A stretch of DNA of 64,000 bases from an uncultured Planctomycetia bacterium (GTDB taxonomy: Bacteria; Omnitrophota; Gorgyraeia; Duberdicusellales; 4484-171), in the NCBI GenBank assembly GCA_964489445.1, contig CAZAYU010000001.1, positions 4,394 through 68,393 on the forward strand, read 5' to 3'. A model generated the notes under the pieces. It saw nothing but the letters and a program-made list of their open reading frames with translations, did no database searches and was not told the origin of the DNA. The translations under genes and the position numbers were made by a program. How positions within the stretch are numbered: the stretch's first letter is position 1; the number at the start of each line of letters is the position of its first letter. Positions 1 to 64,000 of the stretch are shown here, one piece after another.

Positions 1-1050
1 GGGTCTAAAGGCAATATAAAAGTTTCTTCAGCTGATCAAAAAAAAATCGGACTACTAGGAGCAAAATGGGCAGTCTCTAAAGGATTAGGCGTCAACGAAG
101 ACTTGGAATGCTGCGAAGAAAAAGGAGCAATCGCCAACGCTAATCCGGACAATGTATCTTCATATGCCTACTCAAGGGGTAAACAACAAATCGGAACTTT
201 AGGAAGCGGCAACCACTTTGTCGAAGTGCAAATAGTTGATAAGATTTTCAATAAACAGGCCGCAGAAACGTTTAATATTTCTGAAAACCAAATTGTAATT
301 ATGATTCACTCTGGATCAAGAGGATTCGGTTATCAAATCTGTGCCGACTATCTAAAAACAATGGCCAGCTGCCCAAGCAAATATAAAATTAATCTTCCGG
401 ATAGTCAGCTTGTCTGTGCTCCTTTGCATAGCACAGAGGCTAAGCAATATATTGGCGCAATGAACTCAGCCGCTAATTACGCCTGGGCAAATCGCCAGGC
501 ATTAACACATCTGGTTCGCTTTAGCTTTCAAAAACTATTTTCAAGCAGTTGGCAAAATATGAAAATGGATTTAATTTATGACGTGGCTCACAACATTGCT
601 AAATTTGAAACACACTCTATCGATAATAAACAAAAAACACTTTGTGTGCACCGTAAAGGAGCAACCCGCAGTTTAGGTCCAAATAATTGTCACTTGCCGA
701 AAAAATATTTATCTATCGGACAACCGGTAATTATTCCCGGAAGTATGGGGACAGCTTCGTATCTTCTCACCGGAACAAAACAAGCTGAAACAGAGACATT
801 CAGCTCAACTTCGCATGGAGCCGGCAGGGTAATGTCTCGCCACAAAGCTTTAAAAACAATAAATTTAGCCGCTTTAACCAGCGAATTAAGCAGAAAAAAA
901 ATCGAGCTAAGAGCAGCAAGTAAACGAATCATCGCAGAAGAAGCACCTTCTGCTTACAAAGATATTGACAGTATAGTTAATACTGTTAGCTTGGCAGGAT
1001 TATCTCAAAAAGTTTGTCGCATGCGCCCACTTTGCGTTTTGAAAGGCTAA
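1..1050 (+). CDS. rtcB: RNA-splicing ligase RtcB (5' partial; the reading frame is open from base 1)
   Basis: GSGNHFVEVQ motif and a C-terminal ...RPLCVLKG ending typical of RtcB. No stop in frame 1 upstream of the ORF-track Met at 103, so the gene continues off the window edge. Confidence 0.85.
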   Translation, partial: GSKGNIKVSSADQKKIGLLGAKWAVSKGLGVNEDLECCEEKGAIANANPDNVSSYAYSRGKQQIGTLGSGNHFVEVQIVDKIFNKQAAETFNISENQIVIMIHSGSRGFGYQICADYLKTMASCPSKYKINLPDSQLVCAPLHSTEAKQYIGAMNSAANYAWANRQALTHLVRFSFQKLFSSSWQNMKMDLIYDVAHNIAKFETHSIDNKQKTLCVHRKGATRSLGPNNCHLPKKYLSIGQPVIIPGSMGTASYLLTGTKQAETETFSSTSHGAGRVMSRHKALKTINLAALTSELSRKKIELRAASKRIIAEEAPSAYKDIDSIVNTVSLAGLSQKVCRMRPLCVLKG

Positions 1051-1103
1051 AACACAAGTTAAAAGTTGCACGTTTAAATAATCAAAGTATAATAATAAAT
1101 ATT

Positions 1104-2372
1104 ATGGATATCAAAGCAATAAGACAAAATCCGGAGCATTTGCGCGAAGCTTTAAAAAAACGTAATTATTCCTTTGATCTTGATGCATTTTTAAAAGAGG
1201 ATGCCGAATACCGCAGGCTAATGAAGGAGATTGAGGAACTACGATCAGCTCAAAATAAAATCAGCAAAGAAATTCAACAACTGTTAAAAGAAAAAAAAGA
1301 CGCAGCTTCTAAAATAAGCCAAAATAAAGAACTACGACAGAAACTTGATTTACTCAAAAGTAGTTTTCGCTTGTTAGCCGAAAAGCATCAAGAAGACTGC
1401 TTAAGAATTCCGAACATCCCACATTCATCTACACCTGTTGGCAATGCTTCCTGTAATAAAATCATCAAACAAGTCAATTCGCCAATTAAGCTTGGCTTTA
1501 AACCATTAGATCATCTTCAGATTGGGCAAAACTTGCGATTAATCGACTTTGAGCGCGCCATAAAGCTATCTGGCTCAAACTTCGTTTTGTTTAAGGGATT
1601 AGGAGCCGCGCTGGAACGAGCTTTAATAAATTTTATGCTTGATTTACACACATCCATGCACGGATACACTGAGGTGTCTCCGCCGGTCTTAACGTTACAG
1701 CCTCCGATGGAAGGAACCGGACAACTTCCTAACCTTAAAGACGATATGTATAAAATAGAAGGGGATAACTTATATCTGATTCCTACTGCTGAAGTTCCGC
1801 TGACTAATATTCACCGAGAAGAAATTATAGAAGAAAACATGTTACCAATTAAATATGTTGGATACACAACATGCTTCAGAAGAGAAGCCGGCTCTTATGG
1901 AAAAGACACCCGCGGATTAATGCGCTTGCATCAATTTGATAAAATTGAGCTAGTTAAATTTACTAAGCCCGAAAACTCTTATCTTGAGTTGGAAATGCTG
2001 CTTACCGATGCTTGTCAGGTACTCAACTTGCTCAATTTGCCCTATCGGATATTAGTTCTTGCTTCTGAAGATATCAGCTTTGCCGCAGCTAAATGCTACG
2101 ATATCGAAGTTTACGCTCCGGGAATTGATAAATGGCTGGAAGTTTCCAGCTGCTCAAACTTTGAAGATTTCCAGGCTCGACGGGCTAACATTCGTTACAA
2201 GCAAAAAGATAGCAAAAAGAATGAATACTTACACACTTTAAACGGCTCCGGCTTAGCGCTGCCCAGACTGGTAATTGCTATACTAGAGAACTACCAACAA
2301 GAAGATGGCTCTGTGCTTATTCCGGAAGCATTAAAAAAATATTTCAATGGAAGAGAGAGAATTAAAAAATAA
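1104..2372 (+). CDS. serS: Serine--tRNA ligase
   Basis: N-terminal MDIKAIRQNPEHLREALKKR coiled-coil arm and a class II aaRS core (FRREAGS..GKDTRGLMRLHQFDKIE, GSGLALPRLVIAILENYQ). The internal Met at 1104 is the likely true start; the ORF-track start at 1014 overlaps the rtcB end. Confidence 0.9.
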   Translation: MDIKAIRQNPEHLREALKKRNYSFDLDAFLKEDAEYRRLMKEIEELRSAQNKISKEIQQLLKEKKDAASKISQNKELRQKLDLLKSSFRLLAEKHQEDCLRIPNIPHSSTPVGNASCNKIIKQVNSPIKLGFKPLDHLQIGQNLRLIDFERAIKLSGSNFVLFKGLGAALERALINFMLDLHTSMHGYTEVSPPVLTLQPPMEGTGQLPNLKDDMYKIEGDNLYLIPTAEVPLTNIHREEIIEENMLPIKYVGYTTCFRREAGSYGKDTRGLMRLHQFDKIELVKFTKPENSYLELEMLLTDACQVLNLLNLPYRILVLASEDISFAAAKCYDIEVYAPGIDKWLEVSSCSNFEDFQARRANIRYKQKDSKKNEYLHTLNGSGLALPRLVIAILENYQQEDGSVLIPEALKKYFNGRERIKK

Positions 2373-2934
2373 CTACATTTTCACTTTAATTAAGCTTATT
2401 CTATTTTTAATAATCTTTTGTTTTTTAACAAAGATAAGCCAGTCATTCTGGGAAATGATAAGTTCAAAAGAAAACCATGCAGCCGATACATTAGTTTTAT
2501 CAGTAATATCTTTATTTGGATTTTATGCTTTCTTCTCCGATTTAAATGGATTCTATAAAAAAATTCAAAATTTCTTTTTCCGCTCATCATTCTTCTCTTA
2601 TCTAGTTCCTTCGTTAATTGTTGTTTTAGGAGTCGGATATTTTTTCCTTCCAAAAATATTTAATTTTAATTTTAACAAACAAATATTCACATTTTTAGGC
2701 GGCTTTTGTCTAACCGGCCACCTGGTATTTATTGCCCGCGACACAAAAGGGCATAACTTTAACACCTTCAGCAACTATTTATTTATATTTAGCATTCTGT
2801 ATATTTTGAATTTATTTATCTTTATTTTGTATTTAAAAGTTGCTTACCCTCTTAACATTGGAGAGATTATCTCCGAAGGGGTAAGAGGAGGAGCTCAGCT
2901 GATACAAGTAATCTTTACACAAGCTTTTCGATAG
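2347..2934 (+). CDS. hypothetical multi-pass membrane protein
   Basis: 195-aa ORF that is strongly hydrophobic and low in complexity. The start overlaps the serS end and the true start is uncertain. Confidence 0.4.
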   Translation: MEERELKNNYIFTLIKLILFLIIFCFLTKISQSFWEMISSKENHAADTLVLSVISLFGFYAFFSDLNGFYKKIQNFFFRSSFFSYLVPSLIVVLGVGYFFLPKIFNFNFNKQIFTFLGGFCLTGHLVFIARDTKGHNFNTFSNYLFIFSILYILNLFIFILYLKVAYPLNIGEIISEGVRGGAQLIQVIFTQAFR

Positions 2935-2981
2935 AGCGTGGTAGAATAATTTAAGTCACTAAAAAAAGGGGGAGGAGAAGA

Positions 2982-3407
2982 ATGAAAAAGCCAAGGCTTT
3001 CATTTATTTGGGGAATGATTATGTTTATATTGGTAGCTGGAATTTACGCCGGCGGTTATCTTTTTTATAAAGACTACACGGAAAAAGTCGCTCATTTTGT
3101 CTCTCAAAATAAATACATCAACGGATACATTGCCCGAAAAAGCTCAACTCTTCAAAATAACTTAAGAAAATTAGAAAGCACATTAGATGAATTAAAAACA
3201 GCTAACACTCGCGAACAAAAAAGAATTTTAACTAGAGTTGATACGATCACCGAAGAGATTCAAGAATGGAAAGATGAATATACTACTTCTCTAGATGAAA
3301 TAAAAGAAAATTATTCTTCTTCCGTAGAGAGATTACAAACAAACATTGAACAACTTAAAAATATTGATTTAGGCGAAATATCCGTAAAAAAGAATATTAA
3401 AGAATAG
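2982..3407 (+). CDS. hypothetical membrane-anchored coiled-coil protein
   Basis: Strong RBS (GGGGGAGGAG) 8 nt upstream of the ATG. One N-terminal transmembrane helix is followed by a charged coiled-coil-like region. Confidence 0.55.
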   Translation: MKKPRLSFIWGMIMFILVAGIYAGGYLFYKDYTEKVAHFVSQNKYINGYIARKSSTLQNNLRKLESTLDELKTANTREQKRILTRVDTITEEIQEWKDEYTTSLDEIKENYSSSVERLQTNIEQLKNIDLGEISVKKNIKE

Positions 3408-3409
3408 AA

Positions 3410-3721
3410 TTAAGGAATTAAGTAGCTAGCAATTGCTTCTTTAGCCCCGGGGGTTGTGGATGCCAGTTCAATTGCTTTTCCTCCGGTATCTGCGGTTTTT
3501 CCTACTGCCTCGGCAATTTTACCTATGGCGTTTCCGCCGCTGCAGATAACCTTTCCTGTACCTTCAGCAATTTTCCCCGTAACATTAATCGCTGTTTCAA
3601 TAGTTCCTATTGCGCAACCGGCAAGCTTAGTGAATGCACATCCGTTTATAAATATCAGGCTTAATACTATAAACTTAAGTGTTATATTTTTCACAAGCGG
3701 AGTATAACATATTTTTCCCAA
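3410..3721 (-). CDS. hypothetical repeat-containing (GKIAEG) lipoprotein-like protein
   Basis: Signal-peptide-like N-terminus with an INGC lipobox-like motif, then GKIAE/GKTAD repeats that match the DNA repeats gcaattttacc/gcaattttccc. The start is a TTG and no clear RBS is visible. The overlapping + strand ORF reads like antisense. Confidence 0.3.
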   Translation of the reverse strand: MGKICYTPLVKNITLKFIVLSLIFINGCAFTKLAGCAIGTIETAINVTGKIAEGTGKVICSGGNAIGKIAEAVGKTADTGGKAIELASTTPGAKEAIASYLIP

Positions 3722-3798
3722 AAAAACACTCTCATCTTATTTTACTTGGAGTTTATTCGAAAATAACGTATAATACATATCTAAAAAAGGAGGAAAAG

Positions 3799-4137
3799 AT
3801 GAAGCAGTTGTTGATTATTTTTCTGTTAGCAGTCAGCCTAAACATTACCGCATTTACTGCAGATAATGCAAATTCCGTTGATGAGGCAATTAAAGCATCT
3901 AGTAGTATGGATTCGGCTAAAGATAAGATTACTTATCTAATCAGCCAGGCAAACTCATTATATAATTCAAAGCAGTTCGAACAAGTAGTCCAAATCGCTC
4001 AATACATTTTACAGCATATTGACAAGAATTCTGCGCCAGCAAAAAGCCTTCTTGCAAAAGCTAAAGATGCATTAATGCAAGGTGCGCAAAGTGCACTGCC
4101 GAATGTAACCAAAGGCCGTACAAGTTTTGGTAAGTAA
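3799..4137 (+). CDS. hypothetical secreted protein
   Basis: RBS AAGGAGG 6 nt upstream of the ATG at 3799. Cleavable signal-peptide-like N-terminus (MKQLLIIFLLAVSLNITAFTA). Confidence 0.5.
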   Translation: MKQLLIIFLLAVSLNITAFTADNANSVDEAIKASSSMDSAKDKITYLISQANSLYNSKQFEQVVQIAQYILQHIDKNSAPAKSLLAKAKDALMQGAQSALPNVTKGRTSFGK

Positions 4138-4154
4138 AAAAGGGGAGCATACGA

Positions 4155-4223
4155 CATAAAGATTTCTCATCCCGTGTTGCGGGATTCGAAATCCATTTTT
4201 CCTGATAATTTGCACAATAGAAA
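4155..4223. repeat. 69-bp direct repeat, copy 1 of 2, upstream of tRNA-Ser
   Basis: CATAAAGATTTCTCATCCCGTGTTGCGGGATTCGAAATCCATTTTTCCTGATAATTTGCACAATAGAAA is repeated identically at 4308-4376. Confidence 0.8.
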
Positions 4224-4307
4224 TGTTCTCGAACTCAATGAAGTTGAGTGAGAGATCTGGTGTACACATTTAGAATAATGACCCCGAGCAAAGCGAGGGG
4301 TGTAAGG

Positions 4308-4376
4308 CATAAAGATTTCTCATCCCGTGTTGCGGGATTCGAAATCCATTTTTCCTGATAATTTGCACAATAGAAA
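4308..4376. repeat. 69-bp direct repeat, copy 2 of 2, ending 4 nt before the tRNA-Ser 5' end
   Basis: Identical to 4155-4223. It contains small hairpins (CCCG-TGTTG-CGGG and GGATTCGAAATCC). Confidence 0.8.
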
Positions 4377-4379
4377 AAT

Positions 4380-4468
4380 GGAGGGGTGGCCGAGTCCGGT
4401 TTAAGGCGGCGGTCTTGAAAACCGTTGTGGGGTTAAACTCACCGGGGGTTCAAATCCTCTCCCCTCCG
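4380..4468 (+). tRNA. tRNA-Ser (anticodon TGA), type II with a long variable arm
   Basis: Acceptor stem GGAGGGG/CCCCTCC with discriminator G. D-arm GCC..GGC. Anticodon stem GCGGT/ACCGT around the loop CTTGAAA, giving anticodon TGA. Long variable arm. T-loop GTTCAAATC. Confidence 0.8.
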
Positions 4469-4487
4469 TTTTTATTTAAACATTTAA

Positions 4488-4520
4488 CCCCTTGTAGCTA
4501 TTATAGTTGCAAGGGGTTTT
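4488..4520 (+). terminator. rho-independent terminator downstream of tRNA-Ser
   Basis: Stem CCCCTTG...CAAGGGG followed by TTTT. Confidence 0.55.
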
Positions 4521-4572
4521 GTAATCATACAACAATAGTCAAAAATCACGACAAACTAATAGAGGGAGTATT

Positions 4573-5130
4573 ATGGAAAAAAAAGATATTCTAGTCCGAG
4601 AGAGCGAAATCAACGATTTTAATGAAATTATGGAAGTTGAAGAACGGGCATTTGGCAATGTGAAAGAAGCTAAATTAACGGCGGATCTACTGAAAGATAA
4701 AACTGCTGAGCCGATCCTTTCACTACTTGCGTTTGATAATGACAAAGCTGTTGGATATATTTTATTTACAAGAGTGTATATTAATGAGATGACAAAAACG
4801 CAGCCATTAGCATATATCCTTGCACCTTTAGCTATTTTGCCTGAATATCAAAAACAAGGAATAGGAGGGTTGTTAATTAACGAAGGACTAAAAAGGCTAA
4901 AAGAAAAAGGTTCTGAAATGGTTTTTGTTTTAGGACATATGAAATATTATCCAAAGTTTGGCTTTATTCCAGATGCAAAGAAAATAGGCTTTTCTGCACC
5001 ATATCCAATTCCTGAAAAACATGCAAATGCATGGATGGTTCAATCACTGAATGCAGATGGATTTATATTGGGCAAAGGGAGAGTGGTATGTGCTGATGGA
5101 TTGAATAAATCGGAACATTGGAGAGAATAA
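4573..5130 (+). CDS. GNAT family N-acetyltransferase
   Basis: RBS AGAGGGAG. Acetyl-CoA-binding region QKQGIGGLLINEGLKRLKEKG matches the Q/RxxGxG/A motif, and the overall layout is GNAT-like. Confidence 0.8.
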   Translation: MEKKDILVRESEINDFNEIMEVEERAFGNVKEAKLTADLLKDKTAEPILSLLAFDNDKAVGYILFTRVYINEMTKTQPLAYILAPLAILPEYQKQGIGGLLINEGLKRLKEKGSEMVFVLGHMKYYPKFGFIPDAKKIGFSAPYPIPEKHANAWMVQSLNADGFILGKGRVVCADGLNKSEHWRE

Positions 5131-5482
5131 GCAAAACATCCCATTAAATGATTATAACATTATTCTAGATGTATTTTATACATTAAGAGTTGCGAAACCT
5201 GTCCAATAATGTGCCCATTTCGTGCCCCAGAATACAAATGAAAAATTAGTTTGAGTCCTACGCGAGGAGTTTTTTTGAAAATCCGAACTTTTTATTGGAT
5301 TAGAAATAAGCCCCAGTTACAAAAATGTAGTTGAGGTTTTTTGTTTATTCAGGAATATGAGATTATATATATGCGATGGAATATTCTTTGATATAATATG
5401 GAGAAGTATTTTTGGGTTAGAATGCTAGCCCTATTATTAAAAGGGCGGTTCATGATCAGCCTCTACAAACGATGGAGAGAGT

Positions 5483-6382
5483 ATGAAACAACACAGAATC
5501 TTTAGGTTATTACTTTTAATAATTCTTTTGATGGGTGGGCTCGGACTTTCGCCTGTCCTTGCGCAGGCCGGTCCTCATCAGAACGTTGAGACGATCAAAA
5601 TAGCGGCCTCTGTTGATGGTATAGAGATCAATTATTATGAGTATGGGCAAAAGGGGCCAATACTCGTGTTCGTTCACGGATGGAGTTGCGACGCGAGCTA
5701 CTGGAGAGAGCAGGTCGAGTATTTCAAGGAGAAGTATCACGTGGTTCTGATCGATCTGGCTGGGCATGGTCGTTCTGGGAGTAAGCGTGAGAATTATACC
5801 ATGGAAGCTTTTGGCCAAGATGTGAAGGCTGTTGTCGAAAGTATCGGGACAGAGAAGGTGGTTTTGATCGGTCATTCCATGGGTGTCCTTGTGATCGCAG
5901 AGGCGGCCCGCTTGATGTCAGAGAAGACTATTGGATTGGTCGCGGTTGATGATCTTCAGAATGTGGAATATCCCCTGGGGGAAGAACAGTTCAAGGAGAT
6001 GACCACACCATTCAAAGAAGATTTCAAGCAAGGTGTAAGAGGTTTTGTTGTAGACATGCTGCGTTCTGATAACTCGCCGGTCAATGAATGGGTGGTCTCT
6101 GACATGTCTTTAGCTGACCCCAAGGTTGCGGTCAGTGCAATGAACGGATCATTAGGTGGGTATCTGACAGGTGATGTGGCCAAGTTGTTCGATGAGTTGG
6201 ATGTTCCGGTTGTGGCTGTGAACACCGACCTTTGGCCAACAGATGTCGAAGCGAACAGACGGCACATAAAGGACTTTGAACTGATCGAGTTGGACGGACT
6301 GGATCATTTTCTGATGCTTAAAGCGCCTGAGCGTTTTAACCCCGCGCTTGAACAAGCTGTTAAAATGATACTCAAGAAATAA
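5483..6382 (+). CDS. alpha/beta hydrolase fold protein with an N-terminal signal peptide
   Basis: Signal peptide LLLIILLMGGLGLSPVLAQA. HGW oxyanion region and GHSMG nucleophile elbow, with a C-terminal D..H pair. GC content is clearly higher than in the flanking DNA. Confidence 0.8.
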   Translation: MKQHRIFRLLLLIILLMGGLGLSPVLAQAGPHQNVETIKIAASVDGIEINYYEYGQKGPILVFVHGWSCDASYWREQVEYFKEKYHVVLIDLAGHGRSGSKRENYTMEAFGQDVKAVVESIGTEKVVLIGHSMGVLVIAEAARLMSEKTIGLVAVDDLQNVEYPLGEEQFKEMTTPFKEDFKQGVRGFVVDMLRSDNSPVNEWVVSDMSLADPKVAVSAMNGSLGGYLTGDVAKLFDELDVPVVAVNTDLWPTDVEANRRHIKDFELIELDGLDHFLMLKAPERFNPALEQAVKMILKK

Positions 6383-6422
6383 AAAAGAAAGCGCTTATGA
6401 GGTGGATATGAATAAGACAATG

Positions 6423-6445
6423 AAGGGGCCAGACCCCTTTTCTTG
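6423..6445 (+). terminator. rho-independent terminator after the alpha/beta hydrolase gene
   Basis: AAGGGG-CCAGA-CCCCTT hairpin followed by a T-rich run. Confidence 0.45.
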
Positions 6446-6547
6446 CATTAAACAATTTCACCTGACATTAATCGCTTTTCCCTTGATAATAACGTCAATA
6501 CGCTATAATCATTGATAGTAAAGGAGGATTGAGGAATGACCTAAAGG

Positions 6548-6567
6548 AATCCTCTCCCCTCCGTTTT
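6548..6567. repeat. 20-bp direct repeat of the tRNA-Ser 3' end (att-like)
   Basis: AATCCTCTCCCCTCCGTTTT is identical to 4453-4472, the last 16 nt of tRNA-Ser plus 4 nt of flank. Confidence 0.75.
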
Positions 6568-6640
6568 AATTTTTTCTTCGAAAAAAAGAAAACGGACCTC
6601 GAACGAAGTGAGAGGTCTTGTGAATCAACTTCTTCGAAAA

Positions 6641-7208
6641 AAGACAACGAATTCTGGCGAGACACCGCCCGAATCAGAGTCCGTAAAGATATTTTATCGA
6701 TATCCAGAGGCGAGAAGGTAAATAGCTTTTCACAATTTGCATCAATCCACCTCTTTAAAACGGCTAATTGTTCCATTGTTTTCTCGGTAATAACTATTTT
6801 CTAGGACCGTCAAAATTCCCGGTGTGAATTTTTCCTGGCACTTCAGTTTTAAAAATCTCTTCCCTTAACAGGTTCGAGATACCGTGCTTTTAAAGTCTCA
6901 GAGAGCCTCCTTTTAAAATTGTTATTGCCTCCAAGACGTGGGGGAAAGAATAGAGGGGTTAGTAGGACAGTAATTTGCGCATTAAATATACTCTTGTGTG
7001 TTCCTTAGATTTGATGTATATTTTTGTTAGGGTGCAATTAAGTAAGACGTTTGTGGTTTTCTGCTACTGTTTTTAAAATTAAAATAGATGAGTTGGTGGG
7101 GAGAAACAAGTAGGTTTCTGGTGGTAACTTTTTATGATAGGAGTTGCTTTTTATTTTTAAAAGGGGATTAGCAAAGGAAAAGTAAGGTGTACCTAAATAG
7201 GACATCTG
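6641..7208. repeat. Island repeat family, copy A. It lacks the left inverted-repeat end and finishes with the right-end motif GGTGTACCTAAATAGGACATCTG at 7186-7208.
   Basis: Shares blocks of about 330 bp (GAGTCCGTAAAGATATTTTATCGATATCCAGAGGCGAGA ... TTGATGTATATTTTTGTTAGGGTG) with copies at 8854-9110, 10968-11383 and 12572-12988. A degenerate internal right-end motif lies at 7031-7053. Confidence 0.8.
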
Positions 7209-7247
7209 TAGTATCACTAATAGGACAAGCGAAATAATTTAACTCAA

Positions 7248-8741
7248 TTGAAAAAACAAAAAGTTATATCCTTCCTTGTTGGTTTATTTTTTGTTATTTT
7301 ATGTCTTGAAACAGGACTAAGAATAGTCGGATGGATTTACCAAGATAAAACCAGAAATATTGATTTTCCAGCCACTAAGAAAGATGGTCAATACACCATA
7401 TTATGTTTGGGTGATTCCTTTACTTATGGATTAGGAGCCCCTGAAGGTAAAGACTACCCTAGACGACTGGAAGATCTACTTAAGACCAGGCTAAAAAAAG
7501 AAAAAATTAAAGTTATTAACTACGGTCGGGCAGGAAAAAACACAGCATACATTCTAGATAAGACGCAATATATTATAAATAAGCAAAAACCGGATTTAAT
7601 TATTTTTCTAGCAGGATCAGCCAATATTTGGGATTTATCCGGATATAAAACATATCTGGAAAAAATAAATTTTGCTTCATGGACACTTGAACAATTATAT
7701 AATCTTCGTATTTTTAAATTGATAAAACTTTCAATCTTAAACATAAAGAAGAATAAAGTAAATAAACTGCTTTTAAAAACTGACAAACACATCTCTGCTA
7801 ACTCGGAATTAAAAAATAGCGATATAAAATTTTTAAAGGGCCAAATAAAAAAATATCCAAATATAGGGGTTAACTACGCTAAACTGGGAAGGATCTACTT
7901 CAAACAAAACGATCCTGAAAAGGCTCTAACGTATTTCAAAAAAGGAATTGCTGCCGCCCCCAATACTATTGATAGCTACTACAACATGGGGCAAATCTAT
8001 CTTAGAATGCATAAAAGAGAAAAAGCATTGGAGTGGTTTAGAAAAACAGCTGTTTTGTTTCCAAATAATGCGAAAAATTGCACAATCATCGGACGGATTC
8101 TCAAGAATCAACAAAAATACCAAGAGGCAAGAGAATGGTTCAAAAAAGCACTAAAAATAAATCCAAAATCAGGGGAGGCTTATTGCGGTATGGCTTGGAC
8201 TTACGGACAAAATAGTGAGTTTGAAACAGCAATAGAATGGTTCAAAAAGGGAACTATTGCTGATCCAAACAGCATTGACAATTACTACGGTTTAGGACAA
8301 ATTTATCGTGCCCAGCATAAATATGATGAAGGACTAGCATTTTTCCAATCAGTCAATACAAAATGCTCGGAAGTAAAACAATTTATCAGAATTTTTGAAA
8401 AAAAAGAAAAATATACCCGTGAAATAACAAATTGGATAGAATCAGACACCCGAGGTATTATTGAGATATGCGTCAAAAACAATATTCCTATAATTTTACA
8501 AAATTATCCAGAAAAATACGAGGGGTTCGATTGGAGTAGTATTTTCAATAATATTGCCAAACAATACTCCCTTCCTATAGTAGACCAATATCAATCTTTT
8601 AATGAGTTATGGAAACAAGGAGAAAAAAGAGATGATTACTTTGTTCAAGACGGACATTGTAATGCTAAAGGATATGCTGCAATGGCAAAAAACGTATACG
8701 ATAAAATAATAGAATTAAAATTAATTGATAAACTTAATTAA
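7248..8741 (+). CDS. SGNH/GDSL hydrolase-family protein with an inserted TPR-repeat region
   Basis: N-terminal signal/TM segment then GDSFTYG (GDSL block I). TPR-like repeats occupy about aa 200-340. A C-terminal DGHCN (DxxH catalytic block) is present. The start is TTG at 7248 and the true start is uncertain. Confidence 0.65.
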   Translation: MKKQKVISFLVGLFFVILCLETGLRIVGWIYQDKTRNIDFPATKKDGQYTILCLGDSFTYGLGAPEGKDYPRRLEDLLKTRLKKEKIKVINYGRAGKNTAYILDKTQYIINKQKPDLIIFLAGSANIWDLSGYKTYLEKINFASWTLEQLYNLRIFKLIKLSILNIKKNKVNKLLLKTDKHISANSELKNSDIKFLKGQIKKYPNIGVNYAKLGRIYFKQNDPEKALTYFKKGIAAAPNTIDSYYNMGQIYLRMHKREKALEWFRKTAVLFPNNAKNCTIIGRILKNQQKYQEAREWFKKALKINPKSGEAYCGMAWTYGQNSEFETAIEWFKKGTIADPNSIDNYYGLGQIYRAQHKYDEGLAFFQSVNTKCSEVKQFIRIFEKKEKYTREITNWIESDTRGIIEICVKNNIPIILQNYPEKYEGFDWSSIFNNIAKQYSLPIVDQYQSFNELWKQGEKRDDYFVQDGHCNAKGYAAMAKNVYDKIIELKLIDKLN

Positions 8742-8853
8742 CAAAACTCACTATCCAAATACTCAAAATCTGATATACAATCATTTAACTACTTATCGTA
8801 TTCCATAAAAACATTATAATATCATTTGAAAAAGCCTTAAAACTGCTAAAATT

Positions 8854-9110
8854 AGATTTGCCAGACGTCCTATTTAGTACACCCTGCCATTAAAGACAAC
8901 GGACTCTGACGAGGCACCGCCACGAGTTAGAGTCCGTAAAGATATTTTATCGATATCCAGAGGCGAGAGGGTAAATAGCTTTTCACAATTTGCATTAATT
9001 CACCTCTTTAAAACGGCTAATTGTTCCATTGTTTTCTCGGTAATAACTATTTTCTAGGACCGTCAAAATTCCCGGCGTGAATTTTTCCTGGCACTTTGGC
9101 TTTAAATCTT
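8854..9110. repeat. Island repeat family, copy B. The left inverted-repeat motif is at 8862-8883 and the right half is truncated.
   Basis: Begins AGATTTGCCAGACGTCCTATTTA-GTACACC about 115 nt after the stop at 8741. Homology to copies A and D runs to about 9110, then diverges into a promoter-like sequence. Confidence 0.8.
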
Positions 9111-9112
9111 TC

Positions 9113-9141
9113 TTGACAGTTTTTTTGATCCGCGTTAGTAT
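9113..9141 (+). promoter_or_regulatory. sigma70-like promoter (TTGACA, 17-nt spacer, TAGTAT)
   Basis: TTGACA at 9113-9118, a 17-nt spacer, then TAGTAT at 9136-9141, about 110 nt upstream of the ATG at 9251. Confidence 0.5.
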
Positions 9142-9201
9142 ATAGTTAATTAGTTAAGTCCCGAGTTAGAGGAATAAATCCCGGACTTTAAAAAAGTAAA
9201 A

Positions 9202-9236
9202 CCTTCACTGGAAACGGTGAGGGATTTTTTATTTTT
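9202..9236 (+). terminator. leader hairpin plus T-tract (candidate attenuator) upstream of the TPR gene
   Basis: CCTTCAC-tggaaacg-GTGAGGG stem followed by GATTTTTTATTTTT. It ends 15 nt before the start codon at 9251. Confidence 0.45.
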
Positions 9237-9250
9237 AGGGAGATTTAAAC

Positions 9251-10924
9251 ATGAAGACAATTAAGTCATTTATTTTAATTCTAGTATTTTTTCTAATGGT
9301 TTTACCATCTGCATTTGCTAAGATTGAAGCCAATTTACTTAAACCACAAGATTTTCTTGGTGGACCTTCGAAAAAGCAAAAAATAAGAAAAACAATTACC
9401 AAACTTGAGCAAGCAATCAGCGAAGATCCAGATAACTATGAACTTTATGAGATGCTTGCTTTTGTTTGTGATCGGGGAAGGTTTTATGAAAAATCTCTGG
9501 AAGCACTTAAGCAGACGATAAAATATTATCCTGAAGGAGAAAAAGGGTTAGATATACTTTACGGAAATATTGCGAGAACATATATTATTCTTGATCGTTT
9601 AGATGAAGCCAAGCCGATTATTGATAAATCTTTAGAACTTAATTCTAAAAACATTGTTAACCATATAATTTTAGTAGAATACTATGTTTTAAAGAATAAG
9701 TATAAAGAAGCAGCCTTGGAATTAAAGCTGTTGACTGAACTTGATGAAACAGTAGATTTCTATCACGAGCTTTATGCTTCTAAGCTAGATAAGGGAGAGA
9801 AATATGATAACTTGGTAGCACTTTTTAGAGAAGCAGTTGCTGTTAATCCTGGAAGTCATTTATCGCATAGAACATTAGGGACAGCTATAAGAAATTCAGT
9901 AAATAATTTTGAGGAAAATTTTCCTTTGGCAATGGCGGAATACGAAAAAGCTTTGGAGATAGACCCAAAGTATTTACCCACATATATTAGCGTAGGTGAT
10001 GCCTATATGTTACTTGCCGTAAAAACAGAAAATAGAGAATATTTTGAGGATGCTTTAGCCTGGTTGAATAAAGGCAGTGAAATTGATCCTGGTAATGCAA
10101 GGATTGCCTATGTAATTGGTGAAGTATACTTTAGAATGGAAAATTACGATGAAGCTGCAAAGAAATTGGAATATGCTATAAATGAAGGGATAGATGAACC
10201 AAGGATAATTAATATGTTAGCAGTAGCCTGCAATAATAAAGCATATGCTTTATATGCCGAAGGAAAAAAATTAGATCAAGCTTTAGAATTAATAAATAAG
10301 GCACTCAGATTAAATCCAAAAGACGGAATTAGCTTAGGAACAAAAGCGGAGATTTTGTATAAGCTGGAAAGGTATGAAGAAGCTTATGAATATATTAAAA
10401 GAGCTTTGGTCTTAGAACCAGACTATGAAGAAATGAAGCAAGATTTAGTGAATATTGAAGAGGCTATGAAGTGGGATACTGGTAAAGAAGCCCGAGAAAT
10501 TGCCATTGAGAAAGGTATTCTACCGAAGAATATAGATGAAGCAGTTATTAAAGATTTGCTTGAAAGAAAAGATGTTCTTTCGCTATGGTTGATAGCCGAT
10601 AGATTGAAAAAAATTAGGATAGTAGATCGCATGAAAGCATTAGCCTATGAAGATGGAGTAATCATTAGGAGTCATTCGGAGTATTACGTAGAAGAGATTA
10701 ATAAAGGTCTTTACACCTCAATAAAAAACGAAGATAAGCACAACAACATGGCTAATCCAGTAGAATTTGTTTTTAAACTTATTGCGCTTGAACAAGGAGA
10801 TTACGATAATGGTATGGGTAAAGTAGAAGCGCTCAGAGATTATGCTGGAGATGAGCTGTTTGAGTGGTATAAAACGATGTGTCCAAAGAAGTATCAGTAT
10901 TTAGTTGAGATGGATAAACAATAG
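9251..10924 (+). CDS. TPR-repeat protein with an N-terminal signal peptide
   Basis: Signal peptide FILILVFFLMVLPSAFA. Multiple TPR-like helical repeats with periodic Y/A/L and E/D/P residues. Confidence 0.7.
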   Translation: MKTIKSFILILVFFLMVLPSAFAKIEANLLKPQDFLGGPSKKQKIRKTITKLEQAISEDPDNYELYEMLAFVCDRGRFYEKSLEALKQTIKYYPEGEKGLDILYGNIARTYIILDRLDEAKPIIDKSLELNSKNIVNHIILVEYYVLKNKYKEAALELKLLTELDETVDFYHELYASKLDKGEKYDNLVALFREAVAVNPGSHLSHRTLGTAIRNSVNNFEENFPLAMAEYEKALEIDPKYLPTYISVGDAYMLLAVKTENREYFEDALAWLNKGSEIDPGNARIAYVIGEVYFRMENYDEAAKKLEYAINEGIDEPRIINMLAVACNNKAYALYAEGKKLDQALELINKALRLNPKDGISLGTKAEILYKLERYEEAYEYIKRALVLEPDYEEMKQDLVNIEEAMKWDTGKEAREIAIEKGILPKNIDEAVIKDLLERKDVLSLWLIADRLKKIRIVDRMKALAYEDGVIIRSHSEYYVEEINKGLYTSIKNEDKHNNMANPVEFVFKLIALEQGDYDNGMGKVEALRDYAGDELFEWYKTMCPKKYQYLVEMDKQ

Positions 10925-10967
10925 AGGGTTGCTTTGGGCCATAAGTAAAAGGCTGTGGATGATCTAG

Positions 10968-11383
10968 TGACCAGGCGTCCTATTTGGGTACACCCTGCTA
11001 CCATGACAAAACCTAAGTAATATCCACGCTAAAAATAGCTTGAAGTTATCGTTTAGAAACATACACTGTGGATAAGAGGGAAAATGCAAGAAACAAGACT
11101 TGACCACGTTTTTCCATTCAGCAATAACTAATTTCTAAGGATCGGTAAAATTCCCGGCGTGAATTTTTCCTGGCACTTCAGTTTTAAAAATCTCTCGCCC
11201 TAACAGGCTCAAGATACCATGCTTTTAAAGCTTCAGAGCCTCCTTTTAAAATTGTTATTGCCTCAAGGTGCAATTTCCTCTTTAAATATACTCTTGTGTG
11301 TTTCTTAGATTTGATGTATATTTTGATTATGTGTCTAGGATATATTATTGAGTTTAGTAAGGTGTACCTAAATAGAACGACTG
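10968..11383. repeat. Island repeat family, copy C. Both ends are present (left motif 10971-10992, right motif 11361-11383) and the left internal half is a variant.
   Basis: CCAGGCGTCCTATTTGGGTACACCC lies 45 nt after the stop at 10924. The right two-thirds is shared with copies A and D. The right end is GGTGTACCTAAATAGAACGACTG. Confidence 0.8.
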
Positions 11384-11452
11384 TAGATAGTTAAATTTGC
11401 CTAATAGGGTGGAGAGCAAAGTGTTTGAACCCTATTAGGGACACTATTAACC

Positions 11453-12019
11453 ATGAATATAGCAAAGCTTGATGCTGCTAAGCGACAGTTAGATACTGCT
11501 ATCAATTTATTTTTTAAAGAAGCTGACTCAGTTTCAATGCATACCCTAACTGCTGCTGCTCATCAAATATTAATGGATTTAGCTAAATTAAAAGGGGCAA
11601 TGTCTTTTATAAAAACCCCGACACTGATTAAAAAGGAAATGCAGAAAAAATATCTTTATGTGATTAATGAAGCAGAAAATTTTTTTAAACATGCAGCAAA
11701 AGATTCAGATAAATTATTGGAATTTAATCCTGAACAGACTGAATTTTTATTGTTAGATGCGGTGGAAATGTATACGCAATTAACCAAGGAAGCCCCTGAA
11801 GATATGTCTATATATAGAATGTGGTTTTTCATAAAACATCCTGAAATTATTAGCGATGAAACTCGTAAGGGAATAGAGGCTAAAAACCTTAGCATTCAAA
11901 AATACAGGGCGATGCATAAGCTAAAATTTTACACAAAGATGAAAGACTCTTTTATGTATAGGGCGGAGAACAAAGTGTTCAAGTCCTATTCGGGAATTTT
12001 ATTTTATGATTATTTGTGA
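11453..12019 (+). CDS. hypothetical protein (188 aa)
   Basis: Intact ORF with no recognisable family by eye. A remnant of a homologous 3' coding end lies just upstream at 11404-11443. Confidence 0.5.
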   Translation: MNIAKLDAAKRQLDTAINLFFKEADSVSMHTLTAAAHQILMDLAKLKGAMSFIKTPTLIKKEMQKKYLYVINEAENFFKHAAKDSDKLLEFNPEQTEFLLLDAVEMYTQLTKEAPEDMSIYRMWFFIKHPEIISDETRKGIEAKNLSIQKYRAMHKLKFYTKMKDSFMYRAENKVFKSYSGILFYDYL

Positions 12020-12037
12020 GTAAAAAAGGAGGAGCTA

Positions 12038-12556
12038 ATGGCTAATCTAAAGGATCGTATTATTCGGGCGGCTAAGTTGGATGTTAATCTCTATGAAGAA
12101 GTTGAGGCTGACAAGGGAGCATTCTGGCAGGCCATGACTGTTGTTGTTCTTTCCAGTATCGCAGCCGGAATAGGCAGCATCACGAAAGTTGGGCTTGGCG
12201 GAATTCTTATCTTGACAATTGCATCCCTTGTTGGATGGTATCTCTGGGCATTACTTACTTATTTTATTGGCACCAAGCTCCTTCCTGAACCTCAGACGAA
12301 AGCAGACATAGGTGAATTATTGCGGACTATCGGTTTTTCAAGTTCTCCTGGTTTAATTCGAGTGTTTGGTATTATCCCAGGATTAGGAATAATAGTTTAT
12401 CCTGCAGCGTTAATATGGATGTTGGTAGCAATGATTATCGCGGTGAGACAGGCTCTCGATTACAAAAGCACTTTACGAGCTATCGGGGTTTGCGTAATCA
12501 GCTGGGTTATTCAAATGCTAATTCTTATTTTTCTGTTTGGACTAAAACCAGCCTAA
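12038..12556 (+). CDS. Yip1-domain membrane protein
   Basis: RBS AAGGAGG 7 nt upstream. Soluble N-terminus (RIIRAAKLDVNLYEEVEADKGAFWQA) followed by 4-5 transmembrane helices, as in Yip1/YIP-family proteins. Confidence 0.65.
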   Translation: MANLKDRIIRAAKLDVNLYEEVEADKGAFWQAMTVVVLSSIAAGIGSITKVGLGGILILTIASLVGWYLWALLTYFIGTKLLPEPQTKADIGELLRTIGFSSSPGLIRVFGIIPGLGIIVYPAALIWMLVAMIIAVRQALDYKSTLRAIGVCVISWVIQMLILIFLFGLKPA

Positions 12557-12571
12557 TATATATGCAAGAGC

Positions 12572-12988
12572 AGATTTGCCAGACGTCCTATTTGGGTACA
12601 CCCTGCTACTAAAGACAATGAATTCTGACGAGGCTCTGTCCAATTCAGAGTCCGTAAAGATATTTTATCGATATCCAGAGGCGAGAGGGTAAATAGCTTT
12701 TCGCAATTTGCATCATCACCCCACTAAAACGGTTAATTATTCCATTGTTTTTTCGGCAATAACTAATTTCTAAGGATCGGTAAAATTCCCAGCGCGAATT
12801 TTTCCTGGCACTTCAGTTTTAAAAATCTCTCACCTTAACAGGCTTAAGATACCATGCTTTTAAAGCTTCAGAGCCTCCTTTTAAAATTGTTATTGCCTCA
12901 AGGTGCAATTTCCTCTTTAAATATAATCTTGTGTGTTTCTTATATTTGATGTATATTTTTGTTAGGGTGTACTCAAATAAGACGTTTG
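12572..12988. repeat. Island repeat family, copy D, full length. Left motif at 12580-12602 and a degenerate right motif at 12966-12988.
   Basis: AGATTTGCCAGACGTCCTATTTGGGTACACCCTGCTACTAAAGACAATGAATTCTGACGAGGC... lies 16 nt after the stop at 12556. Collinear with copy A over about 400 bp. Confidence 0.85.
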
Positions 12989-13026
12989 TGGTTTTTGTCT
13001 AATATTAATCAAAATGGAGGTATCTT

Positions 13027-13374
13027 ATGAATGATGTAAAAGATATGATAGAAAAAATTAAAAAATTTAGAGATGATAGGGACTGGATGCAATTCCATGA
13101 CCCCAAGAATATGGCTGTTTCAATAATTTTAGAAGCTTCCGAGCTACTAGAACATTTCCAATGGAAGACTATTAAAGAAGTAGATGAATGCGCAAAACAA
13201 AATCAAGATGAGATTCAAGATGAAATTGCTGACATCGCTTTATATCTTTTTGAGATGGCAGATAATTTAGGAATAGACTTAATTAAAGCCATGGAAAAAA
13301 AGTTAGCAAAAAATGAAAAAAAATATCCAGTAAGCAAGGCTCGGGGGAAACATACTAAATACAATAGACTATGA
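13027..13374 (+). CDS. MazG-like nucleotide pyrophosphohydrolase
   Basis: RBS GGAGG. All-alpha MazG/HisE-type signature: DWMQFHDPKNMAVSIILEASELLEHFQWK ... EIADIALYLFEMAD. Confidence 0.75.
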   Translation: MNDVKDMIEKIKKFRDDRDWMQFHDPKNMAVSIILEASELLEHFQWKTIKEVDECAKQNQDEIQDEIADIALYLFEMADNLGIDLIKAMEKKLAKNEKKYPVSKARGKHTKYNRL

Positions 13375-15755
13375 TAGTTTACAGTAGTACAGTCAAAAAG
13401 TTTATTAATGATATTTGTGAGAATAGAATTGATGAAGAAATTGATAGATCTTGCTTAAAAGCTCTTGGGCGTAGCTTTTTAAAGAGGGAAGGAAAAGCGT
13501 GGCGTAATTCTTTAGGATATATGGAAAGGGTTGTCCAAAAGGCCGACCTACCCGATGATTGCGGTGTTTTGATAGAGTACACTATTCCATCAACATTCAA
13601 GCGAATTGATTTTATTGTTTCTGGCAAAGACGAGCAAGGTAATAACAACTTTATTATCGTTGAGTTGAAGCAGTGGGAAACAGCTTCAAGTACCCATAAG
13701 GATTCAGTTGTCACTACTTTGTTGGGAGGTTGTCCTAATTGCGAAACTACACACCCATCGTATCAAGCTTATTCATACAAGATGTTTATGAAAGATTTTA
13801 ATGAAAATGTTTACAAAGGTAGTTTGTTGCCTTTTTCGTGTGCTTACCTTCATAATTACATTGAAGGGAATCCGGAGCCTTTGAGAGAAGAGGCATACGA
13901 AGAAATAGTTTCTGATACCCCGGTATTTTTTAAGCATGATAGCGAAAAGTTATCTAATTTTCTTAAAAAACACGTTGGCAAAGGTTTTGGCGAGACTATC
14001 TTGTATGAAATCGAAGCGGGTAGAATTCGTCCTAGTAGGAAGCTGATAGATCATGTTTGTGAAATGTTTAAAGGTAATAAATCGTTTATATTGATTGATG
14101 ATCAAAAAATTGCTTACGAGAAAGCAGTCGACTCAGCATTGCATGCTACAAAAAAATCAGTTTTAATAATAAAAGGTGGACCAGGAACGGGTAAGTCCGT
14201 TATTTCGATGAATGTTTTGGGCGGTATTTTAAGCGGTGAAAAGAATGTTGCTTTTGTCGCGCCTAATGCGTCATTTAGAAATGTTTTGCTTCAAAGTCTA
14301 GCGAAAGAGAATAAGTCCGCAAGGATTAAGCATTTGTTCAAAGGTTCGGCTTGTTTCCATGATGTGGAGCAGCATACCTATGATGTTTTGATTGTGGATG
14401 AAGCTCATCGATTAAAAAACAAATCAGCATATCAATATCAAGGCGATAATCAGGTTGAGGATTTAATTAAGTCGTCTTTTGTTACTATTTTCTTTATTGA
14501 TGATAACCAAAGGATTAGGCCTGAAGATATCGGAACGGTAGAGGAGCTAAAACGTGTAGCAAGTAAATACACTGCTAACGTTGAGGTGATTGAACTCACA
14601 GCTCAATTTAGATGTTCTGGCACGGAAGGCTATGTCAATTGGCTAGATGATGTTTTGCATATCCGGCAAACTGCTAATTATGATGGATGGAATCAGAAAG
14701 AGTTTGATTTTAAAATTTGTGCTACACCGCAAGAGTTACATTCGAGAATAAAACAGAAAAATCATGAAAGATTTAACGCTAGAATGTTAGCAGGGTATGC
14801 ATGGAGTTGGACCGCTAAGGATGAAGGTAACAATAACGCTCAGGCAAATGATGTGAATATAGATGAACACGGTTTTGCTTTGCCCTGGAATTCTAGATCA
14901 ATGCGTACAAGCTGGGCGATTGAAAAAGACGGAGTTAATCAGGTTGGTTGCATTCATACCTCGCAGGGCTTAGAGTTTGACTATGTTGGGGTTATTGTCG
15001 GCAAAGATTTAGTTTTTAACTCAGATAATTGCGAATATTCGGCAGATTGGCAAAACTACAAAGATATGGCGGGTAAGAAGGGGCTGAGAGAAGATCTTGC
15101 ACAATTGAGCGTACTTATAAGAAACATTTATAAAACATTAATGACACGTGGAATGAGGGGGTGTTATGTCTATTTTTGTGATAAAAATGTAGAGCACTAT
15201 TTTAAACAAAGGTTAGATACTGTTACACAAAGCAAAAAATTAGTGCTTTCCGATATTGTTCCTGAAAAAGATCAGTTAACAACCGAACAAGATATCGCAG
15301 ATAGGTTGAAGTATACAGAATATTTACCAGTTTATTCTCTTGAAGCAGCTGCGGGTAAGTTTGGCGAAGGCATGGATACATATGAAAATGGCTGGATAAA
15401 AACTAACATTAATAAAAAATTAAATAAATGCATGTTTGTAATTAAAGTAGTTGGCCATTCAATGGAGCCATTAATACCAGATAATAGCTATTGTATTTTC
15501 AGAACAGGTGTTGAAGGAACGAGAAATAATAAAATAGTTTTAGTTCAACATCAAGGTATTGCCGATAGCGATACTAGTGGAAAATATACAGTCAAAAAGT
15601 ATAGCAGTAAGAAAACATCTAAGGATGATGGCGATGCTTGGGAACATGAGGAGATAATACTTTCACCTTTAAATGGTGATTATGAGCCAATGGTTATAAA
15701 AAATTCTGAGGAAGGGGACTTCAAAGTTATTGCTGAATTCATTACAGTGCTTTGA
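13371..15755 (+). CDS. fusion protein: PD-(D/E)xK-like nuclease motif, DUF2075/Schlafen-like P-loop ATPase, LexA-type S24 peptidase domain
   Basis: ATGA start/stop overlap with the MazG-like ORF. N-terminus has RIDFIVSG...IIVELKQW, a D...E-x-K nuclease motif. Walker A is GGPGTGKSV and Walker B/DEAH-like is LIVDEAHRL. C-terminus has LEAAAG-KFGEG (candidate Ala-Gly autocleavage site), VGHSMEP (G-x-S-M nucleophile motif of LexA/UmuD) and KYTVKKY (catalytic Lys region). Confidence 0.75.
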   Translation: MIVYSSTVKKFINDICENRIDEEIDRSCLKALGRSFLKREGKAWRNSLGYMERVVQKADLPDDCGVLIEYTIPSTFKRIDFIVSGKDEQGNNNFIIVELKQWETASSTHKDSVVTTLLGGCPNCETTHPSYQAYSYKMFMKDFNENVYKGSLLPFSCAYLHNYIEGNPEPLREEAYEEIVSDTPVFFKHDSEKLSNFLKKHVGKGFGETILYEIEAGRIRPSRKLIDHVCEMFKGNKSFILIDDQKIAYEKAVDSALHATKKSVLIIKGGPGTGKSVISMNVLGGILSGEKNVAFVAPNASFRNVLLQSLAKENKSARIKHLFKGSACFHDVEQHTYDVLIVDEAHRLKNKSAYQYQGDNQVEDLIKSSFVTIFFIDDNQRIRPEDIGTVEELKRVASKYTANVEVIELTAQFRCSGTEGYVNWLDDVLHIRQTANYDGWNQKEFDFKICATPQELHSRIKQKNHERFNARMLAGYAWSWTAKDEGNNNAQANDVNIDEHGFALPWNSRSMRTSWAIEKDGVNQVGCIHTSQGLEFDYVGVIVGKDLVFNSDNCEYSADWQNYKDMAGKKGLREDLAQLSVLIRNIYKTLMTRGMRGCYVYFCDKNVEHYFKQRLDTVTQSKKLVLSDIVPEKDQLTTEQDIADRLKYTEYLPVYSLEAAAGKFGEGMDTYENGWIKTNINKKLNKCMFVIKVVGHSMEPLIPDNSYCIFRTGVEGTRNNKIVLVQHQGIADSDTSGKYTVKKYSSKKTSKDDGDAWEHEEIILSPLNGDYEPMVIKNSEEGDFKVIAEFITVL

Positions 15756-15793
15756 TTTTTTATGAAACGCGAATATTATTCTGCTACAATTTC

Positions 15794-15825
15794 AATTACC
15801 AGACGTCCTATTTAGGTGCACCCTA
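15794..15825. repeat. solo copy of the island-repeat left-end motif
   Basis: AATTACCAGACGTCCTATTTAGGTGCACCCTA lies 38 nt after the stop at 15755, in the same orientation as the other copies. Confidence 0.75.
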
Positions 15826-15915
15826 CAAAAAATAACACCTTTTTTAATTAAATTTAATCTCTTTTTGGTTTCTAGTTTGCTTTAAATCTTGGAATACTTA
15901 AAGCAAATTGCTTTA

Positions 15916-15944
15916 TTGACTGCTTTTTAAATGGTATGTATAAT
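15916..15944 (+). promoter_or_regulatory. sigma70 consensus-like promoter (TTGACT, 17-nt spacer, TATAAT)
   Basis: TTGACT at 15916-15921, a 17-nt spacer, TATAAT at 15939-15944. The ATG at 15963 follows about 12 nt after the predicted transcription start, so the leader is short or absent. Confidence 0.5.
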
Positions 15945-15962
15945 CATTAGTTTAATACGCTT

Positions 15963-17546
15963 ATGAAAGATAGCTCAAAACGAATAATTTGTAGCATTTT
16001 AGCCTTCCAGCTATTCTGTTTTAATCAACACGCCATAGCCTATGCGGCCACCCAGATTACAAAAAAAACAAAAGCCCCTAGGATTCGTATTTATGATGCT
16101 CCGGATGCTGAAAATAAATTCTACAAAGGGGATTTTGACGGTGCAGCATTTATCTTTGATGCCTTAGGACAAAAGAAAGATAAAAATTTCGCCCTTTTTA
16201 ATAATCAATTAGGCTCTATATATTTAGCTAAAGGTGATTACGAAAAAGCCTTAGACTCTTTTCTTAAAGCCTATTATCTAATGAATGATATATCAGCTTT
16301 TACGAATTTAGAATCAGGGTCTGTTTCTTTATTCGGTAGTGAGGCAAAAAAGGCTTATAAGGGCGATCCTTATGAAAAGGTTTTTAATTCTTTATATGTT
16401 GGCCTACTGCTTGCAGACAAAGGGGATTTTGATAATGCGCTGGCAGCTTTTAAAAATGGAATATTGTGTGATTCTGACGTAGCAGCAGAGCTATACCGAA
16501 GTGACGTTTTTTCATTATATCTTTTTGCGGCTAGATTTACTTTAAAGCAAAATAATCCATCATTAAGTAAAGATTATTTTAATAAGGCCATAGAGGCTTA
16601 TCGTTTAGCATCTCCTTTAAATAGTTCCCTGGTCTCGCAAGAGCAGGCATTAGTTACTTTATTGTATGAAAAACAAGAGGAGTTTGAAAAGCTAGAAAAC
16701 ACCGGAGAACTTTCTAAGCCAGGAAATAATGAAGGCATGTTTGTTTCAGGATCTGACAATGGCTCCAATGAGAATAAAGGAACGGAAAAAGTCTATGGCA
16801 AAAAAACACTTGAAAAGATGGAAGTACTTTCTGGGGAAATAGGAGAACTTGACAAAAATATAAAAAATCTATCAAGCCAAAGAGAAGAGAACAACAGAAA
16901 TATAGATATTTCTATTCTTAAGCCATTTATCGACTTAGAAAATAACACATTTTTATGTCTTGAGATTGGACGAGGACCACTAAAATACCAAATTGGCCAG
17001 TATGGTCAATTAGCGGTATTTACTGTTAAGCCTCACGGGATCAACGCGGTTAAAATTTTTGTAGACGATAAAGAAGTGAATACGAATTTGCTTTCGTCAA
17101 ATAATGATGTTTTTTTTCAGGCAACAACAAGAGGCGGAAGAGAAATGGATAGTATTCTTAAAGGACAAGCTAAGTTTAAGCAAACTACAGCCGAGACGTC
17201 TTTAGCGTTTATTCGAACGTCACAAAATATGCAAAACCAGGCTAACCAGATGGCTTCGACAAACCCTAACTATGATGCATCAGGACAGTATGCCGCAGCA
17301 GGAGTGATAGCCTTAGCCGGCCTTATAATAGCGTTAACGAGTGCAGCAGCTAATCCTGTTGCAGATGTAAGACATTGGAGCCTTTTGCCGGGAAACATGG
17401 TTATTTTACCTTTTTCTTTAGGGTCCGGTACACATAGTATTAAAATCGAGTGTTATAATAATGAGTCTACTCTTTCGGATAGTTTGGAACTTGGCATTAA
17501 TGTAAGAGAGGACAAAGATAATTTTATATTTAAAAGAATTTTTTAG
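15963..17546 (+). CDS. hypothetical secreted protein with an N-terminal TPR-like region
   Basis: Signal peptide ILAFQLFCFNQHAIAYAA, TPR-like helical N-terminal half, and a C-terminal region with a hydrophobic segment (AAAGVIALAGLIIALT). Confidence 0.55.
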   Translation: MKDSSKRIICSILAFQLFCFNQHAIAYAATQITKKTKAPRIRIYDAPDAENKFYKGDFDGAAFIFDALGQKKDKNFALFNNQLGSIYLAKGDYEKALDSFLKAYYLMNDISAFTNLESGSVSLFGSEAKKAYKGDPYEKVFNSLYVGLLLADKGDFDNALAAFKNGILCDSDVAAELYRSDVFSLYLFAARFTLKQNNPSLSKDYFNKAIEAYRLASPLNSSLVSQEQALVTLLYEKQEEFEKLENTGELSKPGNNEGMFVSGSDNGSNENKGTEKVYGKKTLEKMEVLSGEIGELDKNIKNLSSQREENNRNIDISILKPFIDLENNTFLCLEIGRGPLKYQIGQYGQLAVFTVKPHGINAVKIFVDDKEVNTNLLSSNNDVFFQATTRGGREMDSILKGQAKFKQTTAETSLAFIRTSQNMQNQANQMASTNPNYDASGQYAAAGVIALAGLIIALTSAAANPVADVRHWSLLPGNMVILPFSLGSGTHSIKIECYNNESTLSDSLELGINVREDKDNFIFKRIF

Positions 17547-17556
17547 ATTATAAAAA

Positions 17557-18120
17557 ATGGTAACTATGGGAAAGAAGTCAGTTGTAGTTTTGTTGTTAAT
17601 TAGTTGTTTATTCTTTGCTGGATGTGCAAACGGCCGAATTCTATTGAGAAAAGGACAAAAAGAGCTAAAGCTAGATACCGATGAGGGCGGTGTGATCTTT
17701 TCTCTGGCAATTGTCGGATCTGCTACCTTTGCCCCCCATAGTATAACAATACAAGAAATAAACCAGTACAAGGAATACACAAAGAAGAAACTTGAAAGTA
17801 TACCGCTTGTCGATGCATCAGACAATCTGTATTTGTATCATTTAAAGCTTCCCAACGGAACTTACAGATTAGTTTCATTCTATGGTTGGCTTGGTGGATT
17901 TTTTGGAAAGTATCAATTTATGCCTTGTGATAAAATATTTGATGTTCCAGCCGAGGAAATCACCTATTTGGGAAGAATTGAGACAAATATATATTCTCAA
18001 GGTAATTCTTGGAATAATGAAATATTAGTGTTAGATTATTACAAAGAAGATACTAAAGCTTTCTTGGGTAAGTATCCAATACTAACGGAGCAAAAAATTA
18101 ATAAAGATTTGTTCTATTAA
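17557..18120 (+). CDS. hypothetical lipoprotein
   Basis: Lipobox LFFAGC near the N-terminus. Operon-like spacing, 10 nt after the preceding gene. Confidence 0.55.
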   Translation: MVTMGKKSVVVLLLISCLFFAGCANGRILLRKGQKELKLDTDEGGVIFSLAIVGSATFAPHSITIQEINQYKEYTKKKLESIPLVDASDNLYLYHLKLPNGTYRLVSFYGWLGGFFGKYQFMPCDKIFDVPAEEITYLGRIETNIYSQGNSWNNEILVLDYYKEDTKAFLGKYPILTEQKINKDLFY

Positions 18121-18135
18121 AAAAGGAAGGTAACT

Positions 18136-18732
18136 ATGAAAAGAACTGTTCTACTTGCAATCGTATGTGTTTTTTGTTCTGCTTGTGCAACCGGTCCGCA
18201 TTCTGTTTCACATTCAACGACAGTGCTGCCTGATTCCGATGACGGCTTAGGCGGAACCGGAATTGAAGCCACAGATGTTAGAACTGTTGCCAGAAAAATG
18301 GCTGTCTCAATATTAGATGTCCCAGAAATAATGAATGCTTCGGGTATGCCTCGTATAGTACTATTGCCGGTTGAAAATTCTACACGTTTCATTATCAATA
18401 AGGATATTTTTACGAAAAAGATAAGAATAGAGTTAAATAAAAACGCTACAGGCAAAGTCAGATTTTTAGCCCGAGCAAGAATTGAAGACATCATGAAAGA
18501 AAGAGAAGCAAAAAGAGAAGGAGTATTTACAGCTAGCAAAGAGGCTGACATGTTGGGGGTGGATTTCTATTTAACCGGAGAGCTAACCGGATTAAGCAAG
18601 GCTAGTAAAGGACATCGTTCGGACTATATTTTAATGGCATTTCAGTTAATTGATGCTGAAACAAGTGACATTATTTGGGAAGATGCCTATGAGATTAAAA
18701 GAGTGGGTATTACTGGTGTAGCTTATCAATAA
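18136..18732 (+). CDS. lipoprotein with an LpoB/CsgG-like fold
   Basis: RBS AAGGAAGG. Lipobox FCSACAT. Resembles the LpoB/CsgG family (...VARKMAVSILD ... VDFYLTGELTGL). Confidence 0.55.
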   Translation: MKRTVLLAIVCVFCSACATGPHSVSHSTTVLPDSDDGLGGTGIEATDVRTVARKMAVSILDVPEIMNASGMPRIVLLPVENSTRFIINKDIFTKKIRIELNKNATGKVRFLARARIEDIMKEREAKREGVFTASKEADMLGVDFYLTGELTGLSKASKGHRSDYILMAFQLIDAETSDIIWEDAYEIKRVGITGVAYQ

Positions 18733-18760
18733 GCAATAAGTATTAAAAAAGGAGAAAGTA

Positions 18761-19183
18761 GTGATTAATAAAATTATAGCTTTATCAGTAGTTGTTTTAG
18801 CTGTAAGTGGTTGTGCTGCCGGCCCATATAAGGCCGTTAGATATGATACTTCAAAAGATTTAGAACGCCAATCTAACGTTGTTATCATGGACAAAAGCCT
18901 TAGTAACCAATTTTCAAGAAAACGAATTGTTATAGTTGGCGAAAAATCAGAGTGGACTCAGGACAATCGACTAAAGGTGTATTGTGAAATTAAGAATATG
19001 AAAAAAGATTTATTAAGACTCCAAGTCCAGACTGTATTTAAAGACCAAAATGATTTTTCAATTGAGTCAGACACAAACTGGGAATTAATTCTTGTTTCAG
19101 GATTTTCTAGTTATGCATATACTACTGTAGCTTTAAACGACAAAGCGAAAAAATACACGATAAGAATAAAATTGGCTGAATAA
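18761..19183 (+). CDS. small lipoprotein (YcfL/DUF1425-like size and context)
   Basis: GTG start with RBS AAGGAGAAAG. Lipobox AVSGCAAG. 140 aa. Confidence 0.5.
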   Translation: MINKIIALSVVVLAVSGCAAGPYKAVRYDTSKDLERQSNVVIMDKSLSNQFSRKRIVIVGEKSEWTQDNRLKVYCEIKNMKKDLLRLQVQTVFKDQNDFSIESDTNWELILVSGFSSYAYTTVALNDKAKKYTIRIKLAE

Positions 19184-19200
19184 TCGGAGAAGGTGAGAAA

Positions 19201-20808
19201 ATGAAAAAAATTAAATACCCATTCTTGATAATGTTTTGGGTTGTAACTTGCTTGTTTTTAGGAAGTTTTGTTTTGGTACCTCACAGCTATTGCGAAGATG
19301 AGGCTAAATTTATATATAACCAAAAACCAATAAAGAAAGTCAAAGAAAAAAATTTAAAGGTACGAGTAGCAATTTCAAGGTTTGATGAAAAAATTGATAT
19401 AGAAGAAAGCCCGTTTAATGAGCGTGAAGATAAAAAAGATGGGGACAGCGCACTAATTGAAATAAAAGATTCTGATGTAAAAATAACCATTGATGAAGAT
19501 GAGGATAAAGATGAAATATCTAAAGGAGAATTCTTAACAGGATTGATTACTAGTGCATTGCAGAAAACAGAGTTATTCGAAGTAGTTGAAAGAAGAGATA
19601 TCAATGAGATTATCCGCGAGATTAATTTCCAAAATTCAAAATGGGTTAAAAGTGATGGCGCGAATGCGCTTGGTAATATTTATGATGTGCAATATATATT
19701 AAATGGGGATCTTCTCCGTAATAAAGAGGGAGAGAAAATCGGTAAACATTATTACACTTTGGCTTTGCGAATGTATAATGTTAATACCGGTGGAATTGTG
19801 TCTTCTTCAACCATCAGCTCTCCATACTTAGAAGAAGCTGTTAGCAATGCAGTGGTTGATTTATCAAAGCAAATTAAAAAAAAACCATGGACATGTAGAA
19901 TAGTTGGGATCAACGATAGTAGGATCTATATTAATGCTGGATTAAAGGATGGTTTGGAAAAACGTGATGTTTTTTATGTGTATCGGGTTGAAGGGGAAAT
20001 TATTGATCCTAAAACTAAGGAAGTTTTAGGGCTGGAGAAAAAGAAAATTGCCAGAATAGAAATTCAAGAAGTGTTAGAAGCTAAACTATCTCAAGTAAAA
20101 GTTATAGAAATATATGATGAAATAAAAGTAGGTGATACTGTTTCAGCAGACAGAATTAATAAAGATAAACAATCCGAGTTAGAGCTATGGAAGAAGATCT
20201 ATAAAGGCAGCGATATCTCTGGTGATAAATTAAGCAAATATTCATTTATCTCTGAAGGTTATTCGCCAGAAGATATTATGACAAATTTTGGAAAAGCTAT
20301 TGTTAAGATACAAGCTGGAACATCGATGGGAAGTGGTTTTATTGTAGATGTAGAAGGCCATATTCTTACCAATTTTCATATAGTCCAAAATGCTACAGTT
20401 ATATCGGCAAAAATGATAGAAAAAAATCAGAATTTCAATAACGTGAAAGTTATAAAAGTCGACCCAGTTAAAGACATAGCCTTGTTAAAAATTGATAATG
20501 CTAATAGTTTGCCAATTGTTGTATTGGGTGACTCAGACAGGCTAAGCGTTGGAGAAAGAGTAGTTGCAATCGGAAATCCACAGGGTTTAGAAAATACCAT
20601 CTCCGATGGCTTAATAAGTGGAATAAGAGAAAACGATGGGGTCAAGCTTATACAGACAAGCGTTCCAGTGACTCATGGCAGTAGCGGAGGACCATTATTT
20701 AATATGCAAGGTGAAGTCATCGGTATAGTAACAGCAGGAATCAAAGAAGCTGGAAATCTTAACTTTGCAGTGCCTATCAATTACGCTAAAGATGAACTTT
20801 TGAATTAG
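19201..20808 (+). CDS. secreted two-domain protein: CsgG/LpoB-like domain plus trypsin-like (S1) serine peptidase
   Basis: RBS GGAGAAGG. N-terminal signal/TM segment. First half has a CsgG-like motif (GEFLTGLITSALQKTELFEVVERRDINEIIRE...YILNGDL). C-terminal half has the His/Asp/Ser triad contexts TNFHIV, DIALLKI and GSSGGPLFN. Confidence 0.7.
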   Translation: MKKIKYPFLIMFWVVTCLFLGSFVLVPHSYCEDEAKFIYNQKPIKKVKEKNLKVRVAISRFDEKIDIEESPFNEREDKKDGDSALIEIKDSDVKITIDEDEDKDEISKGEFLTGLITSALQKTELFEVVERRDINEIIREINFQNSKWVKSDGANALGNIYDVQYILNGDLLRNKEGEKIGKHYYTLALRMYNVNTGGIVSSSTISSPYLEEAVSNAVVDLSKQIKKKPWTCRIVGINDSRIYINAGLKDGLEKRDVFYVYRVEGEIIDPKTKEVLGLEKKKIARIEIQEVLEAKLSQVKVIEIYDEIKVGDTVSADRINKDKQSELELWKKIYKGSDISGDKLSKYSFISEGYSPEDIMTNFGKAIVKIQAGTSMGSGFIVDVEGHILTNFHIVQNATVISAKMIEKNQNFNNVKVIKVDPVKDIALLKIDNANSLPIVVLGDSDRLSVGERVVAIGNPQGLENTISDGLISGIRENDGVKLIQTSVPVTHGSSGGPLFNMQGEVIGIVTAGIKEAGNLNFAVPINYAKDELLN

Positions 20809-20820
20809 TCTACTGTGTAA

Positions 20821-20852
20821 AATTACCAGACGTCCTATTTAGGTACACCCCA
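20821..20852. repeat. solo copy of the island-repeat left-end motif
   Basis: AATTACCAGACGTCCTATTTAGGTACACCCCA lies 12 nt after the stop at 20808, in the same orientation as the other copies. Confidence 0.75.
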
Positions 20853-21086
20853 GAAAGAATAATTGGTTAAATTGATCCCGCCGAGTTGAGAAAAATTATC
20901 AAATTCAGCCTAATTCAATATTTCTTATTAAATAGTAATTCTTAACCTTGTATGTTTCTTAATCGTATCTATTTAAATACATTTGTGTTATACTTAAACC
21001 CATTAAAATTTAAGGATTGAGTGCCTGTGATGCTCAATTTTACGCTCTTTTGCATTTTGAAAAATATCTCCAATAAAGAGGAAAAT

Positions 21087-22250
21087 ATGAATATTCTTCA
21101 TATAGCTACGTTAAATCGGCCCATTAAGCCAGATTTGGGCTACGGTCCTATTGAATCGGTTATCTATAATATCGATAAAGGATTGCACAAGATAGGGCAT
21201 CGCTCAATAATAGCCTGTTCTGGTGATTCTCAAGTCTTCGGTGAAATCTTTCCCACAATTAAAAAAAGTTTTAGTGAATATTGGAGCAAGGATACACACT
21301 TGCAGCGGAAAAATACTCTAAAACATCTGGTGATGTCTCTTGAAAGAGCTAACCGCGGTGATATTGATATTATTCACATGCATGATGCTGCTATGGTTGA
21401 ATATGTATTTGACGGAGTTTATGAGAACTCTGTTCCTATTGTTATGACTCTTCACGTTCCGGCTGAGGATAAAGGATCATTTATTCGTTGGCGCAAAACA
21501 CTCACCTCTTCTTCAAACGTTAATTTTGTTCCTATTAGCCAATACCAGAGAATCCAGCATAAGGAATTGATTAATATGCATCAAGTTATTCATCACGGTA
21601 TTGATGTGGAGGATTATCCTTTTGAAAAAAATTTCGAGAAGCAAGAATACTTATTTTCTATGGGTAGAATAACTCAGGACAAAGGACAAGACAAAGCTAT
21701 TGAAATTGCAAAAAAGACTGGTTACCGTCTAGTTATTGCTGGTAATGTTCAGAACAAAACAAAAGACAGGGACTTTTTTAAAAGTTTACGAAAAGATATC
21801 GACTTGATCATTAAGGGTGACAAGCCTTTTACAGGTGATGAGTATTATCGTAAAGTCATAAAACCAACTCTTGATTCAAATAAGCAAATTATATATATTG
21901 GAGAAGTGAATAACGCGCAAAAAAAGCTTTGGTACCAATATGCAAAGTTTTTTCTTTTTCCAGTTCAATGGGGTGAGCCATTTGGGCTTGTCTTGGTTGA
22001 ATCTATGGCTTGTGGCACACCAGTAATTGCTTTTGACAAAGGTTCAGTCTCTGAGATCGTGGTTCATGGGAAAACTGGATTTGTGGTTAATTCAATTGCT
22101 CAGATGGCTATGGCTGTTAAGTCGAAAAAAGATATTAACTCTAGTGATTGTCGTAAGCATGTGAAAGATAATTTTTCAATCGCTAGCATGTCCCAAGAAT
22201 ATTCAAATCTCTATCACCGTATAATTAAAAAAAGAGGAATCAATGCCTAA
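21087..22250 (+). CDS. glycosyltransferase family 4 (GT-B fold)
   Basis: RBS AAGAGGAAAA. C-terminal EPFGLVLVESMACGTPVIA...GKTGFVV is the GT4/GT1 signature. Confidence 0.8.
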   Translation: MNILHIATLNRPIKPDLGYGPIESVIYNIDKGLHKIGHRSIIACSGDSQVFGEIFPTIKKSFSEYWSKDTHLQRKNTLKHLVMSLERANRGDIDIIHMHDAAMVEYVFDGVYENSVPIVMTLHVPAEDKGSFIRWRKTLTSSSNVNFVPISQYQRIQHKELINMHQVIHHGIDVEDYPFEKNFEKQEYLFSMGRITQDKGQDKAIEIAKKTGYRLVIAGNVQNKTKDRDFFKSLRKDIDLIIKGDKPFTGDEYYRKVIKPTLDSNKQIIYIGEVNNAQKKLWYQYAKFFLFPVQWGEPFGLVLVESMACGTPVIAFDKGSVSEIVVHGKTGFVVNSIAQMAMAVKSKKDINSSDCRKHVKDNFSIASMSQEYSNLYHRIIKKRGINA

Positions 22251-24204
22251 AGATATCCCAATAAGTAACGGATCTTTATTATTGAATTTTGATTCAGATT
22301 ATCAGATTAGGGATATTTATTTTCCTTTTATTGGTCAAGAGAATCATTCAAGCGGACATCCTTTTCGTTTTGGAGTCTGGGTTGAGGGAGAATATTCATT
22401 GATAGGCCCAGAATGGGAAAAAGATTTAAGATATCATGACAAAAGCTTAGCAACTAATGTTTTTCTTAAAAACAAAGCTTTAGATTTGGAAATTCATTGT
22501 TGCGATGTTGTAGATGTTGATCTAAACGTGTATATCAAAAAAATTGAGGTTTCAAACCTTAAAGATAAGCCACGAGAAGTTCGTCTTTTTTTTAGCCATA
22601 ATTTTAATTTATATGGCAATGATATTGGTGGTACAGCTTATTTTGATCCACGCAGCTGTTCAATTATACACTACAAAGTTCATCGTTATTTTTTAATCAG
22701 CTCTTTAGCTAACGATCAATGGGGAATTAAGCATTTTTCCTGTGGCCGAAGAAATACCTTAGGCAATTTAGATAAAACTATGAATATAGCCAGGGGTGAA
22801 TTAAACCAAGAAGCTACAGCTTGGGGAACACCTTATTCTACTGTGGGTATCTGGTTACAATTGCCAGCTCAAGGAAAAACAACTACTTATTATTGGATTG
22901 CTGCTGGGATGAATTACAATGAAGTATCTGGCCTTAATCTAGAAATACATAAAAAAACTCCCGAGGAATTATTTAAGCGTTCCCTTCGTTATTGGAAGAC
23001 TTGGGTAGACAAGGATTTAACTCATCTTCAATATTTGCCAAAATCAGTAACGAATATTTTTGATCGAAGCCTCTTAATTTTAAGGACCCAAATTGATAAT
23101 CATGGCGCAATAATTGCTGCTAATGATTCTGATATTATTCGCTTTGGCAAGGATACCTATTCTTACATGTGGGGAAGAGATGGAGCTTTTGTTGCTGCTG
23201 CTTTAGCAAAGGCGGGATACTCACATTTATGCATGAAGTATTTTGACTTTTGCAATAAGATTTTGTCTGATGAAGGATATTTATTCCAACACTACAACCC
23301 TGACGGATCACTTGCTAGCAATTGGCATTCTTGGATAGTTGAAGGTAAAGAAGTTCTTCCTATACAAGAGGATTCTACAGCTCTTACTCTTTGGTCTCTT
23401 TGGATACATTACCAAAGTTTAAATGATATAGAATTTGTGAAACCACTTTATAATTCATTAATTAAAAAAGCGGCTGATTTCTTATTTAGATATCGTGACC
23501 CTGAGACTTTATTGCCTTTACCATCTTACGATCTTTGGGAAGAACGTTACGCCACGCATACGTATACAGCTGCATCAGTAGTTGCTGGTCTTAGAGCTGC
23601 AGCTAATTTTGCTGATCTTTTTCAAGATAATGTTTTAGCTAATAAATATAACTCTGCAGCAGAGGAAGTTAAAGAGGGGATTAAAAAATATTTTTTCCAT
23701 ACCGAACTGGGGCGGTTTGCTCGTTCAGGACTAAGAATAAAAGATGGTTACCAGCTAGATGAAATTGTAGATGTTAGTCTTCTCAGCTTAGCAACTCTAG
23801 GTATTTTTGATTCGAATGATCCTTTAATCAAAGAAACAGTTAAAGCAGTATATGATAAACTCTGGCTGAAAACCCCCGTTGAAGGTTGCGCAAGATACGA
23901 GAAAGATTTTTACCAACGTGCAGATAATTGCCCTGATAATATCCCCGGAAACCCCTGGTTTATCTCTACTCTTTGGTTAGCTGAATATTATATAGAGCAA
24001 GCTCAAGATAAAGAGCAGCTTCAAAAGTCTCTCTTTTTTATTGAATGGTGTGTAAAGAATGCTCTTGCCTCAGGGGTGCTTGCTGAACAAGTAGATCCTT
24101 ACAAGGGTTCACCACTTTGTGTATCTCCCCTTACTTGGAGCCATTCGGCTTTTGTTTGGACAGTACTGAAATATATTGACAAATTAAGCGAATTAGAGAT
24201 ATAA
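22243..24204 (+). CDS. glycoside hydrolase family 15-like (glucoamylase/glucodextranase-related) protein
   Basis: Overlaps the GT4 gene by 8 nt. YSYMWGRDGAFVAAALAKAG and DLWEERYATHTYTAASVVAGLRAA are GH15 catalytic-domain motifs. Confidence 0.75.
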   Translation: MPKDIPISNGSLLLNFDSDYQIRDIYFPFIGQENHSSGHPFRFGVWVEGEYSLIGPEWEKDLRYHDKSLATNVFLKNKALDLEIHCCDVVDVDLNVYIKKIEVSNLKDKPREVRLFFSHNFNLYGNDIGGTAYFDPRSCSIIHYKVHRYFLISSLANDQWGIKHFSCGRRNTLGNLDKTMNIARGELNQEATAWGTPYSTVGIWLQLPAQGKTTTYYWIAAGMNYNEVSGLNLEIHKKTPEELFKRSLRYWKTWVDKDLTHLQYLPKSVTNIFDRSLLILRTQIDNHGAIIAANDSDIIRFGKDTYSYMWGRDGAFVAAALAKAGYSHLCMKYFDFCNKILSDEGYLFQHYNPDGSLASNWHSWIVEGKEVLPIQEDSTALTLWSLWIHYQSLNDIEFVKPLYNSLIKKAADFLFRYRDPETLLPLPSYDLWEERYATHTYTAASVVAGLRAAANFADLFQDNVLANKYNSAAEEVKEGIKKYFFHTELGRFARSGLRIKDGYQLDEIVDVSLLSLATLGIFDSNDPLIKETVKAVYDKLWLKTPVEGCARYEKDFYQRADNCPDNIPGNPWFISTLWLAEYYIEQAQDKEQLQKSLFFIEWCVKNALASGVLAEQVDPYKGSPLCVSPLTWSHSAFVWTVLKYIDKLSELEI

Positions 24205-24226
24205 TTGTTTAAAAAGGAGGCATAAA

Positions 24227-24310
24227 ATGGGAGATAAAGGCAAGAAAGATAAAGAAAAAAGCAAAAAGCAAAAAAAAACAAGCAAAGAGAAAAAAACAAA
24301 AAATAGTTAG
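24227..24310 (+). CDS. tiny lysine-rich ORF (27 aa, MGDKGKKDKEKSKKQKKTSKEKKTKNS)
   Basis: Strong RBS AAGGAGG 7 nt upstream of the ATG. Low-complexity, basic. Not in the six-frame track because of its length. Confidence 0.3.
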   Translation: MGDKGKKDKEKSKKQKKTSKEKKTKNS

Positions 24311-24410
24311 AATCTAAATCACAATTTCTCTCAAACTGCCCATTTAAGAGTGTTGGCTAGGGCCTTTATTAGGATTAATCTATTTTTGTAATTTTAAGAA
24401 AGGTTTTATT

Positions 24411-25982
24411 ATGCTTGATCAAGCTAAAAAACGCTATAGGCTGCGAATTATCATACCAGCATACCCCGCCTTTAATATTTATTCGGGTATTGCCAATAAA
24501 ACAACTGCTTTGGGGCCGGTTTGCATAGGAAGTGTTGTGAATAAATTAGAAAAGTGGGATGTTGAGATTATTGACGAAAATAATCTCAGACGTTATGGTC
24601 CGCGAGACGCTTTAGGCGGTGCGGATCATGAGTATTTGCAAAAAATCAGACCTGCTGATGTAGTTGGTTTATATGGAGGCCTTACCAGTACTATACCCCG
24701 ACTTTATGAACTAATTAAATTTTATAAGCAAAATGGTGTAATTGTTCTAGCTGGAGGCCAGCACTTTTCTCAAGAAAATTATCAAGAAGCCTTAGATATT
24801 GGATTGGATTATATTGTTATTGGTGAAGGAGAAATTACAATCAAAGAGCTTCTTGTGAAAATTGAGACCGGACAAGATGTTTCAAGTGTAAGGGGAATTG
24901 TCTACCAAAAAGACAAGACGATTCATACAACTGATTATCGAGAACCAATTAATGACTTTGATATTTTGCCACGGCCAGATTTTTCATTGGTACGTTATGC
25001 AAAATTAAAAATTTTTCCTGTAGGTAGGATCAGAGGCTGTGGCATGGATTGTGAATTTTGCACTGTAAAAGGCAAGCCTCGCTGTGCATCACCTGAACGC
25101 TTAATGGAAGATATATCTCATCTTCTTGAGACTCAAGATGCCAGGCATTTTTTCATTGTTGATGATTTATTTGGTCAATTTCGTGATGAGACAATCCGTT
25201 TTTGCAAAATGCTTAAAGATTATCAGAAACAAGTAAGAAAACGTCTTGATGTGGTAGTACAAATTCGCCTAGATAAAGCTAAAGATCATGAGCTACTTTT
25301 AGCCATGAGAAACGCTGAGATTAATACTGTAGCTATTGGCTTTGAATCCCCAATAAAAGAAGAATTGGAGGCAATGAAAAAACATATACGGCCAGATGAA
25401 ATGATTGAGCTTGCCAGAACATATCATCGTTTCGGCTTTTTAGTTCACGGTATGTTTATATTTGGTTATCCACTTAAAAGCAAACACATTTTGAATGTGA
25501 GTCTAAAAAATAGGATAAAAAGTTATAAAAAATTTATTAAAAAAGCTAAAATTGATACTATTCAAGTTCTTCTCCCAGTTCCATTACCCGGTACTGAGCT
25601 TAGAAAAAGATTAGAGAAAGACAATCGAATATACCCAAAAGATGATATCGGTTGGGAATATTATGATGGTAATTTTCCTATCTTCGAACCTGATGCCCAG
25701 ATTAGCGCACAAGAATTACAACGCTCTATTCGTAATATTATGAGCAGATTTTATGAATTCAAATATATGTTTATGATAGGCCTACAAGCCTTATCTTTTA
25801 CATCAATGGTTTTTTACTTTTATAATTTAAAAGCCGGCTGGAGAAGATGGTATAGACCTTGGAGAAATAGTTTAGCCCGTTTTGGAGGATGGATATTGAT
25901 GAAAGGTTGGGCAAAACAGTTAAAAAAGGGTTCCTTTCAAAGCCGTCTCGCACGTGCCCAAAAACACAAAAAAGATAGTTAA
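24411..25982 (+). CDS. B12-binding-domain radical SAM protein
   Basis: N-terminal cobalamin-binding-like domain, then GCGMDCEFC (the Cx3Cx2C radical SAM cluster motif). Confidence 0.8.
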   Translation: MLDQAKKRYRLRIIIPAYPAFNIYSGIANKTTALGPVCIGSVVNKLEKWDVEIIDENNLRRYGPRDALGGADHEYLQKIRPADVVGLYGGLTSTIPRLYELIKFYKQNGVIVLAGGQHFSQENYQEALDIGLDYIVIGEGEITIKELLVKIETGQDVSSVRGIVYQKDKTIHTTDYREPINDFDILPRPDFSLVRYAKLKIFPVGRIRGCGMDCEFCTVKGKPRCASPERLMEDISHLLETQDARHFFIVDDLFGQFRDETIRFCKMLKDYQKQVRKRLDVVVQIRLDKAKDHELLLAMRNAEINTVAIGFESPIKEELEAMKKHIRPDEMIELARTYHRFGFLVHGMFIFGYPLKSKHILNVSLKNRIKSYKKFIKKAKIDTIQVLLPVPLPGTELRKRLEKDNRIYPKDDIGWEYYDGNFPIFEPDAQISAQELQRSIRNIMSRFYEFKYMFMIGLQALSFTSMVFYFYNLKAGWRRWYRPWRNSLARFGGWILMKGWAKQLKKGSFQSRLARAQKHKKDS

Positions 25983-26224
25983 AATCAATAATTAGCTTGC
26001 GCCAAAAAGAAGAAAACAGGTAGAATCGTTTTTCTTTTGTAAAACATAACGATAGAGGAAATAAGCCTGATAAATAAAGCTTATTCAAAAACCACTTCTT
26101 TTATCAGCTCTCCGATTCCGCTGTGTATCCTCTCTCCATAAAACCATTGAATTTTTTATTTAAGAGTATATATTGGAATAAGAAAGGTAAACCCTGATCT
26201 TGCAGGTCTACTAACAAATAATAA

Positions 26225-26515
26225 ATGCCTAAACCATACACTATAGCTGAGAAAAGCTTTCCCACTAAAACTGCCACTATTGAATTTATTAAATCAATTT
26301 TGTACAAATACAAGCTTAATGAGAAACTAACAGGCGAAGATTTTGATTTTGTACTTGAACTTTTAAAGCGACGTCCTGATTGTAAAGAGAAGATGGGCCC
26401 AGGTGTAAAAGAGCTTATCGTTAGAAAACACGAAAAGTGGCTTAACACTCGCTGCTTTTATGTAGTTAGAATAGATGACAGTAGCGAGGCTTTTGGCTAT
26501 CGCGGTTGTCTATAA
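26225..26515 (+). CDS. DUF3223-like small protein
   Basis: 96 aa. C-terminal FYVVRIDDSSEAFGYRGC resembles the DUF3223 family. A minus-strand ORF overlaps it. Confidence 0.45.
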   Translation: MPKPYTIAEKSFPTKTATIEFIKSILYKYKLNEKLTGEDFDFVLELLKRRPDCKEKMGPGVKELIVRKHEKWLNTRCFYVVRIDDSSEAFGYRGCL

Positions 26516-26649
26516 ATAAAAACTAAAGATATTAGAAATGTATCAGAACATCTTGAAAATCCTATTTTAGAAGTATCCACTGTGAATAAGAGAAAAAATA
26601 CAAGAAACAAGATTTGACTTCGTTATTTTATCAAAAGGAGAATAGACCT

Positions 26650-27105
26650 ATGAGCATAACCGCACTTGACCACCGGCCAAATAATGTTTTTGGATTTGAA
26701 GTCATTGAAAAACTCACCCCCAAAGAATTGCAGGAATTTCTTCCGAAGATGGAAGAAGCTGTACTTAAGGCAAACAAAAAACTTAGACTGCTTATTAATG
26801 TCAGCCAAATGCACGGCGTAAATATTAAATCAGAATGGGAAATATTTGAATTCCTTAAAAAGCACATGCAAGACATTGAGCTTATCGCTATAATCGGCGC
26901 TCATTCCTGGACTAAAGTCATGAGCGAGATATTAGCTGAATCCATTTTTGTGGAAGCTGAAACACGCTATTTCAAACCCGATGAGATAGACCATGCCTGG
27001 GAATGGCTAATTAAAGCCGCTCATCCGCAATACATTCCAATACGTAAAGTTATTAGAAGCGATAAGGGCCTATTTACTAAATATGGCTCACCTGACTATA
27101 TATAA
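26650..27105 (+). CDS. hypothetical protein (possibly STAS/SpoIIAA-like)
   Basis: RBS AAGGAGAA upstream of the ATG at 26650. Family assignment is tentative. Confidence 0.45.
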   Translation: MSITALDHRPNNVFGFEVIEKLTPKELQEFLPKMEEAVLKANKKLRLLINVSQMHGVNIKSEWEIFEFLKKHMQDIELIAIIGAHSWTKVMSEILAESIFVEAETRYFKPDEIDHAWEWLIKAAHPQYIPIRKVIRSDKGLFTKYGSPDYI

Positions 27106-27141
27106 AAAATAAGATCTCAACTTAAAAGGATAATAACTAAG

Positions 27142-27954
27142 ATGAAACGTATTATTCACTTAAGCGATTTACATGTAGGGCACAAAGACTTTGACCGGCG
27201 CTTTGAAGTTATTTGTAATAATTTAATCGCCCAAATAGGAAACCAAGCGGTTAATCACGTTATTGTTATCACCGGAGACTTGGTAGATAATGCTAACAAT
27301 CATAACAATTATACTAAAGTAAAGATACAGCTGGAACGTTTAAAATGTGCAGGATTTGAGCATATCTTAGTTGTGCCAGGAAACCATGATTACGGCACTG
27401 GTCAATACGGTAATAAAAAATTTGTAAAACTATTCCGGCAGACTTTCTATCAAGATGAGATAGACTATCCACGAAAGGATATTATTGATGGTGTCGCCTT
27501 CATTGGCCTTGATTCAACCGCCGAAGAACTTCACTTTTACGATAGATTCTTTTCTGAAGGTGAGCTAGGACACAATCAATTACAGCGCCTAAGTGATACT
27601 TTAAAAGCCGAAGATGTACAGCGTTGTAAAAAACGAGTAATTTATTTGCATCATCACCCCTTTGACTGGCGACCATTACACCAGTTAAAGGATTCACATC
27701 GGCTAAAAAAATTATTAACAAGTACTATTGCTAGTGGAACTTCCATTGATGCTCTTTTATACGGTCACAATCATCAAGGTAAATCTTGCAATGGCCAATG
27801 GACAATCGCCCGCTGCTACGATGGGGGAACCGCCACATTTAAACGACGATGTTCTTTTTTAGAATGGATTCCTTTCTTAAGCGTAAGGTCTTCTGCACGA
27901 TTAATCGATATCGAAAAAGAGGACCTATCCAACGATCATGCTTTATCACTTTGA
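27142..27954 (+). CDS. metallophosphoesterase (calcineurin-like)
   Basis: Metal-ligand motifs DLHVGH, GDLVDN, GNHD and GHNHQ. Confidence 0.8.
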   Translation: MKRIIHLSDLHVGHKDFDRRFEVICNNLIAQIGNQAVNHVIVITGDLVDNANNHNNYTKVKIQLERLKCAGFEHILVVPGNHDYGTGQYGNKKFVKLFRQTFYQDEIDYPRKDIIDGVAFIGLDSTAEELHFYDRFFSEGELGHNQLQRLSDTLKAEDVQRCKKRVIYLHHHPFDWRPLHQLKDSHRLKKLLTSTIASGTSIDALLYGHNHQGKSCNGQWTIARCYDGGTATFKRRCSFLEWIPFLSVRSSARLIDIEKEDLSNDHALSL

Positions 27955-28008
27955 TTAAATAAACGAGGCATTTAACCTGAGGCACCACCATGCTCAGCTG
28001 TAAAGAAA

Positions 28009-28437
28009 TTATTCTTTGTCTTTTAATTTTGCAAGAAGTCTATTAATTTTATCGACTAATGGCTCGAACTTATCACCTGTTCGGATATTTATTGGTTCAT
28101 TACTGGAATTTTCAATGCGGCTATTAAGGTCGTTGTCTACCCTATCAAAAGGCCCGATGATTACTTGAGTTATTCGATGCGCAACAAACAATATCGTTGA
28201 GATTACAAGAGGTAAAAGTATCGCTAAAATTATTGTTACTTTTTTCGCGGCCGGAATAATATTCTGAGCAATTACCTCCGGGATCATAATCTGTGTTGCC
28301 ACAATATCGAATATTAAATAATAAAGACAAAGAACAGCAATAATCACCGGAAACAGTATAGCCGCAAAAATTAACAATATTGCTTGCCTATGAAATTTAT
28401 TAGCAAATATCTTGATTCGTTTATTTTTTATCATCAT
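28009..28437 (-). CDS. hypothetical membrane protein
   Basis: Three predicted transmembrane helices. Its start overlaps the stop of the upstream minus-strand gene by 4 nt. Confidence 0.5.
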   Translation of the reverse strand: MMIKNKRIKIFANKFHRQAILLIFAAILFPVIIAVLCLYYLIFDIVATQIMIPEVIAQNIIPAAKKVTIILAILLPLVISTILFVAHRITQVIIGPFDRVDNDLNSRIENSSNEPINIRTGDKFEPLVDKINRLLAKLKDKE

Positions 28438-29108
28438 TTTTTATACCTCACTTTTATATTTGTGTATAGCGCTTCCGCAGTAGAAAGCGTATTATCAGTA
28501 TCCGTTACCAGCGCAATAGCTCCTACACGCCCGGGAGGCCGGCCAAAGGCTCTTTTGTAATCATCATAAATATTCCTTTCTTCTTCAACCCATTCACCTA
28601 GATTATCCTTTCCAGACTCTAGTGTTATCAGCCGTATATTCTTTGAATAAGGGCTTTTACTTATCATCCCTTCAGGTATTTTTTCATCCCAAACATACTC
28701 AATACACTTTATTCTGGTAAAAATCCAACTGGGAAAAATAACATATACCCGTGCCGCATAGTCATCTTTTTCTACCCACCCGCCTTTTGTCAATTTTATA
28801 TTATTCTTTTCCGGAAATTTTATTACTTTCCATTTCCAACTAATCATCGGATATATTCGCGGATTAAATTTGATTCTGTACATTAGTCCGGAATTAGCTT
28901 TATCACTTGTTGCAGAAAGATAGCCACCTTCTTTTTTTGGTTCTACTTTATAAAGAACTTTGTTCTTAAATACCTTTTCTTCCCATTCTTGCAAGGCTAT
29001 GCTAGTATTAAACGGAAACCATTTATAATTATGACGAGAATAGGCATAAAAAGTAGAGGAGATAACCGCTAACACTATAAGAGAAACCAGAAACCTTAAA
29101 ACACCCAT
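28434..29108 (-). CDS. hypothetical secreted protein (DUF3047-like)
   Basis: Signal peptide LVSLIVLAVISSTFYA. Size and conserved W/Y pattern resemble DUF3047. Forms an operon with 28009-28437. Confidence 0.5.
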   Translation of the reverse strand: MGVLRFLVSLIVLAVISSTFYAYSRHNYKWFPFNTSIALQEWEEKVFKNKVLYKVEPKKEGGYLSATSDKANSGLMYRIKFNPRIYPMISWKWKVIKFPEKNNIKLTKGGWVEKDDYAARVYVIFPSWIFTRIKCIEYVWDEKIPEGMISKSPYSKNIRLITLESGKDNLGEWVEEERNIYDDYKRAFGRPPGRVGAIALVTDTDNTLSTAEALYTNIKVRYKK

Positions 29109-29229
29109 AGTTTTTATTTTAACGCCTGTTTATTTATTGGTCAAATAATTATTCTAATAATTTACTCTCTTTATTGATGATTTTTTGGTAGAATGCATTT
29201 ACTATTTTAAAAGGAAATAATTAACTACT

Positions 29230-30765
29230 ATGGGATATAAAGAAATTTCACTAAAATTACCTACTGATTACACTGATGATCAACTTCAGAAGAAAATCAA
29301 AAAAGTAATCAACATAAAAGAGTTCTCCTACCAAGTTAAAAGAAAAAGTCTTGATGCACGAAAAAAAACAGATATTTGTTGGCATATTCTAGTTTCTATC
29401 GCATCAAAAAAAATTAAGGGCCCTGATTTGCCAGTAACCCCATCTTTGAATATCCCTTATAAAAAAAGAAAAAAAGATGTACTTGTTGTAGGTAGCGGCC
29501 CAGCAGGATTCTTCTGCGCTTTTGTCCTTCAAAAAGCAGGATTTAACACAACTTTAATTGAAAGAGGCTCAGACGTTAAAAAAAGAACTAAAGAAATCGG
29601 AAAATTTGAAAAAACAGGACTATTTAATTCTGATAACAACTACGCATTTGGTGAAGGAGGCGCAGGCACATTTTCTGACGGAAAACTTACCTCAAGATCA
29701 AAACACATATCTCAAGAAAGGGAATTAATTCTGTCTACCTACATTAACGCCGGCGCACCAGACGAAATAAACTATCTGGCACATCCTCACCTAGGCAGTG
29801 ACAATCTTATTAAGATTGTTCCAAAGTTAAGAGAAGCCTTCTTGGATATAGGCGGAAAAGTGCTCTTTGAAACATTACTAGAGGATATAAAAATTAAAAA
29901 TAATCTAGTACACTGGGCAATTACAACTTCCGGCGAAATTAAAGCCGATGAGTTTATTATTGCTCCGGGTCATTCTGCCTACGAAACATACCGAATGCTA
30001 ATCAAAAGGGGAATAGGATTTCGTACAAAAAATTTTGCTATTGGGCATCGTATAGAACATCTTCAAGAGATTATCAACAATGCACAATGGGGCCAAAAAA
30101 GCTTACCGAAAGTTAAAGCTGCTGAATACCGTCTTACATCAAAAGGAGATGGTGATATTCCAGTCTATACGTTTTGCATGTGTCCCGGGGGAAGCATTAT
30201 TCCGGCTTCTGCATACAAAAACACAAACATTTTAAACGGAATGAGCACTTACAGCCGAGACGGGAAATTTGCTAATGCTGCTTGTGTAGCCGGAATAAAC
30301 CTGGATAAATTAACTGGCAAGCAGACATCACCTCTAGAAGCACTCAAATGGTTGGAAAACATTGAACAACAATTCTACAAACACTCAAATAGCTTCCAGA
30401 TTCCATCGTGCAGCATTGCTGACTTTATTAATCAAAAAATTAATTCAAGCATCGCAAAATCAAGTTATTCCTTGGGACTTACGCCCGCAGCTTTGTGGAA
30501 TTTGTTACCTTTTGAGGTGAGCAACTCAATAAGAAAAGGGCTTAAGGATTTTATTGGAAAAATAAAAGGATTTGAAACAGGCATGATTATGGGGCTCGAC
30601 AGCAAAAGCTCATCGCCAATCCAAGCTCTCCGGGAAAGAAACTATCTCTGCTTTGGATTTGAGAATATTTATATAGCCGGAGAAGGTAGTGGATATTCCG
30701 GAGGAATAATATCCAGTGGTGCAGATGGCATAAAAACAGCCATGGCAATCATTAATAAACACTAA
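29230..30765 (+). CDS. FAD-dependent oxidoreductase (COG2509-like)
   Basis: Rossmann dinucleotide motif VLVVGSGPAGFFCA...ERG. About 510 aa with a characteristic C-terminal domain. Confidence 0.7.
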   Translation: MGYKEISLKLPTDYTDDQLQKKIKKVINIKEFSYQVKRKSLDARKKTDICWHILVSIASKKIKGPDLPVTPSLNIPYKKRKKDVLVVGSGPAGFFCAFVLQKAGFNTTLIERGSDVKKRTKEIGKFEKTGLFNSDNNYAFGEGGAGTFSDGKLTSRSKHISQERELILSTYINAGAPDEINYLAHPHLGSDNLIKIVPKLREAFLDIGGKVLFETLLEDIKIKNNLVHWAITTSGEIKADEFIIAPGHSAYETYRMLIKRGIGFRTKNFAIGHRIEHLQEIINNAQWGQKSLPKVKAAEYRLTSKGDGDIPVYTFCMCPGGSIIPASAYKNTNILNGMSTYSRDGKFANAACVAGINLDKLTGKQTSPLEALKWLENIEQQFYKHSNSFQIPSCSIADFINQKINSSIAKSSYSLGLTPAALWNLLPFEVSNSIRKGLKDFIGKIKGFETGMIMGLDSKSSSPIQALRERNYLCFGFENIYIAGEGSGYSGGIISSGADGIKTAMAIINKH

Positions 30766-30947
30766 TTCATTGAAAACCGGGAGAAAACGAATAAATTTGT
30801 TTACAATTGTAAAATAACGCTAATTATGTTATAATTATGGATAAATAAGAAAGAATTCGTCTACATTAAAGGAATCCCTCCAATGCCGTTTAATGACAAA
30901 TCCTTTCCTAAGAGTTTATTTATATCACATTAAATAAAAGGAGTATC

Positions 30948-31415
30948 GTGGAAAAACATCGTAAACGTAAAAGTTTATCACTATCACCAAAAAATGAATC
31001 CGGCATAGCTGGCCCAATCCATAGAATGCAACAACAATTAAATGCTATGGAAAAAAAGTTGGATATTTTAATCGGTCAGTCTTCGGCAAGGCCTAACGAA
31101 AAAAACTACACTCAAGCTAATAGCTATCACCGAGATAGAGAAAGACACGACAGCTATCACGAGGATAAAACTTTTACTCGTGTTACTTGTTCAGACTGCA
31201 GTAAAGAGTGCGAAGTCCCTTTTAAACCAAGCGGCGACCGCCCAATATACTGCCGAGAATGCTTTTCAAAACACAAAAAAGATAATCCTTTTGATGCAAC
31301 CCGAAACGATAAGCCAAAAAAAAGAAATTTCTCTTGGGAAAACCACTCTGACAAAAAAACAAAACCATTTAAAAAAAATGAATCATTTTTTACACGCAAA
31401 AAAAAACGTATTTAG
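30948..31415 (+). CDS. basic protein with a CxxC...CxxC zinc ribbon
   Basis: RBS AAAGGAG. CSDCSKECEVPFKPSGDRPIYCRECF flanked by Lys/Arg-rich tails. Confidence 0.55.
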   Translation: MEKHRKRKSLSLSPKNESGIAGPIHRMQQQLNAMEKKLDILIGQSSARPNEKNYTQANSYHRDRERHDSYHEDKTFTRVTCSDCSKECEVPFKPSGDRPIYCRECFSKHKKDNPFDATRNDKPKKRNFSWENHSDKKTKPFKKNESFFTRKKKRI

Positions 31416-31447
31416 GTGTCGTATAGAAACCCAAGGAGAAAAAATAT

Positions 31448-31558
31448 ATGTCTAAAAGCCATGATGCCAAAAAAAGCATAAAAAAGAAAGCAGAAAAAAC
31501 ATTGAAAGAAAAACGATTAGAAAAAAAGCAACAAAAAAGTAAAAAAGATTATGCATAA
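31448..31558 (+). CDS. tiny lysine-rich ORF (36 aa, [36 protein letters not shown])
   Basis: RBS GGAGAAAA 6 nt upstream. Its stop overlaps the start of the next gene (ATGCATAAAG). Confidence 0.3.
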
Positions 31559-31790
31559 AGACCCTTTGCACGGGGTCACCTTAAAAATAATTCTAGTCAA
31601 CTTAGAAGCTTGGTGCGGATGGAAAATGTTAGGTGAAAACATTAATATTCGTTGTTTCACTAACAACCCCAGCATAAACTCAAGTTTAAAATTCCTAAGG
31701 AAGACTCCTTGGGCAAGAAAAAAAGTCGAGATTTTTTATTTAAAAACGTTGAGGAATCGCAAGAAAAACACGGTAGACAAACATAATTAA
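31551..31790 (+). CDS. VF530/DUF2132-family small DNA-binding-like protein
   Basis: [55 protein letters not shown] matches the conserved VF530 pattern. Confidence 0.6.
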
Positions 31791-31791
31791 T

Positions 31792-33135
31792 ATGAATAAA
31801 CCACAACCCAAATCATCTCATCCATACACTGCACCCCAGGGAGCATTCACTCAGCTAATTCTTGAATTGCAGCAGGCAGTATCCGACCGTGGCTACCATA
31901 CGCCTACACCAATCCAGGAAAAAGTAATCAAACCTTTACTCAACGGACGAGATTTGATCGGCTGTGCACAAACGGGCACCGGAAAAACTGCCGCGTTCAT
32001 ACTGCCAATATTGCAATATTTAACAAAAAATTCACGCCCTCGGGTACGAAATAAAAATCGCGTATTAGTCTTAGCGCCTACCCGTGAATTAGCCGCCCAA
32101 ATCGGCGATAGCATTAAGAATTATGGGCGATATCTAAAAATATCTCATACAGTTATTTTTGGCGGCGTCGGCCAAAACCCTCAAGTACGCGCGCTGGTAC
32201 GTGGTGTAGATATTGTTACAGCCACCCCCGGACGCCTGCTAGATTTAATTAACCAACGCCACATAAATCTCGACAATACAGAAATCCTTGTATTAGATGA
32301 AGCAGACCGGATGCTTGACATGGGTTTTATCTACGATGTTCAAAAAATAATCTCTAAGCTTCCTAAAAAGAGGCAGACTCTTTTTTTCTCAGCCACTATG
32401 GATCCAGAAGTAATTAAGCTCTCGGAAGAAATTGTAAACGATGCTGTTTTTGTCAAGATAACTCCCGACAAACCTGCAGTAGAGCGTATTATCCAAAAAG
32501 TATTTTTCGTAGATAAAAATCGCAAAGATGCTCTGTTGACTCAGCTTCTTAGAGCCAAGCATCTAAGCCGAGTATTAGTTTTTGTCCAAATGAAGCATTC
32601 CGCCGATAAAGTCGTTAGGCAGCTACACTCGTCTAGCATCAGCGCTGTAGCAATTCACGGCAACAAAAGCCAAACTGCACGCACCGCAGCATTAGCCAAG
32701 TTTAAGCTGGGCCAAATTCGTGTTTTAGTAGCTACTGATATTGCCGCTCGCGGAATAGACGTTGATTCGATTTCACATGTGATAAATTATGATCTCCCAA
32801 ACACCCCGAATACTTATGTACACCGTATCGGGCGAACCGCCCGAGCCGGCGCTGAAGGCGATGCTGTTTCATTTTGCTCGGCGCCAGACCGAGATTGCTT
32901 GCGTGCAATAGAAAAAATGCTGCACATGAAAATTTCTGTTGACCGTGATAGTTCTTTTCACTCTCAAACAGCTGAGTTTGCTACCGGAGCCGCAGCGCGC
33001 CCCTTGCCTAGAGGTAGAGGGTCTAGCCGCTCCTTAAGCAGCGCTGCCAAGAGAGAAAAACGCCCAAATCCTGCACGATGGCAAAAAACCAAAAGTAGCA
33101 GCAGAAACACCACATATCGTCGTCGATATAAATAA
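31792..33135 (+). CDS. DEAD-box ATP-dependent RNA helicase
   Basis: TPTPIQ (Q-motif region), AQTGTGKTAAF (motif I), VLDEAD (motif II), SAT, HRIGRTARAG (motif VI) and an Arg/Ser-rich C-terminus. Confidence 0.9.
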   Translation: MNKPQPKSSHPYTAPQGAFTQLILELQQAVSDRGYHTPTPIQEKVIKPLLNGRDLIGCAQTGTGKTAAFILPILQYLTKNSRPRVRNKNRVLVLAPTRELAAQIGDSIKNYGRYLKISHTVIFGGVGQNPQVRALVRGVDIVTATPGRLLDLINQRHINLDNTEILVLDEADRMLDMGFIYDVQKIISKLPKKRQTLFFSATMDPEVIKLSEEIVNDAVFVKITPDKPAVERIIQKVFFVDKNRKDALLTQLLRAKHLSRVLVFVQMKHSADKVVRQLHSSSISAVAIHGNKSQTARTAALAKFKLGQIRVLVATDIAARGIDVDSISHVINYDLPNTPNTYVHRIGRTARAGAEGDAVSFCSAPDRDCLRAIEKMLHMKISVDRDSSFHSQTAEFATGAAARPLPRGRGSSRSLSSAAKREKRPNPARWQKTKSSSRNTTYRRRYK

Positions 33136-33165
33136 AAAAAGAAATAAATACCTATTCATTAAGCA

Positions 33166-34218
33166 ATGAATAATATAGCTAACGACTCGCCCAAGCCTAA
33201 CCGCCGCATTCGCTACAAAGGCACACACCCACGCTATTTTGAAGAAAAATATAAGGAACTTAATTTTGAAAAATATATTCCTGATATGCAAAAAATCATC
33301 GAATCTGGAAAAACTCCCGCCGGCACCCACAGACCAGTATGCGTGAATGAAATATTAGCCATTCTAAAGCCTTCACCCGGTCAAATCGGACTAGACGCAA
33401 CATTAGGCTTTGGTGGACATACCATTGAACTACTCAAAAAAATTACTCCTGGAGGTCAATTGTTTGGATTAGAAATCGATTCTTTAGAACTTGCACGTAC
33501 AGAAAAACGCTTACAATCATTAGGGTTCAGTGATAAAGAGCTAGTCACTAAATGCATTAACTTTGCCGGAATGTTTAAACTACTACATGAAGCCGGTGGA
33601 GGTTTTGATTTTGTTCTTGCTGATTTAGGAATGTCATCAATGCAATTAGACAATCCAAAGCGCGGGTTTACTTTTAAACATGAAGGACCACTAGACTTAC
33701 GGTTTAACCCCAAGCGCGGCCAATCGGCAGAATCCTTAATAAAAACACTAAGCGAAGAACAGCTAGAGAAAATATTTATTGATAACTCTGACGAGCCATA
33801 CGCCTGGTTGATCGCTCAGGCAATTTTTAAAAATAAAAATAAAATCAACACAACTACAGAACTAGCAAATATTGTTGCTTACACATTAGGCCACGAATCG
33901 TATCTTGACTGTGGTAAAAAAACAACAGATTCTATCCGGAGAATCTTTCAAGCACTACGTATAGAAGTTAATAATGAATTTTCTGTGCTTGAGCAATTCT
34001 TACGAAATTTACCTTTTTGTCTTAAAAGCCAAGGACGCGTTGCAATTTTAAGTTTTCATTCCGGTGAACATAAGCGAATTGTAAACTTTTTTAATAAGGA
34101 TTTAGACGCTGGTTTATATTCGGATATCAGCTACGAGCCCTTACGCCCCAGCGCAAAAGAGCAATATTCCAATCCTCGCTCTAAAAGCGCTTTTTTATAC
34201 TGGGCAATAAAAAAATAA
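33166..34218 (+). CDS. rsmH: 16S rRNA (cytosine1402-N4)-methyltransferase
   Basis: HRPVCVNEIL...DATLGFGGHT is the RsmH/MraW signature. It has an N-terminal extension of about 40 aa. Confidence 0.8.
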   Translation: MNNIANDSPKPNRRIRYKGTHPRYFEEKYKELNFEKYIPDMQKIIESGKTPAGTHRPVCVNEILAILKPSPGQIGLDATLGFGGHTIELLKKITPGGQLFGLEIDSLELARTEKRLQSLGFSDKELVTKCINFAGMFKLLHEAGGGFDFVLADLGMSSMQLDNPKRGFTFKHEGPLDLRFNPKRGQSAESLIKTLSEEQLEKIFIDNSDEPYAWLIAQAIFKNKNKINTTTELANIVAYTLGHESYLDCGKKTTDSIRRIFQALRIEVNNEFSVLEQFLRNLPFCLKSQGRVAILSFHSGEHKRIVNFFNKDLDAGLYSDISYEPLRPSAKEQYSNPRSKSAFLYWAIKK

Positions 34219-34331
34219 AGATACTCTTTTGAAAAAAACATTTGAAATTTTAGCCCTAAGTTATATTATGTAGTATAAGAAAACACGGGAATATTCCTTA
34301 TAAAAAATATATTTTGCCTAGCAAATAATTT

Positions 34332-35156
34332 ATGAAAATCAATATCGGATACTTTACATCAACCGGAAATACATTGTGGCTCGGACTAAAGGCCAAGGAA
34401 ATAATGGAACGCCAAGGCCACTCAGTAGAATTATGCGAAATAATTAAAGATGCGTCAGATTTTCAACAAAAAGATTGTGAGATTATCGGTTTTTTTTATC
34501 CAGTGTGGGGTTCTAATCCACCTGACCCGCTAGTAGACTACCTAACAAATATGCCTGAAGGAAACGGAAAAAAACTTTTCCTGATAGGAAATTGCTGCGC
34601 ATTTACCGGAGACACCGGACTTCGCTGGAAAAAAATACTTCAAAAAAAAGGATATAACGTCTTTTATATAAGTCACATAATCATGCCCACAAATATAAAT
34701 ATTCCCTGGCTTCCGGAAAACATAATAAAACAAGTTCCCGGAGAAGAGGAATTAAAGAAGATACTTTCTGAGGCAGAAAAAAAGCTTAAAAGTATCTGCT
34801 GCGCAATTTTAAATAACAAACAAAAAACCGAAGGAAGGGGACCATTCTCTCGTTTAGGAGGATATTTGCAAAGAAAATTCTACTGGACCGCAAACTGGTA
34901 TAAATCCCGCTTTTCAATAAACGAAAAACTTTGTATAAAATGCGGTCTATGTTACAGAATATGCCCTACAAATAATATATCTCGGAAAGAAAATGGAGAA
35001 ATCACTTTCGGTAGTAAATGTATCCTCTGCGTAAAGTGTTACAATCTATGTCCTAAAAACGCAATTTTGATTTGCCAACAAAGCACTAACGACAAAAAAT
35101 ATCGAAGGTATAAAGGACCAGACAAAACAATAAAACCCATTGAATATCGTAAATAA
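34332..35156 (+). CDS. flavodoxin-like domain plus 2x[4Fe-4S] ferredoxin domain protein (EFR1-type)
   Basis: N-terminal YFTSTGNT flavodoxin-like P-loop. C-terminal CIKCGLCYRICP and CILCVKCYNLCP cluster motifs. Confidence 0.65.
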   Translation: MKINIGYFTSTGNTLWLGLKAKEIMERQGHSVELCEIIKDASDFQQKDCEIIGFFYPVWGSNPPDPLVDYLTNMPEGNGKKLFLIGNCCAFTGDTGLRWKKILQKKGYNVFYISHIIMPTNINIPWLPENIIKQVPGEEELKKILSEAEKKLKSICCAILNNKQKTEGRGPFSRLGGYLQRKFYWTANWYKSRFSINEKLCIKCGLCYRICPTNNISRKENGEITFGSKCILCVKCYNLCPKNAILICQQSTNDKKYRRYKGPDKTIKPIEYRK

Positions 35157-35202
35157 CACAGGGGATGTCTAAATATAAGCCTACGCTGTTACCATTATAT
35201 TT

Positions 35203-36882
35203 ATGTTAGGCAACATCACAATAAGAAATTTTGGCTTAATTGATAATTTAAATTTAGAACTAAGCCCTGGTCTTAACGCTTTAAGCGGTGAAACCGGTGC
35301 CGGTAAATCAATTATTATTGAAGCTTTAAGGGTTTGCCTGGGCCTGCGAATAAACCAATCACAAATTCGCAACCCTAAATTACCTTGCATCATTGAAACA
35401 GTATTTGAGTTGCACAACGAAATTATAAAGCGAAATGCTATACTTGCTGATTTTTTAGACAAAGAAGAAAATTCTTTGATTATATCCCGCACTTACACGC
35501 CCGAAGGAAAGAACAAAATTAAGATAAATGGATTAAATGCTACTGTTGCCCAACTAAAAACAATCGGCAACTTACTAATCGATTTGCATGGTCCCCATGA
35601 TCATCAAATGTTGTTACTAAAAGAATCTCACGTTACAATCATCGATCAGTTAAGCAATGTTGATAGCCTGTTAACTATCTACCAGGATAACTTCGATAAA
35701 CTCAGTAAATTTAACCACCAGCTGCACGAGATTCAACAGAATATTCAATCACGAGAACGTGAACTCGACATGCTAAATTATCAAATAAAAGAGCTGTCTC
35801 AAGTTGAGTTGAACCCGGAAAAATATTTTGAGTACTTAAGAGAACAAACGAGAATAAATAACACTGAAACATTATGCCAATACGCCGGAGAGATAACTAC
35901 ATTTTTAGAGGACGATACTATTGGAATCGAAGAAAACATTAAGAAAGCCTTTACACTGATGAATAAACTTAACCAAATTGACGAAACAACTAAGGATTTT
36001 TCCCAAGATTTAAGCCTTATCCAAGAAACATCTAGCCAGCTATTATCCAAGCTTAGCGAATATAGCCAACATCTTAGCTTTGAACCCGGTCAAGCAGAGC
36101 AAATTAATAAAATCTGCGATATCTACAATAGTCTTTTGCGTAAATACGGACCAGATATTAAAGACTTAATTAATTTTTTCGAGCAAGCTCAGAAACGCCA
36201 TGAATTTCTCATAAATCTAGAACACAACGATAAAAACATTCAAGCAGAAAAAATACAGATAGAAAAGAAACTCAATCAATTTGCCGAACAAATAAGCAAA
36301 AAGCGCAACAAAACAGCAAAATCACTAAAAAGTATAGTTGAAAAGGAGCTTTTAGAGTTAGGATTTAATAAAGTGCTTTTTGATTGCCAGATTAAAAGAG
36401 TACTATTAAAAAACAATGGCTGCGACGATGTAGAATTCTATATTAGCCCCAACCCCGGGGAGCCTTTAAAGCCATTGGCTGATATTATTTCTTCAGGTGA
36501 ATCAGCAAGGGTTATGTTGGCTTTAAAAAAAGCATTAGTCAATGTTGACCCTGTGCCTGTGCTTATTTTTGACGAAATAGACGCTCAAATCGGAGGAAGA
36601 CTAGGTACAATTACTGGGACAAAACTAAAAGAACTGTCTTGTGGACGGCAAGTCATCGTTATAACTCATCTTCCACAAATAGCATCATTTGCTGATACTC
36701 ACTATAAGGTAGACAAACAGGTTGTAGACGGCCGAACATTAATTAGCGTTTTACCTCTAACCGCTAACAATAGAGTCAAAGAGCTAGCTCAAATGATGAG
36801 CGGAAAAAAAGAAAGTAAAATATCACTATCGCACGCCAAAGACATGCTCGCCCAAGCCCAGAGAGAATTAGTAATAACCTAA
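35203..36882 (+). CDS. recN: DNA repair protein RecN
   Basis: N-terminal LNALSGETGAGKSII Walker A, a long coiled-coil middle region, and a C-terminal LIFDEIDAQIGGR signature/Walker B region. Confidence 0.9.
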   Translation: MLGNITIRNFGLIDNLNLELSPGLNALSGETGAGKSIIIEALRVCLGLRINQSQIRNPKLPCIIETVFELHNEIIKRNAILADFLDKEENSLIISRTYTPEGKNKIKINGLNATVAQLKTIGNLLIDLHGPHDHQMLLLKESHVTIIDQLSNVDSLLTIYQDNFDKLSKFNHQLHEIQQNIQSRERELDMLNYQIKELSQVELNPEKYFEYLREQTRINNTETLCQYAGEITTFLEDDTIGIEENIKKAFTLMNKLNQIDETTKDFSQDLSLIQETSSQLLSKLSEYSQHLSFEPGQAEQINKICDIYNSLLRKYGPDIKDLINFFEQAQKRHEFLINLEHNDKNIQAEKIQIEKKLNQFAEQISKKRNKTAKSLKSIVEKELLELGFNKVLFDCQIKRVLLKNNGCDDVEFYISPNPGEPLKPLADIISSGESARVMLALKKALVNVDPVPVLIFDEIDAQIGGRLGTITGTKLKELSCGRQVIVITHLPQIASFADTHYKVDKQVVDGRTLISVLPLTANNRVKELAQMMSGKKESKISLSHAKDMLAQAQRELVIT

Positions 36883-36902
36883 CTAAAACACCATAAACAC
36901 AT

Positions 36903-37901
36903 ATGGTTAAAATTGGAAATATAAAACTCTCCAGCCCGATAATATTAGCACCAATGGCAGGTATTAGCTCATGCCCTTACCGGACAATTAACCGGAAAAT
37001 GGGCATTAAGCTAGCTTACACAGAGATGATCAGTGCTCGAGCTTTAAGCTACTTGAGCAAAGGAACCCAAGAAAGGCTTCGCAGCTGCCCTGATGAAGGG
37101 CCATTAGGGATTCAACTTCTGGGAAAAGATATCTGCTATATGCAAAAGGCTTTAGAAAAGCTTAGCAACTACAAATTTGATACTTTAGATTTCAATGCTG
37201 CTTGCCCGCAAAAAAAGGTTACTAATAACGGTAAGGGAGCTTATCTATTGAAAGAACCTCAAAAGTTGAACTCTTTGCTTAAATGCCTCATCCGGCAGAC
37301 ATCTAAGCCGATAACTTTAAAAATGCGCCTGGGATGGAATAACTCCAATAATGCCCTGGATATTGCTAAAGGAGCAGCTGATTGCGGAATATCAGCAATA
37401 TATGTACACGGACGAACCCGAAATCAGGAATACTGTCATGAAGTTGACTATGCATCCATAGCTAAAATTAAAAAGTCACTCAAAATTCCCGTTATTGGAA
37501 GTGGAAATATTCTCAGCGCTGAACTAGCCATGAAGATGTTTAATAAAACAAAAGTCGACGCTATAATGGTAGCTAGAGGAGCTTTGGGCAATCCCTGGAT
37601 ATTCCAGGAAATTAATAAGCTTCTAAAAAACGACCGAGAGATATCACGCCCAATAACAGATGAAATAGCTGCCCAAATATATACACACTTTGAATTAACT
37701 CTTAGTTTTTTTGGTGAGAAAACCGGAATCATTCGATTCAGAAAGTTTTTTCTTTGGTATGCCCGAAATTTTATTGATACTAAACACCTAAAAGCTAAAA
37801 TATCTCAAGTTAAAACTAAACCGCAAATGCTCAAATTAATAAATTTGCTGACTCAGAAAAGAATATCAGGATATCGACAATTTTATAATAAAAAAAATTA
37901 A
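36903..37901 (+). CDS. tRNA-dihydrouridine synthase (DusB-like)
   Basis: ILAPMAGIS...YR... N-terminal Dus motif, TIM-barrel FMN-binding pattern, and a C-terminal helical domain. Confidence 0.85.
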   Translation: MVKIGNIKLSSPIILAPMAGISSCPYRTINRKMGIKLAYTEMISARALSYLSKGTQERLRSCPDEGPLGIQLLGKDICYMQKALEKLSNYKFDTLDFNAACPQKKVTNNGKGAYLLKEPQKLNSLLKCLIRQTSKPITLKMRLGWNNSNNALDIAKGAADCGISAIYVHGRTRNQEYCHEVDYASIAKIKKSLKIPVIGSGNILSAELAMKMFNKTKVDAIMVARGALGNPWIFQEINKLLKNDREISRPITDEIAAQIYTHFELTLSFFGEKTGIIRFRKFFLWYARNFIDTKHLKAKISQVKTKPQMLKLINLLTQKRISGYRQFYNKKN

Positions 37902-39190
37902 TTATTTTCTTTATCGAGAATTACCATGGTTTCAATATGAGGGGTATGTGGAAAAAAATCATACACATATAGACTTCTTACTTTGTAAGCAGAAAGTAAT
38001 ATTTTCAAATCACGGGCAAGCGTAGATGGATCACAAGAAATATAAACAATAGTACTTACCTTAGACTTAATTAATTTTTCACAAACTTGTACGCCGGCTC
38101 CCTTCCTTGGGGGATCAATAATGGCTATATCAATATTTTTTTTAAATATTGATATTAAGCGATCATTGCAGTCACACAAATGTAAATCAAAGTTTGTTAT
38201 TCCATTAATTTTGATATTTTTTTCTAAAAATAAAAAATTCTCCGGTTCAATTTCTGCACCAATTACTTGCTTTACCTGCTCAGCCAGCAAAATACCAAAT
38301 ATGCCTACACCGCAATAAAGATCAGCTAAAACAGTATCCTTGCTCAAGATTAAGTTATCTCGCAAATCTCCAACTAAAAGATTAAGTGCATGTGTATTTA
38401 TTTGGAAAAACGAAAAACTGCCAATTAAAAACTGCTTGTTGTCAATTGTCTCTCTAAAAAAATCGTCACCATAGATAACAGCCTGCGTATCTCTTTCCTC
38501 ATTAGCAAGAACAACCCCGGCGACCTTAGGCTGCTTTATTAGGCTTTCAAAAACAAGAGAGAATTGATGAATATCTAAGGAATCATCGTGGCAAACACAA
38601 ACCAGCAATTCATTGTTTTTATTTTCCTTAATTGTTAACTGTCTAACTGATGAAAAATCTTGCTGACGAAGTATTTTTATAAACTTACTCATGAATAGAT
38701 TAGTCTGATCCGGAGACAGAAAACACCTGTCAATCGGAATAAATTTATCAATAGTTCCCGGTAAATTATACGCTAAATGAGGCAAAGAGTTCTGTCTGAT
38801 AATCTTTACTTTTATTTTATTACGGTAACCCCAGATTTGAGGACTTTGACGAAAATGTAACAAAGCACAGTCAATATCAAATCTATGACAGATAATTTCT
38901 TTTATTTGCTGCTTTTTTATTTCTACTTGCTGAGAATAATCAATATATTGATAGACTGAGCAAACTCGATAATGGCTGCAAAGCGCCTGTTTACGATAAA
39001 GCGAGGCATCTATCACTTTTATTACTTTAGCCTGAATATACCCTTTAGTTTCACTAACTATATCAATCTCTACTACTTCACCGGGTAAACCTTGATCGAG
39101 AAATACTACTTTTCCATTTATTCTAGAGAAACTCTTCCCAGGGTAAACAATCTTTTCAATAGTAACAATCATGATATCATTATAACACAT
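37898..39190 (-). CDS. 23S rRNA (uracil-5)-methyltransferase RlmD/RumA-family (TRAM plus class I SAM methyltransferase)
   Basis: N-terminal TRAM-like beta-barrel (VEKIVYPGKSF...GEVVEIDIV), SAM-binding motif DLYCGVGIFG, and the catalytic-region DPPRKG motif. Confidence 0.8.
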   Translation of the reverse strand: MCYNDIMIVTIEKIVYPGKSFSRINGKVVFLDQGLPGEVVEIDIVSETKGYIQAKVIKVIDASLYRKQALCSHYRVCSVYQYIDYSQQVEIKKQQIKEIICHRFDIDCALLHFRQSPQIWGYRNKIKVKIIRQNSLPHLAYNLPGTIDKFIPIDRCFLSPDQTNLFMSKFIKILRQQDFSSVRQLTIKENKNNELLVCVCHDDSLDIHQFSLVFESLIKQPKVAGVVLANEERDTQAVIYGDDFFRETIDNKQFLIGSFSFFQINTHALNLLVGDLRDNLILSKDTVLADLYCGVGIFGILLAEQVKQVIGAEIEPENFLFLEKNIKINGITNFDLHLCDCNDRLISIFKKNIDIAIIDPPRKGAGVQVCEKLIKSKVSTIVYISCDPSTLARDLKILLSAYKVRSLYVYDFFPHTPHIETMVILDKENN

Positions 39191-39280
39191 AGCTTTTAAT
39201 TGCAGTAACTAATCGTCCTAAATTATTGGCTGTTTATAGAATCAATTTGCAATTTATAAAATGTCTGTTATATAACTTAT

Positions 39281-40447
39281 ATGGATATAAACAAGCAGCA
39301 AAACTTACTGATTACTTGCGCTCGGGAAATAGCACCTTATTTACAGAAAGAAGTAAAAGATCTTGGATTTCAAGTCAAGTCACAGCACAGAACAGGTATA
39401 GAAATATCCGCGTCTTTAGTGGAGGCAATGAAACTTAACTTTTGCCTGCGAAACGCTTTTAATGTTCTCTGCCTGCTAAAGCAGTTTTCCTGTCGTCATG
39501 CGCAAGATCTGTATAAGCACGTATCTTCAATTGCCTGGGAAGATATTGTTGAGCCATCAGAATATATAAGTGTAGTTTCACGTGTAGACAGCCCGACAAT
39601 TAACAACTCAGTATTTGTCAGCCAAAAAGCCAAAGATGCAATCGTCGATAGAATAGCTGAAAAATGTAATATGCGCCCCAGCGCCGGAGGAAATAGAGAT
39701 AACGTAGTTGTTAACTTATATTGGAAGGATGAAAAATGCTGGATATATCTGAATACTTCCGGCCGCAAATTGTCCGACAGAAATTATCGAAAAATTCCCT
39801 ACAAGGCCCCCTTACAAGAAACTTTAGCCGCTGCCTTACTGCAAGCTGCCAATTATGACGGCTTACAAACTTTAGTTAACCCAATGTGCGGCAGTGGAAC
39901 AATTGCTATTGAAGCAGCCTTAGTTGCCTTAAATCGTCCAGCTGCCAGTTTACGCAGCAATTTTGGTTTTATGCATATTAAAGGTTTCGACCTAGAACTT
40001 TGGAATGCCTTGCGTAAGCAACTATCTACCTTATCCAAAAAAAAACCAAGCTTTAGAATTATTGCCTCTGACATCGACAAGCACGCCATTGAGCTAGCTA
40101 AAAAAAATGCTCAAAATGCCGGCGTAGACCATTGCATTGAATTCTATGTTTGCGACTTCAAAGATACACCGATCCCCGAAGAAAAAGGGATTATTGTTTT
40201 TAATCCAGAATATGGACAAAGGCTAGGTATTCAAAAACAATTGGAAAACACCTACAAAGAAATGGGTGATTTCTTAAAACAAAAATGTAGCGGATTTACC
40301 GGCTATGTCTTTACAGGAAATCAAGCACTAGCAAAATTTATAGGTCTACGTGCCAACAGACGATTACTTTTTTTTAATGCTAAGATAGAATGCCGGCTGC
40401 TCGAATATCTCCTATATTCCGGCACTAAACGATTAAGTTTTAGATAA
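39281..40447 (+). CDS. THUMP-domain class I SAM-dependent RNA methyltransferase (RlmL N-terminal-module-like)
   Basis: THUMP-like N-terminus. NPMCGSGTIAIEAAL SAM motif. DPPY-like VFNPEYG motif. Confidence 0.75.
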   Translation: MDINKQQNLLITCAREIAPYLQKEVKDLGFQVKSQHRTGIEISASLVEAMKLNFCLRNAFNVLCLLKQFSCRHAQDLYKHVSSIAWEDIVEPSEYISVVSRVDSPTINNSVFVSQKAKDAIVDRIAEKCNMRPSAGGNRDNVVVNLYWKDEKCWIYLNTSGRKLSDRNYRKIPYKAPLQETLAAALLQAANYDGLQTLVNPMCGSGTIAIEAALVALNRPAASLRSNFGFMHIKGFDLELWNALRKQLSTLSKKKPSFRIIASDIDKHAIELAKKNAQNAGVDHCIEFYVCDFKDTPIPEEKGIIVFNPEYGQRLGIQKQLENTYKEMGDFLKQKCSGFTGYVFTGNQALAKFIGLRANRRLLFFNAKIECRLLEYLLYSGTKRLSFR

Positions 40448-40458
40448 CTAATTTTTTG

Positions 40459-41511
40459 TTAGATATGGATACCAGCTAAAGTTATTTCCTGACGATTATG
40501 ATAGAGATGACGAATTTCAAGCTGAGAACAATACCCTAATAGCCCTGCATCAGGGCTATTAATCTTCTTGATAATTTCCATAGGGTCACACCGACCGATT
40601 TTCAGATTCACTATAAATCTTCGGCACCAATGATATTGCAACCATTTCTGAATTACTTGCAAAATAATCTCCGGGTTTTCAATAGTATCACAGAATAACC
40701 AGTCAGCATTTAATTTCTCTGAAGGAATAAATTTCAACGCATCTTGCTTTAAATGCGTAATGCCAGGATATGCTGAAATAGTTTTGTTAAGCTGCGCATT
40801 ATCAACAGCAATTACTTTTGCTTTACGCTTTAATGCGCTATAAGCCCAGCCACCAGGAGCAGCGCCTAGATCAACTACTTGCTCATTAGCTTGAGGTTGA
40901 CAGTTAATAAGGGTGTATGCTTCTTCTACCTTCAAATAAGAACGTGAAGGTGCATTTTTATCCATGCACATGCGCTGGCATGCTCCAGTAATTGCCGAAT
41001 AAGACACAAAAGCATGGTTAAAATCAGTAAAATAGACAAAAAAACCTTCAATTGCCTCCCGAGAATAAGGAGTTGGGTTTTGCAAAAGTTTTTCTACCCG
41101 AGACATTTTTTTTCTAATTTTATTGCGCCAGTTTAATTCAATTGATTTTGTTCGATGAGATAAATTTCTTACATCTGCATAAAAAAACAAAACCGGCAAA
41201 TGATGTTTAATGATCTTTTTATTCATCGAAGATAAAAAAAGTTCAGATAGCTTTAGAGTAAATTCATTAACTGAAAAAGCGCTTATTTCAACCGGGCTCA
41301 TTAATATAGTTTGCGCAAAGCATAGTTGAGACAGGTGTTGTATTATTGTCTTGCTAATATTTAATTGACACTGAACCCAGGAATTGCCTTGTGCTTTAAC
41401 CGAGCAATCATTCAAGGTAAGCTCCCGAATAAGGACAGGCTCGTAATCTGGTTTACACGTTATAAGTAAGTTCATTTTATTTTCCATCGTTAATAAAAAG
41501 TATATTAACAT
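40459..41511 (-). CDS. RlmM-like 23S rRNA 2'-O-ribose methyltransferase (FtsJ family with an N-terminal THUMP-like domain)
   Basis: VVDLGAAPGGWAYSALKR is the FtsJ/RlmM SAM-binding motif. The true start is probably the internal Met (MNLLITC) at about 41475. Confidence 0.65.
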   Translation of the reverse strand: MLIYFLLTMENKMNLLITCKPDYEPVLIRELTLNDCSVKAQGNSWVQCQLNISKTIIQHLSQLCFAQTILMSPVEISAFSVNEFTLKLSELFLSSMNKKIIKHHLPVLFFYADVRNLSHRTKSIELNWRNKIRKKMSRVEKLLQNPTPYSREAIEGFFVYFTDFNHAFVSYSAITGACQRMCMDKNAPSRSYLKVEEAYTLINCQPQANEQVVDLGAAPGGWAYSALKRKAKVIAVDNAQLNKTISAYPGITHLKQDALKFIPSEKLNADWLFCDTIENPEIILQVIQKWLQYHWCRRFIVNLKIGRCDPMEIIKKINSPDAGLLGYCSQLEIRHLYHNRQEITLAGIHI

Positions 41512-41746
41512 AAACTTTTGCTTTGGCTATTATAAACATCGAAACAAACAAAATGATCTTTTGCAATAATTCTGTTGATGCGCTTTTTATTAAGCAAAAA
41601 TAAAGAGATGTGCTGGTAATTAAAAGCAAATATCAAAAATAAGTTAATTAAAAATATCTTGAAAGCACCGCTACAAGGTATATAGTAAATATGTGTATCC
41701 TAAAGACAGCTAAGCGCAAAAATACTGTTTAACTCATTTTCAAGAT

Positions 41747-42538
41747 ATGCCAACCATTAAGATCAACGATATTGACTGCTACTATGAAATTCACGGAAAA
41801 GGTAAGCCATTGGTGCTTATCGCTGGCTTGGGAAGCGACAGTCAAACTTGGTATCCTATACTTGCTAAGCTCGCTAAGCATTTTCAAATGCTTATCTTTG
41901 ATAATCGAGGCGTCGGCAAAACAAAATATCGTGAAAAAAAATTTACCATAAGCACGCTAGCTAAGGACACTCTTAGCCTTATTGATAAATTAGGAATTAA
42001 AAGGCCACACATCCTGGGACACTCTATGGGTGGATACATTGCTCAAGAAATAGCCATAGCCCATCCCACAAAAATTGACAAGCTAATTTTAGCAAGTATC
42101 TCTGCATTTACTTCGGAAAGAAATAAATTCCTCTTCAACAATATGGCTCATTGTTTAAGAGATGGTGTTGCGTATGAGATATTTTTGAGAGCATTCTTTT
42201 GTTGGATTTTTACTCCTCAATATTTTAATGATAAAAATAATGTAGATTCTGCAATCAAAAGTCTTTTAGAATATCCTTATCCGATAACCTTCGACGGTTT
42301 TAAACGACAAGTAGAGGCTATCAATTTATTCTCTTCCTTAAACAGAATAAATAAATTAAAAACAAAAACTTTAATACTTTTTGGCGAAAAAGATATCTTA
42401 GTTACCAAAAAGGAAATAGAGGAATTAGCTGCCAAAATGCCTAATGCCGAAGTTGCATCTTTAAAAAATGCAGCTCACTCTATTCACACAGAAAAAACAG
42501 AAGATTTTATTAAAAAAATAGTTGGTTTTCTAGAGTAG
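41747..42538 (+). CDS. alpha/beta hydrolase
   Basis: GHSMGG nucleophile elbow, a C-terminal ...NAAHSIH His region, and no signal peptide. Confidence 0.75.
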   Translation: MPTIKINDIDCYYEIHGKGKPLVLIAGLGSDSQTWYPILAKLAKHFQMLIFDNRGVGKTKYREKKFTISTLAKDTLSLIDKLGIKRPHILGHSMGGYIAQEIAIAHPTKIDKLILASISAFTSERNKFLFNNMAHCLRDGVAYEIFLRAFFCWIFTPQYFNDKNNVDSAIKSLLEYPYPITFDGFKRQVEAINLFSSLNRINKLKTKTLILFGEKDILVTKKEIEELAAKMPNAEVASLKNAAHSIHTEKTEDFIKKIVGFLE

Positions 42539-42568
42539 AACAACAAGCGAACTTAAAAGGAGGTGAGT

Positions 42569-42742
42569 ATGACAAAAGTATCCAAATTATTTGTACTAGC
42601 AGGGGTTATATTGATTTTGTTAGCAATTACTCTAAAGATAGCTGGAACCCATCTATTGTTAGGCTCAAAGAGTATTAAGCTTATTAGTTTGTTAGTTATG
42701 GCAAACACTTCTTTTATTTTAGCTATTTTATTTAAAAAATAA
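42569..42742 (+). CDS. small membrane protein (57 aa)
   Basis: Strong RBS AAGGAGGTGAG 6 nt upstream. Two hydrophobic helices. Not in the six-frame track. Confidence 0.4.
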   Translation: MTKVSKLFVLAGVILILLAITLKIAGTHLLLGSKSIKLISLLVMANTSFILAILFKK

Positions 42743-42818
42743 TTCTGCTAAAAAGAGATATCCCATCAAGGCTAACCAATGATTGAATAAAGTCATTCAA
42801 TCATTCAAAAGAGAAATG

Positions 42819-44993
42819 CTATTTTGCTTTTTTCCGCAAAATCAATCCCAGTTTATCTAAACGAATATGTTTAAATAACAAAGGCATTACATATAAAGCA
42901 GTTAGTGCAGATAAAATAGTACCGAATAGAATAGTTCCCCCAAACCGTTGGGTAGGAGGAAAAGTCGAACATAAGAATATTCCAAAACCAATAGATACTA
43001 CAAACATAGAAGTTAGCACTGGCTGCCAAAGCTCATCACGTACCGCCTGCCAATCTCTTGTCCGACGAAATGCTTTAATCATGTGAATCATTGAGTCAAT
43101 GCCCATAGCAATAGCCACATTAGACGCTGGTGCAGAAATAATATCCAAAGGAATCCGGTAAATTCCGAAACAACCAAGGATCGTTAACGGAATAATGAAG
43201 ATACTAGCCACAACAGCCAATGTAACACGCAAAGAGCGCGAAAGATACCAAGTAATAAACCCAAAAAGTAAAATCAATTTAGACAACCCGCCTATTAAGC
43301 TTAAGGCAACTAATTTTGCCAAATGCCCCTGAAGGCTATATATTCCTCCGATAATTTCTGGATGCATTCCTTCATTTTCAGTGATTGCCTTGATTTCTTC
43401 AATAATTTCTAAGCGGGAAAGAGTACGATAAGATTCAATCATCCGCAATAAAAATAGCCCATGCTCACGGTCAGCAGTGATAAAACTTTTGGCAACCTCA
43501 TCATTCGTTGGCGATTCCATTGCATTTACCAATATTTCCCGAGGCAAAAACCATCCTAAAACTGGAGTCTGTTTGGCTTGAGCAATTAGCACCGGTAAGG
43601 ATATAACTGAACCCACAGCACGGTGTTGTTCTAACGATTCCTGAAGGCTCCATAACTGATTGTATGATTTATTAGAGTGGATCTTTTCTCCACTTTTTGA
43701 GCGAACCACTAAAATCAACGGGCTGCTTCCACCATTACGATCTATGTAGCTTAAACCTTGGTGTATTTCACTTGACTTTGAGAAATAAGAAAGCAAGCTC
43801 GGGTCAGAATCAATCATAAATAAACCTGGCAAAGTCAACAAACAGGTTGCAAAAATAAGCAAAATAATAAACTGCTTCCCTAAATCAATAAACCGGTAAG
43901 TTTTAATTTCATAATGTTCGATTTTCCCTTTACGCCGCTTTCTTGGACTAACTAATTTTAAAAATGCCGGAAATACCCCATAAGCAACTGCTATCGCCAC
44001 CAATGATCCAATAGCTCCAGAAACCCCCAAATCTCTCAACGGTTTAGCCGGAACAAACATTAAACTAATAAACCCCAGGAATGTGGTTAGCATACTCCAA
44101 AATGAGGGAGGAAAAGTCCGCCGAACAGCCTGTTTAACCGGGTCTTTGCAGCTTACATCTGCACGAAATGTTCGCCAGTTAAACGTCAAGAATATAATAT
44201 GCGAAAGAGTCATTACAAAAATAATCGTTCCCAGATTGGCGGTCAACAATCCGATCGGAATATTGAATAAGTTCGTCAGCATGAATGTCCACATGCAAGC
44301 ATTAAGGCAAGACAATATTGTCCCGAATAAAATACTTTTTGAATGAAATATATAAAAAATCAAAAGTCCAAATATTGTAAACGCCAAAAGACTAAATATT
44401 TTAAGATCCCGCAGGAGATAGCGCTTGATTAGTTCAATCACATATGGTAAACCAGCAGCTCGCAAATGAAAGTCTTTGCTTTCAAACTGCTGCATAATTT
44501 TTTCAATTTCCCGAATAATTTCCGAAGACTTCTGTTCATCAATAAGCACAATAAGGTTAGTTGCTTCGCGATCACTAGAAACAATCAAGCGCTTCCATAG
44601 TGGACTTTCAATCGCCTTACGTGTATTTCCCGGCCCAGCATGCGTTATGCTATTAACACTGATTACACCTTTAAGACCCAATAACATTTCGCTTAGCCTG
44701 GAAATCTTATCACGATATCGCTCGCGGTTAATCTGGCCGCTGGCTGAAATAATGACCTGTGAATCCTTACGGATAAATAACCGATTAATTAACCGCTCAC
44801 TTTGAAACTGGGGATCATCGCTTGAGAAAAAAAAGTTATTATCCACACTAGGAACTAAGGAAAGAAAAACTGAAACACAAATAATGCTTAAAGCAGTCAA
44901 TAGTACGAACACAACAACTTCCCGGGAAACATTGCGACAATTTTGGAAAAGCTTCCGAAAAGCATTACTGAGTATGTTTTTTGCAATTATCAT
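42819..44993 (-). CDS. MMPL/RND-superfamily membrane transporter (12 transmembrane segments, two periplasmic loops)
   Basis: 724 aa with two repeated 6-TM bundles separated by large soluble loops, the topology of MMPL/HpnN-like exporters. Confidence 0.7.
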   Translation of the reverse strand: MIIAKNILSNAFRKLFQNCRNVSREVVVFVLLTALSIICVSVFLSLVPSVDNNFFFSSDDPQFQSERLINRLFIRKDSQVIISASGQINRERYRDKISRLSEMLLGLKGVISVNSITHAGPGNTRKAIESPLWKRLIVSSDREATNLIVLIDEQKSSEIIREIEKIMQQFESKDFHLRAAGLPYVIELIKRYLLRDLKIFSLLAFTIFGLLIFYIFHSKSILFGTILSCLNACMWTFMLTNLFNIPIGLLTANLGTIIFVMTLSHIIFLTFNWRTFRADVSCKDPVKQAVRRTFPPSFWSMLTTFLGFISLMFVPAKPLRDLGVSGAIGSLVAIAVAYGVFPAFLKLVSPRKRRKGKIEHYEIKTYRFIDLGKQFIILLIFATCLLTLPGLFMIDSDPSLLSYFSKSSEIHQGLSYIDRNGGSSPLILVVRSKSGEKIHSNKSYNQLWSLQESLEQHRAVGSVISLPVLIAQAKQTPVLGWFLPREILVNAMESPTNDEVAKSFITADREHGLFLLRMIESYRTLSRLEIIEEIKAITENEGMHPEIIGGIYSLQGHLAKLVALSLIGGLSKLILLFGFITWYLSRSLRVTLAVVASIFIIPLTILGCFGIYRIPLDIISAPASNVAIAMGIDSMIHMIKAFRRTRDWQAVRDELWQPVLTSMFVVSIGFGIFLCSTFPPTQRFGGTILFGTILSALTALYVMPLLFKHIRLDKLGLILRKKAK

Positions 44994-45214
44994 ATTTGTG
45001 TTTTGGTGGCGATTACTTTATTCTAATGTGAACCAGAAAATAGTAAAGAAAAATATTAGCATTACCATAACATATAAATTAAAATATTATACAACTAATT
45101 TGTGTTGCTTTTAGAAGTAATCTTTGGTATAAAAAGAGTTATCTTGCAAATCTGACTAGACAGAATAAATACCAAAAATGGCAATAGCAAGAAAACCTAA
45201 AAAAAGGAGAGATA

Positions 45215-45763
45215 ATGAGTGAGCTAACTAAGGAATTTGAGGATTTAAAAAAGAAACGAAATTGGTTTCTACTGTTTGGCGTATTGCTTATTGTTCTGGG
45301 AATAACATCAGTGAGCCTGCCTTTTATTATTACCACTATAGCTGTAGAGGTAGTGTTTGGATTGTTAGTAGTAATTGCTGGAATTATACAAATTAGTGCT
45401 GCATTATTTTGCCAAAACTGGAAAGGATTTTTTGCGCATCTTTTAGCCGGAATTATAGCTTGCAGCATAGGGGGAATTTTACTAATACATCCTCTGGAAG
45501 GAATAATTTTACTCTCGACATGGATAGCTATATTCTTTATAATTGAAGGAATTGCTAAGATTATTTATTCTTTAAAAATGCGTCCAGTAAAAAGTTGGGG
45601 ATGGATACTTTTTAATGGGATAATTTCACTTCTATTAGGAGTGCTTATTTGTTTAAAGCTGCCATTTAGCGGCATATGGGCCATAGGATTGTTAACAGCT
45701 ATCAACATGTTATTTGGTGGCTTAGCGCTAACTATGTTTTCTTTCGCTTTGCAAGATAAATAA
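45215..45763 (+). CDS. HdeD/DUF308-family membrane protein
   Basis: RBS AAGGAGAG. Six short transmembrane helices with an LxxLGI(T/L)S pattern typical of HdeD-like proteins. Confidence 0.65.
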   Translation: MSELTKEFEDLKKKRNWFLLFGVLLIVLGITSVSLPFIITTIAVEVVFGLLVVIAGIIQISAALFCQNWKGFFAHLLAGIIACSIGGILLIHPLEGIILLSTWIAIFFIIEGIAKIIYSLKMRPVKSWGWILFNGIISLLLGVLICLKLPFSGIWAIGLLTAINMLFGGLALTMFSFALQDK

Positions 45764-45797
45764 AAAATGCTCCAAATAAATACTATCAAAAATATTT

Positions 45798-45871
45798 GCG
45801 CCCGTAGATCAATTGGACAGATCGTTTGGCTACGGACCAGAAGGTTGCGGGTTCGACTCCTGCCGGGCGCA
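45798..45871 (+). tRNA. tRNA-Arg (anticodon ACG)
   Basis: Acceptor GCGCCCG/CGGGCGC plus discriminator A. D-stem GATC/GATC. Anticodon stem TTTGG/CCAGA around the loop CTACGGA. T-arm GCGGG-TTCGACT-CCTGC. 74 nt. Position 37 is G, which is unusual for this isoacceptor. Confidence 0.7.
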
Positions 45872-45992
45872 TACTGATCTTTAACATATTACGTATCTTT
45901 GTTATGCAAACCTGTGGTTTATCATAAGGATTGTCGGAACAAATAAATCAATTACCGTGAGCAATTAGACTTCGGCTGTGCCGAAGATTTGT

Positions 45993-46014
45993 TTCGACTC
46001 CTGCCGGGCGCATA
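45993..46014. repeat. 22-bp direct repeat of the tRNA-Arg 3' end (att-like remnant)
   Basis: TTCGACTCCTGCCGGGCGCATA is identical to 45852-45873, giving a second copy 120 bp downstream of the tRNA. Confidence 0.75.
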
Positions 46015-46223
46015 TTTTAGAGATAAGTGATAAGTGTGAAAAAGCTCATAGTCCGCAGTCGATAGTTTAAAACGATAGACGATGGATGACAGAAGAGTGA
46101 CGATGAAGAAAAGAAGAAAGGTTCAAGGTTAAAGGATAAAGGATAATGGACGAAGGGTAAAAAAATTAGAAAAGATCAATAGTTAGTAGCAGAAAATAAA
46201 AAGTCGATAGAGGAGGTATGCTA

Positions 46224-46697
46224 ATGAAAACAGTAGTAATTTATTATTCACGAAGTGGGACCACTAAAAAGATGGCCGAAATTATTTATAAAAACATAAA
46301 AGACGCTGGAGAAGAAGCAGACATTTTTCCAGTATCTGAAATCAAGCCGGAACAATTGCTGGATTATGATGGAATAATTATTGGTTCTCCTACTTATTAC
46401 GGAACTCTAGCTGCAGAAATTAAAAAATTTCTTGACGATAGCGTTTCGTTGCACGGAAAGTTAGACGGAAAACTAGGTGGCGCATTTTCTTCAGCAGCAA
46501 ATTTAGCCGGAGGAAACGAAACTACTATTCTGAGCATCCTAGAAGCAATGTTGATTCACGGAATGATTACCCAAGGCGACCCGAAAGGAGATCATTACGG
46601 TCCAGGAGCAATCAGCCAAATCGATAAACGCTGCGAAACAAATTGCCAAAGATTCGCCCAGCGTTTCATAAATACATTGCAAATACTTAAAAAATAA
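46224..46697 (+). CDS. flavodoxin-family protein (WrbA/NAD(P)H-quinone-oxidoreductase-like)
   Basis: VVIYYSRSGTTKKMAE is the FMN phosphate-binding loop. GSPTYYG is also present. RBS GAGGAGG. Confidence 0.75.
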   Translation: MKTVVIYYSRSGTTKKMAEIIYKNIKDAGEEADIFPVSEIKPEQLLDYDGIIIGSPTYYGTLAAEIKKFLDDSVSLHGKLDGKLGGAFSSAANLAGGNETTILSILEAMLIHGMITQGDPKGDHYGPGAISQIDKRCETNCQRFAQRFINTLQILKK

Positions 46698-46708
46698 AAC
46701 TATCCTAA

Positions 46709-47026
46709 ATGAATGAAATAATTGCTGTTTTAGTAACAATACCAGAAAAAAAAGCTAAAACCTTAGCTAACACGCTCTTGAAAGAAAAAGTTTGTGCTTG
46801 CATCAACATTGTTCAAAGAGTTAAATCCTTGTTCTGGTGGAAAGGCAAAATAACTTCTGAGCAAGAAGCCCTATTGATAATAAAAACAAAAAAAATATTA
46901 TTTCCTAAGCTAAAAAAAATGATTAAAGACAACCATCCCTACGAAGTTCCGGAAATAATTGCATTAGACGCTACCGGCGTAAATCGTAAATACAAAAAAT
47001 GGCTTATTAGTGAAGTAAAAAAATAA
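46709..47026 (+). CDS. cutA: divalent-cation tolerance protein CutA
   Basis: VLVTIPEKKAKTLANTLLKEKVCACINIV...SLFWWKGKI...YEVPEIIAL. The CutA1 family is conserved throughout. Confidence 0.8.
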   Translation: MNEIIAVLVTIPEKKAKTLANTLLKEKVCACINIVQRVKSLFWWKGKITSEQEALLIIKTKKILFPKLKKMIKDNHPYEVPEIIALDATGVNRKYKKWLISEVKK

Positions 47027-47032
47027 ATTAAA

Positions 47033-47740
47033 ATGATTCAGGAAACACTAATCAACTTAGAAAAAATATTCACTACTAGCCATATCTGGGGTTTGGGAGC
47101 AAGTTTTTTTGCCGGTTTTCTAGTAAGTTTTTCCCCTTGCATCTATCCATTAATTCCGATAACTTTGGGCGTAACAGGAGCGGCAGCCTGCACAAGTAAA
47201 CTAAGAGGATTCACCACAAGCTTTGTATTTGTTTTAGGCATCGCTTCTGTATATACACTATTGGGAATTGCATCTTCTGTCTTCGGTTTATTTCTAGCCA
47301 CTTTTTTCATTAACCCATTTACATATTTTTTCCTTTCAGCTATCTTTTTTGTTTTAGGCTGCTCTTTAACCGGAATAATCAAACTAAATATCCCGTTTTT
47401 CTCTATAAACCAAGAACATTCTCCGAAGAAAGGATTAATATCTGTATTCGTTCTTGGAGCAATCAGTGGATTCGCAATAATCCCCTGTAATTTTCCGGTT
47501 CTAGGAGCAATATTGAGTTTAATTTCGTTAAAAAAGAGTGTGCTTTATGGAGGAACCGCTCTTTTCTTATTTTCGTTGGGATACGGAACAACATTGATTA
47601 TTTTAGGAACATTTAGCTCGTTAATCAAAAGACTTCCCAAGGGTGGTAAATGGCTCATTGTCATTCATAAGATCATTGGATTACTTTTTTTAGCTATAGG
47701 TTCCTTTTTCTTGTTTAAATTCATAACACTTATACGATGA
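47033..47740 (+). CDS. ccdA: cytochrome c-type biogenesis protein CcdA (DsbD-family thiol-disulfide transporter)
   Basis: FLAGFLVSFSPCIYPLIP (Cys motif in TM1) plus a second Cys in IIPCNFPVL. Six transmembrane helices. Confidence 0.8.
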   Translation: MIQETLINLEKIFTTSHIWGLGASFFAGFLVSFSPCIYPLIPITLGVTGAAACTSKLRGFTTSFVFVLGIASVYTLLGIASSVFGLFLATFFINPFTYFFLSAIFFVLGCSLTGIIKLNIPFFSINQEHSPKKGLISVFVLGAISGFAIIPCNFPVLGAILSLISLKKSVLYGGTALFLFSLGYGTTLIILGTFSSLIKRLPKGGKWLIVIHKIIGLLFLAIGSFFLFKFITLIR

Positions 47741-48195
47741 AAAAAAAGATTATATTTTTTTTGCTATTGGTTATATATCCAATAACCGGCCAAAGTGCCG
47801 ACTTCTATACTTTAGATAAAAAAATCACAACTTACGAAGAAATAACCGCTCACTCCAAAACAATTTTGCTTCTTTGGACTACATGGTGTCCAGGCTGCCG
47901 AACTGAAATCAACCGTCTATCTAAAGAATGTGACACAGCTAAAAACAGAGAGGATATAAAAATATTGTACATCAGTGAAGGCGAGGAAGAATCAACCGTC
48001 CAAAGATTCTTTACAAAAGCAAAACTTAACGAGTGCATGAAAAATAAAATACTTCTTGATCCAAGCGCATATCTTGCCCGAAAATTTTCGATTCCTGGCG
48101 TGCCAACGTATATCTTTATTGTTGACGGGCAACCAACATACAAATCACATTTCATTAACGATGATCTAGTCAATAAAATTTTCCCAGATGAATAA
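47737..48195 (+). CDS. TlpA/ResA-like thioredoxin-fold thiol-disulfide oxidoreductase
   Basis: Signal peptide plus a WCPGC active site. Its start overlaps the ccdA stop (ATGA). Confidence 0.75.
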   Translation: MKKKIIFFLLLVIYPITGQSADFYTLDKKITTYEEITAHSKTILLLWTTWCPGCRTEINRLSKECDTAKNREDIKILYISEGEEESTVQRFFTKAKLNECMKNKILLDPSAYLARKFSIPGVPTYIFIVDGQPTYKSHFINDDLVNKIFPDE

Positions 48196-48293
48196 GCACC
48201 AAGCCAGCAGGGTTATAGGCATAATTTTTCCAATAATAAACATATTATCAATGTTTGACAGCATATTTATTTTATGCTATTTTAGGCCACATT

Positions 48294-49136
48294 ATGCAAA
48301 AAAATATTAAATTAGGAATTATTGGGTTAGGGAATATGGGGTTATCTCTATTGGATTCCTTTCCCCAAAAGGATAGGCAAAAAATTAATGTCTACGACAT
48401 AGATAAAAATAAATTAAAAAGCACAAAAGGCTGTATAAAAAGTAAGAACTTTGCAGAACTATTTTCTAGTAGTAACGTGCTAATACTCGCGATCAAACCG
48501 CAAGATATTCCAAATTTCATCGCAATAAACAATAGCTACCTGTCACAACATAAGCCACTATTAATTTCTATAGCTGCCGGCATTAAAACTTCCTTTTTTG
48601 AAAAATTAATCGAAGGAATAAGGATAGTCAGAGTTATGCCAAACTTAGCAATTAAAGTACGCAAGTCGCTGTCCTTTATTTCTGGAGGAAGCTTTATTGC
48701 GAAAAATGACTTACAAACTACCCAGGAGATATTTTCTCTATCCGGGAAGGTAATAGTCACAAACGAAAAACAATTAGACAAAGCAACTTCAATTACCGGA
48801 AGCGGACCAGGATACTTGTTTTTCTTTATGGAGATACTATATAAAAACGCAATTCGTCTTGGATTCTCCAAGGATACAGCAAAATTAATGGTCCTTCAAA
48901 CTTTTCAAGGAGCAACATCCATTGCTAAATTAAATAAAGATTTTGAAACATTGATGAAACAAGTAGCATCTAAGAATGGAACAACCGAAGCAGCATTCAA
49001 GGTCTTCAAGCAAAAAAATATTAGTAAGATTATTACCGAAGGAGTAAAAGCAGCAAACCAGCGCTCTCAAGGGATTCTTTTGGAATTATTTACACAAAAA
49101 AGTTGCTCAGAAAAAAAACGCAAAAAGGGGATTTAA
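48294..49136 (+). CDS. proC: pyrroline-5-carboxylate reductase
   Basis: IGLGNMG Rossmann motif and SGSGPGYLFFFMEILYKNAIRLGF (ProC C-terminal domain). Candidate promoter TTGACA, 17-nt spacer, TATTTT at 48255-48283 suggests a near-leaderless start at 48294. The ORF track begins at TTG 48255. Confidence 0.65.
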   Translation: MQKNIKLGIIGLGNMGLSLLDSFPQKDRQKINVYDIDKNKLKSTKGCIKSKNFAELFSSSNVLILAIKPQDIPNFIAINNSYLSQHKPLLISIAAGIKTSFFEKLIEGIRIVRVMPNLAIKVRKSLSFISGGSFIAKNDLQTTQEIFSLSGKVIVTNEKQLDKATSITGSGPGYLFFFMEILYKNAIRLGFSKDTAKLMVLQTFQGATSIAKLNKDFETLMKQVASKNGTTEAAFKVFKQKNISKIITEGVKAANQRSQGILLELFTQKSCSEKKRKKGI

Positions 49137-49137
49137 C

Positions 49138-49998
49138 ATGGGAAAAATAGGAATTATAGGAGGAAGTGGGCTTTACAGTATTGAAGGGGTTGAAACAGTA
49201 AAAGAGATCCTGCCAAGCACACCCTATGGAAAGCCATCAGCAGCGCTAGCAATCGGAAAAATGAACGGCAAGGAATTAATTTTTCTTCCTCGTCACGGAA
49301 AACATCATCAAATCAGCCCTTCAGAAATAAACTATCGGGCAAATATTTACGCAATGAAATTATTAGGCGTTGATAAGATCCTTTCCGTTTCTGCCTGCGG
49401 GTCATTAAAAGAAAATTTAAAACCCACTGAATTTGTAATTCCTGATCAATTCGTTGATCGAACAAACCAAGCCAGAAAACATACTTTCTTCGAAAACGGA
49501 ATAGTTGCTCATATCAGCTTTGCACATCCAGTTTGCGAAAATCTATCCCTAGTTCTAAATGAAGCCTCAACAAAAACAGGTGCCAAAACGCACCATAAGG
49601 GTATTTATCTAAATATGGAAGGACCACAGTTTTCTACCCTCGCTGAATCAAATCTTTATCGCAGTTGGGGAATGGATATAATCGGAATGACCAACTTAGC
49701 AGAAGCAAGATTGTCCCGAGAAGCAGAAATCTGCTACACATGCCTAGCGGCGATCACCGATTATGACTGCTGGCACCCTAATCACGGAAGCGTCACTCTT
49801 GAAGCGATAATGAGCGTTTGCAAGAAAAACATTGAAAATTCGAAAAAAATAATAAAGAATTTTATCCTAGAAGTAGAAAGTGATAAAAAATGCTCTTGCC
49901 AAAATGCGCTAAGCCAGGCAATTGTAACTAATCCTAACTACATCTCTCCGGAAACAAAAAACAAGTTAGGAATAATGATTGATAAATATATCAAATAA
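49138..49998 (+). CDS. mtnP: S-methyl-5'-thioadenosine phosphorylase
   Basis: MGKIGIIGGSGLY N-terminus, then ...FLPRHG..H...P..INYRANI... The PNP family 2 / MTAP pattern is present. Confidence 0.8.
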   Translation: MGKIGIIGGSGLYSIEGVETVKEILPSTPYGKPSAALAIGKMNGKELIFLPRHGKHHQISPSEINYRANIYAMKLLGVDKILSVSACGSLKENLKPTEFVIPDQFVDRTNQARKHTFFENGIVAHISFAHPVCENLSLVLNEASTKTGAKTHHKGIYLNMEGPQFSTLAESNLYRSWGMDIIGMTNLAEARLSREAEICYTCLAAITDYDCWHPNHGSVTLEAIMSVCKKNIENSKKIIKNFILEVESDKKCSCQNALSQAIVTNPNYISPETKNKLGIMIDKYIK

Positions 49999-50004
49999 AA
50001 CATA

Positions 50005-50910
50005 ATGAATAAAGATATTTTAGTCGTAGGGTCAGTCGCTTTAGACACAATAACCACGCCATTAGGCAAAGTAAAAGATGCTTTAGGTGGCTCGGCGGTA
50101 TATTTTTCAACCAGTGCAAGGATATTTAATCCAGTAAATATTGTAGCTGTTGTGGGAGAAGACTTCCCCAGAAAACATTTAGCCTATTTAAGAAAGAAAA
50201 AAATCAATCTTTCCGGACTAGAGATAGTCAAAGGAAAAACATTTCGCTGGGAAGGGGAATATAACTGGGATTTTTCTAATCCTCGAACAATCTCTACCCA
50301 TTTGAATGTATTTGCCGACTTTAAACCGAAAGTGCCAAAGATTCATCAAGATAATAAGTATGTTTTTTTGGCTAATATTGATCCAGAAGTTCAGAACAAA
50401 GTATTATCACAAATAACTAAGCCTAAAATAGTTGCTTGTGACACTATGAATTATTGGATTGAAAATAAGCTAAATCATTTATTAAAACTTCTGCGCCATG
50501 TAGACATCTTTTTAGTTAATGAATCAGAAGCACGCCAGATAACACAAGAAAATAATTTAGTTAAGGCCGGAAAAAAAATGTTAAAGCTCGGACCAAAAAT
50601 TATAATAGTTAAAAAAGGAGAACACGGGGTCTTATTATTTTTAGAAGACACTATATTCTCAATACCGGCGTTTTTGTTGGAGTCAGTTTTTGACCCTACT
50701 GGTGCCGGAGATACATTCGCTGGAGGCTTCATGGGTTATCTAGCATCTTGTTCAAAATATAGCAAAAAATCATTAAAAACAGCTCTGGTCTACGGAACAA
50801 TCATGGCTACTTTTGCTGTTGAAGATTTCAGCCTTGGCCGATTGGGCTCTGTAACTTTTTCAAAAATAACAACAAGACTGGAAAAATTTCGTAAATCATC
50901 ATTATTTTAA
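50005..50910 (+). CDS. PfkB-family carbohydrate/nucleoside kinase
   Basis: DPTGAGDTFAGGFMGYL is the PfkB signature 2. The GG motif is near the N-terminus. Adjacent to mtnP. Confidence 0.8.
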   Translation: MNKDILVVGSVALDTITTPLGKVKDALGGSAVYFSTSARIFNPVNIVAVVGEDFPRKHLAYLRKKKINLSGLEIVKGKTFRWEGEYNWDFSNPRTISTHLNVFADFKPKVPKIHQDNKYVFLANIDPEVQNKVLSQITKPKIVACDTMNYWIENKLNHLLKLLRHVDIFLVNESEARQITQENNLVKAGKKMLKLGPKIIIVKKGEHGVLLFLEDTIFSIPAFLLESVFDPTGAGDTFAGGFMGYLASCSKYSKKSLKTALVYGTIMATFAVEDFSLGRLGSVTFSKITTRLEKFRKSSLF

Positions 50911-53652
50911 ATGAATTATAAAAGCACACTAAACCTTCCACGAACGACTTTTCCAATGAAAGCTAACCTCACCATGCTTGAACCAAAAATGATTGAATCC
51001 TGGAAAAAACTAAACATCTACCAAAGACTATGTTCTGAACGAAAGGATGCTGATAAATTTATCCTTCATGATGGACCGCCTTATGCTAACGGATTAATTC
51101 ACATGGGGCATGCCTTAAACAAGATACTAAAAGATATTGTCCTAAAATACAAAACCTTAAGTGGATACAATTGTCCATTTATTGCTGGCTGGGATTGCCA
51201 TGGGCTTCCGGTAGAACACCAGTTATTTAAAGAATTGCAGCTGACTAAGCATGACGTTCAAATAGACATTTTTCGTAAAAAAGCAAGAAACTATGCCTTG
51301 AAATTTGTTAAGCTCCAAAAAGAAGGATTTATCCGACTAGGAATATTTAGTGATTGGGAAAATCCTTACTTGACAGTCAATAAACCTTACGAATACTCAG
51401 TAATGAAGCTTTTAGAAGATTTAACTTCAAAAGGCTACATCTACCGCGGCAGAAAACCAGTAAATTGGTGTACAGAATGCGAAACAGCGCTAGCAGAAGC
51501 AGAAGTTGAGTATGGAGATAAGGAATCTGACTCAATCTATTTCACATTTAAAGTTGCTGATGCTCAAAATTTGCTTCCTGCTAATTCTCATTTCTTAGTT
51601 TGGACAACCACACCTTGGACAATCGTTTCTAATGTGGCGGTGGCAATTCATCCAAAATTTGAATATTGTTTAGTTGGCTTTCAGGGAAGAAACATTATAC
51701 TCGGAAAAGAAATGTTGCCTGTATTGAGCAGAATTACTGAAAACGAGATAAAAATAATAAGAACATTTACAGGAGCTGCACTTGAAGGAATATCCATAAA
51801 CCACCCTTTTTTAAAAAAAGAAGTAAAAATCATTTTAGCTGATTTTATTTCAAATAAGGAAGGCAGCGGCTGTGTGCACATCGCTCCTGGACATGGGGCA
51901 GAAGATTTCTCGCTAGTAAAAAAGTATACCTTACCAATAATTATGCCTTTAGATCAACGCGGAATTTTTACTGAACCAAATGATTTTAAAGGAAAAGATA
52001 TTAAGTCTGCCGGTGCTTTAGTCGTTGACAAGCTAAAGAATAGTGGATCATTAATAAAGCATCAAAAGATAACTCACTCCTATCCTCATTGCTGGCGTTG
52101 TAAGCAACCAATAGTCTTTCGGGCTACTTTCCAATGGTTTTTAGATATATCACACAGTAATTTACGAAACCAGTTGCTGAACTTATCCGAGAAAACACAT
52201 TGGACTCCAAATTCTGGTGGCGAAAGAATGAAAGCAATGATAAAAAACAGGCCAGATTGGTGTCTTTCTCGACAACGTCTCTGGGGAATTCCAATCCCAG
52301 CAATAAGATGCACCTCGTGCAAGCAAACAATCCTTGCTCCAGAAATAATCGCTAAAACAGCAGAAATATTTTCCAAAGAAGGATCAGACTCCTGGTTTAC
52401 GCTACCAGTAGATGAATTTATTCCCACTGAATTTTATTGCCCTGACTGCAACAAAAAAGAATTTACCAAAGAGTACGATATATTAGATGTTTGGTTTGAA
52501 TCTGGCGCTAGTTTTTTAGGTGTGTTAAAAAGAAATAGTGACCTAGAATTTCCCGCTGATTTATACTTAGAAGGCAGCGACCAGCACAGAGGGTGGTTCC
52601 AAGTATCCTTAATTCTATCCGCCGCGAAAGAGAATGCAGCGCCCTTCAAACAAGTATTAACTCACGGATTCGTTGTTGATGGTGAGGGAAAGAAAATGTC
52701 AAAATCTTTAGGAAATGTTATCTCCCCTCAAGAAATATCTAAAAAATACGGAGCAGAAATCCTACGATTATGGACCGCTTACTCTAACTATTCTGAAGAC
52801 ATACGGATCTCGCAAGAAATAATAAACCAGCTTGTTGACATGTATCGCAAAATACGTAACACGATTCGTTTCATTCTCGGAAATATATCCGACTTTGCTC
52901 CCGATAAATTCAAAGTAGAGATTTCACAATTAATGGAGATAGACCAACTTGCTCTTAGTAAAGCATCTCTGCTGCTTGACGAGATTACTGAATGTTATGA
53001 TAATTTTAGCTTTTACAAAGTTTGTCAAAAACTATTTAACTTCTGTAATGTTGACTTAAGCGCTTTTTATCTTGACATTTTAAAAGACAGACTATATACT
53101 TTTTCTCAAAATTCTCTAGAGCGCAGAAGCGCCCAAAATGTTCTTTATCACATATTAAGTATACTTCTTGCAGTAATCGCCCCGATATTACCGTTTACTG
53201 CAGAAGAGGCATATTCTTGCTGGGAACAGCTACCAAATAAAAAGGATTCAATTTTTATTACTACTTTTAGTGAGATTAAAAGAAAAAACTGGCGGAATAA
53301 ACCCCTGGAAGAAAAATGGGAAAAAATAATTTTACTAAGAAATAAAATTCTAAAAGAGCTAGAAACATCAAGGAACAAAGGAGACATTGGAAGCTCATTA
53401 GAAAGTTCTGTTTGTGTAACTCTTCCACAACCGGATTTCAAGTTCTACACTGGTCACCAAGAAATACTAAAGGATATTTTAGTTGTTTCTGGGGTAGATA
53501 TTAAAGAAGGACCTTTCGGTATTGTCGTAAAAAAAGCAGAAGGCAAAAAATGCACCCGCTGTTGGATGTGGAGCCAATCAGTAGGAAATAATAAACAATA
53601 TCCAGACATCTGTAATAAATGCACAGAAGCATTAAAGGAGAGCAAAGCATGA
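50911..53652 (+). CDS. ileS: Isoleucine--tRNA ligase
   Basis: HMGHALNKILKD (HIGH), KMSKSLGN, and C-terminal zinc-finger cysteines (CTRCW...CNKC). 913 aa. Confidence 0.95.
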   Translation: MNYKSTLNLPRTTFPMKANLTMLEPKMIESWKKLNIYQRLCSERKDADKFILHDGPPYANGLIHMGHALNKILKDIVLKYKTLSGYNCPFIAGWDCHGLPVEHQLFKELQLTKHDVQIDIFRKKARNYALKFVKLQKEGFIRLGIFSDWENPYLTVNKPYEYSVMKLLEDLTSKGYIYRGRKPVNWCTECETALAEAEVEYGDKESDSIYFTFKVADAQNLLPANSHFLVWTTTPWTIVSNVAVAIHPKFEYCLVGFQGRNIILGKEMLPVLSRITENEIKIIRTFTGAALEGISINHPFLKKEVKIILADFISNKEGSGCVHIAPGHGAEDFSLVKKYTLPIIMPLDQRGIFTEPNDFKGKDIKSAGALVVDKLKNSGSLIKHQKITHSYPHCWRCKQPIVFRATFQWFLDISHSNLRNQLLNLSEKTHWTPNSGGERMKAMIKNRPDWCLSRQRLWGIPIPAIRCTSCKQTILAPEIIAKTAEIFSKEGSDSWFTLPVDEFIPTEFYCPDCNKKEFTKEYDILDVWFESGASFLGVLKRNSDLEFPADLYLEGSDQHRGWFQVSLILSAAKENAAPFKQVLTHGFVVDGEGKKMSKSLGNVISPQEISKKYGAEILRLWTAYSNYSEDIRISQEIINQLVDMYRKIRNTIRFILGNISDFAPDKFKVEISQLMEIDQLALSKASLLLDEITECYDNFSFYKVCQKLFNFCNVDLSAFYLDILKDRLYTFSQNSLERRSAQNVLYHILSILLAVIAPILPFTAEEAYSCWEQLPNKKDSIFITTFSEIKRKNWRNKPLEEKWEKIILLRNKILKELETSRNKGDIGSSLESSVCVTLPQPDFKFYTGHQEILKDILVVSGVDIKEGPFGIVVKKAEGKKCTRCWMWSQSVGNNKQYPDICNKCTEALKESKA

Positions 53653-54041
53653 AACGTAAATTTACCAAAAAAGAATTAAACATCTATCGCGAACAACTGT
53701 TTAATCTTAAAGATGATGTGCTATCCCAAATTAGAGACATATCTGAGGACACATTGATGAAAAGTCAAAAAGAAATGTCTGGCGACATTTCTGGGTACGG
53801 AATTCACATCGCCGACGTAGCGACTGATAATTACGAAAGAGACTTTAATATCGGATTGGTCGCAAACGAGCGAAAAATCATAGCTAAAATCGACGATGCC
53901 CTAAAAAGAGTGGAAGAAAAGCTTTATGGAGATTGTGAAATGTGCAAAAAACCAATCGCTAAAACACGGTTAAACGCTATTCCTTACGCAAGATACTGCC
54001 GGAAATGCAAGGAAAAAATAGAAAAAGAAAATAAGGCGTAA
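53649..54041 (+). CDS. DksA/TraR-family C4 zinc-finger regulator
   Basis: ATGA overlap with the ileS stop. C-terminal CEMCKKPI...CRKCK four-Cys finger. Confidence 0.7.
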   Translation: MKRKFTKKELNIYREQLFNLKDDVLSQIRDISEDTLMKSQKEMSGDISGYGIHIADVATDNYERDFNIGLVANERKIIAKIDDALKRVEEKLYGDCEMCKKPIAKTRLNAIPYARYCRKCKEKIEKENKA

Positions 54042-54044
54042 CTT

Positions 54045-54515
54045 ATGTCCTTAACATGGCTTTTAACAGCCATAATATTTTCTGTTGATTTATTGGTTAA
54101 AACTCATCTAAGGATAAACTTTCCTCTACAATCAATACCATTAATTAATAATTTTCTGCACATAACGGTTATCTTTAACACCGGTGCAGCCTTTGGTATA
54201 TTCCGAGATAAGACTTTACCGCTGATAGTTATCGGAGTTATTTTCATTTTATTTTTTTTATTACTAATTAAAAATGAAATAAAAAACAGCTGCTGGTCTA
54301 AAATTGCCTGCGGATTGATTCTTGGCGGAGCAATATCCAACCTTTATGATCGAATTTCATTAGGGTATGTCGTAGATTACATTGATTTTCGAATTTGGCC
54401 AGTATTTAATATTTCTGACACTTGTATTACAGTCGGCGTATTTATTTTACTTTTCCAATCATTAAGAAAAAAATCCGACAAAGGTCTAGCTTACAAAAAA
54501 GATAATGGACAATAA
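54045..54515 (+). CDS. lspA: lipoprotein signal peptidase (signal peptidase II)
   Basis: FNTGAAFG, NLYDR, VVDYIDF and FNISD conserved blocks. Four transmembrane helices. Confidence 0.85.
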   Translation: MSLTWLLTAIIFSVDLLVKTHLRINFPLQSIPLINNFLHITVIFNTGAAFGIFRDKTLPLIVIGVIFILFFLLLIKNEIKNSCWSKIACGLILGGAISNLYDRISLGYVVDYIDFRIWPVFNISDTCITVGVFILLFQSLRKKSDKGLAYKKDNGQ

Positions 54516-55407
54516 CAAGCAAAATATATTTATTGTGCCTGAAAATTGCCAAGGCATAAGACTAGATGCATTTTTAACAAAAAAAATGCCTGATTTCTCC
54601 CGCACTAAAATCCGTAGTCTCATCACAAAGAACCTAATCCTTGTAAACGATACGATAAAAAAGCCTTCTTTTTTCTTGCGACCAAAACAAAAAGTCTGTA
54701 TTCTGCATATCCCGGAAGAAAAAAATACATTGGAATCTTACAATTTTCCGGTTAAAATAATTTACGAAGACAACGACATTATGGTGGTGGACAAACCAAG
54801 CGGATTAACTGTTCATCCGCCACAAAAAAATTACAACCGAACTTTAGTAAACGCATTATTGTACCAACAAAAAACATTATCCAGCATTGATCCCCTAAGA
54901 CCGGGTATTGTTCATCGACTAGATAAGGAAACCAGTGGGCTGATGGTAGTTGCAAAAAACAATAATAGTCACAACAACCTTGTGCAACAGTTTAAAAGAA
55001 GAGAAGTGTACAAGCAATACAGGGCAATCGTTTGGGGAAAGATGGACAAAAATTATTTAGAAATAAACTTTCCATTGTGCCGAGACAAAAAAAACCGTTT
55101 AAAAATGAAAATTGGATTTCTCCAATCAAAAACTGCACTAACCAAGATTAAAGCTGATAAGACATTTAAAGATTCCAGTCTACTCTCAGTTGAACCTCAT
55201 ACTGGAAGAATGCACCAAATTAGAGTCCATCTTAGTTTTTTAGATTTCCCAATTGTTGGTGATCATAAATATGGAAAAAAAGATCACGTTGAACATTTGT
55301 TGCTTCATGCACAAAAACTAAAATTTCATCAGCCTTCAAGTAAAGCACAGTTAACATTTGAATTGCCCTTGCCTAAACGATTTAATGATTTTATTTTAAC
55401 CCATTAA
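54505..55407 (+). CDS. RluA-family pseudouridine synthase (RluD-like)
   Basis: S4-like N-terminus. HRLDKETSGLMVVAKN catalytic Asp motif. Confidence 0.85.
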   Translation: MDNNKQNIFIVPENCQGIRLDAFLTKKMPDFSRTKIRSLITKNLILVNDTIKKPSFFLRPKQKVCILHIPEEKNTLESYNFPVKIIYEDNDIMVVDKPSGLTVHPPQKNYNRTLVNALLYQQKTLSSIDPLRPGIVHRLDKETSGLMVVAKNNNSHNNLVQQFKRREVYKQYRAIVWGKMDKNYLEINFPLCRDKKNRLKMKIGFLQSKTALTKIKADKTFKDSSLLSVEPHTGRMHQIRVHLSFLDFPIVGDHKYGKKDHVEHLLLHAQKLKFHQPSSKAQLTFELPLPKRFNDFILTH

Positions 55408-55419
55408 TAATATATACGT

Positions 55420-56748
55420 ATGTACAAAATTGCACGCATTAGAAAATTAAACACAGAAATACTTGTCCCTCCCGATAAATCAATCTCTCACCGAGCACTA
55501 ATTATTTCTTCCTTGGCTAAAGGTCAGACAACCATTGCCCCTTTCATTAAAAGTGAGGACACGTTAGCAACTTTGGAATGTATTAGGCGCTGCGGAGTAA
55601 ACATTAAAGTAAAAAACAAAACAAGCATCACCATCGAAGGATGTGGGCTACATTACCCACGCAAAAGAAAAATCTTTCTTTCCGCTGGAGAATCTGGAAC
55701 AACATTCCGGATATTTAGCGGAATTCTGTGTGGACAAAAATTTCCTGTACATTTTGACGCTTCATCGGCATTAAAAGCACGACCGATGAAAAGGATTACC
55801 TATCCTTTAAAAATGATGGGGGCAGATATCCAATCTAACTATAAAAAGAATGAAGAATACCCGCCATTTGCTATTAACCCAACAGAAAAAATATTCGGAA
55901 TTAAATACCGCCTTCCAATTCCCAGCGCACAAATAAAATCAGCAATACTGCTCGCATCTTTATACGCAAAAAACCCCACTCAAATCATTGAGCCATTTAT
56001 TTCTCGCAACCATACTGAATTAATGCTTAAGGAATTTAGGTCTTTAATCAAAAAAAACGGAAAAACTATAACTTTAAAACCCGGAAAACAGCTGATAACT
56101 CCCGGGAATATTTTTATTCCTTCTGACTTTTCTTCAGCCGCTTTTTTTATTGTACTCGGCTTAATATCAAAAAATTCAAGTATATTAATAAAAAATGTAA
56201 ATCTTAACTCTACACGCTGCGGACTTTTATCGGTATTAAAAAGAATGGGAGCAAACATAAAAATCTTTAATTTAAAAAAATATTTTGAACCCTACGGAGA
56301 CATTTTAGTCAAAAGTTCAAGCTTAGCTGGAACAACTGTAGAAGAAAAAGAAATACCATTAATAGTTGATGAAATCCCCATATTATGTGTAGCAGCAAAT
56401 TTTGCCAATAGTCCAACAACAATAAACGGACTGAATGAATTAAAAGTCAAAGAAACTGACAGAATAGCATCAACTATGCACAATATTAACCAGACTGGCG
56501 GAAAAGCTGTTACTCAAAGATATAGGAATAAGTCAGGGCAAAACTGGCAATTAAAAATATTTCCGTTTAAAAATCAAAAAATAGCTAAATTCAAAAGTTT
56601 TTCTGACCACCGAACAGCAATGAGCTCAATTATATTAGGGTCAGCACTAGACAAGCCTTCAACACTAGACAGTACTAGCTGCATAAATAAATCGTTTCCG
56701 GGATTCACCCATTTATTCGAATCCCTAGCTAAAGCATCTTGCAGATAA
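55420..56748 (+). CDS. aroA: 3-phosphoshikimate 1-carboxyvinyltransferase
   Basis: LVPPDKSISHRALI N-terminal signature. About 440 aa with the EPSP synthase pattern. Confidence 0.85.
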   Translation: MYKIARIRKLNTEILVPPDKSISHRALIISSLAKGQTTIAPFIKSEDTLATLECIRRCGVNIKVKNKTSITIEGCGLHYPRKRKIFLSAGESGTTFRIFSGILCGQKFPVHFDASSALKARPMKRITYPLKMMGADIQSNYKKNEEYPPFAINPTEKIFGIKYRLPIPSAQIKSAILLASLYAKNPTQIIEPFISRNHTELMLKEFRSLIKKNGKTITLKPGKQLITPGNIFIPSDFSSAAFFIVLGLISKNSSILIKNVNLNSTRCGLLSVLKRMGANIKIFNLKKYFEPYGDILVKSSSLAGTTVEEKEIPLIVDEIPILCVAANFANSPTTINGLNELKVKETDRIASTMHNINQTGGKAVTQRYRNKSGQNWQLKIFPFKNQKIAKFKSFSDHRTAMSSIILGSALDKPSTLDSTSCINKSFPGFTHLFESLAKASCR

Positions 56749-56864
56749 AGAACAAGGAAATTCCTACAGCATTAAGACCATTTTTAAACAAAAAGAACAA
56801 ATTGCATTCTAAAACATCTCTGCTAAAATAGATTAGAATGGGTACTAAATATAGGAGGATGCAT

Positions 56865-57719
56865 ATGAAGAAAAATTTTACTATTGTCGAAATAATAATC
56901 GTATTAGTTATAATTAGTATAGTTGCCACATTTGCAATACCTGCCTACAAAAACATTATAGAAAAGTCAAAAGCAGAAACATGTAAAATGAATCTTAGAG
57001 TCCTCTTGGGAGCAGTAGAAACATATGCTATCGAAAACGACGAATTGCCTGCGTCTTTGGGGCAATTACAAAAAAAGGATTTAGAAAAATCTTGGGCAAA
57101 AATATTAAAAAAAGATAACTCTTGGAGAATAAAACTCGTTTACTGGATAGTTGATTTCAAGCAATACGGATTAGCATACGCTCAAGAAGGATGGATAGGA
57201 AGATACATCGGAGACTTAAAATATTTTACCTGCCCTGCTGATGAAACTCCACCTCCAGCTGGACATTCTTACGGAATCAACCAGCTAGTAACGAGCATGC
57301 CTTTTGCCGAATATCGCGTCCTACAAAAAAATAGTATTCCCATTATTGCTGACTGCGATGATCCAATCTTTACTACTACTTTAGCTAAACGTCACAAACA
57401 ATTCACAATTACTGGCACAATTAAATACGCACAAGAGATAAAAAAGGGAGATGAGGTATCTTCCGTGCCTGAAGGTAGTGAGCAGATGATAGATGATGAG
57501 CCTGGGGTGGAGGATGAGCCTGAGGTGGAGGATGAGCCTGAGGTGGAGGATGAGCCTGCAGTAGGCACTCCGTGTGCAGAATGTACTACTACAAAATACA
57601 CATGTATGGATGCATGTGATTCAATACGCCAAGAAAATCCTGAAGAACAATACTTATGGGACATATGCATAAGTAATTGCACTTCCGACAAAATGTTATG
57701 CGAAAATAATTGTTATTAA
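56865..57719 (+). CDS. prepilin-type N-terminal cleavage/methylation-domain protein (pseudopilin-like), paralog 1
   Basis: RBS AGGAGG. MKKNFTIVEIIIVLVIISIVA is the class III signal/FT(L/I)xE motif. The C-terminus carries (DEPxVE)n, encoded by 18-bp tandem repeats at 57495-57563, and a Cys-rich tail. Confidence 0.7.
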   Translation: MKKNFTIVEIIIVLVIISIVATFAIPAYKNIIEKSKAETCKMNLRVLLGAVETYAIENDELPASLGQLQKKDLEKSWAKILKKDNSWRIKLVYWIVDFKQYGLAYAQEGWIGRYIGDLKYFTCPADETPPPAGHSYGINQLVTSMPFAEYRVLQKNSIPIIADCDDPIFTTTLAKRHKQFTITGTIKYAQEIKKGDEVSSVPEGSEQMIDDEPGVEDEPEVEDEPEVEDEPAVGTPCAECTTTKYTCMDACDSIRQENPEEQYLWDICISNCTSDKMLCENNCY

Positions 57720-57788
57720 TTGTAAAGTCTTGCTTTAAATGTCATTGATAAAAAAACACCTAATAACTTTTACAATATGGAGGGACAA

Positions 57789-58478
<690 letters not shown>

Positions 58479-58531
58479 CATAGAAAAGGCTAATCATAAA
58501 ATAAACAAATTAGCTAACACTAGAGTAAACA

Positions 58532-60805
58532 ATGAAAAAAAAGAAATATTTATTCTTTCTTGTTGTGATGTTAATTTGCTTGATTGCTTTTTTACATCCA
58601 CCAATATCATCTCTAAAGATAGAAGACTTAGTTAGTAATCTTTTTTATGCCGTTGATAAACAAAACCAGAAAAATAAAAAAATAGTCGTAGTCGAGATTG
58701 ATAACGATTCCCTGAAAGAATCCGGGAACCAGTGGCCATTACGCCGCAGCTTACAGGCTAAGCTGCTAAACACTCTGCAGAAAGAAAATCCAAAAGTAAT
58801 TAGCTTTGATATTACATTCATCGGAGATAGCGCGATTTCCAAAGATGACCAAGAGTTTCTCTCTGCAATTATTAATTTAAAAAATAAAGTAGTTCTTGCT
58901 TATTTTCTTGACCAAGAAAGTAACCCGGTGTACCCCAAGAATGAATTTAAAGAAGCAGCGCTTTGCGGATTCATTAACACTCCTATCGACCGCGATAAAA
59001 TTATTAGGAAAGTGAGAACTTATTTTAAAAAAAAGGACTTCTCTGATTTTTCTTGGGTCGCCAAAACATCTTCTGTATTCCTTGACTCACCTCTTAAAGA
59101 ATACACCCGGTTCGTTAGTTTAAAAGACCGAATAATTCCTGTAAATGAGGCAGGAATAACCCAAATAAATTATACTTTTAAACCGGAAGACTTTACAAGA
59201 ATTTCTTTCAAAAACGTCATTGATGAAAATTTCCCGTCTGGATTTTTTACTAATAAAATAGTACTAGTTGCGCCTACATTAAAAATAGCCCACGATATAC
59301 ACGCAACACCATTAGGCCAAATGCCGGGAATTTTTATTCATGCGAATGCAATCTCCAACATCTTAAACAAAAACTTTATCCATAATGTACCTTTGTTTAT
59401 TAATTTACTACTTCTAGTTATTACTTTATCTTTGGTTAGTTACATTTTAATAAGATTTAGTTTCTTGCGCCGGGTAATTCTTTCTCTAGGATTACTCATT
59501 GCTTTAATCTGGGCAGATGTTTTTTTGCGTTTTTTTGGCTGGCAATTCGCCTGTGGAAAAATAGTATTCTCTAGTTTATGTTTATTGGTGATAGGAAGTG
59601 TTTACGCTTATGTTGACTTTCTTAGACATATAATCCAGATAAAAAACAGAATGACTATCGATCCTTTATCCGGATTAAATAACCGAAGATACTTCTTTGA
59701 GCGATTGCAATTCGAAATAAAAAACATTTTCGGTAAAAAAGGATATTTAATCATAATTAAAATAAACGGCTTGCATTTCGCCACCAAATCTAAAACTTTT
59801 GACAATATACGTAACATCTGGCAACAACTATCTGAATATTTATTAGCTACTTCTAAGCTGTGGTCAAGATACGATGAGGAAATAATTTTGGGAAAAATAA
59901 ATACTACTGTAAAAATCCTAGAAATTAAGGAATACCTGCAAAATGCAATGGCTGATAAAAAAATCAAAGCGAATATTAAAATCGGATATTTAAAGCTAAG
60001 ATCCGCTAATTTTAATATTACTTCAGCAATACCATTTTTAATCAAGAAAATAGATACATCAGAACAGGAATTATTGGAGTTTAAAAAAGAGGATGTAGCT
60101 GCTTATCTAAAAAGATATGCACACAATGAAAACTTTTTATCTTCGCTAAGTACAGACACAGAAGAAAAAAATAAACATCTTTTAGATACAATCGAAAAAC
60201 TAAAAAACGAAGAAAAAAAGACCCAAGAAGCATACCTACAACTAATCTCATCATTAATCATAGCACTAGAATCTAAGGACCCCTACACTGAAGGCCACAC
60301 CACAAGAGTAGCTAGATATACTAAACTTTTGGCGGAAACGTTAGATTTGCCTCAAGAAGAAATTGACAATGCAGAGAAAGCCGCTTTCTTGCATGATCTG
60401 GGAAAAATCGGAACACCGGACTCAATCCTCCACAAGAGAGGACAATTAACCGAAGATGAATTCTTAATAATTAAAAAACACCAAACGCTAAGCGGCAAAA
60501 TTTTAGAGCCTATAAAAAGATTTAAAGAACTCATCCCTTACGTTGTTCATCACCACGAAAGCTTCGATGGCAGCGGATACCCGCATGGATTAGCCGGAGA
60601 ATTCATTCCTTTAGGTGCACGAATAATCGCCGTAGCTGATATATTTGATGCGTTAACTACCGGCAGAGACTACCGCGAAGCTCTTTCTGCCAAAAAAGCT
60701 ACAGACATGTTAATCGAAATGAAAGGAACGAAATTGGACCCCAAATTAGTAGATATATTTTTAGAATCATTAAAGAAAACAAGGATAATCGACAACTCTT
60801 CTTAA
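58532..60805 (+). CDS. CHASE2 sensor, transmembrane region, degenerate GGDEF-like region and HD-GYP phosphodiesterase (c-di-GMP)
   Basis: Periplasmic CHASE2-like region (VVVEIDNDSL...WPLRRS...FDITF), then transmembrane helices. DPLSGLNNRRYFFERL starts a GGDEF-like fold that has no GG(D/E)EF motif. C-terminal HD-GYP has H..R...T, HD(L)GK, HHHESFDGSGYP. Confidence 0.75.
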   Translation: MKKKKYLFFLVVMLICLIAFLHPPISSLKIEDLVSNLFYAVDKQNQKNKKIVVVEIDNDSLKESGNQWPLRRSLQAKLLNTLQKENPKVISFDITFIGDSAISKDDQEFLSAIINLKNKVVLAYFLDQESNPVYPKNEFKEAALCGFINTPIDRDKIIRKVRTYFKKKDFSDFSWVAKTSSVFLDSPLKEYTRFVSLKDRIIPVNEAGITQINYTFKPEDFTRISFKNVIDENFPSGFFTNKIVLVAPTLKIAHDIHATPLGQMPGIFIHANAISNILNKNFIHNVPLFINLLLLVITLSLVSYILIRFSFLRRVILSLGLLIALIWADVFLRFFGWQFACGKIVFSSLCLLVIGSVYAYVDFLRHIIQIKNRMTIDPLSGLNNRRYFFERLQFEIKNIFGKKGYLIIIKINGLHFATKSKTFDNIRNIWQQLSEYLLATSKLWSRYDEEIILGKINTTVKILEIKEYLQNAMADKKIKANIKIGYLKLRSANFNITSAIPFLIKKIDTSEQELLEFKKEDVAAYLKRYAHNENFLSSLSTDTEEKNKHLLDTIEKLKNEEKKTQEAYLQLISSLIIALESKDPYTEGHTTRVARYTKLLAETLDLPQEEIDNAEKAAFLHDLGKIGTPDSILHKRGQLTEDEFLIIKKHQTLSGKILEPIKRFKELIPYVVHHHESFDGSGYPHGLAGEFIPLGARIIAVADIFDALTTGRDYREALSAKKATDMLIEMKGTKLDPKLVDIFLESLKKTRIIDNSS

Positions 60806-60869
60806 CTTCCCATCCACATTTTTTAAGTAGTCCTTGACATTCTCAGATAATGACGATAATTTAATAGCT

Positions 60870-63581
60870 ATGAATATTCAACCCAAATACCAGCCAAGTT
60901 CTGCAGAAGCCAATATTATACGCGCTTGGTTTAAAAATAAATCTTTTTCCGCTCAAGCAGAGTCTGGGAAAAATCCATTTTCAATACTTATCCCTCCGCC
61001 AAATGTTACTGGAATCTTACATATGGGCCACGCTTTGAATAACGTCATTCAAGATGTTTTGATCCGTTTTAAAAGGATGCAAGGATACCAAGCCTTATGG
61101 ATGCCAGGAACCGACCATGCAGGAATAGCGACCCAAAATGTTGTCGAGAAAAAAATTGCCCGGGATAATAAAAATCGCAATGATTTAGGAAGAGATCGTT
61201 TTCTTGAAGAAGTCTGGAAATGGAAAGAGGAATACGGATCAACAATAGTCGAGCAACTGAAGCGATTAGGCGCTTCTTGTGACTGGACACGCTTACGCTT
61301 CACTATGGATGATGACTATTCAAAAGCTGTCAAACATGCTTTTGTTTCTTTGTGGAGCAAGGGACTAGTTTACCGCGGAAATTATATTATAAATTGGTGC
61401 CCACGCTGCCAAACAGCTTTAGCTGACGAAGAAGCCCCGCACAAAGAAGCAAACGGAAAATTATACTATATAAAATATCCAATACAAGATAGAAGCGCTC
61501 TGGCTGTTCAATATGTAACTGTAGCGACTACAAGACCGGAAACGATGCTAGGAGATACAGCAATAGCTGTAAATCCTCACGATAAAAAATACACTAGCAT
61601 TATCGGAAAAACGATAAAGATACCACTTACTGAAAGAACTGTTAGGATTATTAAGGATGACTTTGTTGACCCAGAATTTGGAACCGGAGCCGTAAAAGTA
61701 ACTCCTGCTCACGACAAAAATGATTTCAACATTGGACAGCGACACAATCTTCCGACCATTTTAGTCATGAACCCTGATGGAACAATGAATAAAAGTGCCG
61801 GAAAATTTGAAGGCCTTACCCGATTTAAAGCCAGAAAAGAAATTATAGAACAACTCAAGACAGCCGGATTAATCGATAAGATTGACGACCATCCTTACAC
61901 ACTGGGATATTGTTACCGTTGCAACACAATAATTGAGCCGTACCTCTCACGACAATGGTTCGTAAAAATGAAACCATTGTCTATCCCGGCAGTTAAGGCA
62001 GTAAAGGAAAAAGAAATAGTCTTTTACCCACAGCGATGGGAAAAAGTCTACCTTAATTGGATGGAAAATATACACGATTGGTGTATATCACGTCAAATAT
62101 GGTGGGGACATAGGTTGCCTGTCTTTTACTGCCAAGCTTGCCAGCAAAAAGATCCGGAAGCCGGAATAATCGTTTCTGAGGATGTTCCTAAAAAATGCCC
62201 AAATTGCAACTCAACAAACATCATACAGGATTCTGACGTCTTAGACACTTGGTTTTCATCATGGCTATGGCCTCTAGCTACTTTTGGCTGGCCGTTTCAC
62301 AAACAAGAAACAATAGACGATGAAAGAGAGACAATAGAAGAAAAAAAAACTAAGACCAATAAAGAAAAACAAGAAAAAGAATTTAATTATTTTTATCCCA
62401 CGTCTGTTTTAGTAACTGCACCAGAAATAATTTTCTTTTGGGTGGCTAGAATGATTATGGCTGGTTTTGAATTTACCGGGAAAAAACCATTTAGCACTGT
62501 TTATATACACGGCACAGTAAGAGATCCCAGTGGGAAAAAAATGTCAAAATCGCTAGGAAATATTATCGACCCGATAGAAATTATTGAAAAATTTGGAACT
62601 GATGCATTACGTTTTTCTCTAATGCTTTTAGCGGCAAGTGGCTCAGACATTTACTTAAATGAAGACAAGTTCCTTGTTGGGCGGAATTTTGCTAATAAAA
62701 TATGGAATGCTAGCCGCTTTATCTTTCTAAAAATTGAAGAACATTCTTTGCAAATAGATAGCCTTAAATGGAAACTCTTAAGCCCAATAGATGAATGGAT
62801 ACTTAAAGAATTATCGTCTACCATTGAAAATGTTTCCTTAAATTTGGAACGCTACACAATAAATGAAGCAGCCAAAAAAATATATGACTTTTTTTGGCAT
62901 TATTTTTGTGACTGGTATATAGAGATAACAAAGGATAGCTTTACCCTGGATAAAGCAAAAATATCTATATATGTTTTAGTAGAATCCCTTAAATTGATTC
63001 ACCCATTTATGCCGTTTATTAGTGAAGAAATATTTACTACTATCAAGGATACGACATCTTTAGATATCAAGGAATTACTAATTACTTCTAACTGGCCAAA
63101 GCCACTAACTTTCGATTATAACAACAAAGCAATACACTCTATGCAAGAACTTATTAATACTATTAAAGAAATTCGAAATATTAAAACTGAATTAGGACTA
63201 GCACAAAAAAAGATACCACTAAAAATTCTGCTTAAAGAACCAACAAATAAAACCTGGCACGAAAATTTAAATTGGATAAAGCGCCTCACCCAAAGTGAAA
63301 AAATTATATTTACCAGTAAGATTGATCCCGTACTTTATGAAAATGATTTCTGGAATGTTAGTCTTGATACTGGTTCAGTTGACATGGATACATTTATTGG
63401 TGGAATCGATAAGAAAATGAACTCTTCAAACAACATACTCAACAAAACTAAGCTAAGATTAGAAAATCATAATTTTTTAGAAAAAGCTTCTCCAGAAACA
63501 ATTAAAGCAGAAACACAAAAGTTCAACGATATACTTTGTAGGGTTGATCGACTTAAAAAATTAAAAAATGCTTTCAGCTAA
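60870..63581 (+). CDS. valS: Valine--tRNA ligase
   Basis: PPPNVTGILHMGHALNN (HIGH), KMSKSLGN, and a C-terminal coiled-coil. The start is more likely Met 60870 (MNIQPKYQPS) than the track start 60834. Confidence 0.9.
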   Translation: MNIQPKYQPSSAEANIIRAWFKNKSFSAQAESGKNPFSILIPPPNVTGILHMGHALNNVIQDVLIRFKRMQGYQALWMPGTDHAGIATQNVVEKKIARDNKNRNDLGRDRFLEEVWKWKEEYGSTIVEQLKRLGASCDWTRLRFTMDDDYSKAVKHAFVSLWSKGLVYRGNYIINWCPRCQTALADEEAPHKEANGKLYYIKYPIQDRSALAVQYVTVATTRPETMLGDTAIAVNPHDKKYTSIIGKTIKIPLTERTVRIIKDDFVDPEFGTGAVKVTPAHDKNDFNIGQRHNLPTILVMNPDGTMNKSAGKFEGLTRFKARKEIIEQLKTAGLIDKIDDHPYTLGYCYRCNTIIEPYLSRQWFVKMKPLSIPAVKAVKEKEIVFYPQRWEKVYLNWMENIHDWCISRQIWWGHRLPVFYCQACQQKDPEAGIIVSEDVPKKCPNCNSTNIIQDSDVLDTWFSSWLWPLATFGWPFHKQETIDDERETIEEKKTKTNKEKQEKEFNYFYPTSVLVTAPEIIFFWVARMIMAGFEFTGKKPFSTVYIHGTVRDPSGKKMSKSLGNIIDPIEIIEKFGTDALRFSLMLLAASGSDIYLNEDKFLVGRNFANKIWNASRFIFLKIEEHSLQIDSLKWKLLSPIDEWILKELSSTIENVSLNLERYTINEAAKKIYDFFWHYFCDWYIEITKDSFTLDKAKISIYVLVESLKLIHPFMPFISEEIFTTIKDTTSLDIKELLITSNWPKPLTFDYNNKAIHSMQELINTIKEIRNIKTELGLAQKKIPLKILLKEPTNKTWHENLNWIKRLTQSEKIIFTSKIDPVLYENDFWNVSLDTGSVDMDTFIGGIDKKMNSSNNILNKTKLRLENHNFLEKASPETIKAETQKFNDILCRVDRLKKLKNAFS

Positions 63582-64000
63582 AATAATATCTAATCATGTT
63601 CGCGATGCCTTATGTGAAGACCAGGCTAGCTGCGACATCACAACAAAGCTAACAATGCCAGATACTATTACTGGAACCGCAAAAATAATTGCTAAGGAGC
63701 AATGCATACTTTGTGGAATTGATACAGCAAAAGAAACATTTAAACAAATTAACAGCTCTGTAATTTTTCGTGCGTGCAAAAAAGACGGACAATTAGTAAA
63801 GAAAGGCGAAAATATCGCACTAATTAAGGGAGATATGAGAAGCATCCTGACTTCTGAGCGGATTGCCTTGAATTTTTTATCCTTACTTTCTGGCATCTCC
63901 ACTCTTACTGGGAAATTTGTTGAAAAAACAAAAAAAACAAAATTGAAAATAATGGATACCCGAAAAACAACACCTTCTTTAAGATGCCTATCCAAGTATG
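63568..64000 (+). CDS. nadC: nicotinate-nucleotide pyrophosphorylase (quinolinate phosphoribosyltransferase), 3' partial
   Basis: ERIALNFLSLLSGISTLTGKFVEKTKKTKLKIMDTRKTTPSLRCL matches the NadC core. Overlaps the valS end by 14 nt. The ORF runs off the window end. Confidence 0.7.
   Translation, partial: MLSAKIISNHVRDALCEDQASCDITTKLTMPDTITGTAKIIAKEQCILCGIDTAKETFKQINSSVIFRACKKDGQLVKKGENIALIKGDMRSILTSERIALNFLSLLSGISTLTGKFVEKTKKTKLKIMDTRKTTPSLRCLSKY

Follow-up and report, generated by a model that had tools for sequence, protein, structure and literature searches.

A transfer RNA gene whose 3' end recurs a short distance downstream raises the question of what the second copy marks, be it the far end of an integrated element, the remains of another tRNA gene or something else. 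We addressed this question for tRNA-Ser(TGA) in a stretch of 64 000 nucleotides from an uncultured Omnitrophota bacterium, hereafter called the window, where two copies of a 20-bp direct repeat enclose approximately 2.1 kb of DNA. The features that define the case are as follows.

4380-4468, + strand: tRNA-Ser(TGA), with no encoded CCA (Rfam RF00005, 53.9 bits; placed at 4379-4469 by ARAGORN)
4453-4472, + strand: first copy of the repeat, an attL-like core (exact 20-mer, found twice)
4486-4517, + strand: strong hairpin with a T-run behind it, immediately downstream of the tRNA (-22.2 kcal/mol; z -6.1 versus shuffles)
6548-6567, + strand: second copy of the repeat, an attR-like core and orphan tRNA-Ser 3' end (exact 20-mer match)

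The tRNA gene lies 2 kb downstream of a seryl-tRNA synthetase (SerRS) gene (1104-2372, identified from its Pfam domains), and the hairpin that follows it is probably its terminator. The first copy of the repeat starts at the AAT of the T-loop and takes in the final 16 nt of the tRNA, up to the discriminator G, followed by TTTT. The 20-mer AATCCTCTCCCCTCCGTTTT occurs exactly twice in the window, at 4453-4472 and 6548-6567, with no third copy at up to three mismatches, so that the description in the earlier note of a tRNA-Ser(TGA) with an exactly repeated 3' end is confirmed by Rfam, by ARAGORN and by the two exact matches. The repeat has no leftward extension; rightward, an immediate mismatch is followed by four matching bases (24/25). 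A chance repeat is ruled out by the absence of any match in 100 dinucleotide shuffles (chance expectation, 0), and an assembly artefact is equally ruled out, because independent ENA, JGI and Logan assemblies show the same arrangement (99.97-100% identity). Contig ends at 5314-5822 in several assemblies were considered as a sign of strain polymorphism, but they are scattered and we drew no inference from them.

The second copy of the repeat directly follows a conserved element, here called A, which recurs further into the window.

6470-6547, + strand: A element, a conserved arm abutting the second copy of the repeat (nhmmer profile; alignment to L097, L098, L104 and L117)
26006-26094, + strand: A-like element with no recognisable tRNA core (nhmmer; A profile, E 1.5e-5; A-core profile, E 2e-3)
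30775-30890, + strand: second A with a degenerate core, TAAAGGAATCC-CTCCAATGCCGTT (nhmmer E 1.2e-6, A-core profile of non-window copies)

A is approximately 80 nt long and includes TTGATA, 18 nt, TATAAT, then CATTGATAGTAAAGGAGG, on to CCTAAAGG. It carries a sigma-70-like promoter directed at the next gene, and it has short direct repeats (a GTGCC pair, and CAGAGGATAA three times). Profiles built from non-window copies only recover it at 6470-6546 (A alone, E 1.2e-9) and at 6471-6575 (A with core, E 2.6e-21). At least four related metagenome contigs (L097, L098, L104 and L117) have A joined to the identical 20-mer core, four of the five intact A-core copies having been retrieved by an exact search with the 20-mer, which makes them no measure of core conservation; in the copies not chosen in this way, the core is absent or decayed. 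Coreless copies lie directly upstream of ordinary genes at L098a, at L112 and at 26006 in the window. Since the 20-mer thus stands within an element that is also found without it, a classic attR is not the sole reading of the right-hand copy. The ‘classic attL/attR signature’ announced by the earlier note accordingly stands in part: the repeat is real and starts in the T-loop, the stretch from there to the 3' end being a recognised integrase sublocation in tRNA genes (bioRxiv 10.1101/2020.11.02.365908), but its right-hand copy belongs to a conserved element of approximately 100 nt which can occur, coreless, in front of ordinary genes.

Left of the core, the tRNA and A share no similarity, so that there are no obvious symmetric core-type binding sites, a point against site-specific recombination. 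The base immediately left of the repeat is A in the tRNA of the window (TTCAAATCC) and G in the orphan copy (AGGAATCC); this G is common to all other A-core copies and to the tRNAs of relatives, which is consistent with a right junction whose left side came from the element. The three A-type junctions of the window are all in the orientation of the tRNA and all lie between it and a DEAD-box helicase gene, the one at 30775-30890 sitting 58 nt upstream of gene 30948-31415; the A and A-core profiles gave no further junction in the remaining 37 kb. Three more features serve for comparison with relatives.

5211-5226, + strand: GTGCCCATTTCGTGCC, a motif characteristic of ‘B’, the arm found after tRNA-Ser in related genomes (occurs once in the 64 kb, against a chance expectation of 0.04)
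31792-33135, + strand: DEAD-box helicase, the conserved right-hand anchor (80% amino acid identity to the helicase of L111/L112)
45797-45872, + strand: tRNA-Arg(ACG), which serves as a syntenic anchor (distance from tRNA-Ser, 41.4 kb here and 4.7-7.1 kb in relatives)

Three genomes, counting that of the window, carry different cargo between tRNA-Ser and A. In L117, tRNA-Ser, a TPR gene, a Cys-rich gene and then A-core all fit within 1.0 kb, and a tRNA 5' fragment is seen, of which the window has no counterpart. L140, retrieved through a flanking protein and not through the 20-mer, has tRNA-Ser, B, a 1156-aa CARDB protein, a 228-aa protein and then A at the contig end. The earlier note had envisaged that relatives might all carry the same two genes with the same repeat; what these two genomes share with the window is the layout of the junctions, around unrelated cargo. 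More broadly, the DNA downstream of tRNA-Ser differs completely among relatives (L139 holds defence genes there), the helicase starts 1.7 kb after tRNA-Ser in L111/L112 versus 27 kb in the window, L112 has an A remnant just upstream of this helicase, and both L098 and L112 carry arrays of A. The motif at 5211-5226 is possibly, and tentatively, a vestige of B, the B profile reaching only E 0.18 there. As this motif is the only B-like signal in the window, the idea that the GNAT acetyltransferase gene enclosed by the repeats splits a B arm was downgraded; the window flanks do not resemble the start of B significantly more than shuffled sequences do, and a B-like flank after the degenerate core at 30.9 kb was not significant either.

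From these comparisons, the 2.1-kb islet looks like the tRNA-proximal unit of a flexible island of approximately 26 kb, with 30775-30890 as the candidate distal boundary. The earlier note had left the choice between a decayed or satellite-type islet and a part of a composite island; the composite island gains support from the second A and from the spacing of the helicase in L112, but insertion by an integrase is a matter of inference. All contigs of this strain (99.97-100% identical) have the site occupied, close relatives yielded no empty site (the nearest, 78%-identical L132, ends before the tRNA, as does L133), the distant relatives L134 and L135 have neither the repeat nor any gene in common in the interval, and a 20-mer scan of viral contigs and of a metagenome collection that missed known contigs of the strain gave no empty-site or circular, attP-type junction of this strain.

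The search for a recombinase was equally negative. The interval between the repeats encodes none, in agreement with the earlier note; the ORFs of 100 aa or more that were tested over the whole 64 kb gave no Pfam domain of an integrase, recombinase or transposase, and the contigs carrying A or B yielded no integrase. PHROGs gave no match to the small ORFs of the window, and those upstream of the tRNA, considered as hidden recombinases, were rejected for want of Pfam or PHROGs support. Searches by tblastn with phage integrase, XerD and Hin probes (the last two approximate) were negative, no integrase-bearing relative appeared among the 27 metagenome and two viral matches to the core, and the A and B motifs are absent from IMG/VR. 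In two IMG/VR phage contigs (L119/L120), a canonical case for comparison, a tyrosine integrase ends about 30 nt from the 3' half (approximately 55 nt) of a tRNA-Ser(GCT), and this half terminates in the same 20-mer.

The explanation that we favour, quite possibly the right one although we hold it tentatively, is serial site-specific insertion at the 3' end of the tRNA, by a recombinase that acts in trans or was lost, as in CIMEs and tycheposon remnants. A circular element would carry a site composed of the A arm and a core that matches the final 16 nt of the tRNA exactly. Recombination between this core and the tRNA 3' end would regenerate the tRNA at the left junction; at the right junction, the A arm of the element would come to abut the displaced 3' end of the tRNA. 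With each further insertion at this tRNA, older ones would move distally, so that a flexible island would build up, which here would run from 4469 to about 30.9 kb and end at the second A with its decayed core. The recombinase may be supplied in trans, from elsewhere in the genome or by a helper element, or it may have been lost, in which case the units would now be fixed remnants. The repeat, the A-core junction conserved in several genomes, the differing cargo between tRNA-Ser and A, the lack of recombinase domains, the horizontal transfer of both enclosed genes and the hypervariable DNA downstream of tRNA-Ser are observed; site-specific recombination as the cause, the trans-acting or lost recombinase and the order of accretion are what we infer.

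A different origin of the orphan 3' end, which we judge unlikely while giving it real weight, is a second tRNA-Ser gene. Tandem tRNA-Ser genes would have followed SerRS ancestrally, the downstream copy would have lost its first approximately 73 nt, so joining its promoter and leader (A) to its last 16 nt, and the genes in between would have been turned over by horizontal transfer and homologous recombination between conserved flanks. More distant Omnitrophota (L016, L017, L019, L020 and L029) do present SerRS, tRNA-Ser(TGA) and then tRNA-Ser(CGA), sometimes also tRNA-Ser(GGA), in tandem at spacings of 20 nt to 5.4 kb, and the TGA and CGA genes of L029 are identical over their last 25 nt. Moreover, the promoter in A is at about the right distance from the fragment, and the architecture recurs in several genomes, as inheritance predicts. 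A tRNA with a UGA anticodon can render other UCN isoacceptors dispensable. However, the tRNA covariance model (RF00005) gave no match over 6380-6680, around the orphan copy, even at E up to 10, and thus no sign of tRNA-like sequence or structure beyond the 16 nt; nor is there any A-like sequence upstream of the CGA and GGA genes in the loci that have them. A single relic leaves unexplained the two or three A units of the window and the arrays of L098 and L112, the chance that a random deletion would end within the 7-nt T-loop is only about 8%, and the perfect 20/20 identity of the repeat contrasts with the decayed core at 30.8 kb. Were the orphan 3' end only such a relic, the finding would be an ordinary one.

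We regard as rather improbable that A with its core is a dispersed promoter and leader module, which includes a tRNA-Ser-derived segment and was copied to several intergenic sites, the repeat then delimiting nothing mobile. The position of A directly upstream of same-strand genes (a 292-aa protein in L098a, the helicase in L112, gene 30948 after 30775-30890, a 354-aa membrane protein in L097) is what such a module would show, as are its -35 and -10 hexamers and its short direct repeats, candidate binding sites for a regulator. But the copies of the window are confined to the interval between tRNA and helicase and share one orientation, the core is no conserved functional part, as copies not selected via the 20-mer lack it or have it decayed, the A-core transcript folds no better than shuffles, and the recurrence of tRNA-Ser as left neighbour in three genomes is left unexplained. 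Of three other candidates, a structured small RNA or terminator from A-core was not supported (fold z -1.2, +0.5 and -0.3; no Rfam match), and a short ORF conserved across A-core was rejected on inspection, since copies differ in start codon and frame. The third, a second tRNA-like end at a ‘pseudo-core’ of L104 and L112, gave no tRNA match; this stretch is where a small HTH gene of the sigma-70 region-4 type, which is not a recombinase, begins on the opposite strand.

There remains the content of the islet.

4573-5130, + strand: GNAT acetyltransferase (PF00583, 2.4e-10; PF13527)
5360-6410, + strand: hydrolase transfer block (nucleotide homology to other Omnitrophota genomes)
5483-6382, + strand: alpha/beta hydrolase coding sequence (PF12697, 7.7e-20)

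The two genes that the earlier note placed between the repeats, a GNAT acetyltransferase and an alpha/beta hydrolase with a signal peptide, are supported by their Pfam domains, and the N-terminus of the latter, MKQHRIFRLLLLIILLMGGLGLSPVLAQA, resembles a signal peptide as read from the sequence. The hydrolase is predicted to be a secreted enzyme of the esterase/arylesterase type, its nearest solved structures being esterases and arylesterases. The ‘GC-rich islet’ holds for this gene, the strongest outlier among the 55 genes of the window (GC 0.474, z 3.4; GC3 0.517, z 4.7; codon usage z 3.2), with a sliding-window GC of 0.46-0.49 over 5401-6400 versus about 0.30-0.42 elsewhere in the first 20 kb; it does not extend to the GNAT, which is host-like and no outlier (GC 0.351, GC3 0.242), so that the 2.1 kb are not uniformly GC-rich. 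The proposed search for a donor showed the hydrolase to be foreign; copies 87-89% identical in nucleotides (79-81% at third codon positions) sit among unrelated neighbours in other Omnitrophota, the genomes of which have GC contents of 36%, 47% and 54%. Homology begins 18-125 nt before the ATG, stops at most about 30 nt past the stop codon and never takes in the GNAT, A or the core. The GNAT matches a gene of Ca. Kaelpia aquatica (82% amino acid and 83% nucleotide identity) in a different neighbourhood, Bacteroidota proteins reach 70-75% amino acid identity, and nucleotide homology to other genomes is limited to 4570-5130; its distribution is patchy and cross-phylum, of the horizontal-transfer type. 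The enclosed DNA is foreign in composition or phylogeny for both hydrolase and GNAT, with separate histories, and we propose that the hydrolase was a fairly recent, separate single-gene acquisition inside the cassette and the GNAT a different one. A single GC-rich donor as the source of all 2.1 kb, acquired in one integrase-mediated event with later loss of the integrase, is the simplest reading and would suit the direct repeats around both genes and the strongly atypical hydrolase, but it is highly improbable, as the GNAT is host-like in composition, the two genes have different nearest relatives and different neighbourhoods, and the homology of each gene stops at about the gene borders (5360-6410 for the hydrolase, without GNAT, A or core). 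No match to the islet or the hydrolase was found on a phage or plasmid vector in INPHARED, PLSDB or IMG/VR.

Under serial insertion, tRNA-Ser(TGA) would be a hotspot of gene capture in an uncultured phylum with few reports of mobile elements, a place where flexible genes (esterases, acetyltransferases, TPR proteins, defence-type genes) accumulate in recombinase-less units with conserved junctions. The tRNA-seeded island model of Prochlorococcus and the CIME concept of Firmicutes would then extend to the Omnitrophota, and A with the 20-mer core would provide sequence handles by which to seek the responsible recombinase and to follow gene flow through Antarctic lake populations. The hydrolase, a nearly gene-sized unit, is in itself a clear marker of recent gene exchange within this phylum. 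A bolder version, to which we lend little credence, is that this clade of Omnitrophota has an integron-like cassette system at tRNA-Ser(TGA): recombinase-less cassettes, with a promoter-bearing left arm B and a right arm A ending in the last 16 nt of the tRNA, would be inserted, stacked and exchanged by a recombinase encoded elsewhere. Omnitrophota are described as nanobacteria with host-dependent traits, and such a system would give these uncultured nanobacteria a dedicated gene-capture locus.

Integron arrays are similar in their same-orientation cassettes of unrelated genes, their conserved junction element and a recombinase outside the cassettes. They differ in that here no intI adjoins the start of the array and no integrase lies upstream of the tRNA, the junction has no significant attC-like hairpin potential, and the cassettes of related genomes have their own promoter-bearing arm (B). 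With canonical tRNA integration by phages and islands (the Williams 2002 classes, as relayed in bioRxiv 10.1101/2020.11.02.365908), the locus shares a repeat from T-loop to 3' end and an intact tRNA at one junction, but the integrase that normally lies beside the att site, as in L119/L120, is absent. Tycheposons build tRNA-seeded flexible islands in Prochlorococcus, with tRNA-Ser(TGA) among their seven targets (Hackl et al., bioRxiv 10.1101/2020.12.28.424599). Unlike the present case, they have hallmark genes (a tyrosine or large serine recombinase and a replication module, absent from the window and related contigs) and a repeat of about 40 nt, versus 16-20 nt here, and their description has no conserved A arm with an outward promoter. 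Common to both are the full-length proximal tRNA with partial tRNA copies inside the island (6548-6567 and, degenerate, in 30775-30890), ordinary metabolic or defence cargo, and a content that varies between relatives. CIMEs (2017, PMC5704250) differ in host, which here is an uncultured member of the Omnitrophota, and in that every cassette seen here is recombinase-less, not one decayed copy, with no related autonomous ICE or IME of the same att specificity and no evidence of relaxase or oriT found. The likeness lies in a small segment between direct repeats of the 3' end of the target gene, devoid of integrase and transfer genes, with attL and attR retained if the repeats are indeed att sites, and, as in accretion, in more material lying in tandem with it at that site. 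The locus is therefore an ordinary kind of tRNA-anchored flexible island, a kind of product that published models of tRNA-seeded island growth and CIMEs describe (bioRxiv 10.1101/2020.12.28.424599; PMC5704250), and it is unusual only in that different sets of genes, none with a recombinase, are framed by one conserved junction.

The repeat and the two genes that the earlier note placed at tRNA-Ser(TGA) were confirmed by Rfam, ARAGORN, an exact-match scan, Pfam and independent assemblies. The features of the locus are listed below, A being a conserved arm of approximately 80 nt that abuts the second repeat copy (6470-6547).

4380-4468: tRNA-Ser(TGA) (Rfam; ARAGORN ends differ by at most one base each)
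4573-5130: GNAT acetyltransferase gene (Pfam)
5483-6382: alpha/beta hydrolase gene (Pfam)
26006-26094: A-like element without core, in the tRNA's orientation (profile E 1.5e-5 to 2e-3)
30775-30890: A element with degenerate core, in the tRNA's orientation (profile E 1.2e-6)

The 20-mer AATCCTCTCCCCTCCGTTTT, made up of the tRNA's terminal 16 nt (T-loop AAT, 3' T-stem, 3' acceptor strand and discriminator G) and four T, was found in a scan of the whole window as exact copies at 4453-4472 and 6548-6567, with no further copy even at three mismatches; dinucleotide shuffles gave zero matches. The layout of the enclosed islet is 99.97-100% identical across independent assemblies (ENA, JGI, Logan). 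Immediately upstream of the tRNA lies a tandem duplication of 153-bp period (4137-4223 and 4290-4376; 87 nt, 91% identical), which takes in a small hairpin as well as the stretch bordering the tRNA 5' end; the copy at 4137-4223 is followed by non-tRNA sequence. In contig L117 (reverse strand), 17 nt of the tRNA 5' end (GGAGGGGTGGCAGAGCT) are repeated about 126 nt upstream of the intact tRNA-Ser, so that this locus holds both 5' and 3' orphan tRNA fragments. In L013, a GTDB Omnitrophota-like MAG, the tRNA-Ser 3' end and at least 37 nt of flank are repeated 137 nt downstream (5338-5390 and 5475-5527) beside a scaffold gap; the duplication is a small scar of the att type or else an artefact of assembly.

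Querying JGI metagenomes with the 20-mer retrieved 27 loci, the majority being intact tRNA-Ser genes or unrelated coding context. The conserved A precedes the 20-mer in L097, L098, L104, L117 and L105 (the window strain); intact copies of A plus the 20-mer (A-core) besides those of the window and L105 were all found via this exact query. Within A, the order is TTGAAA, 17 nt, TATAAT and CATTGATAAATAAGGAGTATTGAATATACACCTAAAGG, longer versions adding one GTGCCCAAACTGTGCC motif and three CAGAGGATAA repeats. An A-core profile built from non-window copies only matches the window at 6471-6575 (E 2.6e-21). After the intact tRNA, related genomes carry a second conserved element, B, which opens like a terminator and continues with AGTGCCCATTTTGTGCC, an extended -10 promoter, a conserved leader and ATGGAGAAGAA; in the window, B is at most vestigial. 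L117 displays, over 1.0 kb, tRNA-Ser, B, a 159-aa TPR protein, a 56-aa Cys-rich protein, A and the 20-mer. L140, found independently of the 20-mer through a 195-aa protein, displays tRNA-Ser, B, a 1156-aa CARDB protein, a 228-aa protein and an A truncated by the contig end. Counting the window, at least three genomes therefore have one and the same junction architecture enclosing cargo that is unrelated. L112 and L098 contain two-unit arrays of A/B-type units. In L104 (about 250-420) and L112 (reverse strand, about 1250-1470), a small opposite-strand gene of the sigma-70 region-4 HTH type adjoins B via GGTTCGAATTGGTTGCAGCTGCGTCCG, which stands in place of the tRNA or core.

SerRS and adjacent proteins assign the window to Candidatus Omnitrophota, the strain being found in Antarctic-lake-type metagenomes. 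Relatives keep the gene order SerRS, 195-aa membrane protein, tRNA-Ser(TGA). From there to tRNA-Arg(ACG), the distance is 41.4 kb in the window (4380 to 45797) versus 4.7-7.1 kb in L135/L137, L134 and L020, and the window has no gene of this interval in common with them. L111/L112 carry a DEAD-box helicase, 80% identical to the one at window 31792-33135, that begins 1.7 kb past tRNA-Ser. These differences in synteny identify the region downstream of tRNA-Ser as a hypervariable hotspot in the clade. Both distal A units fall between tRNA-Ser and the conserved helicase, and the profiles match nowhere in the window outside that interval; this supports the alternative in the earlier note, by which the islet is the proximal portion of a bigger composite island, here about 4469-30890. 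In L139, tRNA-Ser(TGA) (5701-5792) lies in the opposite orientation to SerRS; the genes downstream of it, for an XRE regulator, SIR2-HerA, RadC, a Dcm methylase, Vsr and a PLD nuclease, together resemble a defence island.

The window also holds a MITE-like intergenic repeat family of about 410 bp (6640-7211, 8857-9114, 10968-11386 and 12576-12991, with solo ends at 15800-15824 and 20827-20851), with terminal inverted repeats of about 25 bp (CAGACGTCCTATTTRGGTACACCCT) and 80-95% internal identity. Its members stand between same-strand gene groups, with no transposase in the window; the first begins 72 nt past the orphan tRNA 3' end, its left inverted repeat not being clear. Inverted-repeat ends of this family border what looks like a defence-type pair (13027-15755), in which a MazG-like gene overlaps the start of a 794-aa protein with a Schlafen-group-3 helicase domain and a C-terminal S24 peptidase.

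The lack of an integrase in the islet was borne out: no integrase, recombinase or transposase domain was detected in the tested ORFs of at least 100 aa across the 64 kb, nor any such domain in the upstream 5 kb that L004 covers or on A- or B-bearing contigs, and a PHROGs search of small ORFs returned no matches. Phage, plasmid and IMG/VR collections gave no match to the islet, the hydrolase or the A and B motifs. The comparison case is provided by two IMG/VR viral contigs (L119/L120) with the canonical integrase-plus-attP layout, in which a tyrosine integrase ends about 30 nt from a tRNA-Ser(GCT) 3' half of about 55 nt carrying the same terminal 20-mer (L120 7123-8262 and about 8290-8362).

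On the best-supported reading, which we hold tentatively, elements would have inserted serially, by site-specific recombination, at the 3' end of the tRNA; their attachment site would be the A arm plus core, and they would now persist as recombinase-less units. This reading draws on the start of the repeat in the T-loop, on the single base to its left (G in the orphan and all A-core copies, A in the resident tRNA), on junctions conserved while cargo varies, on multiple directly oriented A units with a decayed distal core, and on the hypervariability of the locus. Against it count the failure to find a recombinase, empty site or circle, the dissimilarity of tRNA and A left of the core, and the occurrence of core-less A, with its promoter, directly upstream of ordinary genes.

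That the orphan 3' end is instead the relic of a second tRNA-Ser gene seems rather unlikely: distant relatives do carry tandem TGA and CGA (sometimes GGA) tRNA-Ser genes, those of L029 having common 3' ends, but the tRNA model detects nothing beyond the 16 nt, no A-like sequence precedes the CGA/GGA paralogues, and a single relic leaves the multiple A units unexplained. Less probable still, A-core could be a dispersed promoter and leader module incorporating a tRNA-derived piece, as its position upstream of genes would suggest; however, A is restricted to the tRNA-proximal interval, and the core is decayed or absent in copies not chosen via the 20-mer.

The description of the 2.1 kb as a GC-rich islet did not hold once GC and codon usage were computed over the window. 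High GC is restricted to the hydrolase, the strongest outlier among 55 window genes (GC 0.474, z 3.4; GC3 0.517, z 4.7; codon usage z 3.2), whereas the GNAT gene is host-like (GC 0.351). The hydrolase begins with a typical signal peptide, judging from its sequence, and its nearest solved structures are esterases and arylesterases. The suggested homologue search returned about 70 proteins (68-92% amino-acid identity), most labelled Omnitrophota. The transferred block (5360-6410) is near gene size and shows 87-89% nucleotide identity in three Omnitrophota genomes (L121, L122-L125 and L126 around 8001-8900) with unrelated neighbourhoods and a locus GC of 36%, 47% and 54%; homology begins 18-125 nt before the ATG and stops at most about 30 nt past the stop codon. 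In all carrier genomes compared, hydrolase GC stays at about 47-50%. Third-codon-position identity of 79-81% and a GC3 kept at about 0.50-0.55 in every host indicate a fairly recent spread. The GNAT gene shares 82% amino-acid and 83% nucleotide identity with that of Ca. Kaelpia aquatica, whose neighbours are a radical-SAM gene on one side and a second GNAT on the other. With Bacteroidota proteins its identity is 70-75%, and its homology to other genomes is confined to the CDS. Thus the 2.1 kb is not one block from one donor, and these separate histories make a single GC-rich islet highly improbable.

Conserved junction arms and units all devoid of recombinase also raise the doubtful prospect of an integron-like capture system with its recombinase in trans. 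Flexible islands that are anchored at a tRNA, have a partial-tRNA repeat and contain no recombinase are a known arrangement; less ordinary are junction arms conserved over several Omnitrophota genomes and the absence of a recombinase from all units seen. Under serial insertion, the window units, being recombinase-less, can be likened to CIMEs or to the remnants in tycheposon-built islands.

Follow-up and report, generated by a model that had tools for sequence, protein, structure and literature searches.

Dispersed repeats in a Candidatus Omnitrophota contig as probable terminal repeats of a RAYT/TIRYT-type tyrosine transposase family

In all likelihood, the repeats described here belong, as dispersed terminal repeats, to a RAYT/TIRYT-type family of Y1 (HUH) tyrosine transposases from Candidatus Omnitrophota. 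For this uncultured phylum, it is the first REP/RAYT-type repeat system to be described; our literature search retrieved no paper linking Omnitrophota to RAYT or REPIN, and none containing the motif. What we observed is the conservation of the motif across species, a flanking architecture around transposase genes, a co-variation of repeat and enzyme, an intergenic placement and an orientation bias. The repeats are a further example of a known bacterial repeat type and not a new class of genetic element.

The window (the whole stretch of DNA analysed, 64 kb) contains nine copies of a 27–31-nt motif, (ATAG)CAGACGTCCTATTTRGGTACACCCTAC, whose reverse complement begins with GTAG (GTAGGG); all of them lie between 6.6 and 21 kb, with none elsewhere in the window. 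A first-pass annotation had described 23-bp terminal inverted repeats, which correspond to the core of this motif and are real: with up to three mismatches allowed, seven sites were found where none is expected from 100 shuffles. Relaxed scans add the left end of unit c2 and a degenerate right end in unit c1 (Table 1). Among these nine copies, we distinguish three long inverted doublets, a truncated copy and two that stand alone. All the genes of the repeat region are on the plus strand; the left ends had been placed 12–115 nt after stop codons in a single orientation, and both the post-stop placement and the co-orientation hold, the distances being 18–120 nt as measured here.

Table 1. Repeat units and motif copies in the window (plus-strand copies of the motif are left ends, minus-strand copies are right ends).
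Feature	Position	Strand	Description
Unit c1	6640–7056	+	Left REP/TIR missing; right end 7027–7053 (−) degenerate, 7 mismatches
REP/TIR, reverse orientation	7182–7208	−	39 nt upstream of the SGNH/TPR gene start (7248); 0 mismatches to the first-pass pattern, 2 to the 27-mer consensus
Unit c2	8856–9113	+	Left REP/TIR 8862–8887 (+; 1-nt deletion), 120 nt past a stop codon, and left half of the unit
Unit c3	10966–11386	+	REP/TIR 10972–10998 (+), 47 nt past a stop codon, and 11357–11383 (−)
Unit c4, complete	12574–12991	+	REP/TIR 12580–12606 (+), 23 nt past a stop codon, and 12962–12988 (−), around a spacer
Nested imperfect palindrome, ~146 nt	12754–12899	.	Arms GGCAATAAC...; within the spacer region common to the copies
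Solo REP/TIR	15800–15826	+	44 nt past the helicase stop codon; co-oriented with transcription
Solo REP/TIR	20827–20853	+	18 nt past the stop codon of the 535-aa trypsin/CsgG-like gene; co-oriented with transcription

The same annotation had counted an element of about 420 bp four times. The units exist, c4 alone being complete: c1 lacks its left end, c2 is truncated and c3 is a mosaic. Unit c1 carries two right ends, the degenerate one and the good one at 7182–7208, and is 80–87% identical to positions 38–418 of c4 and 92–94% identical to c2, which is cut short at ~9113, where a TTGACA-17-TAGTAT site starts. Units c3 and c4 have only their right 213 nt in common (11117–11329, 95% identity); the left interior of c3 (11034–11113) is unrelated to c4 and is a foreign promoter-like piece similar to 26547–26627. 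The spacer of c4 is non-coding and about 355–360 nt long; the whole unit folds with z = −6.3/−6.0 and the spacer alone with z = −3.5/−2.4. The palindrome nested in it forms a long-range pairing in both the minimum-free-energy and the centroid folds; its left part is present in all four copies, c2 breaking off inside it. No conserved ORF was found inside the unit among the window copies, in agreement with the earlier description of an element without an ORF of its own, and the ~360-nt spacer sequence was found in this genome only. We would describe the units as inverted doublets in which the transposase gene may have been replaced by a ~360-nt non-coding spacer, that is, as putative non-autonomous, REPIN-like passengers. 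The four long units occupy neighbouring intergenic regions and, given the mosaic pattern of their similarity, a local spread is probable, through transposition or through recombination/gene conversion between repeats.

The motif is by no means restricted to this contig. Scanning one genome per species, we located 38 loci that contain it, in about 20 Omnitrophota or PVC assemblies; no fewer than 20 Omnitrophota species besides the present one have it in their genomes, with 0–4 mismatches. The extended 27-mer is kept at 0–5 mismatches, for which shuffled sequence gives no match, and the 24 core positions at 0–3 mismatches. Exact copies number about 5–11 per genome, as counted in fragmented MAGs. 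Nearly all copies (62/65, ~95%) are intergenic, and solo copies located between co-directional genes, across species, are co-oriented with transcription in 23 cases versus 6 anti-oriented (p = 0.002), the co-oriented ones sitting ~24 nt after the stop codon; no copy was seen between convergent genes among the loci scored for orientation. The non-random orientation and post-stop placement that had been proposed from the window are thus found in related genomes as well. Most copies are singletons; tight inverted doublets, with spacers of 5–30 nt, are common and occur in L001, L006, L010, L011, L020, L023, L030 and L032, and every doublet seen within ~150 nt has the same polarity. Tight doublets fold strongly as single-stranded DNA (−20 to −22 kcal/mol, z = −6.5 to −7 in L010 and L011), and a single 27–29-mer does not make a hairpin that would be stable (dG −1.1 to −1.7 kcal/mol, z about −0.4). 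One-sided tandem duplications of 6–10 nt are present at the outer boundary of 20% of the copies. No empty site or strain polymorphism was found among 10 other assemblies, since all of them are 100% identical.

The partner enzyme was recognised in other genomes. Indeed, in five other Omnitrophota loci (L002, L028, L052, L053 and L062), inverted copies of the motif flank a gene of ~195 aa coding for a Y1 HUH transposase. Two of these loci, L002 and L028, were found from the motif itself; the bracketed ORFs (210–215 aa) match Pfam Y1_Tnp (E = 1e-12 to 1e-14), and their sole NCBIfam match is NF047646, REP-associated tyrosine transposase, with 58–62 bits, short of the 80 bits that the curated cut-off requires. 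Conversely, the homologues with at least 60% identity that we looked up after a protein search are all bracketed by the motif: L052 (inverted repeats of 28 nt, 100% complementary), L053 (32 nt, 97%, a variant motif with four mismatches) and L062. At 46% and 44% identity, more distant homologues have other inverted repeats, of 30–32 nt, on either side; in L054, its own repeat is present a third time, 13 nt past an upstream stop codon. The family alignment, of proteins from other genomes, contains an invariant H-x-H (H60/H62) and an invariant Tyr (Y120) in RYIERNP; the best match of the family profile is E. coli TnpA-REP (4ER8, E = 1e-6). Most RAYT protein clusters were seen on a single contig. 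Judging from these sequences, repeat and enzyme co-vary, the repeat changing as RAYT diverges (L053, L054, L055), which suggests that it is the enzyme that recognises the repeat, and not a phylum-wide host factor. We also noted that one repeat sequence is common to RAYTs that are only 60–70% identical, and that the CAG ends of the bracketing copies point outward in the transposase-carrying genomes.

In the window itself, neither tblastn nor Pfam detected any RAYT, integrase or transposase gene, just as the first-pass annotation had stated for IntI-type integrases, RAYT and transposases, and no RAYT gene is present in the 7.6 kb upstream. That annotation had also considered REP/BIME-type repeats served by a transposase outside the window, a proposal that gains support from the five bracketed loci found elsewhere. 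(ATAG)CAGACGTCCTATTTRGGTACACCCTAC would then be the end sequence proper to an enzyme of the RAYT/TIRYT-type Y1 family: in enzyme-carrying genomes, two inverted copies lie around a single ~195-aa gene, a REPtron/TIRtron arrangement, and the same sequence is dispersed over the intergenic DNA, either solo or in same-polarity inverted doublets. As the window has no RAYT gene, we infer an action in trans, whereby a RAYT located elsewhere in this genome, or formerly present, would move or copy the repeats via single-stranded DNA. Only copies outside ORFs would survive, which in a gene-dense genome would leave them just after stops or before starts, and their co-orientation with genes may come from strand-specific insertion (lagging-strand template), from selection on the transcript, or from both.

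Among known systems, the closest likeness is to TIRtrons/TIRYTs, the TIR-associated tyrosine transposases and their dispersed TIR families (Di Nocera et al. 2013, PMC3733652), and to REP/REPIN-RAYT systems, or REPtrons (Nunvar 2010; Bertels & Rainey 2011, PMC3116915; Ton-Hoang 2012; structure 4ER8). RAYT-like genes flanked by non-palindromic TIRs, with moderately abundant families of singles, dimers and clusters, have already been described, as have repeats that follow the upstream ORF at a distance of under 20 bp and the use of the TAG of the GTAG tag as a stop codon (PMC3733652). With TIRtrons, our loci share a Y1 HUH gene bracketed by ~30-nt TIRs that are not self-complementary, the same repeat being found elsewhere singly, as dimers and in clusters. 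In L055, one of the distant homologues, the TIR (GGGGACAC) conforms to the GGGGWSAS motif that was published for some TIR types only (PMC3733652); the present motif, GGGTACAC or AGGTACAC, misses it by one or two bases. They differ in that Omnitrophota are absent from that survey (PMC3733652), in the REP-like GTAG tag of the repeat, in the sharing of one repeat sequence by many species, and in some doublets having a conserved spacer of ~360 nt. The likeness to REP/RAYT systems lies in an enzyme whose closest solved relative is E. coli TnpA-REP, in the GTAG tag, in the inverted flanking of the gene, in extragenic copies near the 3′ ends of ORFs and in tight inverted doublets that form hairpins. 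However, canonical REPs and the usual DNA of Y1 enzymes are hairpins, whereas the single Omnitrophota unit is not a palindrome; moreover, copy numbers appear to be in the tens rather than the hundreds, with mostly singletons and none between convergent genes. The Y1 HUH catalytic core is also that of IS200/IS605 elements (IS608, ISDra2), whose single-strand transposition, being strand-specific, could account for the bias in orientation; these elements, however, have subterminal hairpins, no TIRs, transposases of ~130–155 aa and multiple autonomous copies. We rejected membership in this family, given the 28–32-nt TIR ends and profile matches (ISDra2, E = 2e-4; IS608, E = 0.36) weaker than that to TnpA-REP.

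One has to consider that the motif might be primarily a functional motif of the host, either a protein-binding site or an element of the mRNA 3′-UTR or 5′-UTR acting on stability, termination or translation, to which the link with RAYT would be secondary. We deem this unlikely as the main explanation, even though it is compatible with the RAYT explanation and does not exclude it. The strong cross-species constraint on the 24 core positions and the co-orientation ~24 nt after stops speak for it; an intrinsic terminator or another fixed hairpin often comes immediately after the motif in other genomes, and the exaptation of REPs for such roles is known (PMC3733652). Against it, the motif changes when RAYT diverges, the single unit is unstructured as RNA and as DNA, and three relatives of the MazG-helicase pair have no motif within about 16 kb.

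Returning to the transposase family, its Omnitrophota enzyme could use the non-palindromic, GTAG-tagged repeats in a manner new for HUH transposases, which we regard as very unlikely. In one version, cutting at two direct copies behind stops would release gene modules as single-stranded circles, a kind of "HUH integron" whose modules would include toxin-antitoxin pairs and defence-like genes; in the other, the insertion chemistry would leave the one-sided 6–10-nt tandem duplications. If true, either version could explain the clustering of copies in accessory gene blocks beside RAYT genes.

That direct copies behind stops are attC-like sites, at which modules would be excised or captured by a tyrosine recombinase or by the Y1 enzyme itself, seems to us highly improbable; a resemblance to the attC logic of integron cassettes had been raised in the first-pass annotation. 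Integron attC sites are likewise imperfect repeats placed 3′ of ORFs in one orientation, and the recognition of single-stranded DNA is an integron feature. Direct co-oriented copies do follow five consecutive gene blocks of the window, L031 has four same-strand copies, L053 and L028 have toxin-antitoxin gene pairs between motif copies adjoining the RAYT gene, and the MazG-helicase pair is a module whose neighbourhood changes between genomes. But Pfam searches on all the genes of the window revealed no IntI, attI or other recombinase, and no IntI-type Pfam families were found beside the arrays in other loci; the Omnitrophota repeats lack IntI, attI, Pc and the hairpin, and are paired with a Y1 transposase. 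The folding that had been suggested as a check for an attC-like bulged hairpin gave none for the single unit. Half of the window copies are inverted partners of doublets, of which cassette arrays have none. Finally, the MazG-helicase pair occurs in three relatives (69–72% identity; L057–L059) without any motif within 7 kb; therefore, the site does not travel with the gene. On the absence of IntI, the absence of a hairpin and these motif-free relatives, we consider the cassette reading unsupported. The accompanying claim that the repeats partition the region into modules, each with its own promoter, was not borne out either: sigma-70-like sites are no commoner in the window than in shuffles (60 versus 54 ± 8), and only those at +15916–15944 and +9113–9141 look good.

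An ordinary MITE, with TIRs and a target-site duplication and stemming from an insertion sequence of the DDE-transposase type, is likewise highly improbable: units of ~420 bp without an ORF and with 23–27-bp terminal inverted repeats would suit it, but the flanks of c3 and c4 differ, with no target-site duplication across the ends, the gene that the same TIR brackets in five genomes is of the Y1 (HUH) and not of the DDE type, solo ends and tight doublets (5–30-nt spacers) are common, conservation of the sequence extends over many species, something unusual in a MITE, and orientation and placement are biased (23 versus 6) and not random.

The motif can serve as a practical annotation marker that flags accessory regions, and it offers an unusually conserved repeat-enzyme pair for studying how REPIN-like elements and their hosts co-evolve over the long term. 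It also explains recurrent assembly breaks, several contigs ending inside repeats. On the present contig, all the motif copies are packed into 15 kb.

The best explanation of the repeat family is that it forms the REP/TIR partner of a Y1 transposase lineage of RAYT/TIRYT type (RAYT, REP-associated tyrosine transposase), widespread in Omnitrophota. In the window, the family is real and well defined: the pattern given in the first-pass annotation, searched with up to 3 mismatches, has 7 sites and none in dinucleotide-preserving shuffles, and relaxed scans add two copies, one a left end that lacks 1 nt (8862-8887) and the other a right end in degenerate form (7027-7053). All 9 copies lie at 6.6-21 kb, with none in the other 43 kb; the 7.6 kb that precede the window and include an rRNA operon gave no further copies. 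Copies on the plus strand lie 18-120 nt past stop codons and those on the minus strand 38-69 nt ahead of start codons. The units of about 420 bp, in which an inverted motif pair surrounds a spacer, are real but mosaic, as listed in the table; we propose that their mosaic identities result from recombination between copies. No conserved ORF was found inside the unit.

Units of about 420 bp in the window and their state
Unit	Coordinates	State
c1	6640-7056	Without left end; degenerate right end, then a good right end 130 nt on (7182-7208)
c2	8856-9113	Truncated
c3	10966-11386	Only the right 213 nt in common with c4 (95% identity); foreign piece at 11034-11113 resembling 26547-26627
c4	12574-12991	Complete

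Outside this genome, the motif was sought by scanning one genome per bacterial species with its 18-mer core; the copy counts are lower bounds. At least 40 loci were recovered, 38 of 40 from Candidatus Omnitrophota or PVC-labelled MAGs (about 20 different assemblies), and the block conserved at these loci spans 27-31 nt, (ATAG)CAGACGTCCTATTTRGGTACACCCTAC, with 0-5 mismatches. The two loci from outside the Omnitrophota are core-only matches due to chance; a scan of viral contigs likewise gave a single match, which covers no more than the 18-mer core and is probably fortuitous. Neither empty sites nor strain variants were found among the ten other assemblies of the window's locus; as all are 100% identical, we infer mobility from architecture and comparison.

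Two of these loci (L002 and L028) link the repeat to an enzyme: in each, a 210-215-aa ORF bracketed by two inverted motif copies matches Pfam Y1_Tnp (E = 1e-12 to 1e-14), and its sole NCBIfam match, which scores 58-62 bits and stays below the 80-bit cut-off, is NF047646 (REP-associated tyrosine transposase). Homologues of the protein number 273 at E <= 1e-10, and almost all are about 195 aa long; those with a source name are labelled Omnitrophota transposases, and most clusters are known from a single contig. In the family alignment, the H-x-H motif and the tyrosine of RYIERNP are invariant. A search of the PDB with a single sequence returned nothing; the family profile was needed, and its best match is E. 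coli TnpA-REP (4ER8, E = 1e-6), followed by ISDra2 (2e-4) and IS608 (0.36).

The reciprocal test took the protein as its starting point and looked for inverted repeats in the flanks of its homologues. Homologues 65%, 60%, and 60% identical (L052, L053, and L062) have inverted motif copies on both sides, the repeat of L053 being a 4-mismatch variant with a third copy 20 nt past the stop codon of the upstream gene; one motif-flanked RAYT came from a look-up of the P0018 contig (other samples). Homologues 46% and 44% identical (L054 and L055) are flanked by different inverted repeats of 30-32 nt, and that of L054 recurs as a third copy 13 nt past an upstream stop codon; at L056 (40% identity), a clean inverted pair was not found. 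As the inspected homologues of at least 60% identity keep the motif and those of 46% and 44% carry other repeats, repeat and enzyme co-vary, which we read as the signature of a cognate pair. This genome's own partner transposase was not found in the window or the 7.6 kb upstream, which together cover 72 kb; the contig is at least 269 kb long.

The motif fails the palindromic criterion of canonical REPs: as single-stranded DNA, a single unit does not fold (dG -1.1 to -1.7 kcal/mol, z about -0.4). Only inverted pairs do, the tight doublets of L010 and L011 reaching -20 to -22 kcal/mol (z = -6.5 to -7). A "double foot" pairing of the 5' YAG with the 3' CTR of the unit was considered and set aside, as inspection revealed no convincing covariation. 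The arrangement does agree with the TIRtron/TIRYT class described by Di Nocera et al. (PMC3733652), in which RAYT-like genes are flanked by non-self-complementary terminal inverted repeats (TIRs); these TIRs also occur singly, as dimers, and in clusters, as families of moderate abundance. The TIR of L055 (GGGGACAC) fits the GGGGWSAS motif of some TIR types (PMC3733652), and the motif studied here is one base off. The non-palindromic, GTAG-tagged unit and its conservation across many species are unusual, as are the one-sided duplications of the flank and, in this genome, the long conserved spacer. Our literature search found nothing linking Omnitrophota with RAYT or REPIN, and the motif string was absent.

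The first-pass annotation had noted a uniform orientation and placement behind stop codons, and both prove non-random across species as well. According to our crude ORF calls, 62 of 65 motif copies are intergenic. In other genomes, copies within 80 nt of a gene end are mostly co-directional when they follow a stop codon (22 vs 6 opposite) and mostly inverted when they precede a start codon (10 vs 2 in the same orientation). Where a solo copy lies between co-directional genes, co-orientation prevails (23 vs 6 anti-oriented; p = 0.002), and the median distance past the stop codon is about 24 nt. Such behaviour is on record for REPs (PMC3733652): their distance to the 3' end of the preceding ORF is below 20 bp, and their GTAG tag sometimes supplies, with its TAG, the stop codon. 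A single polarity, with CAG ends outward and CTAC/GTAG ends inward, is common to all inverted doublets seen within about 150 nt, to the transposase flanks, and to the long units of the window; these units therefore have the architecture of a transposase unit with the spacer in the gene's place. Y1 enzymes perform strand-specific single-strand transposition (PMC6006769), which offers a possible mechanism for the orientation bias; selection on transcripts is an alternative source, and MAG fragments are compatible with both.

The spacer itself, of about 355 nt, was seen in this genome only: a metagenome scan with its most conserved 26-mer returned only the window's own sequence. Rfam gave no match in or near the elements, whether over the whole window at the gathering threshold or over 6.4-13.1 kb at E <= 10, the only hits being tRNAs and chance matches. 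The spacer is moderately structured without the terminal repeats (z = -3.5 and -2.4); within it, an imperfect palindrome about 146 nt long is nested (12754-12899). We rejected a decayed RAYT gene as its origin, since tblastn searches with family members (first 3, then 120) yielded chance-level matches only; weak matches cluster at 11.6-11.9 kb on the minus strand, in a stretch full of stop codons. In our reading, the spacer is passenger DNA carried by a long REPIN-like doublet that spread to four intergenic regions near one another. The claim that each module has its own promoter could not be established: a promoter/terminator scan gave no enrichment over shuffles, the region has no excess of sigma-70-like sites, and only two of these (+15916-15944 and +9113-9141) look convincing.

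There is a small probability that the copies have some role in gene modules. They cluster in an accessory block beside the rRNA operon and tRNA-Ser, and toxin-antitoxin pairs lie between copies next to RAYT genes (L028 and L053). Tandem duplications of 6-10 nt also abut the outer CAGAC boundary, taking in its first 2-5 nt, at 14 of 70 copies (L002, L007, L008, L010, L011, L020, L021, L027, L034, L052, and L053; also L054, with its different repeat), compared with 3 of 69 on the inner side and about 1% at random positions. We cannot explain these one-sided duplications from known Y1 chemistry; no target-site duplication was found across elements. The integron/attC-like cassette logic is not supported: the window encodes no integrase and no transposase of any kind, folding of the single unit as ssDNA revealed no attC-like hairpin, and three relatives of the MazG-helicase pair (69-72% identity; not syntenic, no empty site) have no motif copy in the 7 kb to their left or right, so the site does not travel as part of a cassette. 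This pair (13027-15755), a MazG-like gene and a fused SLFN-type helicase/Peptidase_S24 gene, is a conserved two-gene module that lies in unrelated neighbourhoods in other Omnitrophota (L057-L059), which suggests a mobile, defence-like module.

Several further features were observed around the repeats. In other genomes, a fixed module often directly follows the repeat (L009, L013, L038; L007, L028, L031; L002, L003, L008, L019, L052, L053): either an intrinsic terminator hairpin, or a hairpin of the form GAGATTGCTTCG...CGCAATGAC, or a tract rich in A/T together with TTGAAAGAA, the last being the promoter-like region ahead of the RAYT gene. At L018 (4202-4399), an in-frame fusion joins the motif to a gene fragment, lacking its 5' part, of another type of Y1 transposase (...MPNHVHGII...), which suggests that a second transposase gene was the site of an insertion or recombination event. 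The RAYT genes of L028 and L052-L056 sit in accessory islands, amid toxin-antitoxin pairs (PhdYeFM/ParE, RHH/PemK, AbiE-like) and RHS/immunity, HEPN, and methyltransferase genes.

In the window, a 69-bp exact direct repeat (4155-4223 and 4308-4376) lies immediately upstream of tRNA-Ser (4379-4469), the 3' end of which recurs as a 25-nt copy (96% identical) at 6548-6572, the exact spot where c1 loses its left repeat. The tRNA and this copy bracket 4470-6572 (acetyltransferase and alpha/beta-hydrolase genes) like the att sites of an integrated element whose integrase is gone. The foreign piece of c3 and its counterpart upstream of a SpoIIAA-like gene are promoter-like and 76% similar; the stretch contains TGTGGATAA, similar to a DnaA box. 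The DNA that directly precedes the window (L061, 1-4100) carries genes for 23S and 5S rRNA and for three tRNAs, the repeat cluster being about 10 kb downstream of the rRNA operon. GC skew is clearly positive (0.08-0.25) over 4000-26000, the block to which the repeats are confined, and near zero or negative outside it, although genes stay on the + strand; this block may be compositionally distinct or recently rearranged.

Follow-up and report, generated by a model that had tools for sequence, protein, structure and literature searches.

The module lies on the forward strand of a 64-kb stretch of DNA from an uncultured Omnitrophota bacterium, referred to as the window (the whole stretch that was analysed), and consists of two intact open reading frames, gene 1 (115 aa) and gene 2 (794 aa). 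As in the original prediction, they share a stop/start ATGA, an arrangement suggestive of coupled translation. All of the motifs quoted there for the two proteins were found in the translations, and the matches to open reading frames, motifs, domains and repeats at the locus are far beyond chance. The gene 2 product was found as an identical copy on 15 contigs from several metagenomes. The features are as follows.

12574-12991, no strand assigned: repeat copy of ~420 nt, non-coding and MITE-like, with inverted 23-27-nt termini (context, outside the module)
13016-13020, + strand: GGAGG ribosome-binding site, read from the sequence, 6 nt 5' of the gene 1 ATG
13027-13374, + strand: gene 1, DCTPP1/RS21-C6-type all-alpha NTP pyrophosphatase (PF12643, partner profile, PHROG 3301)
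13371-13374, + strand: ATGA stop/start overlap of genes 1 and 2 (from the ORF coordinates)
13371-15755, + strand: gene 2, nuclease-helicase-S24 fusion (Pfam, AlphaFold2 model)
13371-14090, + strand: PD-(D/E)xK nuclease domain, N-terminal, aa 1-240
14154-15182, + strand: Schlafen group 3/DUF2075 SF1B helicase domain, aa 262-604 (PF09848, Foldseek)
15249-15320, + strand: flexible linker from helicase to S24, ~aa 627-650 (low pLDDT; end of S24-less homologues)
15321-15752, + strand: LexA/UmuD-type S24 module including the cleavage-site strand, aa 651-794 (PF00717, tail profile, PHROG 4)
15351-15356, + strand: predicted scissile bond Ala661-Gly662 in AAAG (alignment to LexA and UmuD)
15459-15461, + strand: predicted nucleophile Ser697 in GHSMEP (alignment to LexA Ser119; invariant)
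15594-15596, + strand: predicted general base Lys742 in TVKKY (alignment to LexA Lys156; invariant)
15794-15835, no strand assigned: solo repeat terminus (motif 15800-15822), 40 nt past the gene 2 stop (context, outside the module)

The 115-aa product of gene 1 includes the EASELLEHFQWK and EIADIALYLFEMAD motifs and matches the MazG-like model PF12643 at 1.4e-20 (73.8 bits; cut-off 27 bits). The MazG/HisE signature originally attributed to it thus holds at the level of the MazG-like all-alpha family but not as MazG proper, which is ruled out by scores below threshold for both classical MazG, PF03819 (18.4 bits; cut-off 22 bits), and the NCBIfam MazG equivalog (16.5 versus 208 bits). A profile of 30 partner proteins gave full-length matches to DCTPP1/RS21-C6 and PDB 4qgp in the range of 9e-31 to 9e-33 (9e-31 and 8.9e-33, respectively), and the protein matched PHROG 3301 'pyrophosphatase' at 1.7e-19. 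The metal-binding acidic residues are E36, E39, E66 and D69 (ExxE ... ExxD), of which the last two are invariant in the partner alignment and the first two almost invariant. Like DCTPP1, the partners have these four residues and, at the C-terminus, KYT(E/D)L; gene 1 differs from DCTPP1 in being prokaryotic, operon-linked to a nuclease-helicase and below the PF03819 cut-off. Hence, the gene 1 product is of the DCTPP1/RS21-C6 dCTP pyrophosphatase type, with dCTP-type nucleotides as the predicted substrate. It found no match in PADLOC-DB 2.0.

The AlphaFold2 model of the gene 2 product has a mean pLDDT of 80.7. In its N-terminal domain, RIDFIVSG occupies aa 78-85 and IIVELKQW aa 95-102, giving D80 (13608-13610), E98 (13662-13664) and K100 (13668-13670) as candidate catalytic residues. 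The domain has the α-β-β-β-α-β core of the PD-(D/E)xK superfamily, in which strand 2 bears the D and strand 3 the (D/E)xK; this confirmed the nuclease assignment made from the motif. Its structural neighbours include HamA and Hna. The central domain (aa 262-604) covers the whole of the PF09848 SLFN-g3_helicase (DUF2075) profile at 6.1e-93, as expected for the DUF2075-like P-loop ATPase that had been proposed. Its Walker A motif, GGPGTGKSV, lies at aa 269-277 (14175-14201) and LIVDEAHRL at aa 340-348 (DEAH at 14397-14408), and GGPGTGKS and DEAH are invariant among the homologues. Foldseek searches with this domain returned SLFN11, RecD, RecD2, Dna2 and Dda at E values of 5e-11 to 9e-9, the best match being human SLFN11 (7zel, 5.5e-11). 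The PF09848 match, the intact Walker A and Walker B (DEAH) motifs and the SF1B fold place the domain in the Schlafen group 3/DUF2075 SF1B helicases, an accessory group; PF09848 and Foldseek together rule out a housekeeping helicase.

The C-terminus is, as judged by sequence, a bona fide S24 module in which the predicted self-cleavage residues are intact. PF00717 Peptidase_S24 matched aa 653-789 at 3e-10 (40.2 bits; cut-off 23.3 bits), a profile of 17 tails retrieved the solved LexA (9.3e-9) and UmuD (7.9e-7), and the tail matched PHROG 4 'transcriptional repressor' at 1.6e-14. AAAGK is found at aa 659-663, GHSMEP at aa 695-700 and KYTVKKY at aa 738-744. The alignment of the tail with LexA and UmuD covers the cleavage strand and all that follows up to the catalytic Lys; Ala661-Gly662 corresponds to LexA Ala84-Gly85 and UmuD Cys24-Gly25, and Ser697 and Lys742 correspond to LexA Ser119 and Lys156, both being invariant in all aligned tails. 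The scissile bond precedes the Ser by 36 residues here, 36 in UmuD and 35 in LexA, and almost every fusion tail has 36 residues from (A/C)-G to Ser. The family model, the Ser-Lys dyad and an Ala-Gly bond ~35 residues before the Ser are therefore all present, and the description of a complete LexA/UmuD-like S24 module stands, as do the MazG-like and nuclease/DUF2075 ATPase identities in the Pfam scan and alignments. LexA, UmuD and lambda CI share PF00717, the Ser-Lys dyad and an Ala-Gly or Cys-Gly bond 35-36 residues before the Ser. They differ in what the domain is joined to: a small DNA-binding domain in LexA and CI and a short N-terminal arm in UmuD, whereas here it forms the C-terminus of a 650-aa enzyme.

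Two features of the tails depart from LexA. The query-type tail has insertions of at least 8 residues, with a Ser-Lys distance of 45 versus 37, and in one sizeable S24 subgroup the scissile Gly is replaced by N, T, D or S (RAVAN, RAVAT, TVAD) while Ser and Lys are kept. This Gly-less subgroup does not fit simple LexA-like self-cleavage. Given that S24 domains dimerise and bind in the RecA filament groove, the tail could serve in dimerisation or in docking to RecA filaments, bringing the nuclease-helicase to ssDNA-RecA structures whether or not some catalysis remains, and retention of the domain in the Gly-less subgroup and the insertions would be in keeping with this. We regard such a role as quite improbable, as no tail, not even in the Gly-less subgroup, departs from the Ser and Lys, and the query and LexA-like types keep (A/C)-G at precisely 36 residues from the Ser, which implies selection for catalysis and for the cleavage site.

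Helicase and S24 domains are separated by the linker, with pLDDT below 50 for residues 619-635. The S24-less homologues, ~613-625 aa in length, stop where the linker starts, and thus the predicted cleavage product would mimic the free-standing enzyme.

In 47 of the 76 related loci that were testable, from many bacterial and archaeal phyla, a MazG-like gene lies directly upstream of the helicase gene in the same orientation. The 4-nt overlap is found in 20 related loci, and in one case the partner is fused in frame. The expected co-conservation of the MazG-like and fusion genes was therefore observed, and no computational result went against the original prediction on the points it had named as decisive, i.e. 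the helicase family, the C-terminal fold and this co-conservation. No other conserved partner gene was found beside the helicase in the neighbourhood comparison. Of the 80 genome loci, 16 encode an S24 tail, as do at least 23 of the 150 closest cluster representatives; this corresponds to ~15-20% of close relatives. The S24-tailed members, with several tail flavours, fall into at least six separate clusters of a core tree, which was built crudely by neighbour joining and carries no support values. Since about one third of the loci have no pyrophosphatase partner and ~80-85% of the close relatives have no S24, both are optional add-ons to a self-sufficient core.

A scan of 185,579 species, with one genome per species, gave at least 321 confirmed relatives. 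The distribution of the family is patchy and accessory, identity across phyla being 40-60%; plasmids and occasionally phages carry copies, though most are chromosomal. The gene pair is also known from small-genome CPR bacteria, from the record of Microcystis phage Mwe-JY31 and from bacterial and archaeal plasmids. One plasmid locus of the family also carries MutT. These phage and plasmid copies, and the frequency of MazG-like pyrophosphatases among phage genes (PHROGs 3301 and 715), might be taken to indicate a weapon of mobile elements, in which the nuclease-helicase and dCTPase degrade competitor or host DNA and reshape the nucleotide pool. That is very improbable: only ~4 confirmed full-length relatives, none with S24, were found in the 2.9 million viral contigs of IMG/VR and four matches in 50,697 phage records, copies are mostly chromosomal, and the window has no phage or plasmid genes near the module.

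The repeats on either side of the module had been read as a sign of mobile cargo. Both the upstream copy and the solo motif downstream are real; their use as evidence for mobile cargo is not sustained. Sister copies lie in the window at ~6603-7211, 8856-9114 (truncated) and 10966-11386, a second solo terminus at 20821-20862 follows an unrelated operon, and the 23-nt terminus has six matches with up to 3 mismatches in the window versus none expected. The repeats also flank ordinary TPR, 188-aa/Yip1 and envelope genes, and the family, which has no match in Rfam, is dispersed over 42 unrelated metagenome stretches. No integrase, transposase or recombinase gene was found in the module region. The repeats were therefore rejected as the borders of a genomic island or mobile cassette, since they are not specific to the module borders and there is no recombinase nearby. 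The surroundings of the module in the window are envelope and TPR genes, with no defence island. The slot itself is variable among Omnitrophota relatives, in which a RelE/Fic set or a Schlafen-AlbA_2 pair takes the place of the module.

Other proteins join the same nuclease-helicase core to a TIR_2, N6_Mtase or PNP_UDP_1 domain. The immediate neighbours of some copies encode BrxL, HamB, MkoC, PDC-S34, a type II methylase or a McrB-N-like protein, which is a record of presence, not of enrichment, and restriction, BREX or Hachiman genes adjoin some copies. On a Priestia plasmid, the copy is located between a restriction endonuclease gene, a type I R-M system and an ABC-3C gene. The fusions, the defence-island contexts and the variable Omnitrophota slot lend support to the conflict or defence role first proposed from the sequence.

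An alternative is a role in genome maintenance, namely that of a nuclease-helicase for repair, comparable to Dna2, RecD2 or AddAB, tuned to SOS by UmuD-like processing and accompanied by a dNTP-pool sanitiser that excludes modified dCTP from repair synthesis. The resemblance of the helicase to RecD, RecD2 and Dna2 is consistent with this role, as are the S24 domain, which is the classic SOS sensor, the pool-sanitising function of DCTPP1, whose relatives are housekeeping enzymes in eukaryotes, the presence of the pair in small-genome CPR bacteria, the ordinary neighbours in the window and the MutT gene at one plasmid locus. However, the family is patchy, diverged across phyla and carried by plasmids and occasionally phages, toxin-antitoxin and Fic genes occupy the slot in relatives, and the TIR, N6-methylase and PNP fusions and BrxL, HamB, MkoC and R-M neighbours are typical of conflict systems. 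Genome maintenance is hence an improbable function for the module, and anti-phage defence is inferred as the most likely one.

No system model of PADLOC-DB 2.0 was matched over full length, and the 794-aa protein gave partial matches in the helicase core to PDC-S41 (1.6e-18), AbiO (1.6e-14) and Nhi (2.6e-13). The same order of domains, with a PD-(D/E)xK-type nuclease N-terminal to a DUF2075 (PF09848) SF1B helicase, occurs in Nhi of Staphylococcus epidermidis (SERP2475; Bari et al.) and in Nhi-like (Millman et al. 2022), which are validated single-protein anti-phage nuclease-helicases described as stand-alone. The match to the PADLOC Nhi model is confined to aa 237-485 (profile positions 179-394 of 470) and leaves the N-terminal domain unmatched; the kinship with Nhi would be one of shared architecture, not of full-length homology, and that with Nhi-like is drawn from domain organisation alone. 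What is added here is a conserved DCTPP1-type partner gene and the C-terminal S24 domain, neither of which is mentioned for Nhi in the literature searched. The module had been put forward as a candidate undescribed one, and this applies to the S24 tail and the partner, which are absent from that literature, but not to the nuclease and DUF2075 core, which is known from Nhi and Nhi-like. A PD-(D/E)xK nuclease is likewise combined with a helicase in Hachiman HamAB, Hna and AbpAB, although their helicases belong to SF2 and not SF1B.

Taken as a whole, the chances are about even that the module is a self-contained, horizontally mobile two-gene conflict system, with an Nhi-like effector gated by self-cleavage and a partner targeting the dCTP pool. 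In the proposed mechanism, gene 2 encodes the effector, S24 having been added to a nuclease-helicase of Nhi architecture in this lineage. In a resting cell, the S24 domain would hold the enzyme latent, probably via dimerisation or occlusion. Phage replication or DNA damage would then produce RecA-coated ssDNA, on which the Ser697/Lys742 dyad would cleave Ala661-Gly662. The freed nuclease-helicase of ~661 aa, akin to the natural S24-less form (613-625 aa), would unwind and degrade DNA. The gene 1 product would hydrolyse dCTP or 5-modified dCTPs, so that phage DNA synthesis would be starved or modified, nuclease-resistant phage DNA would not be made. From the sequences we infer the RecA-ssDNA trigger, an activating and not an inactivating effect of cleavage, and the substrate of the pyrophosphatase.

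S24 cleavage inactivates LexA and CI and activates UmuD, and thus the direction of the switch may be either. If it were the opposite, the enzyme would be constitutively competent and restriction-like, and S24 cleavage during SOS would turn it off, e.g. by breaking an active dimer, sparing RecA-coated repair intermediates of the host. Inactivation of LexA and CI does proceed by parting the functional from the dimerisation domain, and the closest relatives of the tail, small HTH-S24 and DUF3037-S24 regulator-like proteins, together with the PHROG 4 match, point the same way. Moreover, the triggers of nuclease-helicase defences are phage SSB, ssDNA or DNA damage (PMC10732053), and a defence that reacts to ssDNA and damage intermediates could endanger a host in repair. 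Nevertheless, the S24-less homologues are the majority and presumably active, and the similarity of the cleaved product to them favours activation or neutrality. There is also, in UmuD, a precedent for activation driven by cleavage. Inactivation by cleavage is thus considered unlikely.

The more specific form of the activation model is that of a Schlafen-group-3-type immune nuclease-helicase with its own LexA-like sensor: RecA-ssDNA formed by a phage would cause self-cleavage that unleashes the enzyme post-translationally, with transcription unchanged, and the co-translated DCTPP1-type partner would hit the dCTP/modified-dCTP pool simultaneously. We put this forward tentatively, as a possible but somewhat doubtful reading. 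If true, it would be the first immune effector gated directly by S24 autoproteolysis and a prokaryotic counterpart of the damage or ssDNA sensing of mammalian DUF2075 Schlafens such as SLFN11. These Schlafens are reported to respond to DNA damage and to kill cells with defective replication (PMC6765204), for which the putative ssDNA/DNA-damage sensor on the bacterial enzyme may be a parallel. Human SLFN11 (Schlafen group 3) and the helicase domain of gene 2 have the PF09848 family in common, whereas SLFN11 has an N-terminal Schlafen tRNA nuclease and lacks PD-(D/E)xK, S24 and a pyrophosphatase partner. A built-in S24 domain and a DCTPP1-type partner also distinguish the module from Hachiman, Hna, AbpAB and PDC-S41. 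The last of these, a PADLOC candidate, is a paralogous DUF2075 protein that adjoins an Omnitrophota homologue.

The module at 13027-15755 comprises two genes. Re-reading of the sequence placed both ORFs and their ATGA overlap exactly where the original prediction had them, and all the motifs that it quoted were found, each at its own position. The features read in the sequence are as follows.

13016-13020, forward strand: GGAGG ribosome-binding site before gene 1
13027-13374, forward strand: gene 1, ORF of 115 aa
13371-13374, forward strand: ATGA overlap of the gene 1 stop and the gene 2 start
13371-15755, forward strand: gene 2, ORF of 794 aa

An identical 794-aa protein is encoded by 15 contigs from several metagenomes, and the context is unchanged in all of them, which indicates a stable gene in a real population. 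The conserved gene flanking the module has homologues in Omnitrophota only, the nearest named one being from Ca. Susulua stagnicola (71%); hence, the host was assigned to Omnitrophota. A terminator scan found none in the operon, promoter-like sites around it occur at background frequency, and folding of the spacer downstream of gene 2 gave no structure.

Pfam searches assigned residues 262-604 of the 794-aa protein to PF09848 SLFN-g3_helicase (formerly DUF2075; 6.1e-93) and residues 653-789 to PF00717 Peptidase_S24 (3e-10, which exceeds the curated cut-off). The Walker A and DEAH motifs of the central domain are invariant across the aligned homologues. The top structural matches of this domain are human SLFN11, RecD, RecD2, Dna2 and Dda, and it is thus an SF1B helicase.

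The S24 tail could be aligned, from the cleavage-site strand through the catalytic lysine, with E. coli LexA and UmuD. In this alignment, AAAG of the tail pairs with VAAG of LexA and VQCG of UmuD, GHSMEP with GMSM of LexA, and TVKKY with TVKRL of LexA. The sites predicted by alignment are listed below.

15351-15356, forward strand: predicted scissile bond Ala661-Gly662 (alignment to LexA and UmuD)
15459-15461, forward strand: predicted nucleophile Ser697 (alignment to LexA)
15594-15596, forward strand: predicted general base Lys742 (alignment to LexA)

A single-sequence search of solved structures gave no match for the full 794-aa protein or for the tail alone. A profile of 17 tails matched the solved LexA (9.3e-9) and UmuD (7.9e-7) in a register identical to that of the pairwise alignment, and thus provides an independent check on the assignment of the cleavage site and dyad. 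The Ser and Lys of the dyad are invariant across all aligned tails, and the distance from (A/C)-G to Ser is 36 residues in nearly all of them; UmuD has the same spacing, and LexA has 35.

The product of gene 1 had been predicted to be MazG-like. It does belong to PF12643 MazG-like (1.4e-20), but it stays under the threshold of the classical MazG Pfam model, and a profile built from 30 partners aligns along its entire length with PDB 4qgp (8.9e-33) and DCTPP1/RS21-C6 (9e-31). Dimeric dUTPases, YpjD and MazZ scored far more poorly against this profile. The partners retain all four acidic metal ligands (E36, E39, E66 and D69). Judged by these matches, the protein is best called a DCTPP1-type pyrophosphatase.

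The family is large: a word-indexed search gave 6,900 matches, and an exhaustive one yielded 5,492 cluster representatives at E ≤ 1e-3, including 777 at ≤ 1e-30. The majority of close relatives are 613-625 aa long, lack the S24 module and are 55-60% identical to the nuclease-helicase core. Loci were surveyed using one genome per species; at least 321 relatives were confirmed, and the 80 best loci among them were analysed. These come from Omnitrophota, CPR/Patescibacteria, Paenibacillus, Cohnella, Clostridia, Negativicutes, Spirochaetes, Ignavibacteria, Gammaproteobacteria, Elusimicrobia and two archaeal lineages.

With a partner-gene profile built from short ORFs alone, 47 of the 76 testable loci (among the best 80 of at least 321) proved to have a co-directional DCTPP1-type ORF immediately upstream, which in 20 of those 47 shares 4 nt with the helicase gene. 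The expected co-conservation of the MazG-like gene with the family of the fusion gene is borne out by this arrangement. An in-frame fusion, a downstream placement and a divergent placement of the partner occur once each, and the linkage is 49/77 when two special cases are counted. The next most frequent neighbour cluster is present at 9 of the 80 loci and chiefly reflects Paenibacillus synteny. There is therefore no second recurrent neighbour, and the module is self-contained, with one or two genes. As read from the sequences, the analysis establishes three catalytic modules, all predicted to be intact, in one protein that is co-conserved with a translationally coupled and apparently catalytically intact DCTPP1-type partner.

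In the Ignavibacteria MAG JADJWZ010000023.1, one ORF (5671-7704) carries a MazG-like domain (aa 32-103) in frame with the nuclease-helicase; this is either a true fusion or the result of a 1-nt error of assembly where the two genes normally overlap by 4 nt. In Halomonas sp. PA16-9 (NZ_CP040452.1, 5920-8853), the core (5920-7980) and the S24 tail (7911-8390) lie in overlapping ORFs, suggesting that a frameshift splits them, and the MazG-like ORF (8590-8853) is downstream of the helicase and not upstream.

Of the 80 best loci (from at least 321 relatives), 16 have the S24 tail, and among the 150 closest cluster representatives at least 23 do. It occurs in at least three flavours. Tails of the type studied here have SMEP or SMN and an 8-residue insertion ahead of the Lys, a second type is compact and LexA-like with GDSMN, and a third retains Ser and Lys with N, T, D or S in place of the scissile Gly. 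When the cores were placed on a crude neighbour-joining tree, those with S24 formed at least six clusters interleaved with S24-less ones, a pattern suggesting that the tail was repeatedly gained, lost or swapped. The nearest non-fusion relatives of the tail type studied here, in a search limited by the word index, are HTH-S24 or DUF3037-S24 proteins of ~260 aa; hence, it was apparently borrowed from a LexA/CI-like regulator. A role of the tail as a promiscuous sensor of many effectors was considered but gained no support, as the same search returned mostly fusion fragments and these small proteins.

We infer all functional steps of the module, beginning with the S24 module, which would act as a self-cleaving switch. 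S24-less family members stop where the linker of the fusion starts, and cleavage at Ala661-Gly662 would thus give a product much like the free-standing enzyme. This resemblance is the main argument that cleavage would release or activate the effector. The opposite direction, in which cleavage inactivates the enzyme, is a serious rival, since cleavage is inactivating in the precedents of LexA and CI. The tail subgroup without Gly is left unexplained by a self-cleavage switch. RecA-coated ssDNA is the established trigger of S24 proteins and, by analogy, would be expected to trigger cleavage of this one. Such a trigger would also fit published accounts in which phage SSB, ssDNA or DNA damage elicits a response from nuclease-helicase defences (PMC10732053).

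The substrate of the partner would be dCTP or 5-modified dCTPs. The enzyme may deplete dCTP or, as a second candidate role, destroy the 5-modified dCTPs of phages with modified DNA. The latter is attractive because McrB-N-like readers are occasionally adjacent and DUF2075 NTPases have been reported adjoining modification-dependent restriction enzymes (PMC6765204). For another system, MazG-like domains were predicted to be effectors that target dNTPs (bioRxiv 10.64898/2026.01.15.699771).

The nuclease plus DUF2075 architecture is common to the 794-aa protein and to Nhi and Nhi-like, which are validated single-protein defences. The likeness to an Nhi-type nuclease-helicase is one of architecture; there was no full-length family match to Nhi, and neither module protein matched a PADLOC model over its full length. 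The literature searched, in which subscription journals are thinly represented, contained no paper with both DUF2075 and MazG and none describing a defence effector with a fused S24 domain. Neither a domain-centric paper on defence discovery nor a nuclease-NTPase preprint speaks of DUF2075 together with MazG or S24. Recent papers on bacterial Schlafens treat the AlbA_2 RNase domain, not the group-3 helicase, and do not mention MazG, S24 or LexA. Hence, the module is not undescribed throughout, as originally predicted: the core is already known from Nhi and Nhi-like, and the predicted self-cleaving switch and the DCTPP1-type partner, neither of which was found in that literature, are the new add-ons.

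The family offers a natural experiment, in which one effector core occurs both with and without a built-in, well-understood LexA-type self-cleaving sensor. For LexA-type domains, Ser to Ala, Lys to Ala and Gly to Asp mutants are available, and RecA filaments and high pH serve as triggers. As to how Nhi, Hna, Hachiman and AbpAB sense infection, evidence points to phage SSB, ssDNA intermediates or DNA damage (PMC10732053). Because the protein carries an S24 module, this question is directly testable with the standard mutants. If cleavage gates activity, the SOS signal would be shown to reach an immune effector directly, at the post-translational level. With the conserved DCTPP1-type partner, defence would gain a nucleotide-pool enzyme of a new kind, which may be directed against modified-cytosine phages. 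Mammalian Schlafens are described as responders to DNA damage and replication defects (PMC6765204), and the helicase domain shared with them extends the interest past bacteria. If the module is instead a repair factor, it would count as a nuclease-helicase with a link to SOS that had gone unrecognised, and one widespread among CPR bacteria and Firmicutes.

A defence role is favoured by the architecture shared with Nhi and Nhi-like, by other fusions of the core, by its neighbours, by the plasmid copies and by a variable genomic slot; the lack of a full-length PADLOC match and the ordinary surroundings of the module in the window speak against it. Among the cluster representatives from the exhaustive search (P0515, P0500, P0499 and P0443), the core (residue 1 to ~617) is fused to a C-terminal TIR domain (TIR_2), an N-terminal N6-DNA methylase (N6_Mtase), an N-terminal PNP-superfamily domain (PNP_UDP_1) or a second, PIF1-like helicase; these fusions are not mentioned in the literature searched. 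The 148 immediate neighbours include strong PADLOC matches (raw counts) to BrxL, HamB, MkoC, PDC-S34 (2), PDC-M26A (2), PDC-S69 and a type II methylase, together with several XRE/C-protein-like regulators, and Pfam adds McrB-N-like, PLD and HsdR-N domains. Bacterial and archaeal plasmids carry copies of the family, and on a Priestia plasmid the pair is flanked by a restriction endonuclease, a type I R-M system, a restriction-associated ATPase and an ABC-3C gene. Only 4 matches were found in 50,697 phage records, among them a Microcystis phage record with the pair, and an IMG/VR scan confirmed ~4 full-length relatives; the family is thus rare in viruses.

On the Priestia aryabhattai plasmid NZ_CP083270.1 (4548-5941), the pyrophosphatase gene shares its first 4 nt with a DUF3578 (McrB-N-like) gene, and the latter may form a three-gene operon with the pair. 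The restriction-rich island of this plasmid also encodes MutT.

The module's own neighbourhood in the window consists of ordinary genes. Downstream, at 15963-20808 on the forward strand, is a five-gene envelope operon conserved across Omnitrophota (TPR lipoprotein, ~185-aa protein, LpoB-like, DUF1425 and a CsgG/LpoB-trypsin fusion). The slot just upstream of it varies among Omnitrophota and holds accessory genes, which in one relative are Fic, a RelE toxin-antitoxin pair and RecQ. Another Omnitrophota genome, 52% related (JGI 3300035043, 3300035525; 279-1669), carries a Schlafen AlbA_2 gene and an HATPase_c_4 gene in the same variable region, ~2 kb upstream of the operon, with a small ORF and a TPR gene between. 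In the Omnitrophota MAG GCA_043826565.1, a 72% identical homologue of the pair directly precedes a paralogous DUF2075 helicase (667 aa, 8410-10413; PADLOC candidate PDC-S41, E 1e-285) and then a NUDIX gene, with the second ORF at 10498-10926. The pair, the PDC-S41-like helicase and the NUDIX gene may form a larger composite system.

The repeat that had been taken for the borders of the module is real, with 6 terminus matches in the window against 0 expected, but it marks no border, as copies also flank TPR, Yip1 and envelope genes. Its copies are distributed as follows.

~6603-7211: full or truncated copy, first of four successive intergenic spaces
8856-9114: full or truncated copy, second space
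10966-11386: full or truncated copy, third space
12574-12991: full or truncated copy, fourth space
15794-15835: solo terminus
20821-20862: solo terminus

The repeat is non-coding, 420-620 nt long, with inverted termini of 23-27 nt (CAGACGTCCTATTTRGGTRCACC). Across many samples, 42 metagenome stretches contain it, and two copies often face each other in inverted orientation at a spacing of 50-800 nt; the syntenic loci in relatives lack it. Its behaviour is that of a dispersed, MITE-like family. No integrase or transposase was found in the region around the repeats and Rfam gave no match; together with the unit length and inverted termini, the lack of a nearby integrase and of an Rfam match rules out an integron cassette or attC. 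A 188-aa ORF upstream of the Yip1-like gene (11453-12019, forward strand), with a repeat copy on each side, has no Pfam or PHROG match.

A tRNA-linked integrative island was also ruled out, as tRNA-Ser (4379-4469) is followed by GNAT and hydrolase genes and no recombinase. Immediately upstream of this tRNA-Ser(TGA) is an 87-nt direct repeat (4137-4223 and 4290-4376, 91% identity) that may represent a leader duplication or part of a tRNA.
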